A stretch of 50,465 nt of DNA from a phage, in the sequence record NC_105618.1, one strand, 5' to 3'. Below are positions 1-50,465 of this stretch, piece after piece (positions within the stretch are counted from its first letter, which is position 1; each line of letters starts with the position of its first letter). The position numbers were made by a program, and so were the translations under genes. The notes beneath the pieces are model-generated. The model was not told the DNA's origin, made no database searches, and worked only from the letters and a program-made list of their open reading frames with translations.

Positions 1-525
1 ATGAGTGAACCTAAGAACGCCCCCGTAGTCCAGGGAGGTAATTTCAAAGAGCTATACAAGAAAAAGTTCGGCACTGTTCTTGCTAAAAACCGGGCAATGA
101 CGCCTGAGCAACTATTCGATCTATCAGTTAAGTATTTCGAATGGGCTGAGGACAACGCAATCAAGGCGTCAGAATCAGCCAGCTTTCAGGGTGGCGTTTA
201 TGAATCGCTTGTTCATAAGCCGCGCGTCTTCACCTGGACCGGATACCGACTATTTATCGGTGCAAGCGAGGCTGCAATCATTAAGTGGAAGCGTGAGGAA
301 GAATACAGTGAGGTTATGGAGTTCGTGGAATCCGTAATCAACGAGCAAAAATTTCAGCTTGCCGCAAACGGCGTTATTAACGCCTCATTTATCGGCAAGG
401 ATCTCGGAATCGACAAGCCAGCCTCAATCAACATCGAAAACTCGGCAGCTTCAGCGTCGACCGCCGTCGCCACTACTGAGGACGCAATGAAAGAGGCTGT
501 AAACAGCATTCTTGATATGCTTTAA
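1..525 (+). CDS. putative terminase small subunit
   Basis: ORF directly upstream of terminase large subunit; RBS AGAGGA is formed across the window end/start junction; no diagnostic motif recognised. Confidence 0.45.
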   Translation: MSEPKNAPVVQGGNFKELYKKKFGTVLAKNRAMTPEQLFDLSVKYFEWAEDNAIKASESASFQGGVYESLVHKPRVFTWTGYRLFIGASEAAIIKWKREEEYSEVMEFVESVINEQKFQLAANGVINASFIGKDLGIDKPASINIENSAASASTAVATTEDAMKEAVNSILDML

Positions 526-531
526 CGTTAG

Positions 532-547
532 GGGCGCGCGAGCGCCC
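532..547 (+). other. GC-rich hairpin between first two genes
   Basis: GGGCGC-GCGA-GCGCCC stem-loop without T-run. Confidence 0.4.
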
Positions 548-549
548 AC

Positions 550-2133
550 ATGGGAGACTTAATCATGATTCAATGGGAAGATCTTAACGCAACGCAGAAG
601 TTAGCGATCAAGAAAATGAGCGAGGCTAATTTCGAAAAAATGATTCGGATCTGGTTCCAGCTTATGCAGGCGCAGCAGTTCCAGCCTAACTGGCATCACC
701 TTTACCTATGTCACGAAGTGGAGGAAATTATTGCAGGGAGACGAGGGAATACAATCTTTAACGTCACGCCAGGTTCCGGTAAAACTGAAGTGTTCTCAAT
801 TCACCTTCCGGTGTACGCAATGCTCAAGTGTAAAAAGGTGCGAAACCTTAACGTGTCGTTTGCTGACAGCCTGGTTAAGCGCAACAGTAAGCGCGTCCGT
901 GAGATTATCAGCAGCAACGAATTTCAAGAGCTATGGCCTTGCAAGTTCGGTACATCGAAAGATGAGGAGATGCAGGTTCTTAACGAAGATGGAAAGGTTT
1001 GGTTTGAGTTGATATCCGCAGCGGCTGGCGGTCGCATTACGGGTTCGCGTGGTGGCTACATGACGCCGGGATTCTCGGGTATGGTAATGCTCGACGATAT
1101 CGACAAGCCTGATGATATGTTCTCAAAGGTTAAGCGTGAGCGTACGCACATGCTATTGAAAAACACCATTCGATCCCGTCGTATGCATAACGAGACGCCT
1201 ATTATTGCAATTCAGCAACGACTACATGCCCAGGATTCAACATGGTTCATGATGAATGGCGGCATGGGTATTGAGTTTGATCAGATCTCAATTCCTGCAC
1301 TGGTGACGGAAGAATACGGAAAGACACTTCCTGATTGGTTGCAGCCTTACTTTGCTCGTGATGTTTTATCGTCTGAGTATGTAGAATTGGATGGCGTTAA
1401 GCATTACTCTTTTTGGCCCAGCAAGGAAAGTGTGCACGACCTGCTAGCTTTACGAGAAGCAGATCAGTATACCTTTGATTCCCAGTATCAGCAGAAGCCG
1501 ATCGCGCTGGGTGGCTCCGTGTTTAACTCAGAGTGGTGGACTTATTACGGCAGCAGCCTTGACGCTGACGAGCCAGATCCGGGTAAATATGATTACCGAT
1601 TCATCACTGCCGATACCGCTCAGAAGACAGGTGAGCTAAACGACTACACGGTATTTTGTTTGTGGGGCAAGAAGAATGATAAGGTTTACTTTATCGACGG
1701 CATTCGCGGTAAGTGGGAAGCGCCGGATATGGAGAAACAATTTACCGCCTTCGTGAATCAGGCATGGAGACACAATAAATCAATGGGCGTGCTTCGTAAA
1801 ATCTACGTGGAAGACAAAGCAAGCGGTACGGGCTTAATCCAGAATCTCAGGAAAAAGACTCCGATCTCTATCACTCCATTGCAGCGTAACAAGGATAAAG
1901 TTACCCGAGCGATGGATGCCCAGCCAGTTATTAAAGCCGGGCGCGTGGTTCTGCCAGAAGAGCACCCCATGCTTGCGGAAATTATCGCGGAACACAGCGC
2001 ATTCACTTACGATGACACTCACCCGCATGATGATATCGTCGATAACTTCATGGATGCGGCGAATATCGAATTACTGACAATTGACGATCCTATCGAGCGA
2101 ATGAAGCGACTCGCCGGGATGGTTAAGCGGTAA
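550..2133 (+). CDS. terminase large subunit
   Basis: Walker A-like VTPGSGKTE, Walker B-like MVMLDDIDK, acidic C-terminal nuclease-like region; start may be ATG 565 (GGGAGA RBS). Confidence 0.85.
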   Translation: MGDLIMIQWEDLNATQKLAIKKMSEANFEKMIRIWFQLMQAQQFQPNWHHLYLCHEVEEIIAGRRGNTIFNVTPGSGKTEVFSIHLPVYAMLKCKKVRNLNVSFADSLVKRNSKRVREIISSNEFQELWPCKFGTSKDEEMQVLNEDGKVWFELISAAAGGRITGSRGGYMTPGFSGMVMLDDIDKPDDMFSKVKRERTHMLLKNTIRSRRMHNETPIIAIQQRLHAQDSTWFMMNGGMGIEFDQISIPALVTEEYGKTLPDWLQPYFARDVLSSEYVELDGVKHYSFWPSKESVHDLLALREADQYTFDSQYQQKPIALGGSVFNSEWWTYYGSSLDADEPDPGKYDYRFITADTAQKTGELNDYTVFCLWGKKNDKVYFIDGIRGKWEAPDMEKQFTAFVNQAWRHNKSMGVLRKIYVEDKASGTGLIQNLRKKTPISITPLQRNKDKVTRAMDAQPVIKAGRVVLPEEHPMLAEIIAEHSAFTYDDTHPHDDIVDNFMDAANIELLTIDDPIERMKRLAGMVKR

Positions 2134-2187
2134 TAAATGAGATATAATCAGGGCTGTCAATTGACGGCCCTTTTTATTGGAGGAAAC

Positions 2188-3471
2188 ATGAAAATTGTTA
2201 AACATGATGGATATAACGATATTTTTAACGGCGGTGCAGATGGATCGCCTAAGCCATTCTTTATGTCTGATGCATCATATCACGTCGGTTCTTTCTACAA
2301 CGACAACGCAACCGCGAAGCGAATTGTGGATGTTATCCCGGAAGAGATGGTGACGGCTGGTTTTAAAATGTCAGGCGTTAAGGATGAAAAAGAGTTCAAG
2401 TCTTTATGGGATAGCTACAAACTTGATTCAAGTCTGGTTGATCTTCTTTGTTGGGCACGACTTTACGGTGGCGCGGCGATGGTGGCAATCATCAAAGACA
2501 ACCGGATGTTAACCAGTCAGGCAAAGCCTGGAGCTAAACTTGAGGGCGTCCGAGTTTACGATCGATTTGCTATCACTGTTGAAAAGCGAGTCACCAATGC
2601 AAGATCCCCTCGCTATGGTGAGCCTGAAATCTACAAGGTATCCCCTGGCGACAATATGCAGCCGTATCTGATTCATCACTCAAGAGTCTTTATTGCTGAT
2701 GGTGAACGAGTAACGCAACAGGCAAGAAAACAGAATCAAGGATGGGGAGCGTCGGTATTGAACAAGTCACTGATTGATGCAATCTGTGACTATGATTACT
2801 GTGAATCTCTGGCTACTCAGATCTTGCGACGTAAGCAACAGGCTGTATGGAAGGTCAAAGGTCTTGCCGAAATGTGTGATGATGATGATGCTCAGTATGC
2901 CGCGCGCCTGCGACTTGCTCAGGTTGATGATAACTCCGGCGTAGGCCGTGCGATCGGTATCGATGCTGAGACTGAGGAATATGACGTTCTCAACTCTGAT
3001 ATCAGCGGAGTTCCTGAGTTCTTATCAAGCAAGATGGACCGCATAGTCTCCCTGTCAGGGATTCATGAGATTATCATCAAGAATAAGAACGTAGGTGGCG
3101 TATCAGCGAGCCAAAACACAGCGCTTGAGACTTTCTATAAGCTAGTCGATCGCAAGCGAGAGGAAGATTACAGGCCGCTTCTTGAGTTCTTGTTGCCGTT
3201 CATTGTTGATGAGGAAGAGTGGTCGATCGAGTTTGAGCCTTTATCTGTTCCGAGTAAGAAAGAGGAATCAGAGATCACGAAGAATAACGTTGAGTCAGTC
3301 ACGAAGGCTATCACTGAGCAAATCATCGATCTGGAAGAAGCTCGCGACACGTTGCGATCTATTGCCCCTGAGTTCAAACTCAAGGATGGAAATAACATCA
3401 ACATTCGCGAACCTGAAGAAACAACCGAGCCGGAGCCGGGGTTAGGGGAGAAGTTAGAAGATGAAAATTAA
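2188..3471 (+). CDS. portal protein
   Basis: size and position after terminase; GGAGG RBS before in-frame ATG 2188 (track ORF begins 2137); acidic C-terminal tail. Confidence 0.75.
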   Translation: MKIVKHDGYNDIFNGGADGSPKPFFMSDASYHVGSFYNDNATAKRIVDVIPEEMVTAGFKMSGVKDEKEFKSLWDSYKLDSSLVDLLCWARLYGGAAMVAIIKDNRMLTSQAKPGAKLEGVRVYDRFAITVEKRVTNARSPRYGEPEIYKVSPGDNMQPYLIHHSRVFIADGERVTQQARKQNQGWGASVLNKSLIDAICDYDYCESLATQILRRKQQAVWKVKGLAEMCDDDDAQYAARLRLAQVDDNSGVGRAIGIDAETEEYDVLNSDISGVPEFLSSKMDRIVSLSGIHEIIIKNKNVGGVSASQNTALETFYKLVDRKREEDYRPLLEFLLPFIVDEEEWSIEFEPLSVPSKKEESEITKNNVESVTKAITEQIIDLEEARDTLRSIAPEFKLKDGNNINIREPEETTEPEPGLGEKLEDEN

Positions 3472-4222
3472 TGGCGTTGCAACACAGTGGCGCTATCCTG
3501 AAATGAGCGAGCGCGCAATGTCGCGCTCCCTACAGGATGTAGCAGCCAAGCTAACTGAAAAAATGCGTGACGAATTAAAGCCGATGAAATTTGATGCTAC
3601 CGACGAAGAGATAGATCAGGCAGAAAGGTCATTGCTTGATTACGTTGAATCGCTCATCGCGCCGATTATCGGTTCTCTATCATCCGTTGCGCTCACGATC
3701 TATAAATTCAACTCTAAGCAGTGGCTGCGTATCGCTCGCAATGCTGGAGGCAAGAAGAATCAAGCCGTAATGCTACTTGCCCTGATTGGTCCTACCGCTG
3801 CCGAAAGCTGGTACTCGGGTCAATACAATCTATGGAGATCGCAGGTAACTACCTCTATCAGAAAATTTGCCGCCAATATGGTTACTGACTTCACTGATAA
3901 ACTTCGTGCGGCATCCGGTCAGGGTAAAAGCAAGGATTTTGTTGTTGAACTTGCTAAGGAGCGATTTGGTGTTTACCGGAACTGGGCCAAAAATAGAGTG
4001 TCGGGAATTGTCGGAACATGGAACAGTAGACTGATGCGGCAGCGCATAAAAGACGCTGGCGTATCTTACTATTTCTGGCGCGGGGTGATGGATTTACGAG
4101 AACGTGAAAAACATGTAAGATGGGAAGGTAAGCGCATAGCGGTAGATTCCGATCACGTATTCCCGGGTGAAGAATACAACTGCCGCTGTTGGGCTGTTCC
4201 AGACTTTTCTACAGGAGATTAA
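3461..4222 (+). CDS. minor head / head morphogenesis protein (Mu F-like)
   Basis: C-terminal ...EEYNCRCWAV motif typical of Mu F / SPP1 gp7-like proteins; start overlaps portal stop. Confidence 0.65.
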   Translation: MKINGVATQWRYPEMSERAMSRSLQDVAAKLTEKMRDELKPMKFDATDEEIDQAERSLLDYVESLIAPIIGSLSSVALTIYKFNSKQWLRIARNAGGKKNQAVMLLALIGPTAAESWYSGQYNLWRSQVTTSIRKFAANMVTDFTDKLRAASGQGKSKDFVVELAKERFGVYRNWAKNRVSGIVGTWNSRLMRQRIKDAGVSYYFWRGVMDLREREKHVRWEGKRIAVDSDHVFPGEEYNCRCWAVPDFSTGD

Positions 4223-4224
4223 AA

Positions 4225-5337
4225 ATGAAGGCAAAGCAAAGATTCGATTCAGTAAAAATCAAGGCTCACTTTGATGATAACGGTTTTTTAGTTGACCGCC
4301 CAATCGTGGCGCGAATCGGCGCTCAGGTTTACAAAACGCCGCACGGCGATCGAGTTGAGTTCCGTCCGGCGTCCGAAGTTTTCAAGCAAGATTCCTTGCA
4401 AAGTTTTGCAGGCAAGCCGATCACAGTCGGTCACGTAACGGTGACACCCCAAAATGCTAAGGACGTTGTTGTCGGATCGTGTGCTGGCGCTGGTATTGCT
4501 TCAGGGGTTGGCGTTGAAGTTCCTTTGAGTATTTACAGCGACTACGCGATCAGCAAAGCTAAAGCGAAGGAGGCCGGGGAATTATCTGTAGGGTATACGT
4601 CGGTAGATATTGATAAGCCCGGCTGGGGTTCAAATGAGACTGGAGAATATATCTTCGAAGAGGATATGAAACAGGACGAAGCGCCGCCTGAAGGTTGGGT
4701 GAAATTCGACGCGGTACAAACTAATATCAAGGTCAACCATATTGCCCTAGTTTTTAAAGGTCGTGCGGGAATTGCTAAATTAAATCTTGATGCCGAACAG
4801 GAGTTCCCGTATGATAATAACGTTCAATTAACTAACGAGGACAAGCAAATGAAAAAAATTAAGATCGACTCAGTTGATGTGGAAGTAACCGAAGACGTTG
4901 CGAACCATATCGAAAAATTAACCGCGCAGATTGCCACCATTCAGGGGAAAGCTGATGGCTTCGAAGCTGAGCGCGATGCGCTGAAGGTTAAGGTTGACTC
5001 TCTGCCGGAACTTGTGAAGGCCGAGGTAGAGAAGCAAAAAGCCGATGCCGCCGCACGCGCAGAAGTTACCGCAGTAGCAGAAACCGCAGGCGTCAAACAT
5101 GATGGTCTTGATATCAAAGACGTCAAGATTGCCGTAGTTAAAGCCATGCTTGATAAAGATGTTAGTGAAAAATCAGACGCATATATCGACGCTATGTTTG
5201 ATGTTGCTAAAGATTCTGATATCATGGCTATTCAGCGTAAAGCAGTAAAAGGCGACTCTATCGAAGGCGGTAAGCCGGAAGAGAAAAACGACGCCGCGCC
5301 TGTTACGCCAAATTCACGTTTAAGTAAAGTAATGTAA
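4225..5337 (+). CDS. putative scaffolding / prohead protein
   Basis: AGGAGA RBS before in-frame ATG 4225; Ala/Glu/Lys-rich coiled-coil-like C-terminal half; lies between portal and capsid genes. Confidence 0.5.
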   Translation: MKAKQRFDSVKIKAHFDDNGFLVDRPIVARIGAQVYKTPHGDRVEFRPASEVFKQDSLQSFAGKPITVGHVTVTPQNAKDVVVGSCAGAGIASGVGVEVPLSIYSDYAISKAKAKEAGELSVGYTSVDIDKPGWGSNETGEYIFEEDMKQDEAPPEGWVKFDAVQTNIKVNHIALVFKGRAGIAKLNLDAEQEFPYDNNVQLTNEDKQMKKIKIDSVDVEVTEDVANHIEKLTAQIATIQGKADGFEAERDALKVKVDSLPELVKAEVEKQKADAAARAEVTAVAETAGVKHDGLDIKDVKIAVVKAMLDKDVSEKSDAYIDAMFDVAKDSDIMAIQRKAVKGDSIEGGKPEEKNDAAPVTPNSRLSKVM

Positions 5338-5348
5338 GGAGAAATATC

Positions 5349-5825
5349 ATGGCACAGATTAACGCATCTTATCAGCGCGATATGGCGATCGCTCTTCCGG
5401 GTATGGTTGCCGATACTTCCAAGTACAATATTGACGGCGCCTGTGTCGTTAATGAAGGCGATGTTTTTGTTGGCGCCGCCGTACAGGTTGTTCAAGCTCA
5501 GGCGGTTGATGGTCATAAGTTGGTTAAGGCTCTTACTACCGGAACCACTCCTTACGGCGTGGCGATCCGATCTCACTGGCAGACTGTTAACGCTCAAAAC
5601 CAGATGGTTTATGAAGACGGTGGCGCAATTAACGTGATGACTTCAGGCCGAGTATGGATGCTTTCCAAATCAGAAGAGGCGCCAACTTTCGGCTCTGCCG
5701 TTAAACTTGATGTTGATGGTCAAGAGAAATCTGATGGCACGATCGAAACAACATGGACCTACGCTGGCGGTTGGACTAAATACAAAGATGTTCAGCTTGT
5801 TGAGGTTCAGTTGCATCAACTGTAA
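5349..5825 (+). CDS. capsid-associated structural protein (decoration-like), paralog of 5886-6653
   Basis: AGGAGA RBS; shares YNIDGACV and GRVW..S..EAP motifs with next gene; followed by own terminator. Confidence 0.45.
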   Translation: MAQINASYQRDMAIALPGMVADTSKYNIDGACVVNEGDVFVGAAVQVVQAQAVDGHKLVKALTTGTTPYGVAIRSHWQTVNAQNQMVYEDGGAINVMTSGRVWMLSKSEEAPTFGSAVKLDVDGQEKSDGTIETTWTYAGGWTKYKDVQLVEVQLHQL

Positions 5826-5841
5826 TTAGCGTTTAATATGG

Positions 5842-5871
5842 GGACTATCCTTTTTGGATAGTCCTTTTTTT
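5842..5871 (+). terminator. intrinsic terminator
   Basis: GGACTATCC-TTTTT-GGATAGTCC then T7. Confidence 0.75.
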
Positions 5872-5885
5872 ATGGAGAAATCATT

Positions 5886-6653
5886 ATGGCTTACGAAAAT
5901 TTAATGTTGCGCCCGGCGTGCCCGGGAAATCTTTCTGATACTTCAGATTACAATATTGATGGTGCTTGCGTGGCTCAAGGTGACATTAAGTTCGGCTCGG
6001 CGGTTCAGGTTGTCGGTATCGTTGATGGTATAAAAGTTGTGGCGGCGCTTTCTGATGGTGGAACTCCTTACGGAATCGCTTTCCGTTCCCAATATGAACA
6101 CCTGAGCGGTAAAATCCTCGACGGTGAAGTGTGCAACGTCGTTTCTCACGGTCGCGTATGGACTCTTACTTCTCTTGGTGAGGCTCCCAGCTTGTTCTCA
6201 AAGTTACAGTTTGGGTCTGATGGAGTTGTTACTGGTGGATCTGGTTCCGCAGGTTGGACATTTGCGGGTGGCTTTGTTAAGCATGAAGATGGCTACATCA
6301 TTGAGGTTCAGGTGAAACAAAATTCTTTCATCGTTCCACCGCCTCCGCCCCCTGTCGTTCTTGTTGAATCCGCTGCAATCACCACTGACAAGGAAAGCCC
6401 TCAACCAAACAATGTTACGATCCAGTGTGTAGCTAATGTTCTTCCTGTAAATGCTGATGATAAAACTGGCAAGTGGTCAATCGACGCCATCAATATCGCC
6501 ACCATCGATCCGGACTCAGGCCTTGTGACTCCTGTTGGTGGGGAGACGGTCGGTGATTTCAATATCACATGGACTGCTAACGATGCCAGCAAGACGACAG
6601 CAACCATTGCTTATCGCGTAGAAGCAGTGCCAACTCCAGAGGTTGATGCATAA
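5886..6653 (+). CDS. capsid-associated structural protein with polyproline linker and Ig-like C-terminal domain
   Basis: N-terminal half paralogous to 5349-5825; PPPPPPP linker then beta-rich Ig-like region; own terminator. Confidence 0.45.
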   Translation: MAYENLMLRPACPGNLSDTSDYNIDGACVAQGDIKFGSAVQVVGIVDGIKVVAALSDGGTPYGIAFRSQYEHLSGKILDGEVCNVVSHGRVWTLTSLGEAPSLFSKLQFGSDGVVTGGSGSAGWTFAGGFVKHEDGYIIEVQVKQNSFIVPPPPPPVVLVESAAITTDKESPQPNNVTIQCVANVLPVNADDKTGKWSIDAINIATIDPDSGLVTPVGGETVGDFNITWTANDASKTTATIAYRVEAVPTPEVDA

Positions 6654-6674
6654 CATAAAAACACTTTGACGCTT

Positions 6675-6689
6675 TAACAAAAAGTGCTA
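6675..6689. promoter_or_regulatory. palindromic motif (operator-like) before major capsid gene
   Basis: TAACA-AAAAG-TGCTA. Confidence 0.4.
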
Positions 6690-6697
6690 TTATTGAA

Positions 6698-6724
6698 GCC
6701 GTGAACATAATCACGGCTTTTTTA
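6698..6724 (+). terminator. intrinsic terminator with -10-like loop
   Basis: GCCGTGA-ACATAA-TCACGGC then T-run. Confidence 0.7.
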
Positions 6725-6744
6725 TTAACTACGGAGAAGTAATC

Positions 6745-7704
6745 ATGACTACTAAAAAATTTGATGAAGCAGATAAAAGCAATGTTGAAATGTATCTGAT
6801 CCAGGCTGGCGTAAAACAGGATGCAGCCGCAACGATGGGTATCTGGACCGCTCAGGAACTACACCGCATCAAGAGCCAGTCCTATGAAGAAGACTACCCG
6901 GTCGGCTCCGCTCTACGAGTATTCCCGGTTACAACCGAACTCTCTCCGACCGACAAGACGTTTGAGTACATGACCTTTGATAAGGTTGGTACTGCTCAGA
7001 TTATCGCTGACTATACCGATGACCTGCCTCTGGTTGATGCACTTGGTACTTCTGAATTTGGTAAGGTGTTCCGTTTGGGTAACGCGTATCTGATCTCAAT
7101 CGACGAAATCAAAGCAGGTCAGGCAACTGGTCGCCCACTGTCAACCCGTAAGGCGAGCGCGTGCCAGTTGGCGCATGATCAGCTTGTTAACCGCCTGGTG
7201 TTCAAAGGTTCCGCGCCGCACAAGATCGTGTCCGTGTTCAACCATCCGAACATCACCAAAATTACCTCCGGTAAGTGGATGAATGTCTCAACTCCGAAGC
7301 CGGAAACGGCTGAAGCGGAATTGACTCAGGCGATTGAAACCATCGAGACGATTACTCGCGGTCAGCATCGTGCAACCAACATTCTGATCCCGCCGTCCAT
7401 GCGTAAGGTTCTGGCGATCCGTATGCCTGAAACTACCATGTCTTACCTGGACTATTTCAAGTCTCAGAATGCTGGTATCGAAATCGACTCTATCGCAGAG
7501 CTTGAAGATATCGACGGTGCGGGTACTAAAGGCGTACTGGTGTACGAAAAAAATCCGATGAATATGTCCATCGAGATCCCGGAAGCATTTAACATGCTGC
7601 CAGCGCAGCCGAAAGACCTTCACTTTAAAGTGCCTTGCACCTCCAAGTGTACTGGCCTTACAATTTATCGTCCGATGACTATTGTATTAATCACTGGCGT
7701 GTAA
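6745..7704 (+). CDS. major capsid protein
   Basis: about 320 aa, strong RBS, flanked by terminators, position after scaffold/decoration genes. Confidence 0.7.
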   Translation: MTTKKFDEADKSNVEMYLIQAGVKQDAAATMGIWTAQELHRIKSQSYEEDYPVGSALRVFPVTTELSPTDKTFEYMTFDKVGTAQIIADYTDDLPLVDALGTSEFGKVFRLGNAYLISIDEIKAGQATGRPLSTRKASACQLAHDQLVNRLVFKGSAPHKIVSVFNHPNITKITSGKWMNVSTPKPETAEAELTQAIETIETITRGQHRATNILIPPSMRKVLAIRMPETTMSYLDYFKSQNAGIEIDSIAELEDIDGAGTKGVLVYEKNPMNMSIEIPEAFNMLPAQPKDLHFKVPCTSKCTGLTIYRPMTIVLITGV

Positions 7705-7710
7705 TATTAT

Positions 7711-7739
7711 AGGGACTAACTTAGTTGGTCCCTTTTTTA
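7711..7739 (+). terminator. intrinsic terminator
   Basis: GGGACTAAC...TTGGTCCC then T6. Confidence 0.7.
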
Positions 7740-7753
7740 TTGGAGAAATCAAA

Positions 7754-8044
7754 ATGGCTAAAGAAAAAACTGTTGTTATCGTAAACGTTGGTGTAGCGCT
7801 TCAGATGTTCCGTCTTGAAGATGGCTCATTCGCAAAGGTTCTCCCGGATGAAGAGGTGACACTCCCAGCATCCGCACTTGAATTGCCCGGGCTGCGTTGC
7901 TTGATTGCTCGCGAAGAAATCGAAGTAAAAGACGACAGTGCCACCAACCGGGAAATCCGCGCAGAGATGGCTAAACTTAAAAAACCTGATCCGTGGGATA
8001 AGATGAGCGTAAAAGATCTTGAAGACGGCGGCGAATACTATTAA
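7754..8044 (+). CDS. hypothetical structural protein
   Basis: strong RBS GGAGA, own terminator downstream. Confidence 0.4.
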   Translation: MAKEKTVVIVNVGVALQMFRLEDGSFAKVLPDEEVTLPASALELPGLRCLIAREEIEVKDDSATNREIRAEMAKLKKPDPWDKMSVKDLEDGGEYY

Positions 8045-8049
8045 TCAAC

Positions 8050-8074
8050 AAGGCGCTTAATGCGCCTTTTTTTA
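8050..8074 (+). terminator. intrinsic terminator
   Basis: AGGCGC-TTAA-TGCGCCT then T-run. Confidence 0.7.
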
Positions 8075-8086
8075 TAGGTGGAAATT

Positions 8087-8500
8087 ATGGATCAAGAAAC
8101 ATTAAACAAAGTGGTCGAGCAAATGAGAAAGCTGGTTCCGGCACTTCGCAAGGTTCCAGACGAAACGCTTTATGCATGGGTAGAAATGGCTGAGCTATTT
8201 GTATGCCAGAAGACCTTTAAAGATGCATACGTCAAGGCGCTTGCTCTTTATGCATTGCACCTTGCTTTCCTTGATGGGGCGCTAAAAGGTGAAGATGAGG
8301 ATCTTGAATCGTACTCACGACGCGTTACGTCATTCTCCCTGAGCGGTGAATTTAGCCAGACTTTTGGAGAGGTGACGAAGAACCAGTCAGAGAACATGAT
8401 GCTTTCGACGCCGTGGGGTAAGATGTTCGAACAGCTTAAAGCGCGACGCCGTGGTCGATTCGCATTAATGACAGGACTCCGTGGAGGATGCCACCAATGA
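8087..8500 (+). CDS. putative head-tail connector protein
   Basis: position between capsid and tail genes; in-frame ATG 8087 after AGGTGGA (track starts at GTG 8078). Confidence 0.35.
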   Translation: MDQETLNKVVEQMRKLVPALRKVPDETLYAWVEMAELFVCQKTFKDAYVKALALYALHLAFLDGALKGEDEDLESYSRRVTSFSLSGEFSQTFGEVTKNQSENMMLSTPWGKMFEQLKARRRGRFALMTGLRGGCHQ

Positions 8501-8868
8501 ACTACTCACAGATCGAAAGGATTGCTCGCAAAGGCGTGGCTTTCTTCACCGATGCATCAAGACCTATGAACCTGATAAAGCAAGGTGAATACGGATATGA
8601 TGAAAACGGATTCGAGATCCCACCGATGGAACAGGTTATTCCAATATCCGGCGCGACGCGAAGACCGAACGCGCGTGAGATTGACGGGGAGACTATCCGC
8701 GCCTCAGACCTTTTGGGGATCTTCAATAACGACCATGAAATAAACGAAGGTGACTATATAGAGATTGACGGCGTTCGTCATGTTGTCGTTGATGCTCGCC
8801 CGGTTCAGGCGTCACTGAAACCAGTCGCCTATCGCCCAGTATTGCGGAGGGTATCAGTAGGTGGCTAA
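8497..8868 (+). CDS. putative head-tail joining protein
   Basis: position; GGAGGA RBS; overlaps upstream stop. Confidence 0.3.
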   Translation: MNYSQIERIARKGVAFFTDASRPMNLIKQGEYGYDENGFEIPPMEQVIPISGATRRPNAREIDGETIRASDLLGIFNNDHEINEGDYIEIDGVRHVVVDARPVQASLKPVAYRPVLRRVSVGG

Positions 8869-9304
8869 TTATCAGATTCGTAGATTTCAAGGTGAGATTG
8901 ATGCGTGGATTAAGGCCGCTGAAAGCACGTTAGAACATTCCATTGAGATATTTGTAAGGGATGTTCACGACGCGCTCGTTAGCCGTTCTCCCGTCGACAC
9001 GGGGCGCTTTAAGGGTAACTGGCAGATAACTTTTAACGAAATCCCTAACTACGCATTAAATCGATACGATAAAACTGGCGGCGTCGTCCGTAGTGAGGAG
9101 CAAGCCAAAACTTATGGCATGTTCAGCCGTGGGGGCGCGATAACATCCGTTCACTTCTCAAACATGTTGATTTATGCAAACTCTCTTGAGTACGGTCATT
9201 CACAACAAGCACCAAACGGCGTCGTCGGGCTGGTTGCATTGAGATTGCGATCGTATATGGCAGACGCAATAAAGCAAGCAAGGAGACAACAAAATGCACT
9301 ATGA
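8861..9304 (+). CDS. putative neck / tail completion protein
   Basis: position; GTG start overlapping upstream stop. Confidence 0.3.
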   Translation: MANYQIRRFQGEIDAWIKAAESTLEHSIEIFVRDVHDALVSRSPVDTGRFKGNWQITFNEIPNYALNRYDKTGGVVRSEEQAKTYGMFSRGGAITSVHFSNMLIYANSLEYGHSQQAPNGVVGLVALRLRSYMADAIKQARRQQNAL

Positions 9305-9692
9305 GTTATCAGCGGCGGCGCGAGCCGCCTTTCTGTCGAAGTATAGAGACTTTCCTCACTACATGGAAAACAGGAACTTTACACCACCGAAGGATGGCGG
9401 CATGTGGCTAAGGTTCAACTACATTGAAGGGGATACGCTTTATCTATCAATTGACAGAAAGTGTAAATCTTACATTGCAATAGTTCAGATCGGAGTTGTG
9501 TTCCCTCCTGGTTCCGGCGTTGATGAGGCAAGATTGAAAGCAAAAGAGATTGCTGATTTTTTCAAAGATGGTAAAATGCTTAACGTTGGTTATATTTTCG
9601 AAGGTGCAATCGTGCATCAAATTGTTAAACACGAAAGCGGATGGATGATTCCGGTTCGCTTTACAGTACGAGTAGATACAAAGGAGACTTAA
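9294..9692 (+). CDS. putative tail terminator / completion protein
   Basis: position; AGGAGA RBS. Confidence 0.3.
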   Translation: MHYELSAAARAAFLSKYRDFPHYMENRNFTPPKDGGMWLRFNYIEGDTLYLSIDRKCKSYIAIVQIGVVFPPGSGVDEARLKAKEIADFFKDGKMLNVGYIFEGAIVHQIVKHESGWMIPVRFTVRVDTKET

Positions 9693-9693
9693 T

Positions 9694-10362
9694 ATGCACT
9701 TACCAAATGGCGCGCAAATTTTCGTGGAAACCTCTCGCGGAGAAGAGATCGAGGCGACCGCTGTCACTAACGCAAAAAATCCTGTTGCTACAGTTGCATC
9801 TAAGGGCGACTTGGCAAAAGGTGATTACGTTATTGTAACTCAGTCAACTTGGGCTAAGATGGTTAGTCGAGTACTTATTGTTACCGATGCTCAGGAAACA
9901 AGCATTACTCTTACTGGAATTGACACTACTGATACTCTTGTTTTCCCGGCTGGCGGTACGATGAGCTTTGCAAAAGTTACTGGCTGGACTGAGATTCCTT
10001 GCGTACAGGAGATTGGTCAGGACGGCGGTGAGCAGCAGTACTACACTTATCAGTGTTTGTCCGACGATAAAGAGCAGCAGATCCCGACGTTTAAATCTGC
10101 AATCTCGCTAACTTACACCTTCGCGCACGAATTTGATAACCCGATCTACCCTATTCTGCGTAAGCTGGATTCTTCTGGTCAGGTAACTGCGGTTCGTATG
10201 TATGTTCCAAAAGCGAACGAGATGCGCATGTGGGCTGGCATCTTGTCTTTTAACGACATTCCGTCTACGCAAGTAAACGAAATGGAAACGGTACAACTAG
10301 CCGTATCCCTGAAGGGTGATTTCACTTTCGTTTCATCCTCTCTGGCATCACCTGGTGCCTAA
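9694..10362 (+). CDS. putative major tail protein
   Basis: 222 aa ORF directly upstream of tail chaperone pair and tape measure; AGGAGA RBS. Confidence 0.5.
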   Translation: MHLPNGAQIFVETSRGEEIEATAVTNAKNPVATVASKGDLAKGDYVIVTQSTWAKMVSRVLIVTDAQETSITLTGIDTTDTLVFPAGGTMSFAKVTGWTEIPCVQEIGQDGGEQQYYTYQCLSDDKEQQIPTFKSAISLTYTFAHEFDNPIYPILRKLDSSGQVTAVRMYVPKANEMRMWAGILSFNDIPSTQVNEMETVQLAVSLKGDFTFVSSSLASPGA

Positions 10363-10374
10363 ATCATATCCACA

Positions 10375-10396
10375 GGGGGCTTGCGCCCCCTTATTC
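10375..10396 (+). terminator. hairpin, possible weak terminator
   Basis: GGGGGC-TTGC-GCCCCC then TTATT. Confidence 0.4.
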
Positions 10397-10438
10397 ATTT
10401 CTGTAAAATCATCGTATCAACTTTTCACTATTCTCTTT

Positions 10439-10453
10439 TAACAAAAAGTGCTA
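10439..10453. promoter_or_regulatory. palindromic motif abutting RBS of tail chaperone gene
   Basis: TAACA-AAAAG-TGCTA directly followed by ttaACCAATCAGGAGA and ATG 10476. Confidence 0.4.
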
Positions 10454-10475
10454 TTAACCAATCAGGAGAAATATC

Positions 10476-10793
10476 ATGGCTAAATTTAATTTCGTTCTTG
10501 GTCAACTTCCAGACTTCAAACTTCCAGTCACCTTCACCATGCCTAACGGTGAAGATGCAACGATCATTTTCACTGTACGCCACCTTTCCAGTAAAGAAGT
10601 TCAGGATATGTATGCCAACCAGGGAGAAATGAACGATAGCGAGTTCATTACCAAGATCGCGTCAGGATGGAACCTTGAAGAAGAATTTAACGAAGAAAAT
10701 GCGCGAAAACTGGTTCAGTATTATCCTTCAGCAGCGTACAACCTGACAGCGACTTACATCAAGGCTCTCGCCGGACACCGCGCAAAAAACTAA
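10476..10793 (+). CDS. tail assembly chaperone (G-like)
   Basis: small ORF directly upstream of tape measure, ending at slippery A_AAA_AAC heptamer. Confidence 0.6.
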   Translation: MAKFNFVLGQLPDFKLPVTFTMPNGEDATIIFTVRHLSSKEVQDMYANQGEMNDSEFITKIASGWNLEEEFNEENARKLVQYYPSAAYNLTATYIKALAGHRAKN

Positions 10794-11110
10794 AAAGGGC
10801 GGTCTATCTGTTATATCAGAAGCCGCCAACAGAGGAACAATTGCGATCGGTTGGCTTAAGTCTTTCCGACTATGAAGACGAGGAGCCTGAAACGATAATT
10901 GGCGACGCTGAAATGGTGAAGGCTTGGAATGTTTTTACATCAATGCTCACTCAGTGGAGAAGTTCAGGCGCTGGCGCTTACGGTCTTGATTATAATGTTT
11001 TGCCTATGTTGTTTAAAATCTATAAAATAGAAGATGAAGAACTGGCATTGCAGGACGTTAGGATCATGGAAGCGAAAGCGCTTGAAATGATTGCTAAGCA
11101 GAATAACTAA
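10476..11110 (+). CDS. tail assembly chaperone frameshift product (G-T-like fusion)
   Basis: -1 frame is open from 10790 to 11110 (track ORF 10841-11110); heptamer A_AAA_AAC at 10784-10790 just before the G stop. Confidence 0.5.
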
Positions 11111-11132
11111 GCCGCCGTTTGGCGGTTTTTTT
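11111..11132 (+). terminator. intrinsic terminator
   Basis: GCCGCC-GTTT-GGCGG then T7. Confidence 0.65.
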
Positions 11133-11149
11133 GTATATAAGGGGGTTAT

Positions 11150-14023
11150 ATGGTTGATAAGGTAGCAGGTATATCGCTTGACGTTGATGTGTCGACAGTA
11201 CAGCGCGCCGTCAAGTCATTGAAAGAGTTTTCAAAAGCTAACGACCAAGCCGCTGACTCTATGGGGTCTTTAATCAATGAGGCCGAGGTTGCAAAACAGA
11301 AGGCTAAAGAACACGCTGAGCAACTTAAGCGCCAGCGCAAAGAGTACGAGGCTGTAGAAAAGGCAATCGATCCTACAGTTGCAAAAATGGAGAGGTTAAA
11401 AGTTGCTTCCCAGCAGCTTGATAAACTCTGGCAGCAAGGCGTCGTTCCAGATGACACGTTTTTCCGTTTAGGTGAAATGCTGGATATGCAAAACGCAAAA
11501 CTTGCTCGCAGTCGGGCGATGCTGACGGAAGAAGGTCAGGCGGCATTGCAGGAAGCGAAAGCAAAAGAGCAGGCGGCAGCACGAAGCAAGGCATTCATGG
11601 ATGCCCTGAATGGTCAAGTTAACGCGATCGGAAAGACTCACGCTGAATTGATGGAACTGAAAGCGGCTGAGCTTGGCTTATCGAAAGAAGCAGCGCCACT
11701 AATCGCAAAACTGAAAGATCAGGGTCGGGCAATGAATGCCGCAGGTATTAGCGCAGGGCAATATAGGCAGGCAATGCGAATGCTTCCTGCACAGATTACC
11801 GATGTCGTTACATCTCTTGCGTCCGGTATGCCAGTTTGGATGGTTGCCATCCAGCAAGGCGGTCAAATCAAGGATTCTTTCGGCGGGATCGGCAACACGT
11901 TTAAGGTATTGCTCAGTTATATTAATCCGGTCACAGCAGGTATTGGTGTTCTTGTCGGCTCTTTAGGTCTTCTTGCGAAAGCTGGTTATGACTCTTACAA
12001 GTCAATCACTGATATGCAAAACGCTCTCATTGAGACTGGCGGTTATGCAGGCGTTACGGCTGATGACCTTGATTCTGTTGCCAAAAAGATCGCACAGACA
12101 AGCAACTCAACCGTTGGAAGTGTTCGTGATATTGTAACGGAGTTGGCTAGTTCTGGTAAGTACACCCGCGAGCAGATCAAGAACATCACTAAGGCGACGG
12201 CTGAGTGGTCGGCAGCAACTGGAAAATCAGCAAGCCAAATCATTGCTGAGTTCGACAAAATCGCAAGCGATCCGGTTAAAGGTCTGGAGAAGTTAAACGA
12301 ACAATATAACTTCCTGGAGAAAGGACAACTGACATATATCGACACGCTAAGCCGCACTAAGGGTGAGACTGAGGCGGTGTCTGAAGCCACGAAATTATTC
12401 GCAGAAGTTATGGAGAAGCGAATGAAGTCGATCGCAGACAATGCCACACCTCTTGAAAAAATGTGGAACGATATTAAGCAGTGGTCCTCTGATGCGTGGG
12501 GATGGGTAGGGGATCATACTCTCGGGGCGCTTAACCTGATTATTGATGTGGTTCAGGGTACAGTGATTCAGGTAAAAATGATTCTTGCGAAAGGTGATGA
12601 GTACATATCAAACTTTATCGCATCTGCAATCAAGGCCACGCAATCCCTGCCTGGCATGAGTGATTTTGGTGCTGATGTGCTGAAGGAGCAGGAGAACATA
12701 GTAAAAAGTTCTCGCGACAACTACGACCAGTTGGCATCCGAGCTTGACGCCATTAACGCTCGTGTAGAAAAAGGAGAGATGGGATACGTTGAAGCGATGA
12801 AGCAGCGTCGCACTCTTGAAAAGCAGTACAGTGAGGAAACTAAGGAAGCAATAAGGAAAGAAGCGGAAGAGATCGAGAAGCGAAACAGAGAACGAAATAA
12901 GCAGTCGAAAATTGTACGTTCACCGACAGAGCAATTCGACAAGGAGCTAATTTCACTCAAAGCGCAGCTTAAGGTTTTGCAGGAGCACAAGGAGATCGGG
13001 CAAAAACTTTCCGCACAGAGAAAGGCGCTTTTTACGACCGAGGCTACGATTGCTGTTCTTCGTGAAGCCAGTTCTAAGCGTCAGTTGTCTACGGAAGAAA
13101 AAGCACTACTTGCAAACCAGGAGAAAGTTTTAGAGCTTGCGAAACAGAAGGCTGAGATTGGCGATCAGATTGTTAAGCAGCAGCAGTTGAACGCTCTTAC
13201 CGATAAATCACTGAAATTTGTCAATGATTTGACGGCAGCTACAGAGCAGCTAAACGCGTCTCGCGGGATGAGCACCCGAGAAATGGAACGACAAGCTGAG
13301 TTAGCTAAGATCACCACTGATTATATTAATGCAGGTGGCAGCGAAGGAGATGAGAAACTCCAGAACATGATCAAGGCACAAAATGATTACTATGCCGCTG
13401 AAGATGCCAAGCGTGCTGACTGGTTGGCAGGTGCTGAAAGCGCATTTGCAGATTACGGCGATTCTGCAATGGATATGTATGGTAACGTATATGATATCGC
13501 GTCAAGTTCACTTAACGGAATGAGTGATATGATGACCCAATTCCTGACTACAGGTAAGGCAAACTTTGAGGACTTTGCGAAAAACATCATTAGCATGATT
13601 ATAAAGATGATTGCTCAGATGGTAATCTTCAATACGATCTCAGGCATGATGGGCGGTAAGACGTGGAGCTTTGCTGGAGTGGCGTCGTCTGGTGCTTCTG
13701 CGGCATCACAGGCAACCCCTACGCCTGCCGCCTCCGGTTTTAGGTCTTTATCATCTGGCGTTGCTGTTACCTCGCTTGCTGCCGCAGCTGGTAGTGTAGC
13801 AACATCTGGATTTAACGCATCTAAAGCAGCGCCGAAGGCAGTAAACCAATCAGCAGGCGGGACGGTCGTTGACGTTAGGGGTATGGAGGTTAAAGTTGAC
13901 AACGGTTCAGATCCGAGAGGCATTTCTCAGGGTGTAGAAATGATGTTCAAAAAAATGATTCGTGAGTCTTGTTCTCAGGGCGGTGAGGTTTATAATTACA
14001 TTCAGGAAAAAACAGGAGGTTAA
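11150..14023 (+). CDS. tail tape measure protein
   Basis: 957 aa, long coiled-coil Ala/Glu/Lys/Gln-rich regions, hydrophobic Gly/Ala segment near C-terminus. Confidence 0.9.
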
Positions 14024-14025
14024 TA

Positions 14026-14379
14026 ATGGCGACACTTGACACTTTCGGTTGGTGTACGCAGGTTCAAGGGGGCGGTGGCTCCCTTACCACTACCAATAAC
14101 GACCGCTCCATCCAGTTTGGTAATGGCTACATGCAGCTTGCATCGTCTGGATTTAACACCACTCGACGCGAGTATTCAGTTGTCTATGCCGGGGAAGATT
14201 TCATGGCTGTTTACGGCTTCTGCGATTCTCACCGCATTAAGCCGTTCGCATGGATGCCGCCGGACGGGAAGATCGGGATATGGGTTGTCAAGCCTAACAG
14301 CCTGGGAGCGAAGCCAGTATCACGCGACGTGATGGAGATTAACGTAACGTTTATTGAGCAGTTTACATCTATGAAATAG
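14026..14379 (+). CDS. minor tail protein (lambda M-like)
   Basis: about 117 aa; FGW...FGNGY.Q.A..G.N...Y...W.PP pattern resembling lambda gpM; position after tape measure. Confidence 0.55.
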   Translation: MATLDTFGWCTQVQGGGGSLTTTNNDRSIQFGNGYMQLASSGFNTTRREYSVVYAGEDFMAVYGFCDSHRIKPFAWMPPDGKIGIWVVKPNSLGAKPVSRDVMEINVTFIEQFTSMK

Positions 14380-14393
14380 CTACTCATAACAAA

Positions 14394-14418
14394 AGCCCGC
14401 CTTGCGCGGGTTTTTTTG
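14394..14418 (+). terminator. intrinsic terminator (copy 1 of duplicated module)
   Basis: GCCCGCCTTGCGCGGG then T7, followed by CTGTAGAATGG. Confidence 0.7.
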
Positions 14419-14458
14419 TAGCTGTAGAATGGTTGCTGGTAAACAAGAGGAAAAATCA

Positions 14459-15241
14459 ATGAGCGAAAACAAAAAACTTTATGATGAAGAAAGCGGGAGA
14501 AGCCTGTTTCACAACTGCCTACAATCACTGTATCCTGGCGAGATAATCACCCTTATTGAAGTTGATGGTAGTAAGTTCGGTGCTCAGGTGTACCGATTCC
14601 ACGGGGAGAATATCCAGTACACTCCAGAAGAAATCATGCAGGCCCAGCAAACAGGAACGCTACCGCCGAAAGAAATTACCTTCCGCGGTGAACAGTACGG
14701 CGCGCGACCGTTCGGTATATCCGGGATCTCGTTCGACAGTTCAGGTAAGGCGACAAAACCACAATTAACGGTAGCAAACATTGATAGTCGAGTGTCTGCG
14801 ATGATTCGCGCGTATAACGGATTGATGCAGGCGAAGGTGACAATCTGGATAACTCAAAAGGACTTGATTAAACCTGATGGCTCAATCGCTGATGGTGCTT
14901 ATCGGAAGCTGGTATACTATATCGAACGCCCGAGCTATGTCGATAAGAGTGTTGCACGATTCGATCTCACGTCGCCGTATGATATGGATGGAATCATGAT
15001 ACCGTCACGACTCACGCAAAGCGTTTGCTATTGGGCGCAGCGTGGCTGGTATAAAACAGGGAAAGGTTGCGGATACAACGGGCAAAACGGTTACTTTGAC
15101 AAAGACAATAATCCTGTAAATGATCCCGCTCTCGACTTCTGCCCGGGAACGGTAACTGCCTGCCGCCTGCGATTCGGTGCAAACAATGAATTGGATTTTG
15201 GCGGCTGTGCTGTCGCTTCACTACAGAGGAAAAATCAATGA
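14459..15241 (+). CDS. minor tail protein (lambda L-like)
   Basis: position; C-terminal Cys cluster; AGAGGA RBS before in-frame ATG 14459. Confidence 0.6.
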   Translation: MSENKKLYDEESGRSLFHNCLQSLYPGEIITLIEVDGSKFGAQVYRFHGENIQYTPEEIMQAQQTGTLPPKEITFRGEQYGARPFGISGISFDSSGKATKPQLTVANIDSRVSAMIRAYNGLMQAKVTIWITQKDLIKPDGSIADGAYRKLVYYIERPSYVDKSVARFDLTSPYDMDGIMIPSRLTQSVCYWAQRGWYKTGKGCGYNGQNGYFDKDNNPVNDPALDFCPGTVTACRLRFGANNELDFGGCAVASLQRKNQ

Positions 15242-15972
15242 TTAGTGCAAAAATTAAACTTGAAATTATGACCCACGCTCAAGAAGAATACCCCCGCGAA
15301 TGCTGCGGGGTAGTTACCCAAAAGGGCCGTGTGCAAAAATACCACAGAGTCGATAATGTGCATCGTGATCCTGAAAATCATTTCATGATGGATGCTGTGC
15401 AGTACGCATGTATTGAGGACGATGCGGAATCAACCACGATCGCAATTGTTCATAGTCACACCGGGGACGGAGCTACAACTCTTCCAAGCGCTCACGATAC
15501 GTGCATGTGTAATGAGATGGAAGTGACATGGATTATTGTTAGCGTACCGGAAGGAGATATGCGATTTGTGAAGCCTGAGAAATTACCTCTGATTGGTCGT
15601 CCGTGGTCGTTAGGCTCATTTGACTGTTATGGTCTTGTTATGGCTTGGCACAAAGAGCACGGCGTAGAATTGCGCGATCGAAGGTTGAATTTTGAATGGT
15701 GGAAACCGGAATATGGAATTAATCTCTATCAGGATTATTACAAGCAAGATGGATTCGTTGAGATTCCAGATCAGAATAATCCGTCGCTCGGTGATATGGT
15801 AATCATGCAGATAGGGCAAAATGTTCCGGTGTGGAACCATGCGGGGATTTACCTGGGTGATAATCAGATCTTGCATCACGCATTCGGAAAGCTATCACGT
15901 CGTGATATTTATTCCGGCTGGTATCAGGATCACACGGTTTTAATTGTTCGCCATAAGGATCTTAAATTATGA
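15238..15972 (+). CDS. tail assembly protein (lambda K-like, JAMM/MPN + NlpC/P60-like)
   Basis: ECCG...HSH..D metal-binding motif followed by Cys/His papain-like domain. Confidence 0.7.
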   Translation: MISAKIKLEIMTHAQEEYPRECCGVVTQKGRVQKYHRVDNVHRDPENHFMMDAVQYACIEDDAESTTIAIVHSHTGDGATTLPSAHDTCMCNEMEVTWIIVSVPEGDMRFVKPEKLPLIGRPWSLGSFDCYGLVMAWHKEHGVELRDRRLNFEWWKPEYGINLYQDYYKQDGFVEIPDQNNPSLGDMVIMQIGQNVPVWNHAGIYLGDNQILHHAFGKLSRRDIYSGWYQDHTVLIVRHKDLKL

Positions 15973-16568
15973 ATGATGTAAAAGTAATCAAGTTATCCGG
16001 TTCGCTTGGTAGGCGCTTCGGTGTCTTTCACCGCTTTGCTGTTGACTCTTACCCTGAAGCCATTCGTGCGCTATCCAGTCAGGTAGATGGATTTAAAGAA
16101 TACATGCAGAGCGAGGTGGGATCACGTAGCAAGTTTGCAATATTTGTAGATGGCGTTAACGTTGGACACCATGAAGAGGAAAAATTCAAGTGCGCCAAAG
16201 AGATAAGGATTGTCCCGATCCCGACTGGTTCTAAGTCCGGCGGTCTATTCCAGGTTGTATTGGGTGCTGCAATAATGGTTGCGGCATTCTATACTGGCGG
16301 CGCATCTCTGGCGTTAATGGGCACAATGTCCTCATCACTGTTTATGATGGGCGGCGCTATGGTGCTGGGAGGCGTGATGCAGATGATTTCACCGCAGCCT
16401 GGAGGGGCAAACTTTGAAGTTCAATCAAGCAAGAATAAACCTTCGTACGCGTTCGGCGGTGCTGTCAATACGACGGCGGCGGGATACCCTCTCCCGGTCC
16501 CGTATGGATATCGCGCCGGAGGTGGCGCAACGTTCTCAGCAGGTTCCTATGCTGAGGATATGAGTTAA
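15969..16568 (+). CDS. tail assembly protein (lambda I-like)
   Basis: position before J-like gene; Gly/Ala-rich hydrophobic C-terminus. Confidence 0.55.
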   Translation: MNDVKVIKLSGSLGRRFGVFHRFAVDSYPEAIRALSSQVDGFKEYMQSEVGSRSKFAIFVDGVNVGHHEEEKFKCAKEIRIVPIPTGSKSGGLFQVVLGAAIMVAAFYTGGASLALMGTMSSSLFMMGGAMVLGGVMQMISPQPGGANFEVQSSKNKPSYAFGGAVNTTAAGYPLPVPYGYRAGGGATFSAGSYAEDMS

Positions 16569-16573
16569 AATAT

Positions 16574-16598
16574 ACCCGCCTTGCGCGGGTTTTTTTTC
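16574..16598 (+). terminator. intrinsic terminator (copy 2 of duplicated module)
   Basis: ACCCGCCTTGCGCGGGT then T8, followed by CTGTATAATGG. Confidence 0.7.
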
Positions 16599-16645
16599 GC
16601 CTGTATAATGGGTTCACCGATAAATAGCACAAAAAGGTAAACATC

Positions 16646-19600
16646 ATGATTCAAAAAGTGATAAGCGGATCGAAAGGCGGTTCACCTAAGCCGCATAAGC
16701 CAGTTGAGATGGAAGATAATCTAATCTCAATCAACAAAATCAAGATCCTATTAGCTGTGTCTGATGGCGAGATTGACGAAACATTCAGCCTAAAGCAGTT
16801 GATGTTTAACTCAGTCCCGGTGCAAAACGAGGATGGCTCATTTAACTTCGAGGGAGTAAAGGCAGAGTTTAGGCCTGGGACGCAGACTCAGGAATATATC
16901 AAGGGGATGGAAGATAGCTCTAGTGAGGTAACTGTAAACCGTGAGGTTACTACAGATAACCCATACACGATCTCAGTAACCAACAAAACGCTTTCGGCAA
17001 TCCGTATCAAAATGTTTATGCCTCGCGGCGTAAGAATTGAGAGCAACGGAGACAAAAACGGCGTTCGAGTTGAGTACGAAGTACAGCAAGCGGTTGATGG
17101 TGGTTCGTTTGAGACTGTTCTCACTGACGTAATCGAAGGAAAAACAATGTCTGGTTACGATCGAAGCAGACGTGTAAACCTACCTAACTTCAACAATCAG
17201 GTGATATTCAGAGTCGTTCGTAAAACTCCAGACTCTAACGACTCGAACGTTGTTGACGCGATTCAGGTAAAGAGCTATGCCGAGGTGATTGATGCCAAAT
17301 TCCGTTACCCTCTGACTGGTCTTCTTTTCGTCGAGTTCGATTCGAAGATGTTCCCAAACCAGTTACCTACGATCTCAATTCGTAAGCGCTGGAAGATTGT
17401 AAACGTTCCGTCAAACTATGATCCAGAATCACGAACTTATAACGGAAATTGGGATGGAACTTTTAAGAAGGCGTGGACTAATAATCCGGCCTGGGTACTT
17501 TATGACCTGATGATTAATCAGCGTTATGGGCTTGATCAGAAAGAGCTTGGAATATCTGTCGATAAATGGGCGCTATATGAGGCGGCGCAATATTGCGATC
17601 AGATGGTTCCTGACGGTAAAGGCGGTACTGAGCCTCGCTACCTTTGCGACGTGATAATTCAGTCACAGACTGATGCGTACAAGGTGATTCGAGATATTTG
17701 CTCAATCTTCCGTGGAATGAGCTTTTGGAATGGTGAAAGCATTTCGGTAATCATCGACAGGCCGCGTGAACCTGCGTACATCTTCACTAATGACAACGTG
17801 GTTAATGGTGACTTCTCCTACACGTTCGCAAGCGAAAAGAGCATGTACACGACGTGTAATGTGATGTTTGATGATGAACAAAACATGTATCAGCAGGACG
17901 TTGAGCCAGTATTCGATCGTGAGGCTACTCTAAGGTTTGGTAACAACGTAACGAGCATTACAGCGATCGGTTGCACACGTCGAAGCGAGGCCAACCGACG
18001 CGGGAGGTGGATTCTGAAAACTAACCTCCGCAGCACTACGGTAAACTTCGCTACCGGACTTGAGGGCATGATCCCGACAATCGGAGATGTTGTAGCAATA
18101 GCTGATAATTTCTGGTCAAGTAACTTAACGATGAACCTGTCAGGGCGTTTGCTCGAAGTATCCGGTAGTCAGATTTTCCTGCCGTTCCGCGTTGATGCTC
18201 GCGCAGGTGACTTTATCATCTTAAATAAGCCCGATGGCAAGCCCGTGAAGCGCACAATCTCAAGTGTTAGTGCGGATGGTAAGACTATAGAGGTTAACAT
18301 CGGCTTTGGCTTTCCTGTGAAGCCTAACACGGTGTTTGCAATTGACCGCACCGACATTGCGTTACAGCAGTACGTCGTGACCAAAATCGACAAGGGTGAT
18401 GATGATGAGGAGTTTACCTACAAGATTACGGCGGTTGAGTACGATCCTAACAAGTATGATGAGATTGATTACGGAGTTAACATCGACGACCGACCGACGA
18501 GCATTGTTGAACCAGATCAGATCCCTAGACCGGAAAATGTGCAAGTGTCCTCAGAGTCTAGAATCGTGCAGGGAATGAGCGTAGAAACGATGATTGTTAG
18601 CTGGGATAAAGTGCCGTACGCAGTTTTCTATGACGTCCAGTGGAGAAAGGATAATGGAAACTGGCAGAACGTCCCGCAGACGGCAAACAAGGAGGTTTAT
18701 GTTGAAGGGATTTACGCTGGAAACTATCAGGTTCGCGTGCGATCAGTAGCTGGTTCCGGAACGACTTCGGGATGGTCAAATATCGTCGCAGCGACGCTGA
18801 CAGGTAAGCAGGGTGAGCCTGGTCGACCGATTAACCTTACAGCTACGGATGACGTTGTTTTTGGTATCCGTACAAAGTGGGGGTTCTCTGATGGTTCTGG
18901 AGATACGGCCTATACAGAATTGCAACAGTCACCGGATGGAACGGTTGATAACGCAAGTTTGCTATCTCTTATTCCATACCCGCAGCATGAGTATTATCAC
19001 TCACCAATGCCAGGGGGGAATATCGTGTGGTATCGAGTAAGAACTGTGGACAGGATCGGTAACGTGTCGCAATGGACTGATTTTGTCAGGGGCATGGCAT
19101 CAACAAACGTTGACGATATAATTGGTGAAATTTCTGTAGATATCGAAAACTCACCTGGTTATAAATGGCTTGTTGAGAATGCCACCGATAACTCGGCACA
19201 GAACGCAGCTAACGCAGAGGCAGCAATCGAAAATGCGTTAGCTAATGATAAAGACGCGATCTACATGAAGAAGGAGAACGGAAAGCGAAAAGCTGAGTAC
19301 ACCAAATCTCTTAAGCTGATTGCTGATGAGACGCAAGCGCGAGTGACGTCGATCGAGCAGTTGAAGGCAAGTTTTGACGATCAGATTAGCGCAAGCAATA
19401 GCGAGTTGCGTGAAGTTATAGCGACCGAGACTGGAGCGATATCGCGTGAAATTGACCAACTCAAGGCTCAGATTGGTGACGATATTCAGGCGAGCTTGAC
19501 AGATATCCGAGAGGCTATCGCAAACGAGACTGAGGCCAGAACTCAGGCCGACTTAACGTTAAACGCGAGGCTTGGAAATAACGAGGCGGCACTTGCTCAA

Positions 19601-20098
19601 AAACTTGACTCTTGGAGTAATGCGAGTTCTACCGGGGCGATGTACGGCGTTAAGCTGGGGCTGAAATACAACGGGCAGGAATACAGCGCAGGAATGGCTA
19701 TGTCCCTGATTGGTTCCGGCGCGGCTGTTAAGGCTCAGATTCTTTTTGAGGCGTCACGATTTGCAATCATGACCGGGATGAATGGAAAGACACAATACCC
19801 GTTTGTTGTTGAGAATGGTCAGGTTATTTTAAGTAGCGCGATCATTAAAAACGGATTCATCACTAATGCTATGATTGGAAACGTTATTCAATCGAATAAC
19901 TTCTCTTCAGGTAGTGCTGGATGGATGGTTAACAAGAATGGATCGGCTGAGTTTAATGCGGTTACTGTCAGAGGCAAACTTTACGCAAGTAACGGTGAGT
20001 TTGCATTCAACGGAACGGGTAATACCGTTCAGATTAACAATAACGGCATCACGGTAAACTTACCTGGTGGCGGGAAAGTTGTAGTGGGGAGGTGGTAA
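16646..20098 (+). CDS. central tail fibre / tail tip protein (lambda J-like)
   Basis: 1150 aa; follows the M-L-K-I-like genes; FN3-like region. Confidence 0.85.
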   Translation: MIQKVISGSKGGSPKPHKPVEMEDNLISINKIKILLAVSDGEIDETFSLKQLMFNSVPVQNEDGSFNFEGVKAEFRPGTQTQEYIKGMEDSSSEVTVNREVTTDNPYTISVTNKTLSAIRIKMFMPRGVRIESNGDKNGVRVEYEVQQAVDGGSFETVLTDVIEGKTMSGYDRSRRVNLPNFNNQVIFRVVRKTPDSNDSNVVDAIQVKSYAEVIDAKFRYPLTGLLFVEFDSKMFPNQLPTISIRKRWKIVNVPSNYDPESRTYNGNWDGTFKKAWTNNPAWVLYDLMINQRYGLDQKELGISVDKWALYEAAQYCDQMVPDGKGGTEPRYLCDVIIQSQTDAYKVIRDICSIFRGMSFWNGESISVIIDRPREPAYIFTNDNVVNGDFSYTFASEKSMYTTCNVMFDDEQNMYQQDVEPVFDREATLRFGNNVTSITAIGCTRRSEANRRGRWILKTNLRSTTVNFATGLEGMIPTIGDVVAIADNFWSSNLTMNLSGRLLEVSGSQIFLPFRVDARAGDFIILNKPDGKPVKRTISSVSADGKTIEVNIGFGFPVKPNTVFAIDRTDIALQQYVVTKIDKGDDDEEFTYKITAVEYDPNKYDEIDYGVNIDDRPTSIVEPDQIPRPENVQVSSESRIVQGMSVETMIVSWDKVPYAVFYDVQWRKDNGNWQNVPQTANKEVYVEGIYAGNYQVRVRSVAGSGTTSGWSNIVAATLTGKQGEPGRPINLTATDDVVFGIRTKWGFSDGSGDTAYTELQQSPDGTVDNASLLSLIPYPQHEYYHSPMPGGNIVWYRVRTVDRIGNVSQWTDFVRGMASTNVDDIIGEISVDIENSPGYKWLVENATDNSAQNAANAEAAIENALANDKDAIYMKKENGKRKAEYTKSLKLIADETQARVTSIEQLKASFDDQISASNSELREVIATETGAISREIDQLKAQIGDDIQASLTDIREAIANETEARTQADLTLNARLGNNEAALAQKLDSWSNASSTGAMYGVKLGLKYNGQEYSAGMAMSLIGSGAAVKAQILFEASRFAIMTGMNGKTQYPFVVENGQVILSSAIIKNGFITNAMIGNVIQSNNFSSGSAGWMVNKNGSAEFNAVTVRGKLYASNGEFAFNGTGNTVQINNNGITVNLPGGGKVVVGRW

Positions 20099-20104
20099 AA
20101 TATA

Positions 20105-20128
20105 AGGGGCCGAGTGGCCCCTTTTTTA
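20105..20128. terminator. bidirectional intrinsic terminator
   Basis: GGGGCC-GAGT-GGCCCC hairpin flanked by A-run and T-run between convergent genes. Confidence 0.7.
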
Positions 20129-21091
20129 ATACATGTTCGGAAGAACTATCAACGGAGATTGAATTGCTATGTTCCTGTTAGGCATCACGAATTGCTGTCG
20201 AGAGTAGTTGCCAACAACCTTATTTTTAGCAACTCTTACCTTGTTTCCAGCCATTCTAATCCCGTTCATCCTTACGTGGTTATATCCTCCATTCCCTTCA
20301 ATAAGTGCGCCGCAGTATGATAGCTGAATCAAGCTGTTTCCTATATCCTGATCCCCCGTTCCGATGTTGATTACGCGGTTGTAAACGAATGGCTTATTTA
20401 CTGTAGAAAAAGTAACCTGACCTTGCTTGTTTGTCATTGTTATACCGTTACCGCCGCGAGGTGGAGTGTTATTGAATATAACTAAATCCATAGAAACAGA
20501 GGCTGTTACGTCATCTCTCCCCCCGTATGATGCATTCCTTACCGTGATGTTTGAACCGTCAAATCCAACGCTTACATTAGGATCGTCCCATCTGGCGAAA
20601 GGTATGCCGCTTACTGGCAACTTCATGTTTCCATTTACAGTTATACGTTTTGAGTATTGGCACGTCATTAATTTTGCAACGTTTGATATAGCTGTGAAAT
20701 CAGTAGAGTTTGCAACCAGTAAGCCCTCGTTTCTTGTTCCTACTGGCAATATTTCCATGACAGTACCAGCCCATTGAGGTAGCCCGTTATATGCACTCAA
20801 TGCATCATCGCCTCTAATTATCACTCCGCTATTGCCATTCCTTGATACCGTCGTCGCATAAAACGGATCTGGTATAACAAGTGTCTGGTCGAACACCTCA
20901 ATAACGTCAACAGGTTTTGTGAAAACAACAACAACCTGAGATCCCGGAGTTAATGGAGTATTTACTGTTAACGCCTTGTTTGATTGCGCCCTCTGATTAA
21001 AGTTAGCGCAGAATGACGGTGCGCGAAGCCCTGCCGTTATTTGCATCGCTGGTCGTCCGTCATTGTAGTTTACATATATCCCCTCACCCAT
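20126..21091 (-). CDS. putative receptor-binding protein
   Basis: Gly/Asn/Thr-rich beta-type ORF; AAGGAG RBS before in-frame ATG 21091; translationally coupled to upstream lipoprotein gene. Confidence 0.35.
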   Translation of the reverse strand: MGEGIYVNYNDGRPAMQITAGLRAPSFCANFNQRAQSNKALTVNTPLTPGSQVVVVFTKPVDVIEVFDQTLVIPDPFYATTVSRNGNSGVIIRGDDALSAYNGLPQWAGTVMEILPVGTRNEGLLVANSTDFTAISNVAKLMTCQYSKRITVNGNMKLPVSGIPFARWDDPNVSVGFDGSNITVRNASYGGRDDVTASVSMDLVIFNNTPPRGGNGITMTNKQGQVTFSTVNKPFVYNRVINIGTGDQDIGNSLIQLSYCGALIEGNGGYNHVRMNGIRMAGNKVRVAKNKVVGNYSRQQFVMPNRNIAIQSPLIVLPNMY

Positions 21092-21093
21092 AA

Positions 21094-21324
21094 TTACCAC
21101 TCCTTAGTTTTGACTGAGATCTTACCGCTAAAGTTGCCCTGATTGTCGTCTGATGAAAGGCCTTTGAATCGCATGTCAACTTCTCCAGCAGGTACTTTCT
21201 TACCGTCAATGAATCGCATCATGCAAGATCCGTAAGCGTAAGTAACACAGTCGCCATTCTTAAGATTCTGAGCGCAACCAGTCAGGATGAACGCAGCGGC
21301 GATAATTGTGATTAACTTTTTCAT
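21094..21324 (-). CDS. small lipoprotein, putative superinfection-exclusion (Cor/Llp-like)
   Basis: signal peptide MKKLITIIAAAFILTGC with lipobox LTGC; about 60 aa mature; directly upstream of putative RBP. Confidence 0.5.
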   Translation of the reverse strand: MKKLITIIAAAFILTGCAQNLKNGDCVTYAYGSCMMRFIDGKKVPAGEVDMRFKGLSSDDNQGNFSGKISVKTKEW

Positions 21325-21851
21325 TTGTATGCCCTCGTCGTTAGTGTGTTTGAATTGTATGTCGCATTTACTTTTATTGCAATAGTTCGATTACAATTTT
21401 TTTCGCGTAACAGGTGTCTATTTTTGTAACTGGAAGTGGTGTTACAAAATCGACCTCATTCGACCGCAGGTAGATATGATAAAAACTCTATATAATATAT
21501 ATAGATAGATAATATTTAATTTTAGCTTTATATATATAATTATTGCTGTGTAACAGTTGTCTATCATGTAACAGGTGATTTGATTGATTCGTCAAATTTC
21601 TATCATATATGTTCAAAATTTAATCAATCTTGGTTCTATTCATGGATATCTGTGTATTTATAAGAAAAAGCGGTTACAAGTGTTACACAATATACACCAC
21701 ATAAAATCAAGGTTAATCTATTGATTCCATTGATGCTGGTTGTAACTTGAGCGATATAGACACACGATTACACACCAATTACATGTATTCGATTGACTAA
21801 ACGCTGTTAATGGCTATAATGGATTCATCGTAAACGAAGGAGATAAACGAA
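21325..21851. promoter_or_regulatory. AT-rich divergent control region with repeats
   Basis: 527 bp without ORFs; repeats GTAACAG(G/T)TGTCTAT and TCTATATAATATATATAG; contains sigma70-like promoter TTGACT-16-TATAAT. Confidence 0.6.
21793..21820 (+). promoter_or_regulatory. sigma70-like promoter for recombination operon
   Basis: TTGACT, 16 nt spacer, TATAAT, about 30 nt upstream of RBS of 21852 gene. Confidence 0.55.
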
Positions 21852-22916
21852 ATGTTCCAGGTATTCACATCAAACCAGCTTTCTAATGACGAGTATCATA
21901 GCAATGAAGGTTGGGCGGCAGAGTATGTAAGCGGATCGAGCCTTGCAGAAATTTATCAGACCTGCCCGGCTAACTGGCGATTCAAGAAGAACGAGACAAC
22001 GAAAGCGCTGGAGTTCGGTACTCAGTCTCATACCAACTTCGAGAGTCGCGATCTGTTTACTGCAACTTATGCTCGTTGTCCGGCTCCGTCAGAGTTTAAA
22101 GATCTCATTACTTCGCAAGCTGCACTGGCGGCAAAATTAAAATCCTTTGGCCTGAAAGGTACATCCGGTAAGCAGTACCCTGACCTCATCAAAATGATGG
22201 TTGATTGTGGTGAAGAACTCAATGTCCAATACCTGATTGAACTGATCGCAGAGGCTGAGGCGCGCGCTGAAGGAAAGCAACTCGTTGACGCTGATAAATA
22301 CGACGCCTGCATGAAGATGAGAGCCATACTTGAGCAAAATCCTGATCACGAGGCGTGCATCAACAGCGAAACGGCGCAGCGTGAGATCTCAATCTTTGGT
22401 GAGATATCCGGCGTCAAGGTTAAGGTTAGACTTGACCATCTGGACTACAAAGAGAATGTTCCAGGTCGCGTGCTGACTGGTTATGATGAGAATGGCGATC
22501 CGGTATTCGAAGACGTCATTTTCCCTGAAGCGCTGATTATCACTGACTTCAAAACCACGATGAGCGCCAACCCGCTAGAGTTCCCGAGACTGGCATACAA
22601 TCACGGGTATTATCTTAAAATGGCCTTGCAGCATGACTTATTGCGGCGTGCAATTCAGGCTGGAGCATTTGAAGGAAACTTCCCGGAAGATATCCCGATC
22701 GTAGTTCGATTGCTGGCACAGGAGAAAAAGGAGCCTTACATTGCCCTTGCTTATCGCATGACTATGGAGCAAATCAGAATCGGTCGCAATCAGTATATTA
22801 GCGTGGTACACACTTATAAGGCTTGCTCTGAGATGGACGTTTGGCCTGGATATGCTGGCGACGCAAGCGAGATCGAACTCGAAACGCCGTCATGGGTACG
22901 ATATCAAAACAAGTAA
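21852..22916 (+). CDS. putative recombination exonuclease (PD-(D/E)XK, RecE/YqaJ-like)
   Basis: VRLDHLD ... IITDFKT motifs consistent with D...(D/E)XK nuclease core; adjacent to ERF and SSB. Confidence 0.55.
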   Translation: MFQVFTSNQLSNDEYHSNEGWAAEYVSGSSLAEIYQTCPANWRFKKNETTKALEFGTQSHTNFESRDLFTATYARCPAPSEFKDLITSQAALAAKLKSFGLKGTSGKQYPDLIKMMVDCGEELNVQYLIELIAEAEARAEGKQLVDADKYDACMKMRAILEQNPDHEACINSETAQREISIFGEISGVKVKVRLDHLDYKENVPGRVLTGYDENGDPVFEDVIFPEALIITDFKTTMSANPLEFPRLAYNHGYYLKMALQHDLLRRAIQAGAFEGNFPEDIPIVVRLLAQEKKEPYIALAYRMTMEQIRIGRNQYISVVHTYKACSEMDVWPGYAGDASEIELETPSWVRYQNK

Positions 22917-22944
22917 ACGGCACAAATAGCTAAACAAATAATTA

Positions 22945-22968
22945 ATGAGGTGTTATAATGCACCTCAT
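22945..22968 (+). promoter_or_regulatory. extended -10 promoter element within hairpin
   Basis: TGtTATAAT inside stem-loop GAGGTG...CACCTC. Confidence 0.4.
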
Positions 22969-22990
22969 ACACCAATCAGGAGAAGTTAAG

Positions 22991-23638
22991 ATGCAATTAT
23001 CACCAGAAACAAACGAAATCCTCCCAGCACTGTTTAACGCTCGCAATAAATTTGCGAAAGCAAAGAAGGATGCAAAAAACAATCACCTGAAAAACTCATA
23101 CGCAACTCTTGATGCGATGATGGCGGCAGTTAGCCCAGCGCTAACCGACAACGATATCATGATCCTGCAATCAATGCTTGATACCAGCACGGAAACAACA
23201 TTCCATCTTGAGACTATGCTGATTCACAAATCCGGGCAATGGGCCAAATTCTTCATGATGATGCCGATTGCAAAACGAGATCCTCAAGGTGTAGGTTCCG
23301 CAATGACTTATGCTCGACGCTACTCTCTCGCTGCGGCGCTTGGTATTAGTCAGAGTGACGACGATGCACAGCTTGCAGTGAAATCTGTCAAGGACTGGAA
23401 AAAAGAACTTGATGCGTGCGAAGATATCGAATCACTGAAGGATGTATGGGCCAGCGCCTACCGTCAGACTGACACGGCTAGCAAGTCAATAATTCAGGAT
23501 CATTACAACGCACTGAAGGCGAAGTTTGAGATCGGCAAGGCTCGCGGCATTCGCCCGGCGCAACCGGAACAAAGAAAACAGGTTGAAGCAACAAGCGCTA
23601 AACCTGTACAATCTCAATCAATCACAAACTTCGAATAA
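22991..23638 (+). CDS. erf: putative single-strand annealing protein (ERF-like)
   Basis: position between exonuclease and SSB; AGGAGA RBS before in-frame ATG 22991; family by recollection only. Confidence 0.5.
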   Translation: MQLSPETNEILPALFNARNKFAKAKKDAKNNHLKNSYATLDAMMAAVSPALTDNDIMILQSMLDTSTETTFHLETMLIHKSGQWAKFFMMMPIAKRDPQGVGSAMTYARRYSLAAALGISQSDDDAQLAVKSVKDWKKELDACEDIESLKDVWASAYRQTDTASKSIIQDHYNALKAKFEIGKARGIRPAQPEQRKQVEATSAKPVQSQSITNFE

Positions 23639-23684
23639 TCACCCGGGCGGCTTTGGTCGCCCATAAATTTTAGGAGAGAAAATA

Positions 23685-24107
23685 ATGCATATTATCACTG
23701 GAGAGATCCGAAAAGAACCGAAGATTCTGGAACGTAACGGCGGCAATACTTACATCATCGAACTGGCAGAAAGCTACAAACCGCGCGATGGCGATCGCGA
23801 ATACACAAACTACACGTTCTTTTTTAGTGACGGTGGAAAGCCCGGACTTGCTGACTGGTATCGTGATGCGTTCCAGGTTGGTAGAGTGATCTCAGTATCG
23901 TGCGAAACGTTGAAGATCTCATCCCGTGAGCACAACGGAACTGTTTACAATTCATTGCAGGCGGCTGACTTCCCCAAACTTGTTTTCAGTCAAAGAGGTC
24001 AAGGTAATCAGCAACAACGAGCGCCGAATCAACAGCAACGCACTCAACAGCAATCACAACCAAAACCAAATCCTCAGTCAACTTTCGACGACGATATTCC
24101 GTTTTAA
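23685..24107 (+). CDS. ssb: single-stranded DNA-binding protein
   Basis: Gly/Gln-rich linker and C-terminal acidic tip DDDIPF characteristic of SSB. Confidence 0.8.
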   Translation: MHIITGEIRKEPKILERNGGNTYIIELAESYKPRDGDREYTNYTFFFSDGGKPGLADWYRDAFQVGRVISVSCETLKISSREHNGTVYNSLQAADFPKLVFSQRGQGNQQQRAPNQQQRTQQQSQPKPNPQSTFDDDIPF

Positions 24108-24109
24108 TA

Positions 24110-24140
24110 AGAAAGCCCCGCAATGCGGGGCTTTCTTTTA
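24110..24140. terminator. bidirectional intrinsic terminator
   Basis: AAAGCCCCGC-AAT-GCGGGGCTTT hairpin with T-run, between convergent genes. Confidence 0.7.
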
Positions 24141-26264
24141 TTCTTCTTTGCAACCTGTTGCGTGTGCTTCCTCCCACTCGCTTCTTTTTGCCACGTTTCT
24201 TACTTCTCGCTCCATCCTTTCTAATTCGGTGTTGTAAATGCTGTCAGGTGGCATTTCAACACGGATGCTAACGAAAGTATCATTCGGTATGTCGATCGGA
24301 TCGCCGTTCGAATAACCTTCCTTATCGTTCCTTGCGAACTTCGGCGCACTCTCATGCGTTCGATGGAATGTTTTAAGGATTATTGATCCATCGGCGTTTA
24401 CTTCATAATCAACCCACAATAGCGGCTGCTTGTTTATGTCAACCGGGATTTCGATTCCACCACTAATGCCACCCCAAGCAAGATCGGAGTTCAATCCTGT
24501 GCATCCTTCAATAAGGTACTCGCCAACCCCGATTCGCTGAACGGTGCAGCCCTCAGATTCGTCGTTGGTTTCGAAAGAATCCCTCTTAACCCTCACGATC
24601 GGTGAAGCTCGCTTGATAAATCCATTGACATCTACGGTTGTGTTTTTAGTTCCCCATAGAGCATTGACTTGAACCACGCCATTATTGAGGTCGCTATTGT
24701 TCGCGCCGATAGAGTAAACGTTAGCATTCCTGTAGTCAACTGAAAGTAATCCGAATGTGTCACCTGCAAGCATGTAGATAGCTGCGTTATACTGGAAGTT
24801 AGCTCCACCTGCAGAAGCCGCACCAGTATTACGCATAACCCTAGAACCTCCGGTATCGCGCATTCCCTTAATCCAACTTCCAATATTTGGTTGATTTATA
24901 TCCTTACCAGCACCTATTACCATAGTCTTATCACTATCTATTATAACCCTTCCGTCATATGCAACAGAGCTATCATCTCTCAACTGTAGTGCTCTATTAG
25001 ACGTTCCGTTTTTAAAATGAACATCATTTCCACCAACACTAATATAACCAGATTGATTTGGCCTTCCCTGATCGGAACGCTTAATTGTAATTCCGTATTC
25101 TACACTTGGGGATGCGCTAGTTAGAACCTCCTTCCACGCACCATAATTACCATTATTCATACATCTGAACATCATCCTTCCAGAACTTGAGTAAGATCCA
25201 GAGAGTTGAAATTTGTAATTGTTGCCCTGAGTGCAATTAAATGTTACAACACCCAAAAACTGACCATCACCAATACCGAATGGCTTTCCAAAGTTATCCC
25301 CATTACCAACATAGAATCCATTTGCCAGATTAACAGAATTACCCTCAGATAATGAGTTTACAAGTCCAGCACTTGATTGAAGGCCAAGCCCAAACTTATC
25401 TATATCAAGATTTGTTCTTGCAACGCTTTTGTTTGTCAATCCACTAAGATTACCATCCTTCGTTAACAGGTTGTCAGCGTTAATGCTATTAGCTGCGTCC
25501 TTTGCTTCCTGAGCGCTAACCGATGCCGCATCTTTTGCACTAACAGCATCGTCACGAGCCGCCTGTGCGTCGTTTTTTGCTGAGGTTGCAGTTTGCGCCG
25601 CCGCCTGGGCGTTGTTAACGTAACCTGACAGATCTCCTTTGGCGTCATTGATTGCTTTAATGGCTGCTTTCTCTTCCGTGTCGATGTGCGTAATCGCCGC
25701 TGATTCTTTAGAGCCTACATCTGTGATCGCTTGTTCTTTTGCTGCATTGATGCTACCGACAGCCCCGTCAACAATTTGCTGAACTTGGCCTTTGGTGGCT
25801 TTAGCTTCGTCACGTGCTGCATTCGCTGAGTCGCGAGCAAGTTCCGCTTGATTCTGTGCAGATTCAGCGGCTGATTTGTTCGCCTTAATTTCTTCAACGA
25901 TGCGGTTAAGGTTATCCATATCCAGACTCGCAATGATATCCATTGCCCCGGCAATCTCAGTCTCTTTGCTTTGATAGTATCGAAGCGTCTCAGCGACGTT
26001 TTGAGCCAATCCGTTAACAGTCAGTGAATCGTTAAGCAAGATCACATACTTACCGTCAGAGGCAGTCTGACCGTCGGTAGAGATAGCCTTTAATTCTGTG
26101 TCGCTAACGATATCGCTAATCACCGCCAGCTTAATTGGTTGCTCAAGGAATACGATAGTTGCACCTACGCGAATCAGAGCAAGCTGGTCTTTCCATTTTG
26201 TATCGGTTCCGTGAACCGTTCCGTCTGCATCCATTGATGCTGTACCGCGTCTATATAAAGCCAT
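24138..26264 (-). CDS. tail fibre protein
   Basis: 708 aa; Ala-rich coiled-coil segment; Gly/Asn/Ser-rich beta-type C-terminal region. Confidence 0.65.
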   Translation of the reverse strand: MALYRRGTASMDADGTVHGTDTKWKDQLALIRVGATIVFLEQPIKLAVISDIVSDTELKAISTDGQTASDGKYVILLNDSLTVNGLAQNVAETLRYYQSKETEIAGAMDIIASLDMDNLNRIVEEIKANKSAAESAQNQAELARDSANAARDEAKATKGQVQQIVDGAVGSINAAKEQAITDVGSKESAAITHIDTEEKAAIKAINDAKGDLSGYVNNAQAAAQTATSAKNDAQAARDDAVSAKDAASVSAQEAKDAANSINADNLLTKDGNLSGLTNKSVARTNLDIDKFGLGLQSSAGLVNSLSEGNSVNLANGFYVGNGDNFGKPFGIGDGQFLGVVTFNCTQGNNYKFQLSGSYSSSGRMMFRCMNNGNYGAWKEVLTSASPSVEYGITIKRSDQGRPNQSGYISVGGNDVHFKNGTSNRALQLRDDSSVAYDGRVIIDSDKTMVIGAGKDINQPNIGSWIKGMRDTGGSRVMRNTGAASAGGANFQYNAAIYMLAGDTFGLLSVDYRNANVYSIGANNSDLNNGVVQVNALWGTKNTTVDVNGFIKRASPIVRVKRDSFETNDESEGCTVQRIGVGEYLIEGCTGLNSDLAWGGISGGIEIPVDINKQPLLWVDYEVNADGSIILKTFHRTHESAPKFARNDKEGYSNGDPIDIPNDTFVSIRVEMPPDSIYNTELERMEREVRNVAKRSEWEEAHATGCKEE

Positions 26265-26342
26265 AGTATAAACTCCTTAAGTAAATAGCACGAATTGCTA
26301 AGCACTGATTTTATCATTGTGGTACTGGTCTTGCAATGGGCA

Positions 26343-26365
26343 ATAAAAAACCGCCAGAAGGCGGT
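26343..26365 (-). terminator. intrinsic terminator
   Basis: CCGCC-AGAAG-GCGG hairpin followed by T-run on minus strand after primase gene. Confidence 0.55.
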
Positions 26366-27300
26366 TAAAGTAGGTCGCTTGCTGAGAATAATTTGGCTTG
26401 CATCCCTGAGCGGTATCCTCCAGGATTTGGGATGATTATCTTCAATTGTCGATCGTCTGCCATATATAAAGTCTCTTTGTCTGAAGGTTCACACGCGACC
26501 CTTATCTCCCTTTCTCCTTTGTATCTGTACGCAACCATTTCGAGGTTTTCAGGAGTGAAGCAGGCCCATACCTCTTGTTTTGTGTGAAATGCAATATGCT
26601 GAGCATCAATCCAATTCAGGCATAAGTAGATCGCCTTTTCAGTTTTACCAGTCACAGCAACTGAGCAACTTGTGTATTTCTTCGCATAGAATGACTCTCT
26701 TCCTTCCTCATCAATAATCAAAATATTGCAGAACTCATCATCAAGACCGTCCTCGTGTACAAGTTGACACGGGATAGTGTGAAATAGGCTCTCCCCGCCA
26801 TCGTCGCGACGTTTTACGCCAACGTCGAATGATTCAGTAGGTAGCGACTCAAACATGCTTAGAGGAGTGTTTACTCGCTTCTCTGTGCGCTCCATGACTT
26901 TCATCACCGCTTCATGATCTGCCATCATGACATTGACGCCCGATACCGGAGTCCGGCGCGCTTTCTTGTTTGCCTTGACGATGTATTCCTGCGGAACTTT
27001 TCCGAGAAATCTTCCCAGGATATTTATGCATTCGCTATACGGCATACCAGTTAATTTCATCAACCAACCTATCCCGGAGTCGTTACCGCACGAGTTGCAG
27101 ATTGCACCGCCGTCTCCTGGGGTATTCAGATTGTCGGTCCAGCGAAAACGGTCCTTACCTCCACAGTTAGGGCAAGGCTGATGCTTCTTGTTGAATACCT
27201 CGTTAGGCAATCCGCAGACTGACTGAAAAGCCTCACGCCATAACCCCTTCATATACGGCAAGACGTCCTCTTTCTGAAACATCATAAACTCTTCGTTCAC
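26365..27300 (-). CDS. DNA primase (zinc-binding, P4-type)
   Basis: CPNCGGKDRFRW ... CNSCGN zinc-binding motifs typical of phage/plasmid primase N-terminal domains. Confidence 0.65.
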   Translation of the reverse strand: MNEEFMMFQKEDVLPYMKGLWREAFQSVCGLPNEVFNKKHQPCPNCGGKDRFRWTDNLNTPGDGGAICNSCGNDSGIGWLMKLTGMPYSECINILGRFLGKVPQEYIVKANKKARRTPVSGVNVMMADHEAVMKVMERTEKRVNTPLSMFESLPTESFDVGVKRRDDGGESLFHTIPCQLVHEDGLDDEFCNILIIDEEGRESFYAKKYTSCSVAVTGKTEKAIYLCLNWIDAQHIAFHTKQEVWACFTPENLEMVAYRYKGEREIRVACEPSDKETLYMADDRQLKIIIPNPGGYRSGMQAKLFSASDLL

Positions 27301-27310
27301 TTCCAGATCT

Positions 27311-27350
27311 CCAAATAAAAAACGCGTAGAAGGATGTTAACCCGCTACGC
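27311..27350 (-). terminator. intrinsic terminator
   Basis: ACGCGTAG...CTACGCGT hairpin followed by T-run on minus strand. Confidence 0.55.
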
Positions 27351-27360
27351 GTCGTTTGTT

Positions 27361-27813
27361 TTAACTAAAAATGCTATTTGTCGTTCCAATATCTTCCTTC
27401 TTCACGACCCGCATAAACTTCTTGTTTTTGCAGCGCTTCTCAAGGCACTTTCCGTTCCCATCAAACTTCAGATCGAATCGCAGCCATGCGGCCCGAAATC
27501 CTTTGCAACCCTGTCGGCGATAAGCACGATGCGCCGCTTCAGCGCCTTGCCAGGAAATCATATTTCGATCCTTCCAACCTTGAACCGTCTGGTTGCTAAC
27601 TTTCAGAGCCTTTGCACAAGCCGCCGGACCACCATAATATTCAATAAGAGCATCCAATCGCGCCCTCAGTCCTGCGCGCGTTTCTTCTTTATGGATATAA
27701 AATCCGCAGCGCTGGCGGGGCTTTTTGTCTTTACCGCGTCGTGTTCCGTTGTTACCATTGATGTGACGTTTATCGATTTCACCAGTAGACTCTGCGATAC
27801 GTTTCATATTCAT
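27361..27813 (-). CDS. putative HTH DNA-binding regulator
   Basis: KALKVSNQTVQGWKDR helix-turn-helix-like segment; in-frame ATG 27813 preceded by AGGAGA; palindromic motif lies in its 5' leader. Confidence 0.45.
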   Translation of the reverse strand: MNMKRIAESTGEIDKRHINGNNGTRRGKDKKPRQRCGFYIHKEETRAGLRARLDALIEYYGGPAACAKALKVSNQTVQGWKDRNMISWQGAEAAHRAYRRQGCKGFRAAWLRFDLKFDGNGKCLEKRCKNKKFMRVVKKEDIGTTNSIFS

Positions 27814-27827
27814 CTTAATTCTCCTGT

Positions 27828-27870
27828 AGCACTTTTTGCTAAAAACGTTTACTGTATGCCGTGTATTATA
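27828..27870 (+). promoter_or_regulatory. palindromic-motif promoter module (helicase operon)
   Basis: TAGCA-N5-TGCTA, 22 nt, TATTAT; overlaps RBS/start of divergent HTH gene. Confidence 0.5.
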
Positions 27871-27894
27871 TCGTAAACGATACAACGATTCAAA
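27866..27894 (-). promoter_or_regulatory. sigma70-like promoter of HTH regulator gene
   Basis: minus-strand TTGAAT, 17 nt spacer, TATAAT; approximate coordinates. Confidence 0.45.
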
Positions 27895-27907
27895 GGATTA
27901 AATAGCC

Positions 27908-29926
27908 GTGACAATTAACATCAAAAAGCAAATCGCATTACTTGGCGAGGACTATATAAAACGCACTCAAGAACGATTCACTGTTGGTGAGGTCGTTCCG
28001 TATCCGTACCAGGTTGTTGCTTATGCTGAGATCGCAAAACGCCTATCAAATTATGAGCATCCATTCTTTGTTAAAGCGTCAGTATCGGCGGGTAAGACCA
28101 TCATTTTTGCTATGGTTGCAAAGCAGTGTCAAAAAATGGGCTTGAAAATGCTTGTGCTGGCACGCCAGGGTGAGATTGTCGATCAGGATAGTGAAGAGAT
28201 CGACAATTTCGGAGTGACTAACTCTATATTCTCAGCGTCACTTGGAATCAAGTCTTGCTACTTCCCGATCGTGGTAGGCTCTGAGGGCACTGTTGCAAAT
28301 GGTTTAAATAATGAGTTGGCTGATTTTGTCCCTCACGTAATCGGGATAGATGAATGTCACCAGGTGGATTGGGAAGACCTTGCGCAAGCCATAGACGGAA
28401 AGGAAACAATGGAACAGATGCGGGGAGAGAAAGGGAAGATTATCATGGACGGTGATACTCCTCTGATTGGTAATGATGGAAAGCCTCTTCTTGGAACTAA
28501 GCGAAGCCAGTACACGATCGTAATCATGGAGATGATGCGTCGCTGTAAAGAGGTTCACGGGCATGACCTCAGAATATTTGGAATGACTGGATCTGAATTT
28601 AGGGGAGTTGTTCCAATCCTAGTTGAAAATCCAAAAGCATTGGGATTCTGGCGCGAGCGAGTTACTGATATCGACACTAACTATCTTATTGAGTTTGGCT
28701 CTGTCGTTCCGACGATATTCGGCTCAACAGACGGAGTTCACTACGATCTGGATAAGTTCAAGGCGTCTAGCGAGGACGGGGTTCAGGACTTTACAGAGAA
28801 AGATATGAAGGCGATGGAAGATGAGATCCTTCATGATAAATCTCTGACTCAGCGAATCATGCAAATGGTTGCCAAAAAGGCTGAAGAGCGTAACGCTGTT
28901 TTGATTACGTGCGCCGGGGTGCGTCACTGTAAAGAGGCTGCTGCGGCACTTCCTCCAGGGAGCACCTATGCAATCATCACTGGCGACACAGACACAAAAA
29001 CTCGCAAGAAGATTCTGGATGACGTAAGGGCTGGGAAGATTAAATATACCTTTCAGGTAATGGCGCTAACGACTGGCGTTAACGTTCCAAATTGGGATTT
29101 CAGTGTCATACTTCGAAAGATAGGATCGCTCACGCTGTTAATTCAACTTTTGGGTAGGGGTATGCGACTGCTTAAATCCTGGCAGGTTGCTGAAGGGATG
29201 GTTAAGCAAGACCATCTTGTATGGGATTTCGCTGGCACTATGGATGAGTTGGGGCAGCTTTATTTCGATCCGATACTTGAGCAGGCACAATTTCAGAAGC
29301 GATTCGAAAACGGCAAAGACCCGAAAACGTGTCCGAAGTGTGGTTGCGTAAATAGCTTTTACGCTCGCCGATGCGTTAACGTTATCGACGGTGAGCGATG
29401 CGATCACTTCTGGACTTCTCAGATTTGCGAGGACCAGGTTGATGAGCGAACCGGGAAAATCCTTGTTAAAGGTTGCGGTGCCGAGAATGACGTTGTCGCG
29501 AGAGTATGTCGTTGTTGTGATGTTTCTCTCGTCGATCCTAACCTGAAGTTGTCCGGTAAGGCGTACACCAAGAATGACTGGTACGAGGTAAAGAATTTTG
29601 AGGTTACGCTAACCAAAAACCAAAAGGGCATTATATACAAATACACGCTGATTAATGATGACGGTGATGAGTTCAAGGCGTATGAAAAATTCTTCCCTGA
29701 GTCAGACTCTAAGATTTGCGGTACGCTATGGAAAACAAAAGGTGTATTACCTCATGTGTCAGATCCTAAAATGCGCCGCTACTTTATCGGAATGAAGAAC
29801 GCCATAAAGATCGTGCAATACTCTCATCATATAGCGCATCCGGTACGCGTTACTCATAGACGCAACCAGAAGAAAGAGGATATTATTTCACGCAAAGATT
29901 TCGGTATGGAGGATATCCCGGAATGA
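27908..29926 (+). CDS. ATP-dependent helicase (SF2, DEAD/DEAH-like)
   Basis: Walker A SVSAGKT, DEAH-like IDECHQ, C-terminal Cys clusters. Confidence 0.8.
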   Translation: MTINIKKQIALLGEDYIKRTQERFTVGEVVPYPYQVVAYAEIAKRLSNYEHPFFVKASVSAGKTIIFAMVAKQCQKMGLKMLVLARQGEIVDQDSEEIDNFGVTNSIFSASLGIKSCYFPIVVGSEGTVANGLNNELADFVPHVIGIDECHQVDWEDLAQAIDGKETMEQMRGEKGKIIMDGDTPLIGNDGKPLLGTKRSQYTIVIMEMMRRCKEVHGHDLRIFGMTGSEFRGVVPILVENPKALGFWRERVTDIDTNYLIEFGSVVPTIFGSTDGVHYDLDKFKASSEDGVQDFTEKDMKAMEDEILHDKSLTQRIMQMVAKKAEERNAVLITCAGVRHCKEAAAALPPGSTYAIITGDTDTKTRKKILDDVRAGKIKYTFQVMALTTGVNVPNWDFSVILRKIGSLTLLIQLLGRGMRLLKSWQVAEGMVKQDHLVWDFAGTMDELGQLYFDPILEQAQFQKRFENGKDPKTCPKCGCVNSFYARRCVNVIDGERCDHFWTSQICEDQVDERTGKILVKGCGAENDVVARVCRCCDVSLVDPNLKLSGKAYTKNDWYEVKNFEVTLTKNQKGIIYKYTLINDDGDEFKAYEKFFPESDSKICGTLWKTKGVLPHVSDPKMRRYFIGMKNAIKIVQYSHHIAHPVRVTHRRNQKKEDIISRKDFGMEDIPE

Positions 29927-30339
29927 TTACAGATAAAGGCGATTACTTAGAGTTTTACGAGCGAGATCCTAGCGACACTCGAAAGGAGGACGCTCATCAA
30001 GTAGATTGCGTGTCCTGGTTGAAATACAATTTTCCTCAGCTTCTATTTTGGCACACAGTTAACGAAGGTGAAAAAACAATCACCTCGGCACTTAGGGATG
30101 AGCAGGCTGGATTGCTTAAAGGCGTATCAGACTTCGTTATCCTGATAGGTGTAAACTCACGCTACCCGTTTGCAGCTATCGAACTCAAGCGAGTTAATAA
30201 GTCCGGAAAAGGAAAGGCATCACCAGTCAGCGATAAGCAAAGGGAGTTTCTCAAAAAGGTTCGGGATCGCGGTGGATTCTCTGCCGTTGCATACGGATTT
30301 GAGCAATTCAAGCTGGCGATATACGATTTAACTAAATAG
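29923..30339 (+). CDS. VRR-NUC domain nuclease
   Basis: about 138 aa; GVSDFVIL ... IELK pattern consistent with a D...(D/E)XK core of VRR-NUC proteins. Confidence 0.6.
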   Translation: MITDKGDYLEFYERDPSDTRKEDAHQVDCVSWLKYNFPQLLFWHTVNEGEKTITSALRDEQAGLLKGVSDFVILIGVNSRYPFAAIELKRVNKSGKGKASPVSDKQREFLKKVRDRGGFSAVAYGFEQFKLAIYDLTK

Positions 30340-30379
30340 CACTTTTTGTTAAAACCGCCGGAATGGAATCTGGCATTAT
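30337..30379 (+). promoter_or_regulatory. palindromic-motif promoter module
   Basis: TAGCA-N5-TGTTA, 22 nt, CATTAT; upstream of Dam gene. Confidence 0.45.
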
Positions 30380-30406
30380 TATCTCACCGAAACGAGAGGA
30401 CTAAAA

Positions 30407-31120
30407 ATGAAAGACTTTAATGATATCGAAACAATCGACTTTGCAGAAACTGGGTGCTCATTCACTCGCGAAGCAATAGCATCAGGCGGTTATTATCAAG
30501 CATTGAAAACGCCAACCTGCAAAGAGATTTCTGGTCGTCGATACAAGGGAACAAATACGCCGGATGTTGTTCGTGATTTATGGTCAACTCCACGCGAGGT
30601 TATCGCATACCTTGAGGGTCGCTACGGAAAATATGATCTCGACGCTGCGGCAAGCGAAGAAAATAAAGTTTGCGAGAAGTTTTATTCCCAGGAAACAAAC
30701 TGCTTAAAACGTTGGTGGGGTAAAAATAAGCACGTATGGTTAAACCCTCCTTACAGTCGACCTGATATATTCGTCAAGAAAGCGATTGAGCAAATGGAGC
30801 ACAACAACCAGATCGATATTCTTTTACCTGCCGATAACTCGACTGCGTGGTTTACTGAGGCTCGACAGCACGCGGCTGAAATCATCTGGATTGAAGCTGA
30901 TTTGACTGAGGATATTGACGGCAATGAATACGCACGATCCGGTCGTCTGGCTTTCATATCAGGTGAAACTGGAAAAGCAGTAGACGGCAACAACAAAGGT
31001 TCGGTGATTTTTATTATGCGCAAACTTAAAGAAGGTGAGACGCAACAGACTCACTACATCCCAATCACAAGCATTTGCCCTTCTGTCAAAAACAAACGAG
31101 CAAAGGTGAGGAAAGTATGA
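30407..31120 (+). CDS. dam: DNA N6-adenine methyltransferase (phage Dam-type)
   Basis: DLDAAAS and NPPYS catalytic motifs. Confidence 0.8.
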   Translation: MKDFNDIETIDFAETGCSFTREAIASGGYYQALKTPTCKEISGRRYKGTNTPDVVRDLWSTPREVIAYLEGRYGKYDLDAAASEENKVCEKFYSQETNCLKRWWGKNKHVWLNPPYSRPDIFVKKAIEQMEHNNQIDILLPADNSTAWFTEARQHAAEIIWIEADLTEDIDGNEYARSGRLAFISGETGKAVDGNNKGSVIFIMRKLKEGETQQTHYIPITSICPSVKNKRAKVRKV

Positions 31121-31368
31121 TGAGCGAAAAAATGGTTCCTGTTAAATTAACTGATCAATGGTTATGGCTTCTTTATCGCGCTACGTGCTGCGAAATTATG
31201 GAGCAAAGCGGATTGACTAAGGATGTTATTGGCTGCGATCTGTGGGAGTTCACCAGTTCTCTTGATATGTCTTTCGATGAGATAAAAAATGAATATATCG
31301 AGCATTGGCCTTTGATTATCCAGAAAGACGTAGAGGAACTTAAAGCCGATACAATCTCACAGCACTAA
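31117..31368 (+). CDS. hypothetical protein
   Basis: ATGA overlap with Dam stop; in-frame ATG 31117. Confidence 0.4.
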   Translation: MMSEKMVPVKLTDQWLWLLYRATCCEIMEQSGLTKDVIGCDLWEFTSSLDMSFDEIKNEYIEHWPLIIQKDVEELKADTISQH

Positions 31369-31402
31369 TTGCTAAAAATACCCGGCGAAAGTCGGGTATA
31401 GT
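31360..31402 (+). promoter_or_regulatory. palindromic-motif promoter module
   Basis: CAGCA-N5-TGCTA, 22 nt, TATAGT inside hairpin ACCCG...CGGGT. Confidence 0.5.
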
Positions 31403-31434
31403 TATTTCATCAAAACGAAATGAGGAATCAGAAG

Positions 31435-31644
31435 ATGGCACGCATTAACGCAAACTTTTTCAATATCGCTCAACAGTCAGCAAAGATGGCTGTTCATATC
31501 ACTGACAAGAAAGGCGGCAATTTTGATTGGGATATTGCCATGAACTTCCTTAAAATGTCCTATTACCTATGCTCAGTCAAAGATGTTGAGTGTTTTATTG
31601 AAAGCGTAGAGAAACTAACCAATGCTGATAAAAAAACAAGGTAA
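31435..31644 (+). CDS. hypothetical protein
   Basis: GAGGA RBS before in-frame ATG 31435. Confidence 0.4.
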   Translation: MARINANFFNIAQQSAKMAVHITDKKGGNFDWDIAMNFLKMSYYLCSVKDVECFIESVEKLTNADKKTR

Positions 31645-31894
31645 ACGAGAGGTTTGGGAGCACGCGAAGGAATGCGGAATCTCAGACGATATAGCACTAA
31701 TAGCGAAATATTTCGATATAAAGGATGTTAGCATTATCTCAAATGGCAAGATTTCATTTATGGAAGATATGCCGAGAAAAATGCATAGAGTGCCAGCAAC
31801 TCCGTCACTTGAGTTTTATCGTGAAGAGGGAAAGAGAATTGAGCGAGAACGAAAAACAGCAAAGAACAACAAGTCTTCCAGGCTTAAACATTAA
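31622..31894 (+). CDS. hypothetical protein (overlaps next ORF)
   Basis: track ORF; overlaps 31725-32126 in another frame, cannot both be fully coding. Confidence 0.25.
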   Translation: MLIKKQGKREVWEHAKECGISDDIALIAKYFDIKDVSIISNGKISFMEDMPRKMHRVPATPSLEFYREEGKRIERERKTAKNNKSSRLKH

Positions 31895-32126
31895 CGAAGA
31901 CGATTACCAGGCCATATGGATCGGAAAGAAGAAGGTTAAGAAAATCCCTTTCTCTGATTGGTTGCCTCCTGACTTCGTTAACGCGCTGTGTACCATAGGG
32001 ATCGATCAGGAATTGCATATAGGTTATTACTCACCTGGTAGAAACAGTATGATGCTTGAGGTTGACGGAAAGCTAGTTGAGTTTAAATCGTCAGATCTAG
32101 GATTCTGGTTAAAGGCTGTGGCATGA
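31839..32126 (+). CDS. hypothetical protein (possible TTG start)
   Basis: purine-rich GAGGGAAAGAGAA before in-frame TTG 31839; alternative is ATG 31725. Confidence 0.25.
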   Translation: MSENEKQQRTTSLPGLNINEDDYQAIWIGKKKVKKIPFSDWLPPDFVNALCTIGIDQELHIGYYSPGRNSMMLEVDGKLVEFKSSDLGFWLKAVA

Positions 32127-32204
32127 ATCTTTATTTTGCTGTAGTATTAACACCGCTAATTTCATTTTCAGTAATGTATTTCATTATCATGTAAGGATTA
32201 AAAT

Positions 32205-33356
32205 ATGTCACAAGCTAAAATCACTACCGAGCAACTTATCGAAGAGCGCATGAGCGGACTTACACTTCGCGAGATTGCGGAAAAGTACGGCATGCACATT
32301 CGAACTGTTGAAGCTCGTCACGCAAAACTTGCAAAGGAAGGTCACTTCCACGGTAACGAGCATGTTGCTAAGAACGTACCGGAAGGATTCATGGTAAAAG
32401 GCACATCAACGATGATTCGCGGCGATGGGACCGAGGTAGTGCGATGGGTTAAGACCGATCAGGACCGTGAGAAGATTGCGGCAATGATGGAAGCAGCGCG
32501 TATTGCATTCTGTGAAGACTTGCCGAGAGCAAAACCAACTGAGCTACTCACATCGCAAGGGCTTACAACCGCTATTGGCAAGCTGGCACTCTACCCGGTG
32601 TTCGATCTTCACATTGGCGCGCTTGCTCACAAGCATGAATGCGGAGAGAACTACTCTACAGACGTAGCGGAAAAAGTGCTGAATGACTTCTTTAACTACG
32701 CGATCGATATTGCCCCGAACGCAGAGAAGGCTGTTCTGTTAATCGGCGGCGACTTCCTTCACTCAGACGGTCTTGATGCTGTCACCCCGGCAAGCGGTCA
32801 CGTTCTGGATCAGGATTCACGATATGCGAAATTGGTGCATGTGGCTATTCGATCGGTGCGAAGAGCTATCGACAAAATGCTGACTAAACACAAAGAGGTC
32901 GAAGTTCAGGTTATCGAAGGGAACCACGACCAGGCCGGAATGATTTGGTTGCGCGCTGCAATGGCTGCATACTATGAAGATGAGCCGCGAGTATTCGTTG
33001 ACGTTAGTCCTATGATTCTTCATAAGACCCGCTGGGGAAATACCTTGTTGGGATACACTCACGGTCACACGATGAAAAAGGCAGACACGCGACTTGCAGC
33101 GATGGCGGCAGACTTCCGTGCAGACTTCGGTGAAAGCAAATACGTGTATACTCACAGCGGACACTGGCATCATCAAACAATCACAGAGCACTCTCTCGGT
33201 ATTGATGAGGTTCACGGTCAGCTTGGGGCGAAAGACGCATACGCCGCGCGGGGCGGGTGGCGCTCATATCGCCAGGCGGCGGTAATCGTTTACGATAAAC
33301 AGTTTGGTGAAATCGGTCGATTCATCTATCGTCCAGAAATGACAGGATCGCACTAA
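32205..33356 (+). CDS. HTH domain fused to calcineurin-like metallophosphoesterase
   Basis: N-terminal LTLREIAEKYGMHIRTVEARH HTH; phosphoesterase motifs FDLHIG, GGDFLHSDG, GNHD, GHTH, GHWHH. Confidence 0.65.
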   Translation: MSQAKITTEQLIEERMSGLTLREIAEKYGMHIRTVEARHAKLAKEGHFHGNEHVAKNVPEGFMVKGTSTMIRGDGTEVVRWVKTDQDREKIAAMMEAARIAFCEDLPRAKPTELLTSQGLTTAIGKLALYPVFDLHIGALAHKHECGENYSTDVAEKVLNDFFNYAIDIAPNAEKAVLLIGGDFLHSDGLDAVTPASGHVLDQDSRYAKLVHVAIRSVRRAIDKMLTKHKEVEVQVIEGNHDQAGMIWLRAAMAAYYEDEPRVFVDVSPMILHKTRWGNTLLGYTHGHTMKKADTRLAAMAADFRADFGESKYVYTHSGHWHHQTITEHSLGIDEVHGQLGAKDAYAARGGWRSYRQAAVIVYDKQFGEIGRFIYRPEMTGSH

Positions 33357-33390
33357 TCGCTAAAAACTCCCGAAGGGATTCTGGTATAGT
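33348..33390 (+). promoter_or_regulatory. palindromic-motif promoter module (degenerate half-sites)
   Basis: TCGCA-N5-CGCTA, 22 nt, TATAGT. Confidence 0.4.
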
Positions 33391-33419
33391 GACCACATAG
33401 AAAACAAAGAGGGTATTTC

Positions 33420-33596
33420 ATGAAACGAGTTAAATGCATCCGAAATGATTCAAAAACGCTTCCATTCCGCGTAAATCAGATCTATAGTGTTGGTTATAAT
33501 TTCGGTGGTGGATTGTTTGAGATTTACGATGGTAGAGGTTCAACAATCCAAGCTCCTCTGAACGGTCATTACCTGGAATTTATTGAGCTAGATTAA
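33420..33596 (+). CDS. hypothetical small protein (58 aa)
   Basis: AGAGGG RBS; not in track (<60 aa); followed by terminator. Confidence 0.3.
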   Translation: MKRVKCIRNDSKTLPFRVNQIYSVGYNFGGGLFEIYDGRGSTIQAPLNGHYLEFIELD

Positions 33597-33616
33597 CAAT
33601 ATCATTCATAACCTTA

Positions 33617-33648
33617 CGGGCTGGCATGGTTTACATGCTGGCCTTTTT
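33617..33648 (+). terminator. intrinsic terminator
   Basis: GGCTGGCATG...CATGCTGGCC hairpin then TTTTT. Confidence 0.5.
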
Positions 33649-33714
33649 GCGTTGTGTCAAATATATTTGAGGGTTAAAATCAACTCACCTGTTCAAAAAA
33701 TAAATGGTGATATT

Positions 33715-33930
33715 ATGAAAGAGTTTTTAACTGCGGCGACGTCCAGCACTGGCGGTGCTTCACTAGTCGGTGCCGCTACTGGGCAACTTTATATTGCTGG
33801 CGCTACATTCATTTGCTTTCTTCTTTTTGGCGTATGGGGCGCGTACTGGAAGTATCGAGATAGCAAGGCAATCCAGGAGGCGCTAAACGATGGCGATCTT
33901 AATAAGGCGCTTAGGATTAGGGGGCGATAA
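33715..33930 (+). CDS. putative pinholin
   Basis: 71 aa, two hydrophobic segments (Gly/Ala-rich then [15 protein letters not shown]), GGTGA RBS, overlaps endolysin start. Confidence 0.5.
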
Positions 33931-34418
33931 TGGGATTAAAAAATAACGTTATAGGCGCATCGATCGGTGCTGCTTTGACTTTGACACCTACCCTACTGGA
34001 ACGAATCGAAGGTATAGAATACGAGGTTTATTACGATATCGCCGGAGTCCCTACCGTATGCAGCGGAATAACCGGGCCGGACGTCATACCTGGTAAGAAA
34101 TACACTAAGCGAGAATGCGATGCATTACTGATAAAACATATCGGCGTCGCTCAGCGATACGTTGACAAAAAGGTGAATGTTGATATTCCGGTAACGATGC
34201 GCGCGTCACTGTACAGCTTCACTTTCAACGTTGGTACTGGCGCGTTCGGATCTTCTACAATGCTTAAGCTAATAAATCAGAGTAAGCACAAGGAAGCGTG
34301 CAATCAGTTATGGCGATGGGTATACTACTACAACCCAAAAACCAAAAAGCGCGAAGTGTCTAGAGGACTCAAGAGCCGACGCGCTGAAGAATACGCGTAT
34401 TGCGTTAAGGAATTATGA
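33930..34418 (+). CDS. SAR endolysin (T4-lysozyme-like glycosidase)
   Basis: N-terminal Gly/Ala/Ser-rich signal-anchor-release segment; catalytic-region pattern [22 protein letters not shown]. Confidence 0.8.
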
Positions 34419-34819
34419 TGAAACTGAAGAAAACGTGCATTGCGATTGCAGTGGCTTTTGGTGTTATTTCCCTATCCGGTTGCTCGACTGCATCTGCCCT
34501 GAGCGGTTTAATCGGATCTAAACCGGAAGTTACAGCACAAATCGGAGAGGAGAACACAAAGCAATTAGCAGGAGTAACCGCAAAATCCGAAGATAAGCGA
34601 GATGTTAAAGTTGAGAAGTCCAATGTAGGAAAGATTGACTCTTCCTTGAAGAAGTCAATTGAAGTGTCAACAATTAAGGCCAACACGGTTAACGCTGAAA
34701 GCATCACGGTAACAAAATCGGAAAACTGGTACGATGCTATAGTTGGCTGGATTCTCGTTTTTATCGGTCTATTGCTGGTTTATTTTTCACTTCGTAAGGA
34801 CGAAAAAAAGGAGGCTTAG
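34415..34819 (+). CDS. unimolecular spanin (u-spanin)
   Basis: N-terminal lipoprotein signal with lipobox LSGC plus C-terminal transmembrane helix; directly follows endolysin. Confidence 0.7.
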
Positions 34820-34834
34820 CCTCCTTTGTTATTT
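34806..34834. terminator. bidirectional intrinsic terminator
   Basis: AAAGGAGGC-TTAG-CCTCCTTT hairpin flanked by A-run and T-rich run. Confidence 0.6.
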
Positions 34835-34940
34835 GTACCTTTTGACGTGGAGTAGCAACTCACCTTCCTGATCGCAAAGATTGTGCTCACTGTCGTTGTT
34901 GGCCCTCATTGAAGTGAGCAACAGACTCAACAACCCTTGC

Positions 34941-35348
34941 TCAAATTCTTCTTTCGTAAGCTGGAGCCTTGCGCACAATTCGACGTTCCGATCTATCAAC
35001 GTTTCTACGTTCGCTAAACAAGTCTTCATCACTCATTTCTCCAATGTGCATCATTTCCCATGTATATCGATTGTTGTAGCCATCAATACACATAAGCCTC
35101 ATCATTACCGGGCGCTTAATTTTCCCCTTGCACCAGTAAACCCCATCCTTGCGATCCAAGTAACCCTCAGTCACGCAACGAGCGCAAAACTCCTTAGATA
35201 GCGCGCTTGTAAATTCACGGCGAGTCATTCCGGCGGCCTTAGCAAATCGCTCACTTTCCTTGTGGGCGTATATAAATTTCGCTATGTGCTGCCGGGTGTA
35301 TTTGTCGTAACCTTCGCAGAACCGGAACAGATCTAAAAGAAGAAGCAT
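34941..35348 (-). CDS. hypothetical protein (possible DNA-binding)
   Basis: track ORF; basic C-terminus; coupled to upstream gene stop. Confidence 0.4.
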   Translation of the reverse strand: MLLLLDLFRFCEGYDKYTRQHIAKFIYAHKESERFAKAAGMTRREFTSALSKEFCARCVTEGYLDRKDGVYWCKGKIKRPVMMRLMCIDGYNNRYTWEMMHIGEMSDEDLFSERRNVDRSERRIVRKAPAYERRI

Positions 35349-35352
35349 ATTA

Positions 35353-36921
35353 TTAACCCATCAGTCGAGGATTGATGAAAACAATATCATCAATACGGCA
35401 AGTGTAGTTCATTTCTTCGAGCGTGATCAGCAAACTATCGATTCGCTCAGCTACTTTCTGTTGACCATTAAACGGCGTAACGTTCCGACACTTCGCAACG
35501 ATGCTATGAATCGGTGCTCGGCCTTTGTTCTTCTTCGCGATCTCAGTGATAACATCAATCAGCTTTCGAGATTCAGCCTCATCACCAGCATACCCGGCTG
35601 CGCTTGCGGACGAAAGATAAGTCCTGGAAAGCTCATTGAAAATCATAATCGCTTCCTGCATTGTCTCAAGATCAATCTCACGATTAGATCGGTTCGGTGA
35701 TTCGCCCTCCCAATTCTTGATCGTGTGAAGAACTGAAGCAATGCGCAAAGCGTGCTTATCGAACTTACCAAGATGACCGCGTAGCATTGAGTGAGAGTAT
35801 TTCCCCCCGGCGGCGAAATCCGGCTCCATAGCCTGACGCGCCAGGTTTAATTCACGCATAGCGTTACGGCTAACAGAAAGAACAACGTTTTCCTCCTTCA
35901 TGATGTTATGCACAAGTCGGTAATATTTGCTAACCAATCCGCGATCGACTTCCTTATACAGTGCATCACCATTTTCATCGCAAAGAATACGAGTACCTAA
36001 AAGCGGTTCCTCGCGAACCAACAGGAAACGCTCAGATACACCGATTCCTCGCTGGCCTGCATCCATTATACCCTTGATTGTTTCATCCTGAGCAATTACG
36101 CAGATCGAACCTACCGGGCACAGAGACAAGTTGTTGTCCTGATTTGAGCGAGCTACCTCCATATGGTTTTTATCCCACGCCTTAAGAATAAGCTCACTGT
36201 TAGATTTCTTATCTGAACCGCCATACGTAAGCCCGAGCAATGTATTTATTGCCGTTGCCTCATCAGAGATAACGGAAAAGTGGCCCTGAACAGCGGCTAC
36301 TTTCGCAAGACCTTCCGGTGTAGGATCTGATACAGCAAAAACAATATCAGCCATCTTCTTGATCTTCTCTTCCAGTTTTTCTTTGTCCTCGTACAGTGCC
36401 GCAGTCGTATTACCCTTCGGGTCGTTTTTAATTTCCTTCTCGACCTGACGTAGCTGACTGGTTAATCGGGTGCGTTCCTTTTTGCGCTCTTCATTCAGTC
36501 GCTGAATCTCCGCACGCATAGGTGTAATCGCCGCTGAGTTAATCGCGGATTTACCTGTTGACGGTGGCTGGCTGATTACCATGTAAAGAGCGGTCGGTTG
36601 CTCTTCTCCGTGATATTGCACCCAAAACTTACCGAGCATCGCGGCTGAGATGCACCCGATGAAATGAGCGTACGCGGATGACACCGGGAACTGGACTGAT
36701 TCAGCTTTTGCTTTTGCATATTCGAATACCAGGTTATCGCCACCTAACGAAATCAGAGGGAACTTATCGTTGCCGCTATTGATATCGATCGGATCTTGCC
36801 AAAATGAAACTGAGTCACCATAGCTGTTTTCACGAATTGCGATCGCCACCGGATTAACTCCAGTGCTATTGGCGATCTCAATAATCTGTTGGTAATTCAG
36901 TTTTGGCTTAATATTAAACAT
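35353..36921 (-). CDS. putative P-loop ATPase
   Basis: deviant Walker A QPPSTGKS and Walker B-like FSVISDEAT; AAGGAG RBS before in-frame ATG 36921 (track start 36984 runs through promoter module). Confidence 0.55.
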   Translation of the reverse strand: MFNIKPKLNYQQIIEIANSTGVNPVAIAIRENSYGDSVSFWQDPIDINSGNDKFPLISLGGDNLVFEYAKAKAESVQFPVSSAYAHFIGCISAAMLGKFWVQYHGEEQPTALYMVISQPPSTGKSAINSAAITPMRAEIQRLNEERKKERTRLTSQLRQVEKEIKNDPKGNTTAALYEDKEKLEEKIKKMADIVFAVSDPTPEGLAKVAAVQGHFSVISDEATAINTLLGLTYGGSDKKSNSELILKAWDKNHMEVARSNQDNNLSLCPVGSICVIAQDETIKGIMDAGQRGIGVSERFLLVREEPLLGTRILCDENGDALYKEVDRGLVSKYYRLVHNIMKEENVVLSVSRNAMRELNLARQAMEPDFAAGGKYSHSMLRGHLGKFDKHALRIASVLHTIKNWEGESPNRSNREIDLETMQEAIMIFNELSRTYLSSASAAGYAGDEAESRKLIDVITEIAKKNKGRAPIHSIVAKCRNVTPFNGQQKVAERIDSLLITLEEMNYTCRIDDIVFINPRLMG

Positions 36922-36948
36922 CACAATAAACTCCTTAGTTGACGGTGT

Positions 36949-36993
36949 AAATGATACACCGCCAATGGTACACGCGTTTTGCAAAAAGTGCTA
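36949..36993 (-). promoter_or_regulatory. palindromic-motif promoter module
   Basis: minus strand TAGCA-N5-TGCAA, then hairpin CGGTGT...ACACCG with TATCAT. Confidence 0.45.
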
Positions 36994-36997
36994 TTGG

Positions 36998-37414
36998 TTA
37001 TAAGTATTTGGCCTCAAAGGTTGTGCCGTCTGCGATACTAAAACCAACCTCTTCGCGAAATAAGGTCCAGCGACAACCATCTTCATCAAAGATGTAACCA
37101 GCTACTCCACCGAGAGCGCGACCGCTTTCAACCTGGTAACGCTTGCCAACTTTGAATGATTTTTTCATTGGGTTGCGATGGTCAAGCCCGGTGCACTTGA
37201 GTGTTTTGGTTTTAAGTTCAGTGAATTTTGCGAAGAAGATTTCATCAGATCCGTGAATCTGTAATTCATCGTGCTTTTCAAGTTTTAAATACTTACCACA
37301 CTTTAACTTAACCTCACGAGTACCATCGTAGCGCTCTCGACCTTTGTACAGGTTGTTAACTTCAAATCCTGTGATTTTGTCTGCGGAAGTACATTTAAGT
37401 TTGATGGATTTCAT
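36998..37414 (-). CDS. hypothetical protein with repeated K.KC...GK.Y domain
   Basis: two copies of small motif shared with ORFs 44097, 45595, 46658. Confidence 0.5.
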   Translation of the reverse strand: MKSIKLKCTSADKITGFEVNNLYKGRERYDGTREVKLKCGKYLKLEKHDELQIHGSDEIFFAKFTELKTKTLKCTGLDHRNPMKKSFKVGKRYQVESGRALGGVAGYIFDEDGCRWTLFREEVGFSIADGTTFEAKYL

Positions 37415-37450
37415 TGCGTTAACTCCTGATTGGTTATCTTGAATAAGGTC

Positions 37451-37496
37451 ACTTTATCAAATGACCTTACGGCAATATTAACAAATCGTGCTATTT
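37451..37496 (-). promoter_or_regulatory. palindromic-motif promoter module
   Basis: minus strand TAGCA-N5-TGTTA, 22 nt, TAAAGT in hairpin AAGGTCA...TGACCTT. Confidence 0.45.
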
Positions 37497-37707
37497 ACCA
37501 GGGAATATAATCATCGTCGTCATTATCACCAATATCATCGCTTGGCATCTCGAAGTCGGGATTATATTCACTTTCTGCGTCCATATCCATATTCCCTAGC
37601 GCGTCGTCAAGCGTAATTTCTTTATATGCAACCTTGATACACCATTCCGCACTAAGCCCGGCATCGAGCGCGGCAAAATAACGGGTCCAGAAATTATCCT
37701 GTTCCAT
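37495..37707 (-). CDS. small highly acidic protein
   Basis: 70 aa, C-terminal DDIGDNDDDDYIPW; very low predicted pI. Confidence 0.45.
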   Translation of the reverse strand: MEQDNFWTRYFAALDAGLSAEWCIKVAYKEITLDDALGNMDMDAESEYNPDFEMPSDDIGDNDDDDYIPW

Positions 37708-37710
37708 TAA

Positions 37711-37935
37711 TTAGCTCCATGAATTAATGTAAATCGAGTTAGCCTCAAGCGTTGCGCGAACATCCGCATCTGTTGCATTTACTAAGCGCGATCCTGGTGT
37801 GCTGCCAATAACATTATTACCGTTCCGAGACTTAGTTACCGTCATTGAAATAAAACCGGAAGACTTATCCATTTTGATAACTACACGCCCTTTCGCGTTC
37901 AGATGCTTGATGATATTCTCAACTTTAATGCTCAT
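37711..37935 (-). CDS. hypothetical protein
   Basis: track ORF with upstream palindromic promoter module. Confidence 0.45.
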   Translation of the reverse strand: MSIKVENIIKHLNAKGRVVIKMDKSSGFISMTVTKSRNGNNVIGSTPGSRLVNATDADVRATLEANSIYINSWS

Positions 37936-37961
37936 TTTTAATTCCTTTGTTTCGTTTGGTG

Positions 37962-38013
37962 TGGGAGTAATATACCTTACTCCCTGTTTATTGTCTTTAG
38001 CAATTAGTGCTAT
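37962..38013 (-). promoter_or_regulatory. palindromic-motif promoter module
   Basis: minus strand TAGCA-N5-TGCTA, then hairpin GGGAGTAAG...CTCCC with TATATT. Confidence 0.45.
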
Positions 38014-38152
38014 CAGTATTCGGAAATTACTTTACACTCTTTGATTGTTCCACCTAGAACTACTTTCTGCATCATTGCTTTTTGGTGGCTATCATAAACT
38101 CGAACATTTTTTACGCTGTTAAATTTGCCAGTATAGAAAGTGTGAATATAAA

Positions 38153-38539
38153 TCATTTTTTACCGTCCCATGTTTGATACGCAGTCACAAGGTTAATGCT
38201 ACGGTCGAACTCGTCAATGCTAAGCGATCCGATTCGAACCAGTTCTTTATCATGCTTAATATCGATCATCCGGCTATATGGATGACCTGGCACGTATTTG
38301 AACAGTCGCTTTCTGTCAGCAATATCAGCGTTGATTCCATAGAATCTTCCTACTGCCGCCTTCACGCGCTCCATGATGTTTTTTTCGTGGATTGCTGCCG
38401 CGTTATTAAGCGCTGCAACCGTGCTTCCGTTAATCTTCGGTGATTTCGTTGTGATTTTATAAGTGTGGCTCATTATTCCCCCTAACCAGTCAGGATAGCT
38501 TTCTCGCTTCATCAATGATAACAGGTTCGAGACGCTCAA
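38153..38539 (-). CDS. hypothetical protein
   Basis: track ORF, TTG start. Confidence 0.4.
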   Translation of the reverse strand: MSVSNLLSLMKRESYPDWLGGIMSHTYKITTKSPKINGSTVAALNNAAAIHEKNIMERVKAAVGRFYGINADIADRKRLFKYVPGHPYSRMIDIKHDKELVRIGSLSIDEFDRSINLVTAYQTWDGKK

Positions 38540-38690
38540 GTCTAACTCGGAACGTGTTCATAAATCCTTCGTTATTCTTCAGTAGCTCGAATGCGTCTGT
38601 TGCCTCAATTGAGCTATTTCCCATGTAGGCAACTACGCTCTTTTGCGTCTTGCGTGAGATCGCAACCACTCGGTAGATATTATCACTCAT
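38490..38690 (-). CDS. hypothetical protein
   Basis: in-frame ATG 38690 overlapping upstream stop (ATGAGTGA). Confidence 0.35.
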   Translation of the reverse strand: MSDNIYRVVAISRKTQKSVVAYMGNSSIEATDAFELLKNNEGFMNTFRVRLERLEPVIIDEARKLS

Positions 38691-39054
38691 ACAATGCCTC
38701 CTTAACACGATCGGCAATGCAGGAGTTTACAGTGATTGAGTAGTTAGCCACGCCCCATAATGCAATATTGCCAAGCTCGGTACGCATAGATGGATTATTA
38801 AGCTGAATGATTGTCTCGCCAGTGTGGTTATCGACGAAGCGAGACACGCCAGAACGGTCCACCACGCGCGTTACGCGACTCACACACTCCATTGCATCAC
38901 TTACACCATAATAAGCGCTAATGGCGGCTCTCACGGCCTTCTCTTGCTTGTTATAAATCTTGCGCGCGATGTTCTCGATCGCAACGTGCTCTTTATCATC
39001 AGTCTTGATTGCCGTGCTGGCTGAGAAGTCAAGGTCAGTGAACTTCTTAAACAT
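38683..39054 (-). CDS. hypothetical protein
   Basis: in-frame ATG 39054 preceded by GAGGAAAGAA; promoter module upstream. Confidence 0.4.
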   Translation of the reverse strand: MFKKFTDLDFSASTAIKTDDKEHVAIENIARKIYNKQEKAVRAAISAYYGVSDAMECVSRVTRVVDRSGVSRFVDNHTGETIIQLNNPSMRTELGNIALWGVANYSITVNSCIADRVKEALYE

Positions 39055-39085
39055 GATTCTTTCCTCGCTTGCTGTTGATGGGATG

Positions 39086-39127
39086 ACTATACCAGCCATC
39101 ACGGATTCGCGTTTAGCAAAAAGTGCT
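39086..39127 (-). promoter_or_regulatory. palindromic-motif promoter module
   Basis: minus strand TAGCA-N5-TGCTA then TATAGT. Confidence 0.45.
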
Positions 39128-39299
39128 ATTCGATGATCTCTTTCTCAACAATCGTTGTGTAGTCGTACATGCTCTTTCCGGCGCGAATCTGTTCCTTCAT
39201 TCTGTTCTCGTACTGCTTTGCCTTCTTTTCATCAAGGTGAACAGTCTCTACATATTCACCCTCATATTGAACGCCGCCCATAACGATATATACGATCAT
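39123..39299 (-). CDS. hypothetical small protein (58 aa)
   Basis: ATGA overlap with upstream stop; not in track. Confidence 0.25.
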
Positions 39300-39676
39300 A
39301 ATCTTTCCTCCAGGATTTCACGGATACGGTTGATTGCGTCCATCTTATCGCAATCCCAACGAGTCGTTCCGTTATCCGGTCGTTCTTCGAACGCGAGACT
39401 TACCTCTTCGAGAAGGTTGTCAATGATAGCCTCCTTCTCGTCACCGTCCAGCTTTCCGAACTCAACCGATCCTACGTAACGATTGATATAAGCGATCATG
39501 CTTTTATGCTCTTTAATGGTAAAGATATCCGTGATACTGATCCCGGTATCGCGTTGCGTGATAACAACACGGTTGCTGGGGTGGATTGTCCCGCCCACTA
39601 GGCGATTGCAAATCTCAACCGTGAAACCTTTCTCATTTGCGCTATCAATTGCTGCCTGAAGTTTTGAATCTGTCAT
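39296..39676 (-). CDS. hypothetical protein
   Basis: track ORF; CCAATCAGAGGA leader. Confidence 0.45.
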   Translation of the reverse strand: MTDSKLQAAIDSANEKGFTVEICNRLVGGTIHPSNRVVITQRDTGISITDIFTIKEHKSMIAYINRYVGSVEFGKLDGDEKEAIIDNLLEEVSLAFEERPDNGTTRWDCDKMDAINRIREILEERL

Positions 39677-39707
39677 CTCGTCATTCCTCTGATTGGTTGA
39701 TGTGTTA

Positions 39708-39750
39708 AATATACCCCGATTACCTTCGGGGCGTTTAGCAATTCGTGCTA
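39708..39750 (-). promoter_or_regulatory. palindromic-motif promoter module
   Basis: minus strand TAGCA-N5-TGCTA, 22 nt, TATATT in hairpin CCCCGAAGG...CGGGG. Confidence 0.45.
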
Positions 39751-40086
39751 TTAAGCGATATCGAACTCAGCGGCATATGCTTTCTTGAAGCCAGCTTCAC
39801 GCATGGTGCGCTTGCTGATTTTGCGCGGGAATTTGTACTGGCTGTTGGGTTTAACCCACCAAAAACAGGCAGTTTCACGAACGATTTCATATTTACCGTA
39901 ACGGGTGAAGATGTCACGTTCAGCGTCAGGCTGATAAATACAGGTCAGGAATTTAGCTGCATTTTCTTCAGTTTTGATTTCTTCCCATACGAAGGAATCC
40001 ATACCGTTAACTTTGCAAGCTACCATGATGTACTCAACGCCGTTTTCGATTTTGATGATTTCGTTACCGCGATTTTCGTATTTCAT
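39751..40086 (-). CDS. hypothetical protein
   Basis: track ORF with upstream promoter module. Confidence 0.45.
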   Translation of the reverse strand: MKYENRGNEIIKIENGVEYIMVACKVNGMDSFVWEEIKTEENAAKFLTCIYQPDAERDIFTRYGKYEIVRETACFWWVKPNSQYKFPRKISKRTMREAGFKKAYAAEFDIA

Positions 40087-40124
40087 TTTCCTGCCCCTGA
40101 TGTGTATCTCGTTTCGATGAGGTA

Positions 40125-40167
40125 ATTATGCCAAATCACACCGATCGAGTTTTAACAAAAAGTGCTA
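40125..40167 (-). promoter_or_regulatory. palindromic-motif promoter module
   Basis: minus strand TAGCA-N5-TGTTA, 22 nt, CATAAT; overlaps 3' end of methyltransferase ORF. Confidence 0.45.
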
Positions 40168-40865
40168 TTTGCAATTGCTTTGAAAAATCCACGTGGCGAC
40201 AGCGATCGTATCAACTTCGTTTTGGCAGACTTGCCGCCCAGCTTGTTATGCTGCGCAGAGTACCCGTCAGGCAGGCTTACTGGCTTTCTCTCCGGCATGA
40301 CAAAATCGTCCGAGGTCCAAAGACACGTCTTTTTCGGATAAGCATCGCGCGGCGCAATATACATCGGGAACCAGGGGTGCGAGTCATTCTCAGGAAGGTA
40401 GCCGCCATACTCCCAGGGATTGAATGAGTGATCTGGTTTTCTCCAGGCAGATGACAGAACGCTAACCGGATTCTCAATGATGTAAGTCACGCCCAGGGCA
40501 TCGCCAATATTCGCAGCAATCCGGGCGGTGGCAACAGCCTTCTCCTGGAATAACGGATCACGCTCACGCTTACTTGCAAAGTGCGCAGCGCCACTAACAG
40601 CTAGGTCAGTGCATGGAGGAAAGGCCATGATTAAATCCGGCTTGCCATACACACCAGCGATAGCATCACGTTCGAACTTCTCATCAATGAAGACGTTCAC
40701 ATACTCAATGTTCGGATGCTCTACCCTGGCATTGTACTTTGCATAATCTCCGTGATCTGCCCCGTCAAAGTTGAATCACATCACCTTATGACCTCGCTTT
40801 GCCAGTTCATGACCAGCAAGGCCGGAACCGTCGAATAATGACCAGATTAATTTCACTTGTTGCAT
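40152..40865 (-). pseudogene. DNA cytosine-5 methyltransferase-like gene interrupted by in-frame TGA
   Basis: N-terminal 29 codons (LFDGSGLAG, motif I-like) end at in-frame TGA about 40776-40778; downstream frame continues with AFPPC (motif IV-like) and IIENP (motif VI-like). Confidence 0.5.
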
Positions 40866-40879
40866 TCTCCTGATTAACC

Positions 40880-41014
40880 TTATCGCTTACCCTGACCGTT
40901 GCAGGCTTGGCACGTGATTCTCTGCATTTTCCAGACCCCAGGGACTTCAGTGAATAACGGAACCATGTTAAATCCACGACCAGCACACTGACTACAAACC
41001 TGTTTTACTCTCAT
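40880..41014 (-). CDS. small zinc-ribbon protein
   Basis: 44 aa with CSQC ... CQAC; in-frame ATG 41014 with CCAATCAG-type leader. Confidence 0.35.
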   Translation of the reverse strand: MRVKQVCSQCAGRGFNMVPLFTEVPGVWKMQRITCQACNGQGKR

Positions 41015-41048
41015 TTCTGCTTCCTCTACTGATTGGTTGATGACCAGA

Positions 41049-41092
41049 ACTATACCCTGCCAACATGGATAAGTCGTTAGCAAAAAATGCTA
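41049..41092 (-). promoter_or_regulatory. palindromic-motif promoter module
   Basis: minus strand TAGCA-TTTTT-TGCTA, about 23 nt, TATAGT. Confidence 0.45.
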
Positions 41093-41701
41093 TTCCAATA
41101 ATTGCTCATTATTCCATCAATAGTGGAATAGTTGGAATAATTGCGATCCCGATTGATCTCGAATGATGAAACGTGATTATTGCATGGTGTGCAACAGTTG
41201 GTTGATTTGTTGCTGAGAATGCAATGATTGTGAGAGGGAGGATTTAGTGTTACCCGGTTCGCCTGGTAGTCATCTCCATTTTTAGCAAAAAGTGCTATCG
41301 ATTACACTTTAACTTGTCACGACTGTAATATTTGTCTAGAATCGCCATTGTGACAAAATTACACACTGTGACGCCTCTAAATATACATATAGATATATGT
41401 ATCTATATAATATATATAGTGTTTTTTTTATTTATATATATAGATAATTATATTGTAATAGCTGTGTATAGTTGTCTTACATTGTCTAGCGTACTGTTGG
41501 CATATTTCTATCTGCATGTTTATATATACAGTAATTTTTTGTGAGCTATATATTTCTATAGTGACTCTATACAGCTAGACAAATGTTACACAGCTTAAAA
41601 TTGGCTCGCAGGCGTTGACATATCTGCATTGCGCTGTCACAATGGCAATTGTTGACGCGTTATGACACCATTTACACACGAATAGACAAAGAGGTTATAT
41701 T
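41084..41701. promoter_or_regulatory. AT-rich divergent control region with repeats
   Basis: about 618 bp without ORFs of 60 aa or more; shares TCTATATAATATATATAG and GCTGTGTA..AGTTGTCT blocks with 21325-21851; GGAATA(A/G)TTG repeats. Confidence 0.6.
41283..41297. promoter_or_regulatory. isolated palindromic motif in control region
   Basis: TAGCA-AAAAG-TGCTA with no -10-like hexamer at the usual spacing. Confidence 0.35.
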
Positions 41702-42217
41702 ATGAGCAATACCAATCAGGAATTAAAAATCACCGACATGATTCGACTAACCTGCGACGCAATGTATCGCGACAAAGGCATGAGTGAGTTCTCTTTCGTG
41801 GCTGATGATATGGCCCTGGAAGGCGCGCGATTCTATTTCCGCAATCAGGATGTAAGCGATAGCGATCTTGAGTCTGCCGCTGCCGGATGGGTGGACCAGA
41901 ACCAGGCGGAGGTAGAGAAGCGATTCAAGTCTGCTTTCATCACTCCGATCATCACCCGTCACTTTTGCAAATATGGCAAGGTGGCAAAGGTTAAGGTAGG
42001 CCGAAATGACGCAGCAATCACAATGATAACGGTTATCGTTACAGACGAAGAGGTTCCTGTGAAGAAGCGCCGCAGTCGGAAAAAAGTTAGCCTGGCCGAC
42101 TGCCTGGACTCGTTTGACGTTGATGTTAGTAAGATGGGCGATAGCGAGTTAATGGTTCGCGATGTAAATGAGATCGTGCGCCAGATGAAAGCGCATATCG
42201 AAAAGTGTGGACTGTGA
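41702..42217 (+). CDS. hypothetical protein
   Basis: track ORF, AGAGG RBS. Confidence 0.45.
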   Translation: MSNTNQELKITDMIRLTCDAMYRDKGMSEFSFVADDMALEGARFYFRNQDVSDSDLESAAAGWVDQNQAEVEKRFKSAFITPIITRHFCKYGKVAKVKVGRNDAAITMITVIVTDEEVPVKKRRSRKKVSLADCLDSFDVDVSKMGDSELMVRDVNEIVRQMKAHIEKCGL

Positions 42218-42232
42218 GCACTGAACGGTAAA

Positions 42233-42275
42233 TAGCACTTTTTGTTAAAACCGGATCGGGATGGCTTGGTATAGT
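42233..42275 (+). promoter_or_regulatory. palindromic-motif promoter module
   Basis: TAGCA-N5-TGTTA, 22 nt, TATAGT in hairpin GGGAT...ATCCC. Confidence 0.5.
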
Positions 42276-42306
42276 TATCCCATCGGCAACGAATTAGGAA
42301 ACGAAG

Positions 42307-42501
42307 ATGGAAACGCAAATTGACGTAGTGGTTGTTCAGCGCGATTCAACTCACGAGAAGGGTCTGTTCAAGAAAGGAACCAAAATCACTATCGACCTTG
42401 AGGATATGGTTGCGTATCACTCGGGTCTTACCTGGAATGTGGTGCGAGTTGGCAGCGACTACAAACTCAAAGGCTTTAACACTTACTTTGCTGAGGCTTA
42501 A
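42307..42501 (+). CDS. hypothetical protein
   Basis: track ORF. Confidence 0.4.
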   Translation: METQIDVVVVQRDSTHEKGLFKKGTKITIDLEDMVAYHSGLTWNVVRVGSDYKLKGFNTYFAEA

Positions 42502-42503
42502 TC

Positions 42504-42971
42504 ATGACGACTATCACCGTATTTCTGGCTAAAGATGAATTGGACGGCGAAATGTCATTCTTCGCGTTCGAGCATAAAACCGGATCGCACTGGCACACGT
42601 ACACTCATTACACGGTCATCGCAATTGAGGCTTACGACGGCGATTTCACTGACAAGCTGAGTAATTTTATTGAAGCGGTTAAGGCTGGCGACGGCTGCGA
42701 GTGGAAAGAAGATCATGAAGTTATGCGAATGTATGAGATGATTGATCCGGTTCGCCTTGAGTCTTTCGAGCTTGGTTCTGGCGTGACCATTAAGGTGAGA
42801 AAGTCGGGTGAGTTATTGCCAGGAATGCGTGTGCTGACTGGTTACTCAGGACGTAAGGTATGGCGCACTGTATCCAAGATTCGCCAGCGATCGGCAACAT
42901 GCTACAGCGTATTCTTTGAAGATGGTTGGAATATGATGTCAGGAAGTGAAGTGAAGTATCTCACCAAATAG
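42504..42971 (+). CDS. hypothetical protein
   Basis: track ORF, coupled to upstream gene. Confidence 0.45.
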   Translation: MTTITVFLAKDELDGEMSFFAFEHKTGSHWHTYTHYTVIAIEAYDGDFTDKLSNFIEAVKAGDGCEWKEDHEVMRMYEMIDPVRLESFELGSGVTIKVRKSGELLPGMRVLTGYSGRKVWRTVSKIRQRSATCYSVFFEDGWNMMSGSEVKYLTK

Positions 42972-43011
42972 CACGAATTGTTAAAACAGGATCGGGGTAT
43001 CTTGCTATAGT
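42969..43011 (+). promoter_or_regulatory. palindromic-motif promoter module
   Basis: TAGCA-N5-TGTTA, 22 nt, TATAGT in hairpin GGGGTA...TACCCC. Confidence 0.5.
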
Positions 43012-43049
43012 TACCCCATTGAAACGAGATACCAATCAGAGGAATTACA

Positions 43050-43313
43050 ATGTCAATCGTCAAGAATCGCAAAGCAATCGAAGCTACCCGTCACAACAAG
43101 CAATACGCGATTTTCATCTCCCGCCACTGCTCAAACATCAATGGTGGCGTGCAGTATCGCCGCTATGCAGTGATTGAGCTTTCCCCGTACATTTACAAGG
43201 AGTATCGCGAAGAAAAAGGTAAGTGGGTTGAGATTGAAGGTTTAACGAGTTTCTTGATATGGAATGGTGAATTTCAGGGTTATGACGATATCAGCACTTT
43301 AATTGAGGAATAA
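43050..43313 (+). CDS. hypothetical protein
   Basis: track ORF; CCAATCAGAGGA leader. Confidence 0.45.
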   Translation: MSIVKNRKAIEATRHNKQYAIFISRHCSNINGGVQYRRYAVIELSPYIYKEYREEKGKWVEIEGLTSFLIWNGEFQGYDDISTLIEE

Positions 43314-43319
43314 ATAATT

Positions 43320-43547
43320 ATGCCACGTTACAGCAACCTAACTCAACTAACCCGCGTCAACGGGCACATGATCCCGGCAAAATCCACTCACTACGCAATG
43401 GGCGCAAAACACGGAGTCTATTTCAAGTGGCGCGGTCAATGGAACTTCACGGCGGTGAGTAATTTCTACATGCGCGTTCCGGGCGATGACCCGCAATCGG
43501 TAGTAGAAAACTCAATCGGTGACAACAAGATCGAGGTGATGAAATGA
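43320..43547 (+). CDS. hypothetical protein
   Basis: track ORF. Confidence 0.4.
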   Translation: MPRYSNLTQLTRVNGHMIPAKSTHYAMGAKHGVYFKWRGQWNFTAVSNFYMRVPGDDPQSVVENSIGDNKIEVMK

Positions 43548-43654
43548 ACTTCAATACAATTGCCCTATGGTCTGCCGTCTGGTTCTTCTGCATGGGTCAT
43601 GCCATTGTTGGGATCGTAATCATGTTACTACTGTGTGCCGGAGCTTTTGAATGA
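43544..43654 (+). CDS. hydrophobic micropeptide (36 aa, one TM helix)
   Basis: MNFNTIALWSAVWFFCMGHAIVGIVIMLLLCAGAFE; ATGA overlaps with both neighbours. Confidence 0.3.
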   Translation: MNFNTIALWSAVWFFCMGHAIVGIVIMLLLCAGAFE

Positions 43655-43824
43655 TGCGCATTCTAATTTGCATGATGGCGGCAGTCGCCATAACTATCCT
43701 GGTTGTGTCCGGCTGCGGAGAGGTAAAACAGCGATGCCATGAAACCGGGAACCAGGTTACTACGTTCGTGATGGTCGGCAACGTATTGCTACCAATCACA
43801 TCAAATGAGATCACTTGCGAATAG
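43651..43824 (+). CDS. mini-lipoprotein (57 aa)
   Basis: signal peptide MMRILICMMAAVAITILVVSGC with lipobox VSGC; mature about 35 aa with 3 Cys; not in track. Confidence 0.4.
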   Translation: MMRILICMMAAVAITILVVSGCGEVKQRCHETGNQVTTFVMVGNVLLPITSNEITCE

Positions 43825-43833
43825 GATTTAACA

Positions 43834-44025
43834 ATGGCTGATTTTATGCACCAAATGATTGCAGTATTCAAAGGCAGTGATGATGAGGAAGTTAAAGAGT
43901 GCTTTACCGTTGACAAGCCTTATAACGCGTCACTAACCAGCTTCGGGAATATCTCATTGCTTGATGATAATGGCGATCCCTGGATATTCGACGAAGACAC
44001 TGATTGCTTCGAGATTAAAGAATAG
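43834..44025 (+). CDS. small acidic protein
   Basis: 63 aa, Asp/Glu-rich. Confidence 0.35.
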   Translation: MADFMHQMIAVFKGSDDEEVKECFTVDKPYNASLTSFGNISLLDDNGDPWIFDEDTDCFEIKE

Positions 44026-44066
44026 CACTTTTTGTTAAAACTCAATATTGGGGTTGCGATATAGTA
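44024..44066 (+). promoter_or_regulatory. palindromic-motif promoter module
   Basis: TAGCA-N5-TGTTA, 22 nt, TATAGT. Confidence 0.5.
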
Positions 44067-44096
44067 ACTCCATCGACAACGAACGAGGACGAGAAC

Positions 44097-44585
44097 ATGA
44101 AAATCAAATTACTTTGCACTGGCGGTTACAAAGGCTTTACTCGCGACCTGGAAGCGGACCCTATCGTGGTTGACGCTGTGAAGTGTGATGATAGCCTGGG
44201 CGGCTACCGCGTTAATGTTGACGACCTGGTTAAAGCTGGCGTGTACGATCTGGATTATGGACTTTCGGTTAGCCCGGTAGTCGGCCCGGCAGATTTCAAC
44301 GAGAAGGACGGAACGATGTTCTTTTTCGATCGGGAAGTCCAGGCAAACATCAAGCCTCGCAAGGTTCGACTTCTCAACAATGGCGGTTATCCTATGCGAC
44401 CAGGTTATGAGAATCGCACGTTCCCGGTGATTGTTGACTTTGAAGAAATCACCGCGCACTTAGCTTATATCAACGGTGAACAGCTTAATGCTGTTGGATT
44501 CGTGGGAGGCATGAATCAAGAGGCGCTATGCTTCTTCCACTGTAAAGCCGAGCCGTTCGATATTGAGTGTGAGTTAGTATACTAA
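44097..44585 (+). CDS. hypothetical protein
   Basis: track ORF; N-terminus MKIKLLCTGGYKG resembles repeated small-domain family. Confidence 0.45.
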   Translation: MKIKLLCTGGYKGFTRDLEADPIVVDAVKCDDSLGGYRVNVDDLVKAGVYDLDYGLSVSPVVGPADFNEKDGTMFFFDREVQANIKPRKVRLLNNGGYPMRPGYENRTFPVIVDFEEITAHLAYINGEQLNAVGFVGGMNQEALCFFHCKAEPFDIECELVY

Positions 44586-44626
44586 GCACGAATTGTTAAA
44601 AGGGGATTTGGCCTGACTGGTATAAT
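44584..44626 (+). promoter_or_regulatory. palindromic-motif promoter module
   Basis: AAGCA-N5-TGTTA, 22 nt, TATAAT in hairpin GGGGAT...ATCCCC. Confidence 0.5.
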
Positions 44627-44657
44627 CCCCTACATCAACCACTAAGAGGAAGTCATT

Positions 44658-45164
44658 ATGTTGAGATTAGAAGATGTCAAATTCCCGATCAAATTTATCA
44701 GCTTTGGTTTCGGTGAAATTACGTTCATCAATGAAGGCAGGGGTACATGGGCCACTGAGGAAGTATCTCAGCTTAAGCTGGAATGGTTTATTGACAGGCA
44801 CAACGAAGTGAATAAAGAAAATTCACCAAATAAGGACTACCACTACATTATGAGTGACGGCCGGGATTCGTACAGCATGTATGATAATTGGAAGTTGGAA
44901 GGTTCAATATTCAACGGTGTAAAACCAGAAATCAAGCCGACGCTACAATGCACTCAGATCGAGAACATGCCATTGAGCGCTACGCTAAAAGGTGTCCAGC
45001 TTGATAGCGAATCCTGGCTTGAAATTACCGCCACACCGAAAACTATTGAGGCGCACGACGATATCATCACGCTGTTGCTGCATCACGGCGGTTTCAAGTA
45101 TAAGACGTTATCAGGTGAAATCAGCATTAAGCGCGGAACGCTTGTCCGCTACGAGGTGAAATAG
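44658..45164 (+). CDS. hypothetical protein
   Basis: track ORF, GAGGAAG RBS. Confidence 0.45.
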   Translation: MLRLEDVKFPIKFISFGFGEITFINEGRGTWATEEVSQLKLEWFIDRHNEVNKENSPNKDYHYIMSDGRDSYSMYDNWKLEGSIFNGVKPEIKPTLQCTQIENMPLSATLKGVQLDSESWLEITATPKTIEAHDDIITLLLHHGGFKYKTLSGEISIKRGTLVRYEVK

Positions 45165-45228
45165 TGAGCAATTGGCATAACGAACATGTAATGCAGTTTT
45201 ACCGTAATCGCATCAAGAAAGTTTTGAA

Positions 45229-45271
45229 TAGCACGAATTGCTAAACCTTCCGCAAGGCCATTTGATATAGT
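45229..45271 (+). promoter_or_regulatory. palindromic-motif promoter module
   Basis: TAGCA-N5-TGCTA, 22 nt, TGaTATAGT in hairpin AGGCCA...TGGCCT. Confidence 0.5.
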
Positions 45272-45310
45272 GGCCTTATTGAAGCAGGGCAACCAATCAG
45301 AGGAATCATC

Positions 45311-45598
45311 ATGAGCAAGAATCATAAGTTAAAAATTGCCCCGGTCCATTTCATCGGTGTAATGAACGGCACCAAAACGGCAGAGTTCCGCATCAATGAC
45401 CGCAACTTCCAGGTTGGTGATATCCTTGAGCTACGAGAGTTCGATCGCGATGAGTTTACCGGGTGGGAAGTTCACGCTAGGGTATCCGATGTTACAGACG
45501 TGACTCCTTACATCGATCGCGGGTATGACGAGCAACAGTGCGACTTCACGCAGTACGTGATGTTATCAATCAAACCTTACAGATGGGTTAGACCATGA
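45311..45598 (+). CDS. hypothetical protein (possible ASCH/PUA-like fold)
   Basis: 95 aa; pattern AEFRINDRNFQVGDILELRE; assignment by pattern only. Confidence 0.35.
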   Translation: MSKNHKLKIAPVHFIGVMNGTKTAEFRINDRNFQVGDILELREFDRDEFTGWEVHARVSDVTDVTPYIDRGYDEQQCDFTQYVMLSIKPYRWVRP

Positions 45599-46233
45599 AA
45601 TTTGAGTGCGTATCAAGTAGCGGATCTGGTTTCAAGTGTGGTAAGGTCTACGAAGGCGCTAGCGTCAATGACAATAGCTTCGTTATCACGGATGAGCGAG
45701 GTAGAAATGTTAACGTTGTCCGGCGTCACGAATACCAGGAAATATTCCTGCCGTATTGCGGTAGCTCAAAATATATCTTCCATCGAATCGTAGATGGTGT
45801 TAAATTTAAAGACGTAATCGAAGCAATCAACCAACTGCATAATAAAGAGGTAAAATTTATGAAATTCGAATGTATCAGTGATAACACCAAAAAATTTACC
45901 GTTGGCAAAATCTACGACGTGCCTACTGAGCACGCAAAGCACACTGTAGCGCTGACCGACGACACGGGCCGCCACCGCATTGCAACCGTAACGCACAACG
46001 GTGAAGGTCTTCGCTGGAATAGCGGCGGCACTAAGTTCGCAACTTTCGGCAAAAAGCGCAAGCGTACTTTTTGCGTAAATGGCAAGGTTGCAGCAAACAA
46101 GATCCACAACGTCAAGCCGTCGGAAGTTGACCGTAAGCCAGCACTGAAGTTTGAAGAGAAAGCGGATTTGTCTGGCCTAGCTATCGCTCTTGTTCTCCTG
46201 GTCGCTTCGATTTCGCTGATGTTCATCATGTAA
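45595..46233 (+). CDS. membrane-anchored protein with internal tandem duplication
   Basis: two MKFEC(V/I)S...GK(V/I)Y repeats then C-terminal TM helix LSGLAIALVLLVASISLMFIM. Confidence 0.45.
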   Translation: MKFECVSSSGSGFKCGKVYEGASVNDNSFVITDERGRNVNVVRRHEYQEIFLPYCGSSKYIFHRIVDGVKFKDVIEAINQLHNKEVKFMKFECISDNTKKFTVGKIYDVPTEHAKHTVALTDDTGRHRIATVTHNGEGLRWNSGGTKFATFGKKRKRTFCVNGKVAANKIHNVKPSEVDRKPALKFEEKADLSGLAIALVLLVASISLMFIM

Positions 46234-46240
46234 TTTTAAC

Positions 46241-46274
46241 GGGGAATCGGCTCTGAGCGGTTCCCCTTTCTTTT
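46241..46274 (+). terminator. intrinsic terminator
   Basis: GGGGAA...TTCCCC hairpin then TTTCTTTT. Confidence 0.55.
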
Positions 46275-46286
46275 GGAGAAAACACT

Positions 46287-46397
46287 ATGCCAGACTTTTC
46301 CAACTGGAATAACGAGCCGCCATCATTTCATGAGTTGCTATTCTGCCTCCTGGTCCTGACATTATCTCTTAAGGGTGTTTTATGGCTACTATCATGA
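46287..46397 (+). CDS. possible hydrophobic micropeptide (36 aa)
   Basis: GGAG RBS; MPDFSNWNNEPPSFHELLFCLLVLTLSLKGVLWLLS; approximate coordinates; competes with track ORF 46382-46600. Confidence 0.2.
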   Translation: MPDFSNWNNEPPSFHELLFCLLVLTLSLKGVLWLLS

Positions 46398-46584
46398 CAG
46401 CAGAAGATGCAGCGCTTGACGCAGTGGAAGGAATGCGCCCAAATACCTCCAGAATCGCACACTACTACAAATCTGAGGTGTCGGCAGTGCAATTGGTCCA
46501 CGAAATTTTAAGGCTCCCACAAGTCGATTCAGCGCGCGTGGTGACGTGCTTAAAAAATTATTTTTGCATCACTATTAAAACGAA

Positions 46585-46627
46585 TAGCACGAATTGCTAA
46601 AACCTATCAAGGGGAATGCGCTATGAT
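46585..46627 (+). promoter_or_regulatory. palindromic-motif promoter module
   Basis: TAGCA-N5-TGCTA, 22 nt, TATGAT in hairpin GGGGAAT...ATTCCCC. Confidence 0.5.
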
Positions 46628-46657
46628 TCCCCTACACCAAAAAACGAGGGAACACTC

Positions 46658-47104
46658 ATGAAACATTTGATTTGCATTGAAACACCTAACGATGAATACA
46701 CCCTGCACGGCATCGGAATGTTCAAAGGTCACTACATGACAGCAAGTATTTATGATGCGCGTCGCGGCGATGGCGATCTGATGATTACCTCAAAAGAGGT
46801 TAATCCGTACATCATGCAGAATCTTGGAAATAACGAATATATGGCCTACGGCTGCAACGCGGTGTATAAGCATATCAAGATCCGCAAGCGTGTCGTGCGA
46901 TCATTCAAGAAAATTGCAATGAAACACTGGAAGATGAGCAAGAAAGATGCCGGACATTGGGCGCGTGACGTTGCATATTCATACTTCTACCGTAACGGCG
47001 AATCCTGCTACTTTCTGATCGATGAACTTATGGAAAACTACGGTGGCGACTTCAGTCAGGGTAGCTTTGATGACTGGGCCAACTATGAGATCAGTTGCTG
47101 GTAA
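46658..47104 (+). CDS. hypothetical protein
   Basis: GAGGGA RBS before in-frame ATG 46658 (track start 46616 lies inside promoter module). Confidence 0.45.
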   Translation: MKHLICIETPNDEYTLHGIGMFKGHYMTASIYDARRGDGDLMITSKEVNPYIMQNLGNNEYMAYGCNAVYKHIKIRKRVVRSFKKIAMKHWKMSKKDAGHWARDVAYSYFYRNGESCYFLIDELMENYGGDFSQGSFDDWANYEISCW

Positions 47105-47147
47105 TAGCACGAATTGCTAAAACTTGCTCAAGGGTATTTGATAGAAT
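47105..47147 (+). promoter_or_regulatory. palindromic-motif promoter module
   Basis: TAGCA-N5-TGCTA, 22 nt, TAGAAT in hairpin. Confidence 0.5.
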
Positions 47148-47186
47148 GCCCTTCGTTGAGTTAAGCAACCAATCAGAGGAATTACT

Positions 47187-47390
47187 ATGAAAACTATTAA
47201 CGGAATGAGCAACGAAACGAGAACGCAGATCGTTAACATGCTAATCGGTATGGCTGACGATATTCAGAATAGCCAGGTCGTTATTGATTCATGCAATCAG
47301 ACTCGCGAGAGTAAATTTGAATCATCCGGCTACAAAATTGTTGAAGAAGAATTAACCATCAAAATCATTCGCGTACAGGAGAAAGCATAA
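47187..47390 (+). CDS. hypothetical protein
   Basis: track ORF; CCAATCAGAGGA leader. Confidence 0.4.
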   Translation: MKTINGMSNETRTQIVNMLIGMADDIQNSQVVIDSCNQTRESKFESSGYKIVEEELTIKIIRVQEKA

Positions 47391-47923
47391 TGGATAAAAT
47401 CACAATTTGGGGCCAGACAATCAACCTGTTTCTCGGCCCGCGCCGCGTAGCAATCTTTGACTTTGATGGTACACTTAGTGACGGATCCGGTAGACTTCAT
47501 TTGCTGCCGACAAAAGATTTGCACTTGACTGAAAGCTGGTCCGAGTTTAACCTCGCGGCAATATTTGACAACCCTATCCAAAGCACGATCGATGTGATGA
47601 ACTCTATGTTTGCCGCTGGTTATCATGTGATCATTTTAACCGGGCGAAGTGATGAGGTGCGTTACGCATCTGAGTTGTGGCTTAAGCATCACGGCGCTCG
47701 ATATGATTACCTGATTATGCGACCACACACCGATAACCGGAAAGACACAGTAATGAAAGAAGAGGCGGTGCGCGCGATCGGCATTGATAACATTCTGGCG
47801 GCCTGGGATGACTCACCGCAAATTATTCCATTATTCCGCTCACTTGGAATAACCACTTACGCTGTAGTTGACTATGGCGATAAAGTTCACGATCATTTAA
47901 AATCTCACGGGGTAGATGAATGA
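47390..47923 (+). CDS. HAD-family phosphatase (polynucleotide 3'-phosphatase-like)
   Basis: HAD motif I DFDGT; VIILTGRS and AWDDSPQ motifs resemble the T4 Pnk phosphatase domain. Confidence 0.65.
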   Translation: MDKITIWGQTINLFLGPRRVAIFDFDGTLSDGSGRLHLLPTKDLHLTESWSEFNLAAIFDNPIQSTIDVMNSMFAAGYHVIILTGRSDEVRYASELWLKHHGARYDYLIMRPHTDNRKDTVMKEEAVRAIGIDNILAAWDDSPQIIPLFRSLGITTYAVVDYGDKVHDHLKSHGVDE

Positions 47924-48030
47924 ACCTGTACGAATTTATTGCAGCGCATCCGGTATTAACGGTTATCATTCTGCTAATCATCAATCACACCATCATCAAT
48001 GTGGCAAAATTATTTTTAGGGAGATACTGA
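47920..48030 (+). CDS. hydrophobic micropeptide (36 aa)
   Basis: MNLYEFIAAHPVLTVIILLIINHTIINVAKLFLGRY; ATGA overlap with phosphatase stop, ends 1 nt before kinase ATG. Confidence 0.25.
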   Translation: MNLYEFIAAHPVLTVIILLIINHTIINVAKLFLGRY

Positions 48031-48031
48031 C

Positions 48032-48604
48032 ATGAAAACAGCTATCATTTTAAACGGTGCGCCTGGTGCGGGAAAAGACACTATAGGGTGCATCCTGGCT
48101 GACACTTACGATCATGTAGCGCTACGCAGCTTTAAAGCTCCAATGTTTGAGATTGCCCGAGCAATCTTGGGTGAGACTAATTTCGAGTATTTCATGTTCT
48201 TGTATGAGGACCGTCGCTATAAAGAAGAGCCAGCATCAATCCTGAACGGTAAAAGCCCACGCCAGTTTATGATCTGGATTAGCGAGGAGGTCATCAAGCC
48301 GCAGTTCGGAAATCGCTTCTTCGGTATGCGAGCGGAAAGCAAGGTGAAAGAGTCGCACTCCCTTTCGGTATTTACTGACGGTGGATTCAAAGATGAGATC
48401 CTACAAATGATTGAAGGTGATATCCAGGTTAAGCTATGTCGAATCCATCGCAACGGTTGCAGCTTTGATAACGACAGCCGAGACTATATCTATCTTGACG
48501 ATATGATCGGGGTCAACGGTTATCAGGAATGTGACTTCTTTTCTGTCGAAGGCCATCCAGAAATTACCGCTCAGCACATAGCCGCCACGTTCATCAACAA
48601 GTAG
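48032..48604 (+). CDS. P-loop kinase (polynucleotide kinase or dNMP kinase-like)
   Basis: Walker A GAPGAGKDT. Confidence 0.6.
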   Translation: MKTAIILNGAPGAGKDTIGCILADTYDHVALRSFKAPMFEIARAILGETNFEYFMFLYEDRRYKEEPASILNGKSPRQFMIWISEEVIKPQFGNRFFGMRAESKVKESHSLSVFTDGGFKDEILQMIEGDIQVKLCRIHRNGCSFDNDSRDYIYLDDMIGVNGYQECDFFSVEGHPEITAQHIAATFINK

Positions 48605-48644
48605 CACGAATTGCTAAAACGTCGGTGGGGTGATTTGATATAGT
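48602..48644 (+). promoter_or_regulatory. palindromic-motif promoter module
   Basis: TAGCA-N5-TGCTA, 22 nt, TGaTATAGT. Confidence 0.5.
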
Positions 48645-48676
48645 TACCTCATCGACAACGAAGAGAGAAAATCGAA

Positions 48677-48886
48677 ATGATGGTATCAACTGATAAGTTT
48701 TTCACTTGCACTAAAACTTCTGAAGTATTCGAACTGGTTCATACTGATAATGGCGATTTCATGCATGACGGTTGCGACGTTTTTATCGAAGTGAAAGAAA
48801 GCGACTATGATGACGGAGTTTATTATAACCCGACAGTGAACACTCAGTTTTTTACACCGATCGAAGAGGAAGGAGAAGAGGCATGA
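48677..48886 (+). CDS. small acidic protein
   Basis: 69 aa, acidic C-terminus EEEGEEA. Confidence 0.4.
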   Translation: MMVSTDKFFTCTKTSEVFELVHTDNGDFMHDGCDVFIEVKESDYDDGVYYNPTVNTQFFTPIEEEGEEA

Positions 48887-49227
48887 TTACGATCAACCTG
48901 TCAGATAAGCAAGCGCGCGAACTCTTGGACACGATTGGTGAACAGCTTCACGTAAAAGGTGCTGCGGCTGAACTACTTAACCAGATCGAAAGGCAGCTTA
49001 CCCCAGCATCAACAAACCAAGCTGAGTTTGCAGCCTGGAAAAGCGAGCGAATCCTGCCAAATATCATCAAGGCATGGAAGCGCAAGCATAAAAAAGAAAT
49101 CAATGTTGAGGATTTATTTGCCGATGAATTAAGTCCTTCAAAGGTTGCTCAATACCAGTTGCGATACATGGAATCAGTTTGCAATCAGGTTTTAGGTGTT
49201 AACTTTTCATTTGGGAGAGGTAAATAA
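48883..49227 (+). CDS. hypothetical protein
   Basis: track ORF, translationally coupled. Confidence 0.4.
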   Translation: MITINLSDKQARELLDTIGEQLHVKGAAAELLNQIERQLTPASTNQAEFAAWKSERILPNIIKAWKRKHKKEINVEDLFADELSPSKVAQYQLRYMESVCNQVLGVNFSFGRGK

Positions 49228-49457
49228 TGTTCGGTTTAAGCGAGGCGGAGTGGAATGTTGTAAAGCGTGCCGCGAAAGAATTAAACAAATTCGTCAGCGG
49301 AATGAAGAAAGAAGATCGCAAGAACGATAAGATCATGATTGATGTAATCTCGACTCACCACAAAAAGGTCGAGCCACTCATCGACCGATATAAATTTGTA
49401 TGGACTGCCGGGTACATTGCTGGGCGCGTAGGGAACAAAGAAGGGGATTACGAATAA
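49227..49457 (+). CDS. hypothetical protein
   Basis: track ORF, GGGAGAGG RBS. Confidence 0.4.
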   Translation: MFGLSEAEWNVVKRAAKELNKFVSGMKKEDRKNDKIMIDVISTHHKKVEPLIDRYKFVWTAGYIAGRVGNKEGDYE

Positions 49458-49660
49458 TGGCTAACTTACCGAAGAAAGGCGAGCAGGTTCGATGTGTCAC
49501 TTCACGCAATAGCGATGCTTTCTCTGCTGGTTGTTCTTACGATGTGGAAAAGGTTAGTAAAGCAAAGAGACTCGTATATGTGTACGGCGACGATGGAAAC
49601 TTGCATGAGATTGATTACCCGCAGGATATGACTAAGGGACAATTCGAAATTAATGATTGA
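49457..49660 (+). CDS. hypothetical protein
   Basis: AAGGGGA RBS before in-frame ATG 49457. Confidence 0.35.
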   Translation: MANLPKKGEQVRCVTSRNSDAFSAGCSYDVEKVSKAKRLVYVYGDDGNLHEIDYPQDMTKGQFEIND

Positions 49661-49824
49661 CCTGAATCGCTGAGCGGTGATAGTATTAATCCCGTAGACA
49701 GACGAGGCGCAAAGAAGCGCAACGCGTGAGACGATTCTCACACTTCCAGCTAACAAGCTCGGTTGCATAGTGGTTAAGCAACGCCGCAGACCCGTAAGCG
49801 GCAACAATTCCAGAGGATTGCATA

Positions 49825-49986
49825 ATGCAAAATATCAAAGACGAATCAGTCAAAATCGAAATTAAAGTAACTCGCAACGGCAAAACGACTCGTTATAAAA
49901 AGCGGTTAAATCCTGGAGAGGCCGTTATTGGTCGCATCGATGGCGTTATGATTAAGGCGCAAGAAGATGAAGCGATTCAAAGTTAA
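49825..49986 (+). CDS. hypothetical small protein (53 aa)
   Basis: GAGGA RBS; not in track; approximate coordinates. Confidence 0.3.
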   Translation: MQNIKDESVKIEIKVTRNGKTTRYKKRLNPGEAVIGRIDGVMIKAQEDEAIQS

Positions 49987-50153
49987 ATTAATCATTCGAA
50001 AGATGGGGATGTTTTGCCAATCATGCAAACAATCTTTCGAGACTGAATTATCAGCAACCAGTCAGGCAGAAGCCATCACGAAAGCAAAAAAACTTTCCGG
50101 CGCTAACCTTGACACTCACAAAATAAATATTGAATTAATCAAGGAGATTTAAC

Positions 50154-50381
50154 ATGACAATTTTTTTATTGATTATCGCTGGTGTCGTTATTTTTGGTGC
50201 TGGTTTGTTTGCTTGCTTCGTACTTGTGGCATACGCAATGGCTATGGAAGCGAAGGATAAAACTGGTGTATGGCTAACCTACTCTCCCAAGAAGGACCAA
50301 TGGGAAATGATTGGCGACCTTGCTCACTGTTACTCTAAAGCACGGCTTCACCATAAAGGAATTAAACGACGATTGTCGTGA
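50154..50381 (+). CDS. small membrane protein
   Basis: N-terminal TM helix MTIFLLIIAGVVIFGAGLFACFVLVAYAMAM; AAGGAGA RBS; terminator downstream. Confidence 0.4.
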   Translation: MTIFLLIIAGVVIFGAGLFACFVLVAYAMAMEAKDKTGVWLTYSPKKDQWEMIGDLAHCYSKARLHHKGIKRRLS

Positions 50382-50389
50382 TAAACACT

Positions 50390-50413
50390 AACCCGCTTCG
50401 GCGGGTTTTTTTA
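50390..50413 (+). terminator. intrinsic terminator
   Basis: ACCCGC-TTCG-GCGGGT hairpin then T7. Confidence 0.7.
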
Positions 50414-50424
50414 TGCCTGCAATA

Positions 50425-50447
50425 TGGTAAAATAGCAATAAATGTTA
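50425..50447 (+). promoter_or_regulatory. extended -10 promoter plus palindromic operator upstream of gene at position 1
   Basis: TGgTAAAAT followed by TAGCA-N5-TGTTA, then AGAGGA RBS completed by ATG at position 1. Confidence 0.45.
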
Positions 50448-50465
50448 AACAAAGAGGATGGATTT

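Follow-up and report, generated by a model that had tools for sequence, protein, structure and literature searches.

Covarying sense-strand stem-loops overlie predicted extended -10 promoters in a T1-like phage and its relatives

A stem-loop whose arms differ in sequence between copies while remaining complementary was found to overlap the core of predicted sigma70 extended -10 promoters in a T1-like phage, where the module carrying both elements occurs in ∼22 canonical copies distributed over both strands. The stem-loop exists, is strand specific and is kept by selection, and the pattern of its mismatches and its folding energies suggest that it acts at the level of RNA and not as a promoter folded in DNA. 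The interpretation that we favor, and to which we give about an even chance of being correct, is that of an intercistronic RNA stem-loop that overlaps an activator-type sigma70 extended -10 promoter and marks the end of the upstream cistron.

Among the classic T phages is T1, whose relatives are frequent contaminants as well as candidates for therapy. The transcription program of these phages has barely been mapped; recent re-annotations find ∼3 sigma70 promoters and leave a 21-nt repeat unexplained. The present analysis links this repeat to ∼20 predicted extended -10 promoters of fixed geometry per genome and reveals, laid over the promoters, a second and structural layer of information that is kept by compensatory evolution throughout the family. 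A single segment of ∼75 nt encodes together a stop codon, a putative protein-binding palindrome, a predicted promoter core and an RNA stem-loop, and the T1 transcription program gains a concrete, testable architecture.

Phage genome and collection of modules

The window, i.e., the whole stretch of DNA that was analyzed (NC_105618.1; 50.5 kb, 50,465 nt), belongs to a T1-like siphophage (Tunavirus, Drexlerviridae). Identity to phage T1 is ∼95% in the structural genes, and identity of the early region (41 to 46 kb) to relatives such as IME18, pSf-2 and Shfl1 is ∼88%. The module starting at 42233 is located in the rightward early region, flanked by an open reading frame (ORF) at 41702-42217 and another at 42307-42501. 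A search of the whole window against Rfam 15 gave no matches at the gathering threshold, and a Pfam search of ten early ORFs detected no regulator, only DUF3850/ASCH and DUF7180. The early proteins are mostly without known function.

A scan of IMG/VR with the 21-mer pattern returned mainly chance matches and was replaced by a locus search anchored on Pnk (polynucleotide kinase), which gathered 72 viral contigs with Pnk identities of 56 to 98%. These contigs yielded 734 modules, 556 of which were unique. Modules were clustered by downstream gene into 206 groups (73 contigs), and one representative was folded per group.

Architecture of the modules

Modules were located in the window by a repeat search and a pattern scan (Table 1). 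Each consists of a TAGCA-N5-TG(C/T)TA palindrome followed by AAA, ∼20 nt more, a hexamer, a conserved leader and a ribosome-binding site. The spacer between the palindrome and the hexamer is 22 nt long, the extended -10 element has the form TGnTAnnnT and TGn is usual before the hexamer. An offset of 37 nt from palindrome to hexamer was present in 18 of the 23 window copies detected by the first scan and in 644 of the 734 modules from relatives.

An information profile of 496 unique modules peaked at G35 (1.63 bits), A38 (1.96 bits) and T42 (1.79 bits), positions that correspond in the predicted promoter to G-14, A-11 and T-7, the signature of a sigma70 extended -10 element; as in such elements, TGn is combined with TAnnnT and A-11 and T-7 are the most conserved positions. 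A conserved A at module position 49 (1.22 bits), 7 nt past the hexamer, is the predicted +1. From this profile and the geometry of sigma70 promoters, we infer that the modules are sigma70 extended -10 promoters that start at this position. A standard -35/-10 promoter was considered and rejected, as TTGCTA lies 22 nt from the hexamer and not 17 nt, leaving no -35 box, and a generic promoter scan showed no surplus of sites. The location of the palindrome near -42 would be typical for a class II activator, the binding factor being hypothetical.

The palindrome forms part of a repeat that has been reported before. In the 2024 re-annotation of phage TLS (PMC11447400), the repeat aaATAGCACnnnTTGnTAAAA was described at 21 places, ∼76 nt upstream of start codons, and a 21-nt repeat was also reported in T1, Rtp and Rogue1, with 18 to 21 copies per genome oriented with transcription. 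Its function was left open between a stoperator, an enhancer site and an UP-like element, and the authors reported no RNA polymerase or sigma gene (PMC11447400). The TLS repeat and the module are the same element, being alike in consensus, orientation and position: module 42233 reads AAATAGCACTTTTTGTTAAAA in the segment equivalent to the Drexlerviridae direct repeat, is intergenic and is oriented with transcription, and the start codon at 42307 is 74 nt from the T of its TAGCAC. The TLS paper covers the 21-mer only, while the extended -10 element at a fixed distance, the predicted start, the stem-loop and its covariation are added here.

Table 1. Modules, predicted promoter elements and hairpins of the window (energies are for the sense strand unless stated otherwise)
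Feature	Coordinates	Strand	Energy (kcal/mol)	z	Description
Module starts	27827, 30337, 31360, 33348, 42233, 42969, 44023, 44584, 45229, 46585, 47105, 48602	+			
Module starts	41092, 40167, 39750, 39128, 38012, 37493, 36993, 27376, 10453, 6689	-			
Palindrome, module 42233	42233..42247	+			TAGCA-CTTTT-TGTTA; part of 21-nt repeat aaATAGCACnnnTTGnTAAAA; center ∼-42 from predicted start
Extended -10, module 42233	42267..42275	+			TGG-TATAGT; in hairpin loop and 3' arm; 37-nt offset from palindrome
Predicted transcription start, module 42233	42282	+			Conserved A, 7 nt past hexamer; from sigma70 promoter geometry
Hairpin, module 42233	42251..42286	+	-17.0 (as RNA)	-2.9	Outer stem CCGG (42251-42254)/TCGG (42283-42286); inner stem GGGATGGCT (42258-42266)/AGTTATCCC (42273-42281), two G·U pairs; loop TGGTAT (42267-42272)
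Hairpin, module 42969	42994..43017	+	-11.7	-2.3	GGGGTA/TACCCC around -10 43006-43011
Hairpin, module 44023	44049..44072	+	-12.8 (antisense, -4.3)	-2.8	GGGGTT/AACTCC, one G·U, around -10 44060-44065
Hairpin, module 44584	44601..44631	+	-16.6	-3.5	AGGGGATT/AATCCCCT around -10 44621-44626
Hairpin, module 45229	45247..45284	+	-16.0	-4.1	AAGGCCA/TGGCCTT around -10 45266-45271
Hairpin, module 46585	46610..46633	+	-12.9	-4.5	AGGGGAAT/ATTCCCCT around -10 46622-46627
Hairpin, module 47105	47126..47161	+	-15.0 (antisense, -7.4)	-4.8	AAGGGTAT/ATGCCCTT, one U·G, around -10 47142-47147
Hairpin, module 48602	48621..48656	+	-22.4 (antisense, -8.0)	-6.0	GTCGGTGGGGTGA/TTACCTCATCGAC around -10 48639-48644
Hairpin, module 27827	27846..27879	+	-9.3	-3.0	CGTTTAC/GTAAACG, A+T-rich, around -10 27864-27869
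Hairpin, module 31360	31378..31399	+	-14.8	-4.7	Class B; ATACCCGGC/GTCGGGTAT within spacer, 3' arm into -10
Hairpin, module 39750	39713..39732	-	-12.4	-2.7	Class B; GCCCCGA/TCGGGGT abutting -10 39713-39708
Hairpin, module 40167	40114..40148	-	-10.5	-2.3	Outer stem TCGAT/ATCGA plus inner stem, around -10 40130-40125
Hairpin, module 38012	37963..37984	-	-12.8	-4.7	GGGAGTAA/TTACTCCC around -10 37974-37969
Hairpin, module 37493	37439..37475	-	-14.8	-4.6	AAGGTCA/TGACCTT around -10 37456-37451
Hairpin, module 36993	36939..36965	-	-16.1	-4.0	Overlaps -10 36956-36951
Hairpin with T-run	27321..27353	-	-17.2	-4.4	GACGCGTAG/CTACGCGTT enclosing weak -10-like TAACAT, then T-run

Covariation of the stem-loop

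The initial annotation had placed -10-like hexamers inside hairpins whose stems covary between copies and had quoted five stem pairs, all of which are present: GGGAT/ATCCC in module 42233, GGGGTA/TACCCC in 42969, AGGCCA/TGGCCT in 45229, GGGGAAT/ATTCCCC in 46585 and, on the minus strand, CCCCG/CGGGG in 39750. In module 42233, the RNA form reads CCGG / GGGAUGGCU / loop UGGUAU / AGUUAUCCC / UCGG, and the hexamer TATAGT (42270-42275) straddles the junction of the loop and the 3' arm, with three nucleotides in each. The stem is built from the segments that vary between modules, namely, the spacer (∼-30 to -16) and the discriminator (-6 to -1, at times to +6), the module consensus being G-rich at positions 25 to 30 and C-rich at positions 45 to 48. 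Helices of 5 to 13 bp enclose loops of 6 to 16 nt. Among the 206 representatives, 121 (59%) had at least 4 pairs spanning the -10 (class A), 42 had a G+C-rich hairpin inside the spacer whose 3' arm extends into the hexamer (class B; examples in the window, 31360 and 39750) and 43 were weak or unfolded. The proposed position of the hexamer in the loop or 3' arm holds, therefore, for most modules but not for about one-fifth with a weak fold or none and another one-fifth with a spacer-only hairpin abutting the -10.

With the spacer and discriminator shuffled separately as controls, 16 of the 22 window modules folded at z ≤ -2, including 42251-42286. Every spacer was then paired with every discriminator among the window modules, giving -8.4 kcal/mol for cognate arms versus -4.6 kcal/mol for non-cognate arms (permutation z = -7.6; 0 of 100,000). 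When 20 window copies were aligned without gaps in a fixed register (columns 26 to 32 with 43 to 49), 66.4% of pairs were formed compared to 54.6% after shuffling, and the covariation score was 0.445 compared to 0.245 (0 of 500 shuffles), with slid registers scoring 0.15 to 0.30.

Similar results were obtained with the relatives. A permutation test performed contig by contig gave a median z of -4.2, with z < -2 in 52 of 55 contigs. Gapless Watson-Crick helices of at least 5 bp between spacer and discriminator were present in 57% of unique modules versus 22.5% of chimeras. The 206 representatives, whose downstream genes are non-homologous, had a mean fold of -11.3 kcal/mol versus -5.4 kcal/mol for arm-shuffled sequences, and 70% of them had z < -2. 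For the orthologues of module 42233, pairing was 83.9% versus 64.0% after shuffling and covariation was 0.619 versus 0.230, with slid registers at 0.07 to 0.20; the stems of these orthologues occupy one register with very different letters (GGGATAAC/GTTATCCC, GAGGCGAT/ATTGCCTC, GGGGTA/TACCCC and GGGGTTA/TAGCCCC). The covariation result was repeated with 150 further modules.

Changes in both arms were observed in many orthologue groups, for example, TGCGCGCT/AGTGCGCA versus GGCGCACT/AGTGCGCC, and relatives of module 44023 carry the compensatory stem variant TGTGGTT/AACCACA. Among paralogues of the window, the AAGGCCA/TGGCCTT stem of module 45229 has its counterpart in the AAGGTCA/TGACCTT stem of module 37493. 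In close orthologue pairs, 4.4% of stem positions were substituted versus 7.2% of neighboring free positions (p = 9e-4); close relatives also exhibited 37 cases in which a Watson-Crick pair had become a mismatch, such that many single substitutions do break pairs. The cognate-arm, register and per-contig tests bear out the proposed covariation in paralogues, in orthologues and in the wider family, with compensatory substitutions in excess of chance both on the aligned copies and in the modules of relatives. Taken together with tolerance of wobble pairs beyond shuffled and slid controls and with the strand asymmetry described below, this excess is the pattern of a structured RNA element under selection.

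Strand asymmetry of the pairing

Non-Watson-Crick pairs within the helices were predominantly of one type. The raw counts were 77 for G·T/T·G and 10 for A·C/C·A, and after de-duplication, with each position counted once per gene group, there were 50 G·U and 8 A·C (p = 1.6e-8 relative to equal numbers; p = 0.0012 relative to the ratio in chimeras). Changes between close orthologue pairs had the same bias, with 30 between Watson-Crick and G·U versus 11 to A·C (p = 0.004). The sense fold was more stable than the antisense fold in 154 of 202 modules and less stable in 48, while shuffled sequences lean slightly toward antisense. Because of this G·U excess, the stability of the sense strand and the small energies obtained with DNA parameters (see below), these results suggest an action of the stem-loop in RNA and not one as a promoter folded in DNA. 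The initial annotation had hinted at such an action in RNA, a hint that is also supported by the slower evolution of stems and by the stronger hairpins found after same-strand genes.

Relationship to upstream genes and a possible role

The 3' end of the stem lies at the predicted +1 or a few nucleotides beyond, and the hairpin of module 42233 is nearly all upstream of its predicted start. Being upstream, the stem would therefore be absent from the transcript of its own module and present only in read-through RNA. Such read-through is expected because a scan for canonical plus-strand terminators between 41.7 and 46.2 kb found none. Of 458 upstream stop codons, 250 are the TAG of TAGCAC and 66 the TAA of GCTAAAA, both inside the palindrome; hence, the hairpin would usually lie ∼20 to 30 nt behind a terminating ribosome. 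Folds were stronger after a same-strand ORF ending at the module than otherwise (-12.3 versus -8.2 kcal/mol, p = 4e-10), which is suggestive of a link between hairpin strength and an upstream same-strand gene, the context classes being crude. As the "intragenic" class was inflated by spurious open frames, the contrast retained was that of a same-strand ORF against the rest, and by this crude ORF classification strong hairpins also occur in ∼45% of the modules that lack an obvious same-strand ORF upstream.

These observations are consistent with the intercistronic role favored above. Each module would be an extended -10 promoter with a fixed palindrome near -42, and a sense-strand stem-loop would be laid over the promoter using the spacer and discriminator, since no other positions are left free in an intergenic module of ∼75 nt that also accommodates a stop codon, the palindrome, the -10, a predicted start site, a leader and a ribosome-binding site. 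RNA polymerase reading through from an upstream promoter would transcribe the stem-loop into a polycistronic RNA, where it would fold ∼20 to 30 nt past the upstream stop codon. There, it would likely serve as a barrier to 3' exonucleases or as a processing boundary for the upstream cistron, although the molecular role is a guess, and it may hide the C-rich discriminator RNA from Rho loading or the next ribosome-binding site. As a general rule in this genome, the 3' hairpin of a unit is packed into the promoter that follows, since true terminators are placed directly against extended -10 boxes in the late region, at 14387-14432, 16566-16611 and 50382-50427.

Alternative explanations

The alternative that survives best, itself unlikely, is that the hairpins are leaky factor-independent terminators or attenuators that thin upstream transcription just before the next promoter. 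The stem-loops are G+C-rich and fittingly positioned just past the upstream stop codon, the late-region units provide a precedent in which true terminators abut extended -10 boxes, and orthologous hairpins are labeled "rho-independent terminator" in the OL960582 (SA12KD) record (WebGeSTer, TransTermHP). T-runs are, moreover, present in some copies: 27321-27353 is a canonical-looking terminator at the equivalent module position, the TLS terminator T62 sits immediately 3' of repeat DR12 (PMC11447400), and class B hairpins precede a U-rich UAUUAU. Directly after the stem, however, a U-tract is generally lacking, as 110 of 121 class A hairpins have 0 to 1 T in the 8 nt 3' of the stem (the exceptions are 2 with 7 T and window 27321-27353) and the consensus of this tail is ATCGAnAACGA. 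Efficient intrinsic termination by Escherichia coli RNA polymerase requires a U-tract, and the canonical terminator reading was dropped for want of one, which corrects the database labels of these hairpins as Rho-independent terminators. An antisense terminator was also rejected: in most modules, several nucleotides separate the stem from the T-run on the complementary strand. The terminators listed in the TLS re-annotation are all of the U-tract type, with none at the repeats other than DR12 (PMC11447400).

A rather unlikely alternative is that the hairpin, instead of being a passive feature of the mRNA, is a working part of a two-state promoter/RNA switch. Either the non-template fold would offer a single-stranded -10 to the host sigma70, as in N4 but with the host polymerase, or a T1 early protein would bind the read-through hairpin together with a palindrome hairpin, thereby resetting the fate of the polymerase or the mRNA at cistron boundaries.

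A purely DNA-level structure, a cruciform or a non-template hairpin that would offer a single-stranded -10 to sigma70 in a supercoiling-dependent, N4-like manner, appears quite unlikely. It would account for a geometry that is locked to the promoter, with stems spanning exactly the -10 in 59% of modules, and for the association of stronger folds with better -10 boxes (rho = -0.19, p = 0.006). The favored strand is, in addition, the non-template strand, the one that sigma70 recognizes when single stranded, and G·T is the mildest DNA mismatch, such that a non-template DNA hairpin would give a similar, weaker asymmetry. When 42251-42286 was folded with DNA parameters, however, the energies were only -5.6 (sense) and -4.5 (antisense) kcal/mol, with a z of ∼-0.9 that did not distinguish them from shuffles. 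A cruciform requires both strands to be comparably stable, in a long perfect repeat closed by a short loop, whereas here the antisense strand receives A·C mismatches; stems of 5 to 9 bp with loops of 6 to 16 nt would, judging by known energetics, form cruciforms poorly, and extrusion would melt ∼36 bp for little gain. The hairpin is fully upstream of the -10 in ∼20% of modules, its strength follows the presence of an upstream gene, and the region of the 5' arm (-30 to -16) remains duplex in an open complex. The "structured promoter" raised in the initial annotation is, hence, disfavored.

The N4 early promoters and the Frpo element of the F plasmid resemble the modules in combining a promoter with a short stem-loop of variable stem. 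The N4 hairpins have stems of 5 to 7 bp and loops of 3 nt and are extruded from DNA with SSB for a phage RNA polymerase of ∼3,500 amino acids. Unlike these, the module loops of 6 to 16 nt hold a predicted sigma70 -10 and the mismatches point to RNA; a virion RNA polymerase of the N4 type is also absent from the window, where the largest ORF encodes 1,150 amino acids.

It is improbable that a phage protein binds the hairpin in RNA, possibly with a palindrome hairpin, to alter the fate of the polymerase or the mRNA at every cistron boundary, as at a site of the nut/boxB type or a translational operator. The combination of a conserved loop with a variable stem would suit such a site, as would the mostly uncharacterized functions of the early proteins. 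The palindrome itself also has the asymmetry of G·U over A·C, in agreement with the pairing of the TGTTA half-site through G-U wobble noted in the initial annotation: its position 12 is C in 204 cases and T in 148, purines being very rare there, G-T was counted 157 times against a single A-C, and, of the 8 cases with A at position 2, 7 are A-T. The sigma70 extended -10 profile, however, accounts in full for the conservation of the loop, and the rigid 22-nt spacing between the palindrome and the -10 speaks for a role in DNA. A palindrome hairpin would have only 5 bp, and the database searches gave just the generic ASCH/DUF3850 and no RNA-binding regulator in Pfam and no family in Rfam. A nut/boxB site is, furthermore, downstream of its promoter, while the module hairpin is upstream of its own predicted start.

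A lack of any function, with the stem-loop as a by-product of shared ancestry, of G-rich and C-rich composition or of template switching at quasi-palindromes (an established mutational mechanism that repairs imperfect repeats and can imitate compensatory change), is very improbable and largely refuted, since, although non-cognate arms already pair in part (22% of chimeras at ≥5 bp), cognate arms pair better both in the window and in 52 of the 55 relatives, orthologous sites carry unrelated stem sequences, stems have a lower substitution rate, and the strand-specific G·U excess is not expected from composition, for which shuffles go the opposite way, nor from template switching, which is strand symmetric.

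Comparison with known systems

The 21-nt repeat was already known, as were extended -10 promoters, the packing of terminators with promoters and intercistronic stem-loops as kinds of element. A covarying sense-strand hairpin around the -10 of ∼20 promoters per genome was not found described in the searchable literature, Rfam or the T1 reference annotation, and a literature search for promoter, start-site, transcriptome or RNA-end data on T1 or the Drexlerviridae found the TLS re-annotation alone.

In their predicted promoter elements, the modules are like the extended -10 promoters that depend on class II activators (CRP or FNR, with a site at ∼-41.5), having TGnTAnnnT, no -35 at 17 bp and a palindrome with 10-bp spacing of half-sites and a center at ∼-42. 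Class II promoters lack an overlaid covarying stem-loop, and the activator of the modules is hypothetical. The "transcriptons" of the T1 late region are similar in that a G+C-rich hairpin past the stop codon lies against or inside the next promoter; unlike those terminators, the early hairpins are without a U-tract, and most enclose the -10 rather than precede it. REP elements and the T7 early RNase III hairpins resemble the modules in supplying one stem-loop per cistron boundary of a polycistronic early transcript, and they share variable stems conserved by pairing only. The module stems, at 5 to 11 bp, are too short for RNase III, and the overlap with a promoter core is unusual. RNase III sites have ∼20 bp or more of double-stranded RNA, and the longest of the present helices has 13 bp.

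Insulation of the Shine-Dalgarno sequence by the hairpin is a minor possibility given the small effect observed in silico: the probability that the Shine-Dalgarno sequence is unpaired was 0.49 in the native form, fell to 0.45 on shuffling of the 5' arm and was 0.53 for the primary transcript. That the stem wraps the -10 so strictly in 59% of modules may go beyond what packing constraints require.

Wobble-like variation and stop codons within the palindrome

The palindrome of the early promoter modules is not varied evenly between its two arms. The left half-site is nearly always TAGCA, and the right half-site is either TGCTA or TGTTA, with C in 204 and T in 148 cases at position 12. Comparison of positions 2 and 12 (e.g., nucleotides 42235 and 42245 of the window) detected 157 G-T combinations versus a single A-C combination, and position 12 was T in 7 of the 8 cases with an A at position 2. 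This asymmetry is not obviously predicted for the site of a symmetric DNA-binding dimer, and the G-T versus A-C pattern mimics the wobble tolerance of a 5-bp RNA hairpin. The palindrome usually also contains the stop codon of the upstream gene; among 458 modules of related viral contigs, 250 have this stop as the TAG within TAGCAC and 66 as the TAA within GCTAAAA.

A second type of conserved leader, ACCAATCAGAGGAAT..ATG, was detected 3′ of modules, alternating with the ATCGAnAACGA leader. The open reading frame at 45311-45598 encodes a protein with a DUF3850/ASCH (PUA-like) domain, whose RefSeq relatives are labeled "RNA-binding protein." This protein, Pnk (polynucleotide kinase) and a methylase were the only early proteins with a nucleic-acid-related annotation.

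Modules and other elements (window coordinates unless an accession is given)
Feature	Coordinates	Strand	Description
Full palindromes with -10-like boxes	6689, 10453	minus	Antisense within plus-strand structural gene block
ACCAATCAGAGGAAT..ATG leader	43031-43052, 45292-45313, 47168-47189, 10457-10478		Repeat family D14
Stop TAG within palindrome	42969-42971, 44023-44025, 48602-48604, 30337-30339
Stop TAA within palindrome	46598-46600
Late-region units	14387-14432, 16566-16641, 50382-50449		Canonical terminator plus extended -10
Promoter-embedded hairpins	OL960582.1: 5155-5188, 6214-6244, 7497-7530, 9591-9624, 10880-10925		Annotated as Rho-independent terminators
Canonical terminator	46241-46266	plus	GGGGAATCGG..CGGTTCCCC + TTTCTTTT

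Terminators and other probable promoters

The hairpins labeled as Rho-independent terminators in OL960582.1, the public record of SA12KD, are without U-tracts; this label is probably wrong, and the same mislabeling may recur in other T1-like records. Only one strong canonical plus-strand terminator was detected within the rightward early block (Table), which it divides into two predicted read-through units.

In the late-region units, an extended -10 box (TGTAGAAT, TGTATAAT or TGCAATAT) lies no more than 4 to 5 nt 3′ of a terminator of the form ACCCGC..GCGGGTTTTTTT. A TAGCA-N5-like palindrome is present at 16625 and 50433, located 3′ of the -10 box and adjoining the start codon rather than at -42. 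One binding factor might serve both arrangements, acting as a repressor at the late units and as an activator at the early modules.

The divergent intergenic region at 41300-41700 is A+T-rich (∼39% G+C) and contains several near-consensus sigma70 -35/-10 pairs (e.g., TTGACA-17-CACAAT at 41615), which are probably immediate-early promoters, active ahead of the synthesis of any phage factor. ATATA-rich repeats occur in this region and also at 21495. The hairpin is weak or absent in the two antisense copies at 6689 and 10453, and these may be antisense promoters or relics.

Follow-up and report, generated by a model that had tools for sequence, protein, structure and literature searches.

The two short overlapping genes described here, encoding a 36-aa membrane peptide and a 57-aa predicted lipoprotein, are genuine, conserved coding genes that correspond to the already annotated, uncharacterised genes ORF73 and ORF72 of phage T1, and the pair represents a modest lead rather than a discovery. 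As the best explanation, to which we assign a probability of roughly 35%, it is proposed that the ORF72 product is a membrane-tethered hairpin acting as an effector that would bind a conserved component of the host envelope, most probably resulting in receptor-independent exclusion.

The window, i.e., the whole stretch of DNA analysed (50,465 nucleotides, sequence record NC_105618.1), represents a Tunavirus (T1-like) genome. The 36-aa ORF is the ortholog of T1 ORF73 (AAP49927, 86% identity) and the 57-aa ORF that of T1 ORF72 (AAP49928, 88% identity), both also giving full-length profile matches to PHROGs (phrog_25570, E=3.6e-27, and phrog_8628, E=4.7e-28, respectively). The counterparts in T1 record AY216660, which refers in its notes to the 2004 genome paper, occupy 1992..2102 (ORF73) and 2099..2272 (ORF72), with order and overlaps as found here. 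ORF73 is annotated there as having a single transmembrane domain, and the UniRef entry for the Shfl1 ortholog of ORF72 is named 'Lipoprotein'. An earlier note on this DNA had presented the two ORFs as missed; they do fall below the 60-aa track available to its reader, but T1 and many relatives have them annotated as CDSs, and the novelty implied for the pair was overstated, the genes being T1 ORF73/ORF72 in AY216660. A literature search by topic and locus tag, with the 2004 T1 genome paper outside its coverage, returned no study of ORF73/ORF72. The description of two ORFs of 36 and 57 aa at 43544-43824, chained by ATGA overlaps, proved accurate. The genes and their start signals are as follows:

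43544..43654, plus strand: 36-aa micropeptide ORF (ORF73-like), based on the ORF, phrog_25570, the T1 annotation, hydropathy and dN/dS
43651..43824, plus strand: 57-aa prolipoprotein ORF (ORF72-like), based on the ORF, phrog_8628, PS51257, dN/dS and the UniRef name
43533..43536, plus strand: Shine-Dalgarno (SD) motif GAGG, 7 nt 5' of the ATG of the 36-aa ORF
43640..43643, plus strand: weak SD motif GGAG for ORF72, 7 nt 5' of its ATG

The protein sequence deduced for 43544..43654 (plus strand) is MNFNTIALWSAVWFFCMGHAIVGIVIMLLLCAGAFE, and that for 43651..43824 (plus strand) is MMRILICMMAAVAITILVVSGCGEVKQRCHETGNQVTTFVMVGNVLLPITSNEITCE. At the first ATGA (43544-43547), the stop codon of a 75-aa DUF7274 ORF and the start codon of the 36-aa ORF overlap, while the second (43651-43654) forms the junction between the 36-aa and the 57-aa ORF. 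Both junctions are present in 18 of 19 related sequences, the lone exception, at the second junction, being the error-ridden sequence of vB_SsoS_008. None of the 19 aligned relatives has lost the GAGG motif. The second motif, located within Gly-Ala codons of the micropeptide gene, is variable (GGRG/GGTG); its position inside ORF73, together with the ATGA overlap, suggests translational coupling of ORF72 to ORF73.

The coding status of both ORFs was evaluated by pooled Nei-Gojobori dN/dS calculations on 15-17 distinct relatives, a check of synonymous and non-synonymous conservation that the earlier note had proposed. In the annotated frames, values of 0.07 (36-aa ORF) and 0.16 (57-aa ORF) were obtained, indicating strong purifying selection; the neighbouring genes reached 0.18 (75-aa DUF7274) and 0.09 (63-aa ORF). 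Four of the five other frames gave values of 1.1-3.4, and the codon-aligned antisense frame gave ~0.3, as expected for a mirror of the sense-strand constraint. Residues 1-22 of ORF72, representing the signal peptide region, were unusually conserved (0.14), and the pair was intact in 17 of the 19 aligned relatives. The explanation that the two are untranslated chance ORFs, which their very short length and a lipobox pattern no rarer by itself than in shuffled sequence might invite, is practically excluded, being effectively refuted by frame-specific purifying selection; furthermore, the start signals are conserved and remote protein homologs share the architecture. An antisense 98-aa ORF (43620..43916) was also considered as coding and rejected, with antisense dN/dS >0.9 except for the codon-aligned frame. 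Searches of positions 41000-47500 yielded no RNA family from Rfam, and an RNA-level explanation was therefore dropped.

The pair is embedded in a five-gene cassette delimited by two copies of an intergenic repeat. The repeats were recognised by means of repeat families D1-D3 and RNAalifold, and the other members of the cassette are located as follows:

42961..43022, plus strand: intergenic repeat copy opening the cassette
43050..43313, plus strand: 87-aa ORF, first cassette gene, positional counterpart of T1 ORF75 (phrog_11449)
43320..43547, plus strand: 75-aa DUF7274 gene (T1 ORF74; Pfam PF23939, E=7.5e-40)
43834..44025, plus strand: 63-aa acidic ORF, last cassette gene (phrog_11551), absent from T1
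44015..44076, plus strand: next intergenic repeat copy, closing the cassette

The repeat element is composed of a conserved box, AATAGCACGAATTGTTAAAAC, and a hairpin featuring a TGN-TATAGT extended -10-like box. RNAalifold, applied to eight repeat copies, revealed compensatory changes in 5/8 hairpin pairs, and equivalent sites in relatives are annotated as promoters or terminators. The elements are regarded here as putative promoter/terminator elements. Consensus scans for sigma-70 promoters and terminators showed no enrichment over shuffles and were consequently not used for operon boundaries. The DUF7274 flanking gene is common to T1 and the window, whereas the downstream 63-aa gene is not found in T1; otherwise, there is no difference of substance.

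The ORF73-like peptide reaches a mean Kyte-Doolittle hydropathy of 2.49 in its best 19-residue window. The hydrophobic stretch spans residues ~6-35, the sole charge is E36 and no basic residue is present. The product is predicted to be a single-pass, almost wholly hydrophobic membrane peptide, which agrees with the earlier note and with the single-transmembrane (TM) annotation of T1.

The ORF72-like protein was likewise recognised previously as a 57-aa lipobox prolipoprotein with three cysteines in its mature part. Its predicted features are as follows:

43651..43713, plus strand: signal peptide, residues 1-21 (conservation, hydropathy)
43705..43716, plus strand: lipobox codons V19-S20-G21-C22 (sequence, rule scan, conservation)
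43735..43818, plus strand: predicted single beta-hairpin, residues 29-56 (two AlphaFold2 runs, conserved columns)

The PROSITE rule PS51257 describes a lipobox [LIVMFWSTAG]2-[LIVMFYSTAGCQ]-[AGS]-C preceded by six residues free of D/E/R/K, with the Cys at position 15-35 and a K/R among the first seven residues. ORF72 agrees with every clause, featuring Arg3, the sequence ...VAITIL-VV-S-G-C22 and no charge in the six preceding positions, and the lipobox prediction suggested as a check thus came out positively. Alone, the rule is not significant, as nine matches were counted in the window compared to 4.3 +/- 2.6 in shuffles. The best 19-residue Kyte-Doolittle window of the N-terminus averages 2.66. 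Bacterial lipoproteins are matured by Sec export and the enzymes Lgt, LspA and Lnt. Following this pathway, the precursor would be cleaved before Cys22 (codon 43714-43716), the predicted lipidated residue, leaving a 36-residue mature peptide (C22-E57) that contains Cys22, Cys29 and Cys56.

Cys22 is retained in nearly all T1-like copies. Exceptions without a lipobox are DELF2, carrying Cys22Phe, and the variants P0021 and P0028, in which the hairpin is kept behind a plain hydrophobic TM anchor. The signal core ILICMMAAVA persists in P0021 despite the lipobox loss, and that of P0028 is close (ILIAMMAAVA). The remote homologs P0024, P0025, P0026 and P0030 feature unrelated signal peptides, each with its own lipobox. 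Across the predicted proteins, the membrane tether is the conserved property, be it a lipid or a TM anchor. The +2 position after Cys22 is mostly occupied by Gly, with Val or Ser found in some copies and Asp in IME18; Asp at this position is the inner-membrane retention signal of E. coli (PMC5727369). The predicted membrane sorting of ORF72 is ambiguous, and the TM-anchored variants P0021/P0028 could only reside in the inner membrane. Natural variants also include a 4-bp frameshift in ORF72 of EF3-1 and a 2.25-kb deletion (L032) that removes the hairpin and leaves the micropeptide intact. Together with Cys22Phe, these variants indicate that ORF72 is dispensable, and the ORF72/ORF73 module is, as far as can be read from such genomes, accessory and non-essential for phage viability.

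Two AlphaFold2 runs with different alignments predicted identical secondary structure, in which the signal helix is followed by strands 29-42 and 45-56 connected by a Gly43-Asn44 turn. The pLDDT values were 79-91 across residues 31-50 (second run), with a moderate mean of 70-72. In the modelled register, Cys56 is placed opposite residue 31, not 29. The hairpin tip, TFVMVGNVLLPI, is strongly hydrophobic, and a linker of ~6 residues after Cys22 connects the hairpin to its anchor. While the residues directly following Cys22 are variable, the hairpin is nearly invariant, which would imply a conserved host target. Cys29/Cys56, Gly43 and Pro48-Ile49 are conserved down to 37-39% identity, and a Cys29-Cys56 disulfide probably staples the open end of the modelled hairpin. 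A Foldseek search of the model against the PDB gave no match at E<1, which is not surprising for a hairpin alone.

Each gene was found in 55 phage records, and the two are found together in each of the 55 GenBank Tunavirus records; for the 36-aa peptide, the distribution is based on tblastn against phages, PHROGs and the loci collected for the lipoprotein. Remote ORF72 homologs, each with a lipobox of its own and a retained hairpin core, were detected on high-GC phage-like contigs, where they also lie in arrays of tiny genes with no assigned function. The nearest isolated relatives of a gene neighbouring a high-GC homolog are from Microbacterium and Xanthomonas phages (~30% identity), P0024 matches only Tunavirus genes, and P0026 had no match in isolated phages. 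Neither 185,579 species genomes nor 5,426 complete E. coli genomes contained a relative, which speaks against capture of a bacterial moron, and a host origin was thus dismissed. Within the databases searched, the ORF72 family is narrow and phage-only. Pfam, NCBIfam and PDB sequence searches returned only signal-peptide noise and no homology to a characterised protein.

The earlier note treated the two genes as a pair, and this holds for their co-occurrence in the 55 records, for the divergent T1-like contig L038, where a lipobox-less ORF72 variant follows directly behind an ORF73 homolog, and, by analogy, for the 68% GC contig L036, where a 41-aa TM micropeptide overlaps the ORF72 homolog. As an obligate unit, the pair is only partly supported; three lineages (L022, L025/L030 and L037) encode an ORF72 homolog with no neighbouring TM micropeptide, and a joint mechanism is thus not required. 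The idea derived from L022 that TM-anchored variants dispense with the micropeptide by a fusion/fission logic is refuted by the arrangement in L038. It is conceivable, and less probable than our preferred reading, that the products are two independent small membrane proteins encoded by neighbours in a packed operon, the ATGA overlaps merely reflecting genome compaction. Four-nucleotide overlaps are common across this genome and the remote contigs regardless of gene content, and another, unrelated 36-aa TM micropeptide (46287..46397) overlaps a different gene in the window. The lipoprotein occurring without the micropeptide in the three lineages and the L032 deletion, which keeps the micropeptide and destroys the lipoprotein, point in the same direction. 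Against independence stand the perfect co-occurrence in the 55 records, the retention of the pair in L038, the overlap with a TM micropeptide in the compositionally unrelated L036 and the weak SD motif of ORF72 inside ORF73.

A superinfection-exclusion or envelope-remodelling role, as put forward previously, is plausible for the pair by analogy with known phage proteins. According to the preferred reading, the mature 36-residue peptide would be tethered to the membrane on the periplasmic side, and the hairpin at the membrane surface would bind a conserved host envelope component, e.g., by strand addition at an exposed beta-sheet or groove, thereby changing the envelope of the infected cell. 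Secondary infection would then be excluded at a step independent of receptor identity (DNA entry or energisation); alternatively, an envelope machine might be inhibited. The ORF73 micropeptide may serve as a frequent co-translated inner-membrane partner that is not strictly required by the lipoprotein family. The phage already possesses a Cor-type exclusion lipoprotein, which counts against an exclusion role.

Rather unlikely is a function in host takeover or counter-defence, in which the phage itself would profit from inhibition of a host envelope protein by the hairpin and/or the micropeptide, and keeping out other phages would not be the purpose. Candidate targets would be sensors of envelope stress, membrane-embedded sensors for abortive infection or defence, and machines for cell-wall or outer-membrane assembly. 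This would fit the location of the pair among densely packed small genes with no assigned function, next to nucleotide-metabolism genes that are annotated as presumptive early genes in relatives (PMC11447400), and the accessory, sometimes lost character typical of host-interaction genes. The remote homologs likewise reside in arrays of tiny genes, and the invariant hairpin would again imply a conserved host target. However, PHROGs, Pfam and NCBIfam revealed no similarity to a known anti-defence or takeover protein, there is no sign of toxicity or of a target, and takeover is inseparable from the exclusion model by sequence alone.

A bolder and unlikely extension would make ORF72 the founder of a family restricted to phages and comprising their smallest known lipoproteins, each acting as a genetically encoded 'beta-strand plug' in a conserved envelope machine. 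The tethered, disulfide-stapled hairpin with its hydrophobic tip would be inserted into such a machine or supply it with an extra strand; examples would be an outer-membrane barrel, at its lateral gate, or the DNA-entry or energy-transducing apparatus, on its periplasmic face. With the TM micropeptide as a co-factor and a mechanism distinct from that of Cor, Llp and Rtp45, exclusion independent of the receptor or shutdown of the machine would result.

T1-like phages are common in laboratory and therapy settings, and for the majority of their small non-structural genes a function has yet to be assigned. Were a conserved envelope protein indeed bound by the hairpin, Drexlerviridae would possess a second, receptor-independent layer of superinfection exclusion, and the hairpin might also serve as a minimal periplasmic scaffold of ~28 residues directed against an envelope machine, of interest for peptide-mimetic inhibitors. 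Should no phenotype be observed, ORF72 would be one more conserved accessory gene. Either way, sub-60-aa ORFs of this genome are genuine genes, and filtering them out is unwise.

In comparison with known systems, an overlapping membrane peptide followed by a small lipoprotein recalls the spanins (lambda Rz/Rz1; T1 gp11 u-spanin). The lysis cassette of the window is, as the earlier note pointed out, located elsewhere:

33652..33930: holin
33930..34418: endolysin
34415..34819: Rz-like/u-spanin (phrog_1804, E=1.8e-47)

Since this cassette (33652..34819) is complete and includes its own u-spanin, the pair is not the spanin, and no spanin or lysis match for it was found in PHROG or Pfam. In i-spanins, a TM domain at the N-terminus precedes a long coiled-coil domain in the periplasm, whereas ORF73 has no periplasmic domain. 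Holins and pinholins possess at least one TM segment and a charged hydrophilic C-terminal tail and are usually encoded in the lysis cassette; ORF73 departs from this pattern, with E36 as its only charge, no PHROG lysis match and a position outside the cassette. An auxiliary lysis role as a second spanin-like or holin-modulating pair is very improbable: the inner-membrane peptide, the lipoprotein and the gene overlap are superficially like i-/o-spanin pairs, but the holin-endolysin-u-spanin cassette lies 9 kb away, the 36-aa peptide could not bridge the envelope by a periplasmic domain, and the pair sits among small non-structural genes.

Among lipoproteins, Llp, Cor and Rtp45 are small periplasmic proteins excluding phages, with examples of 6-7 kDa (PMC12685063, PMC9586334), and Rtp45 binds LptD partly via a shared beta-sheet (PMC12685063). 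Cor (T1/phi80/N15), Llp (T5) and Rtp45 (Rtp) resemble ORF72 in being small phage lipoproteins on the periplasmic side; Cor and ORF72-type proteins coexist in the same phages. The receptor locus of the window comprises:

16646..20098: J gene
21094..21324, minus strand: Cor-like lipoprotein, by the J gene

The receptor loci of T1 and the window are built differently, and their receptor-module lipoproteins share 42% identity over 52 aligned residues, mostly within a near-identical signal peptide. ORF72 is 88% identical between the two phages while the Cor-type lipoprotein has been swapped. At 43.5 kb, ORF72 is neither adjacent to the receptor-binding/central tail fibre locus nor co-varying with it, and if it is an exclusion factor, it would accordingly not be of the receptor-masking Cor/Llp/Rtp45 type. 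An outer-membrane lipoprotein of that type aimed at a second outer-membrane receptor is improbable, despite the similar size class, the lipobox, the Cys residues, the beta structure and a +2 residue other than Asp in most copies, for which outer-membrane sorting is expected in E. coli. No match to Cor families was obtained in PHROG (phrog_1119), Pfam or NCBIfam (NF047972 lamb_exclu_cor), BLASTP gave no alignment of ORF72 with T1 Cor or the Cor-like protein of the window, and PDB searches by sequence and by fold gave no match, solved Llp/Rtp45 chains included. Furthermore, Llp and Cor are about twice as large as mature ORF72, with which they share no sequence similarity, and the TM-anchored and Asp+2 variants would be inner-membrane proteins.

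Further proteins for comparison are Ltp, a lipoprotein of Streptococcus phage TP-J34, and HK97 gp15, which are anchored at the outer face of the cytoplasmic membrane and block DNA injection. Both differ from ORF72 in being prophage-encoded, much larger and of helical fold, with unrelated sequence. T4 Imm and Sp (83 and 97 aa) are no lipoproteins and their genes are not adjacent; Imm is an early inner-membrane protein and Sp a membrane-tethered periplasmic protein, and together they block secondary infection after adsorption, independently of receptor identity. We know of no homology between Imm/Sp and ORF73/ORF72. The T4 proteins are larger, and the combination of an inner-membrane protein with a membrane-tethered periplasmic protein is the same as that predicted for the pair.

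When positions 43000-44400 were compared by megablast, 63 phage records were matched, all of them representing T1-like siphoviruses of Escherichia/Shigella (Tunavirus, Drexlerviridae), with IME18 and UP30 being the closest (~90% identity). The window was therefore identified as a Tunavirus-type genome, in agreement with its gene order, which runs from terminase, morphogenesis and central tail fibre J through recombination/replication to the lysis cassette and then to a long series of small genes on the plus strand. The features of this series relevant here are as follows:

43050..44025: five-gene cassette containing ORF73 and ORF72, bracketed by two copies of a ~60-nt intergenic element
43320..43547 (+): ORF74, 75-aa DUF7274 gene directly upstream of ORF73
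43544..43654 (+): ORF73, 36-aa micropeptide
43651..43824 (+): ORF72, 57-aa lipoprotein precursor
42225-42286, 42961-43022, 44015-44076, 44576-44647, 45221-45282, 46577-46648, 47097-47168 and 48594-48655 (all +): copies of the intergenic element
46287-46397 (+): further single-TM micropeptide gene (36 aa), shorter than the 60-aa cut-off
45595-46233 (+): 212-aa protein gene

The intergenic element, present in at least eight copies between 42.2 and 48.7 kb and delimiting the small-gene cassettes, consists of a conserved box, AATAGCACGAATTGYTAAAAC (also given as AATAGCACGAATTG(T/C)TAAAAC), followed by a hairpin bearing a TGN-TATAGT extended -10-like motif. The hairpin comprises 8 bp and is variable, with compensatory changes at five pairs, and ACCAATCAGAGGAATTAC(A/T)ATG follows three of the copies. 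Equivalent sites are labelled as promoters in some records of relatives and as terminators in others, and a comparable 21-base intergenic repeat was described for phage TLS (PMC11447400). This context fits expression of ORF73 and ORF72 by the host RNA polymerase within the small-gene region, whose timing would presumably be early. Two further genes of this region are worth recording. The second micropeptide, MPDFSNWNNEPPSFHELLFCLLVLTLSLKGVLWLLS, is an ortholog of T1 ORF67, is unrelated in sequence to ORF73, and its gene overlaps the next one (46382..46600) by 16 nt. The 212-aa protein features a C-terminal TM tail, LSGLAIALVLLVASISLMFIM, and an apparent internal duplication, MKFEC... starting at residue 1 and recurring near residue 89.

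ORF73 and ORF72 are long-annotated T1 ORFs. In T1 record AY216660, ORF 73 (1992..2102, 'single transmembrane domain predicted N-in and C-out') and ORF 72 (2099..2272) each carry a separately annotated ribosome-binding site, with notes citing the 2004 genome paper, while another T1 record places both within a marked 2.8-kb repeat region. Several records of relatives annotate both genes and some only the 57-aa gene. The products are full-length members of phrog_25570 (ORF73) and phrog_8628 (ORF72), both without assigned function, and the Shfl1 ortholog of ORF72 bears the automatic UniRef name 'Lipoprotein'. A literature search by locus tag and by topic retrieved no study of either gene. This study adds the test for selection, the model of the hairpin, the remote homologs with a lipobox, the variants with a TM anchor, the finding that ORF72 is independent of the receptor module, and its natural knock-outs.

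The two ORFs proposed in the earlier note were recovered by ORF calling at the coordinates listed, and the raw sequence confirmed their chaining by ATGA stop/start overlaps (43544-47 and 43651-54). Shine-Dalgarno (SD) motifs lie 7 nt upstream of each ATG (GAGG for ORF73, GGAG for ORF72). Both junctions were retained in 18 of 19 aligned related sequences, the exception being the second junction of vB_SsoS_008. The first SD was found in all 19, and the second varied (GGRG/GGTG) because it is embedded in Gly-Ala codons of ORF73; this weak SD, together with the overlap, suggests that translation of the two genes may be coupled by termination-reinitiation. Pooled Nei-Gojobori dN/dS values, computed over 15-17 distinct sequences, were 0.07 for ORF73 and 0.16 for ORF72 (residues 1-22, 0.14; mature part, 0.19), compared with 0.18 and 0.09 for the flanking genes. 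Four of the five other frames yielded values of 1.1-3.4, and the codon-aligned antisense frame gave ~0.3, the expected mirror of sense constraint. The synonymous/non-synonymous signal by which the note had proposed to judge the ORFs is thus present: both are under protein-level purifying selection, and the evolutionary evidence that they are genes is decisive. The Shigella phage vB_SsoS_008 (MK335533) was left out of the selection analysis. Its aligned region (L019 1179-1873) contains numerous small indels throughout, breaking ORF74, ORF72 and others, which looks like sequencing or assembly error and not biology.

Envelope targeting of both products, as the note had it, is well supported. The hydrophobic stretch of the ORF73 product spans approximately residues 6-35 (Kyte-Doolittle mean of 2.49 in the best 19-residue window), and the peptide contains one acidic and no basic residue. 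ORF72 satisfies every clause of PROSITE PS51257, with Cys22 as the predicted lipid-modified residue, and the same rule selects this genome's u-spanin and Cor-like protein; a lipobox match is by itself not significant (9 in the window versus 4.3 ± 2.6 in shuffles). The mature protein comprises 36 residues (about 35 had been estimated), with the three expected Cys at positions 22, 29 and 56. Two AlphaFold2 runs on different alignments predicted the same fold: a signal-peptide helix (2/3-19/20), a short linker and a single beta-hairpin with strands 29-42 and 45-56 (mean pLDDT 70-72; in the second run, residues 31-50 scored 79-91). Cys29 is placed at the start of the first strand and Cys56 at the end of the second, and both are conserved, together with the turn Gly43 and Pro48-Ile49, down to homologs of 37-39% identity. 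A natural reading is that a Cys29-Cys56 disulfide would staple the open end of the hairpin, although the predicted register sets Cys56 opposite residue 31. Both faces of the tip, TFVMVGNVLLPI, are hydrophobic, as read directly from the sequence. As only six residues link the lipid anchor to Cys29, the hairpin must operate at a membrane surface.

A single-sequence search of 5.8 billion proteins retrieved 22 ORF72 clusters, nearly all with >79% identity. Four remote homologs of 58-65 aa (P0024, P0025, P0026 and P0030) came from a profile search of 1.84 billion representatives and a subsequent search based on an alignment; these are proteins whose signal peptides are unrelated, yet each of which has its own lipobox (LAAC, VTGC, LAGC) and the core Cys...T.Y[VI]M.G..[LM]VPI...E.VC. 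P0024 matched phrog_8628 and phrog_15073, and P0026 matched phrog_8628. Their contigs (57-68% GC, one of 91 kb) look like phage non-structural regions, the genes being located in same-strand arrays of tiny overlapping genes without Pfam domains. Searches of 185,579 bacterial/archaeal species genomes and of 5,426 complete E. coli genomes detected no relative, so the family appears to be confined to phages. On the 91-kb contig (L025 6165-7724), several consecutive small proteins have near-identical C-termini (...ATAEGSK, ...ATAERGDQ, ...ATAEGSEQ, ...ATAERGEG). This implies that a DNA motif is conserved where the genes meet, perhaps as a common signal for translation initiation or regulation. Upstream of P0030 (L030 ~2240-2499), where no gene was called, a reading frame with a lipobox-like signal peptide (...AAILGAALLTGCAESEV...) is possibly a second small lipoprotein gene.

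The claim that the two genes form a pair held in part. ORF73 and ORF72 were each found in 55 GenBank phage records with identical organism breakdowns, and on the divergent contig L038 a 36-aa ORF73 homolog, MNFNILAFWAAMWFFVVGHVLVGAIVLILLCAGAFE, overlaps a lipobox-less variant. Upstream of P0024 (L036 856-1154, JGI Ga0307504_10050448, 68.5% GC), a 41-aa single-TM gene, supported by an AAGGAG SD and GC3 periodicity, overlaps the lipoprotein gene by GTGA and a small two-TM protein gene by ATGA, a chain of small membrane proteins as in the window. The micropeptide is missing elsewhere: on L022 the homolog directly follows DUF7274, leaving no space for it, and on L025/L030 and L037 soluble proteins are the upstream neighbours. 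The upstream DUF7274 gene also occurs in Klebsiella weberviruses, where it is not followed by such a pair. The micropeptide is thus a frequent, non-obligatory partner. That the two products simply do not cooperate, a question orthogonal to function, is considered rather unlikely.

Natural variants further delimit the conserved unit:

L022 1609-2014 (Logan DRR001793), divergent T1-like: lipobox-less ORF72 homolog
L038 146-435 (ENA ERZ15185043), divergent T1-like: lipobox-less ORF72 homolog

In two such variants (P0021, ...AVIIIILSYDD...; P0028, ...VVALGYGE...), the lipobox Cys is replaced by a plain hydrophobic anchor and the hairpin is kept, so that the conserved unit is 'membrane tether plus hairpin'. 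These TM-anchored forms can reside in the inner membrane only. At position +2, directly behind the lipid Cys, most copies have Gly, some Val/Ser, and IME18 has Asp; partial retention with Gly+2 was reportedly seen in reporter lipoproteins by Seydel et al. 1999 and Terada et al. 2001. Since Asp+2, the Lol-avoidance (inner-membrane retention) signal of E. coli (PMC5727369), is among these residues, sorting of ORF72 would be either non-critical or non-uniform. ORF72 was inactivated by a 4-bp insertion in EF3-1 and by Cys22Phe in DELF2. Furthermore, in a 49.9-kb metagenomic T1-like genome (L032 3001-3312, ENA MUNK18 scaffold_96; also L033), a 2.25-kb deletion (window-equivalent 43782-46029) fused ORF72 residues 1-37, joined at a short homology, to the C-terminal portion of the 212-aa protein; this genome has an in-frame stop in ORF74 and an intact ORF73. 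Judging from these inactivations, arisen in nature or in the laboratory, ORF72 is dispensable.

In line with the earlier note, the pair is not the spanin, since a complete lysis cassette is located elsewhere and the ORF73 product has no periplasmic domain:

33652..33930: holin
33930..34418: endolysin
34415..34819: Rz-like u-spanin

A receptor mask of the Cor/Llp/Rtp45 type is considered improbable. In sequence, ORF72 resembles neither T1 Cor nor the Cor-like lipoprotein of this genome (21094..21324, -), and it is conserved despite a change of receptor module: between T1 and this phage, ORF72 is 88% identical, whereas the receptor-module lipoproteins align over 52 residues with only 42% identity, mostly in a signal peptide that is near-identical, and their loci differ in organisation. 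The Cor-like lipoprotein is encoded beside the tail-fibre locus. Its first 16 aligned residues, KKLITIIAAAFILTGC, through the lipobox Cys, are common to T1 Cor (L031 5624-5851, -), and the mature domains differ (phrog_4281 versus phrog_1119 for Cor), which suggests that recombination inside the stretch coding for the signal peptide exchanged the module. The exclusion lipoproteins documented for this family adjoin the receptor-binding gene (PMC13164509, PMC12685063); ORF72, in contrast, does not.

ORF73 and ORF72 are thus conserved, accessory and restricted to phages; the former specifies a membrane micropeptide, the latter a lipobox protein whose hairpin core, with its two Cys, is conserved. 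Their function can be proposed only as a hypothesis. The ORF72 precursor would be exported by Sec, lipidated, cleaved and oxidized by DsbA, and the hairpin would be held at the periplasmic face of a membrane, binding a conserved host envelope component. That the hairpin is nearly invariant and the linker variable argues for a target that is itself conserved, not for a partner in an arms race. Because ORF72 does not depend on receptor type and a receptor-specific lipoprotein is already encoded by the phage, an effect after adsorption, on DNA entry or energisation, or inhibition of an envelope machine is tentatively favoured (probability about 0.35). A takeover or anti-defence role is considered less likely. 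The two products belong among the small phage envelope lipoproteins and membrane micropeptides, and for the proposed post-adsorption effect ORF72 may be likened to T4 Imm/Sp and Ltp, which act downstream of adsorption, on DNA entry/energisation.

Follow-up and report, generated by a model that had tools for sequence, protein, structure and literature searches.

What is encoded, if anything, in the short gap at positions 49661–49824 of the phage DNA analysed here (50,465 nt in total, hereafter the window)? The gap is bounded by the stop codon of a 67-aa gene (49660) and by the ATG of a 53-aa gene (49825). A first-pass annotation, made from the letters alone, had described it as an ORF-free region between two small genes, rich in short inverted repeats and holding a segment similar to a tRNA D-arm, and had proposed that it could give rise to a small structured RNA. 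The question has some practical weight, since T1-like phages are both therapy candidates and laboratory contaminants. Our comparison with related phages indicates that the gap very probably consists of a sigma-70 promoter followed by a conserved structured RNA element, and that it is neither a set of random hairpins nor the relic of a tRNA gene.

Genomic context and coding status of the gap

The source phage is T1-like (Tunavirus, Drexlerviridae), the last 1.2 kb of the window being 92–94% identical in BLAST to T1, ADB-2, ISF002, Shfl1 and other Tunavirus phages. Because the genome is circularly permuted, the gap lies about 0.8 kb upstream of terS, which occupies positions 1–525 of the window and from which the late genes extend on the + strand to about 20 kb. 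No gene is annotated within the gap in the records of relatives, and in the GenBank record of T1, which goes back to the 2004 genome paper, the only features annotated at this locus are ribosome-binding sites and terminators. Among the BLAST relatives, the gap is as similar as the flanking genes or more so (100% versus 94% in ISF002).

The description of the gap as ORF-free holds only in part, as two minus-strand ORFs of the mechanical ORF list (101 and 65 aa) cross it. A hidden protein-coding gene was nevertheless ruled out, given that no frame is open across relatives and that several lineages carry stops in all six frames. Judging from these frames, the gap is real and non-coding. The repeats pointed out in the first pass (CGCTGAGCG, GAGACGATTCTC, TTGC-ATAGTGGTTAA-GCAA and GCCGC...GCGGC) are all in place, at the positions given below. 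The stems that we call H2, H4 and H5 are kept by compensatory substitutions across genera, whereas CGCTGAGCG is not conserved. Folding of the gap as a single sequence was not better than chance, with z-scores of −1.67 for the + strand and −1.88 for the − strand. Since single-sequence energy is unremarkable, the case for more than chance folding rests on comparison.

A predicted promoter directly upstream

The −35 hexamer TTGACC (49657–49662, + strand) overlaps the TGA stop (49658–49660) of the upstream 67-aa gene, and an extended −10 (49678–49686, + strand) is formed by TG (49678–49679), one base (A) and TAGTAT (49681–49686). Together, at a spacing of 18 nt (TTGACC-18-TAGTAT) and with the TG extension, they make up a sigma-70 promoter close to the consensus, having the features of the extended −10 type. 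The pattern TTGAC-N16-TGNTANNNT occurs once in the 50 kb, against 0.07 occurrences expected. In addition, TTGACN followed by a spacer of 17–18 nt and TAnnnT is kept in 34 of 35 lineages, and each of these promoters ends about 5 nt before the RNA element. These observations point toward a strong bacterial-type promoter at 49657–49686, whose geometry, the sole basis for this estimate, predicts a transcription start at about 49693–49694.

The palindrome CGCTGAGCG (49668–49676), which is not conserved, belongs to the promoter spacer (49663–49677, + strand). It is disrupted in most close relatives (CCCTGAGCG, TCTCTGAGCG), and the diversity of the spacer (0.139) is the highest among the non-coding segments measured within Tunavirus.

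Predicted fold of the RNA element

The element spans 119 nt of the + strand (49692–49810), and its predicted fold comprises a 5' tail, hairpins H1, H2, H4 and H5, and a 3' tail. The single-stranded 5' tail CCGUAGACAGACGAG (49692–49706) is conserved as NCGUA(G/A)ACA.A(A/C)GAG from Tunavirus to Webervirus. It leads into H1 (49707–49720), where GCGC (49707–49710) and GCGC (49717–49720) enclose the loop AAAGAA, and then into the junction AACGC (49721–49725), whose AACG is almost invariant in the alignment. In H2 (49726–49741), GUGAGA (49726–49731) pairs with UCUCAC (49736–49741) across the loop CGAU, conserved as (G)CGAU(A) in most genera; the inverted repeat GAGACGATTCTC lies in this hairpin, inside 49728–49739. 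A variable linker follows (49742–49761), with a length that ranges between genera from about 10 to more than 130 nt, and a conserved anchor, UCGG (49759–49762), straddles its boundary with H4. The latter (49762–49782) pairs GUUGC (49762–49766) with GCAAC (49778–49782) around the loop AUAGUGGUUAA and is the segment formerly read as a D-arm (TTGC-ATAGTGGTTAA-GCAA, 49763–49781). H5 (49783–49802) abuts H4 without a linker and pairs GCCGC (49783–49787) with GCGGC (49798–49802); its loop, AGACCCGUAA, ends in an almost invariant CCGUAA. The conserved 3' tail AACAAUUC (49803–49810) closes the element, and in the window the ribosome-binding site begins 2 nt past it, with the Shine-Dalgarno sequence AGAGGA (49812–49817) preceding the ATG of the 53-aa ORF-A (49825; whole signal 49812–49827, + strand).

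The unpaired motifs that are conserved are thus CGUAGACA.A.GAG in the tail, AACG at the junction, CGAU in the loop of H2 and CCGUAA in that of H5. Two further hairpins were considered and rejected. The local hairpin H3 (AGCU/AGCU, 49748–49759) is not kept outside Tunavirus, and a C-to-A change in DELF2 breaks its stem without compensation; likewise, a hairpin over the ribosome-binding site (CAAUU/GAUUG, 49805–49820) is not kept outside Tunavirus. As a minor observation, CCGTA occurs twice at this locus, at 49692 and 49792.

Covariation and purifying selection

To analyse the 5' part, the first 56 nt of the element in 27 lineages were aligned by MAFFT alone. RNAalifold recovered H1 and H2 unguided on this alignment, and all eight predicted pairs changed on both sides. 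Over the nine specified pairs of both hairpins, 87% of cells are paired, compared with 59% in shuffles (none of 500 reaches the observed value), and the number of doubly changed cells is 66 versus 21. Double changes are found in each of the nine pairs (4/4 in H1 and 5/5 counted in H2), with slid controls at 20–57%. The unpaired cells belong mostly to three Rtp-like rows misaligned by MAFFT. Among its variants, the H1 stem appears as GCGC/GCGC, GCCC/GGGU, GCCAC/GUGGC, CGGC/GCCG, GCUC/GAGC and CCAUC/GAUGG. This hairpin, also kept by compensatory changes, had been overlooked in the first pass.

H4 and H5 could not be aligned by MAFFT, because their loop lengths differ. Consequently, 20 lineages were aligned by hand and padded with N, and we confirmed that the columns were kept by the tool. 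In this alignment 99.5% of cells are paired, compared with 62% in shuffles (0/500), a figure to be taken as an upper bound, given that a hand alignment leans to structure. Eight of the ten pairs show double changes (4/5 in H4), with up to four pair types per position and slid controls at 28–42%. The variants of the H4 stem include GUUGC/GCAAC, GUUGG/CCAAC, GGGC/GCCC, GUGC/GCAC, GCUAU/AUAGC, GAGG/CCUC and GUCG/CGAC, and the raw sequences hold H5 as GCCGC/GCGGC, GCCGU/ACGGC, GGGGG/CCCCC, GAGGG/CCCUC, GCGGG/CCCGC, GUGGG/CCCAC, CCCGG/CCGGG and GCUGG/CCAGU.

About 15 cells that are G–U pairs on the + strand would be A–C mismatches on the opposite strand. Because of these G–U pairs, and because promoter, terminators and tRNAs share one orientation, we take the element to be a + strand RNA.

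Within Tunavirus, the nucleotide diversity of the element is 0.032 (17 distinct sequences). For five flanking ORFs in the same set, the corresponding values are 0.13–0.27 at third codon positions and 0.004–0.09 at first and second positions, so that the element is 4–8 times less variable than the neighbouring third codon positions. Variable sites are located in the promoter spacer, at one tail position and in the H1 loop, which is the most variable part of the element. Taken together, these patterns argue that selection acts on the + strand RNA, on its fold as well as on several of its unpaired motifs, and the early suggestion of a small structured RNA finds support in covariation, in purifying selection and in a conserved promoter directly upstream.

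Distribution across phages

A sensitive BLAST search with the gap retrieved 75 phage records, with weak matches on records that carry an annotated tRNA-Ser (NBD2 and LF82-10). When these loci were aligned, the homology was found mainly upstream of tRNA-Ser and took in no more than about 12 nt at the 5' end of the tRNA. Also apparent in the alignment was a conserved TTGAC-N17/18-TGnTAnnnT, followed by conserved blocks between hairpins whose stems differ and are still complementary. We then fetched 67 loci via the terS gene and built a covariance model (R1) from ten sequences. R1 matched 41 further loci, all on the + strand and all 0.5–1.2 kb upstream of terS, with E-values from 1e-29 to 0.04. 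In the window it finds a single significant copy (49692–49810, E = 8e-37), the next match having E = 2.1. The element is thus present in 55 of 55 Drexlerviridae loci having upstream sequence (the 41 loci matched by R1 plus 14 T1-like loci with the exact 5' motif), and it was not found in seven loci with only distant terS relatives.

By BLAST, the variant classes were assigned to Henuseptimavirus-like phages (Henu7), Hanrivervirus (haarsle), Klebsiella phages (RCIP0096), phiEB49/AHS24-like and Rtp-like phages. R1 detects the element as well in Webervirus (short form) and Sauletekiovirus, and a form of it in Pantoea phage AAS23. When IMG/VR, JGI metagenomes and GTDB genomes were scanned with exact patterns, the matches were T1-like phages and chance occurrences only, with nothing bacterial, and a 20-base pattern gave chance matches only, in GC-rich MAGs, across 185,579 species genomes. 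A host-derived copy was also rejected, as BLAST had no match in 5,426 E. coli genomes, a search that short targets would escape. The sequence diversity of the element was obtained solely through the terS loci and the covariance model, not through pattern scans.

The transcription unit and what follows the element

Downstream of the element, the + strand of the window holds ORF-A (53 aa, 49825–49986), ORF-B (61 aa, 49967–50152), which is universal in the family, and ORF-C (75 aa, with a hydrophobic N-terminus, 50154–50381). They are followed by an intrinsic terminator (AACCCGC-UUCG-GCGGGUU plus a U run, 50390–50415, + strand) about 50 nt before terS. Of the 31 lineages that were scanned, almost all have a canonical terminator 50–110 nt ahead of terS, the distance being 170–430 nt in three Rtp-like loci. 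Homologues of ORF-B lie between the element and this terminator in 25 of 25 lineages, although the link between element and ORF-B may reflect merely the strong synteny of this phage family. All the neighbouring small proteins belong to PHROG or DUF families of unknown function. From these comparisons the locus emerges as a conserved module in which the promoter and the RNA element are followed by ORF-B and a terminator; a tRNA or ORF-A may stand before ORF-B, and ORF-C after it.

What comes immediately after the element varies among lineages. In class A, it is followed by a ribosome-binding site and the 53-aa ORF-A (Tunavirus, IME347 and L057) or by tRNA-Ser(GCU) (NBD2 and LF82-10), and in classes B (Ec_L1-like) and C (Klebsiella RCIP0096-like) by a ribosome-binding site and ORF-B. 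Class D (phiEB49/AHS24-like phages and L172) has tRNA-Arg(CCU or UCU) in this position, with or without tRNAs for Trp and Val, and class E (Rtp-like) has tRNA-Arg(UCU); in both classes the tRNA starts 2–4 nt after a tail ending in ...CAUUC. Altogether, a tRNA-Arg, tRNA-Ser or tRNA-Trp begins 2–4 nt past the tail in about 14 loci. In these genera, cleavage by RNase P would presumably make the element a processing junction. In class F (Hanrivervirus and Henu7-like, 16 loci), H2 is followed by a ACAACAAC linker and a GC-rich stem of 7–9 bp with 4–8 U after it. This stem, with CCGUAAGA in its interior, and the U run form an intrinsic terminator, beyond which lies a ribosome-binding site. The short form of Webervirus consists of the tail, H1 and GCCCC-loop-GGGGC with a U-rich run (a weaker terminator), ahead of the ribosome-binding site of ORF-B. 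No U tract comes after H5 in the window, where AACAAUUC is next, and for this reason the T1 version lacks the attenuator-like feature, that is, a terminator at the end of the leader.

Homologues of ORF-B alone are found in 821 deposited phage genomes, placing T1-like phages among the commonest coliphages and Klebsiella phages. A family-wide structured RNA at a strong promoter before the packaging genes would provide a mutable handle on expression timing in these phages, and would add an RNA family missed by current annotation pipelines and by Rfam.

Relation to tRNA and to known RNA families

The reading of H4 as a tRNA D-arm finds no support in the comparison. The loop AUAGUGGUUAA, including ATAGTGGTTAA, is confined to the T1/NBD2 lineages; elsewhere the loop is CCGUGA, GCAUGGCG, AUUGUGAAA or UAUCAGG (in DNA: CCGTGA, GCATGGCG, ATTGTGAAA and TATCAGG), while the stem covaries. 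Across homologues there is no conserved D-loop (A14, G18 G19, A21). ARAGORN calls no tRNA gene in the whole window, and cmscan with Rfam 15 over 49300–50100, at E up to 10, yielded no tRNA match (RF00005), only chance snoRNA and RalA matches far below gathering scores. The Rfam covariance search that the first-pass annotation had suggested thus matched no family, and its remark that a T-arm and an acceptor stem are absent proved correct. The same tools do detect the genuine tRNAs that lie beside the element in other genera, and Rfam 15 applied to 12 diverse element loci reported tRNAs only.

One could still picture the element as a decayed tRNA gene, since the H4 loop AUAGUGGUUAA and the directly adjoining 5-bp stem of H5 resemble a D-arm plus anticodon stem, and the adjacent slot holds real tRNA genes in other genera. 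This likeness is local, however, being limited to H4 and H5 in the T1/NBD2 lineages. The H5 loop has 8–10 nt instead of the 7 nt of an anticodon loop, and the element fails every tRNA detector, the Rfam model included even at the permissive threshold. Moreover, in the genera with tRNAs the element sits upstream of an intact tRNA, and it is itself under strong purifying selection. Such an origin is therefore scarcely credible.

The openly searchable full-text literature on non-coding RNA, transcriptomes and promoters of Drexlerviridae and T1 holds no description of the element. Neither Rfam 15 nor these papers contain it, and by testable features (boxA, put architecture, cloverleaf and Rfam) it is a member of none of the systems with which we compared it.

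A possible control leader and its alternatives

The reading we favour, with a chance that we place a little short of even, is that the gap heads a small transcription unit and encodes a leader, recognised by a factor, that controls downstream expression. According to this model, host RNA polymerase with sigma-70 would initiate at 49657–49686 and make as its first product the 119-nt non-coding domain (49692–49810), consisting of the tail, H1, H2, the linker, the stacked H4 and H5 and a short tail. Transcription would then proceed through ORF-A, ORF-B and ORF-C and end at 50390–50415, just before terS. Recognition of the leader, by a phage or host protein or by RNA polymerase itself, would determine the level at which the downstream genes are expressed. 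The unpaired motifs are the best conserved, and hence something (a protein, RNA polymerase or another RNA) probably reads them. For this model we infer accumulation of the RNA, binding of the factor and the direction of control.

A control leader is favoured because the element always heads the same operon, because it touches the ribosome-binding site in T1, and because in the most populous genera a terminator closes the leader shortly ahead of the first ribosome-binding site. The setting differs between phages: in T1-like phages the leader lies directly against the ribosome-binding site; in Tempevirinae and Webervirus the last hairpin is itself an intrinsic terminator, which is the geometry of an attenuator; and in Rtp-, phiEB49- and NBD2-like phages a tRNA follows within 2–4 nt. 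In the genera with terminators or tRNAs, the domain would be released as a discrete RNA, of about 100 nt in the former and of 130–240 nt in the latter. In the tRNA genera, RNase P would sever the leader from the mRNA, and therefore cis control of translation cannot be universal. A mechanism acting in cis is proposed with some reserve, as a tentative reading. No mutually exclusive anti-terminator pairing was consistently seen on inspection of the class F terminator genera. On a broader and unlikely view, the element would be the RNA part, as a site on the nascent RNA, of an unrecognised switch common to all Drexlerviridae, the classic phage T1 included. This switch, possibly with the help of ORF-B, would reprogram termination or the host RNA polymerase where the early genes give way to the packaging and late genes, and in some genera it would in addition yield an abundant small RNA.

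The main rival of the control leader is a stand-alone small RNA acting in trans, either with the 5' tail as a base-pairing seed or as a protein decoy, the downstream ORFs just sharing its promoter. The strong promoter and the conserved loops and single-stranded segments would suit such an RNA, and more than half of the lineages are expected to produce discrete 3' ends, through a terminator with a 4–8 U tail or through a tRNA 2–4 nt downstream. In Tempevirinae the product would look much like enterobacterial sRNAs with a 5' seed (RybB and OmrA/B type), being about 100 nt long, with a conserved 5' end that is unpaired, internal hairpins joined by an A/C-rich linker to a terminator, and a U tail; A/C-rich linkers (ACAACAAC) and a U tail presumably recall Hfq-binding sRNAs. 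However, the T1-like, Ec_L1-like and Klebsiella class C forms have no terminator or other 3'-end signal and run into the ribosome-binding site. Besides, the putative seed differs at 3–4 positions among phages of one host, E. coli (T1 CCGUAGACAGACGAG, Henu7 CCGUAAACAUAAGAG, haarsle GUGUUUACAUAAGAG, Rtp ACGUAGACAAACGAG). The complement of the tail, hence a target, is absent from the phage genome at up to three mismatches, a lone GTCTACGG at 13087 having no extended match, and BLAST showed no similarity in E. coli genomes, where short targets would escape it. We consider this alternative possible but on the whole doubtful. The idea that the hairpins passively stabilise or insulate the 5' end, shielding the mRNA from RNases with no specific recognition, draws on their position near the mRNA 5' end and beside the ribosome-binding site, and on the conservation of stems along with several variable loops. 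It is very improbable, as the first 15 nt are unpaired and would protect poorly, conservation is highest in the unpaired motifs (tail, AACG, CGAU, CCGUAA, AUUC), and the element persists where a tRNA, not an mRNA, follows. A signal at the DNA level (pac site, origin or operator) might be suspected next to the terminase genes and given the repeated CCGTA (49692 and 49792). Compensatory changes that keep the hairpins, G–U pairs on the + strand only, the single orientation of promoter, terminators and tRNAs, and the absence of a GC skew switch at the locus make it highly improbable.

Processive antitermination deserves separate consideration, as a nut- or put-like site, its nascent tail and hairpins loading onto RNA polymerase with or without a phage protein, could allow read-through of the leader and pre-terS terminators into the 20-kb late operon. 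To our knowledge, Drexlerviridae encode no RNA polymerase of their own and rely on the host enzyme. The element would be well placed for such a role: it is a conserved RNA structure beside a promoter, present in one copy per genome, 0.5–1.2 kb upstream of terS and the + strand late genes, with a strong terminator between it and terS in every lineage, and tRNAs or ORFs are tolerated between site and terminator. It resembles the lambda nut sites (boxA plus boxB) and the PR'-6S RNA-tR' leader in having a single-stranded segment and small hairpins after a strong promoter, with terminators downstream, upstream of the packaging/late genes. The lambda Q system acts through DNA, and the fold of lambda 6S RNA is not known to be conserved by covariation. 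Compared with nut, the element lacks the boxA consensus CGCUCUU(U)A: a boxA-like GCUCUU(U/A) is absent from the element start to terS in all 35 lineages. In addition, a boxB hairpin has a conserved loop that a phage N protein binds, and here hairpins exist (H1 and H2) but the loop of H1 varies. An N- or Q-like protein is not known in these phages and was not recognised among the neighbouring small proteins, and a −10-like TGGTAAAAT (50425–50433) just past the terminator could drive terS alone. The put RNA of HK022, about 70 nt long and starting at +3, folds into two long, bulged stem-loops, the first of which (stem I) contains a triplex (PMC9378689). The element is comparable in being nascent RNA at the very start of a phage transcript, a kind of RNA that can influence the very polymerase transcribing it, but it differs in its 15-nt unpaired tail and four hairpins of only 4–6 bp, with no sequence similarity. 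Antitermination of the nut or put kind appears quite improbable on these grounds.

Two additional ideas were examined and set aside. A pseudoknot of the H2 loop with the UCGG anchor or with the terminator strand was not accepted: pairing of the loop with downstream sequence reached a summed p of 0.023, a value that ignores relatedness, and the positions were inconsistent. Mimicry of the 16S rRNA 3' end, suggested by a likeness (AGUCGUAAC / AACCGUAG), was also rejected, since shared words occurred at chance in six of seven lineages (p 0.13–0.86) and, in one lineage with p 0.04, the word was a different one.

In its working, the control leader that we favour would be most like promoter-proximal phage leader RNAs (nut, put, PR'-6S) or the small RNAs that T4 cotranscribes with its tRNAs. 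As to the latter, the species 1 and 2 RNAs of T4 are made together with phage tRNAs, and the likeness lies in the position of the element, 2–4 nt upstream of a tRNA and in one unit with it, in Rtp-, phiEB49- and NBD2-like phages, where tRNA processing would for this reason release it. There is no relationship in sequence or structure, however, and T1 itself is devoid of tRNAs. The slot next to the element has repeatedly taken up unrelated tRNA genes (Arg-UCU, Arg-CCU, Ser-GCU, Trp and Val), probably because the locus is highly transcribed and untranslated.

tRNA genes downstream of the element

The slot immediately 3' of the conserved 119-nt structured RNA element holds tRNA genes that differ by genus among the relatives of this phage, with five kinds represented (Ser-GCU, Arg-UCU, Arg-CCU, Trp-CCA and Val-AAC). 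These genes lie at 1849-1936 in locus L150, 1976-2053 in L168, 1708-1861 in L144, 2012-2166 in L146 and 1780-1857 in L172. In T1, the slot is taken by the 53-aa ORF-A instead of a tRNA. The presence of five different tRNA genes in one slot across genera suggests that a locus with high transcription and no translation has captured tRNA genes repeatedly and independently. In Rtp-like phages and L172, additional tRNA-like matches, weak or oversized, stand after the intact tRNA-Arg (L168, 2060-2158; L172, 1893-1952; Rfam tRNA, 41 and 26 bits) and may represent decaying or intron-containing tRNAs.

One plus-strand gene run includes, together with the element, two kinase-type genes located 1-2 kb upstream of it. 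The first (window 47390-47923) encodes a polynucleotide kinase/3'-phosphatase homologue, named from the annotation in phage Chapo; the second (48032-48604) encodes a P-loop protein resembling dNMP kinases (phrog_139). The T4 polynucleotide kinase has a role in tRNA repair, which may be of relevance in view of the tRNA cargo of the sister genera.

Element variants and neighboring features

In the phiEB49/AHS24 lineage (L144 1546-1705 in phiEB49), the element is rearranged, the transcript running from ACGUAGAC at its start through a hairpin (ACGG/CCGU) and AACG to hairpin H2. Some 90 nt further downstream, ahead of hairpins H4 and H5, the tail-like sequence appears a second time (GGGUAAAGAUACGAGG), which suggests an internal partial duplication.

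Minus-strand mechanical ORFs of 101 and 65 aa (window 49502-49807 and 49686-49883) span the gap containing the element; they are unconserved and should not be annotated as genes.

Between the operon terminator (50390-50415) and the small terminase gene terS, the plus strand carries an extended -10-like element lacking a good -35, TGGTAAAAT (50425-50433), which is a candidate for the late promoter. The equivalent position in Hanrivervirus reads CTGCAAT-TTGTC-TATAAT.

Also Hanrivervirus genomes are 21 records labeled 'Campylobacter phage' (host C. jejuni, marked UNVERIFIED; L183, MG065641.1). They carry the element and ORF-B, as in coliphages, and their host label looks doubtful.
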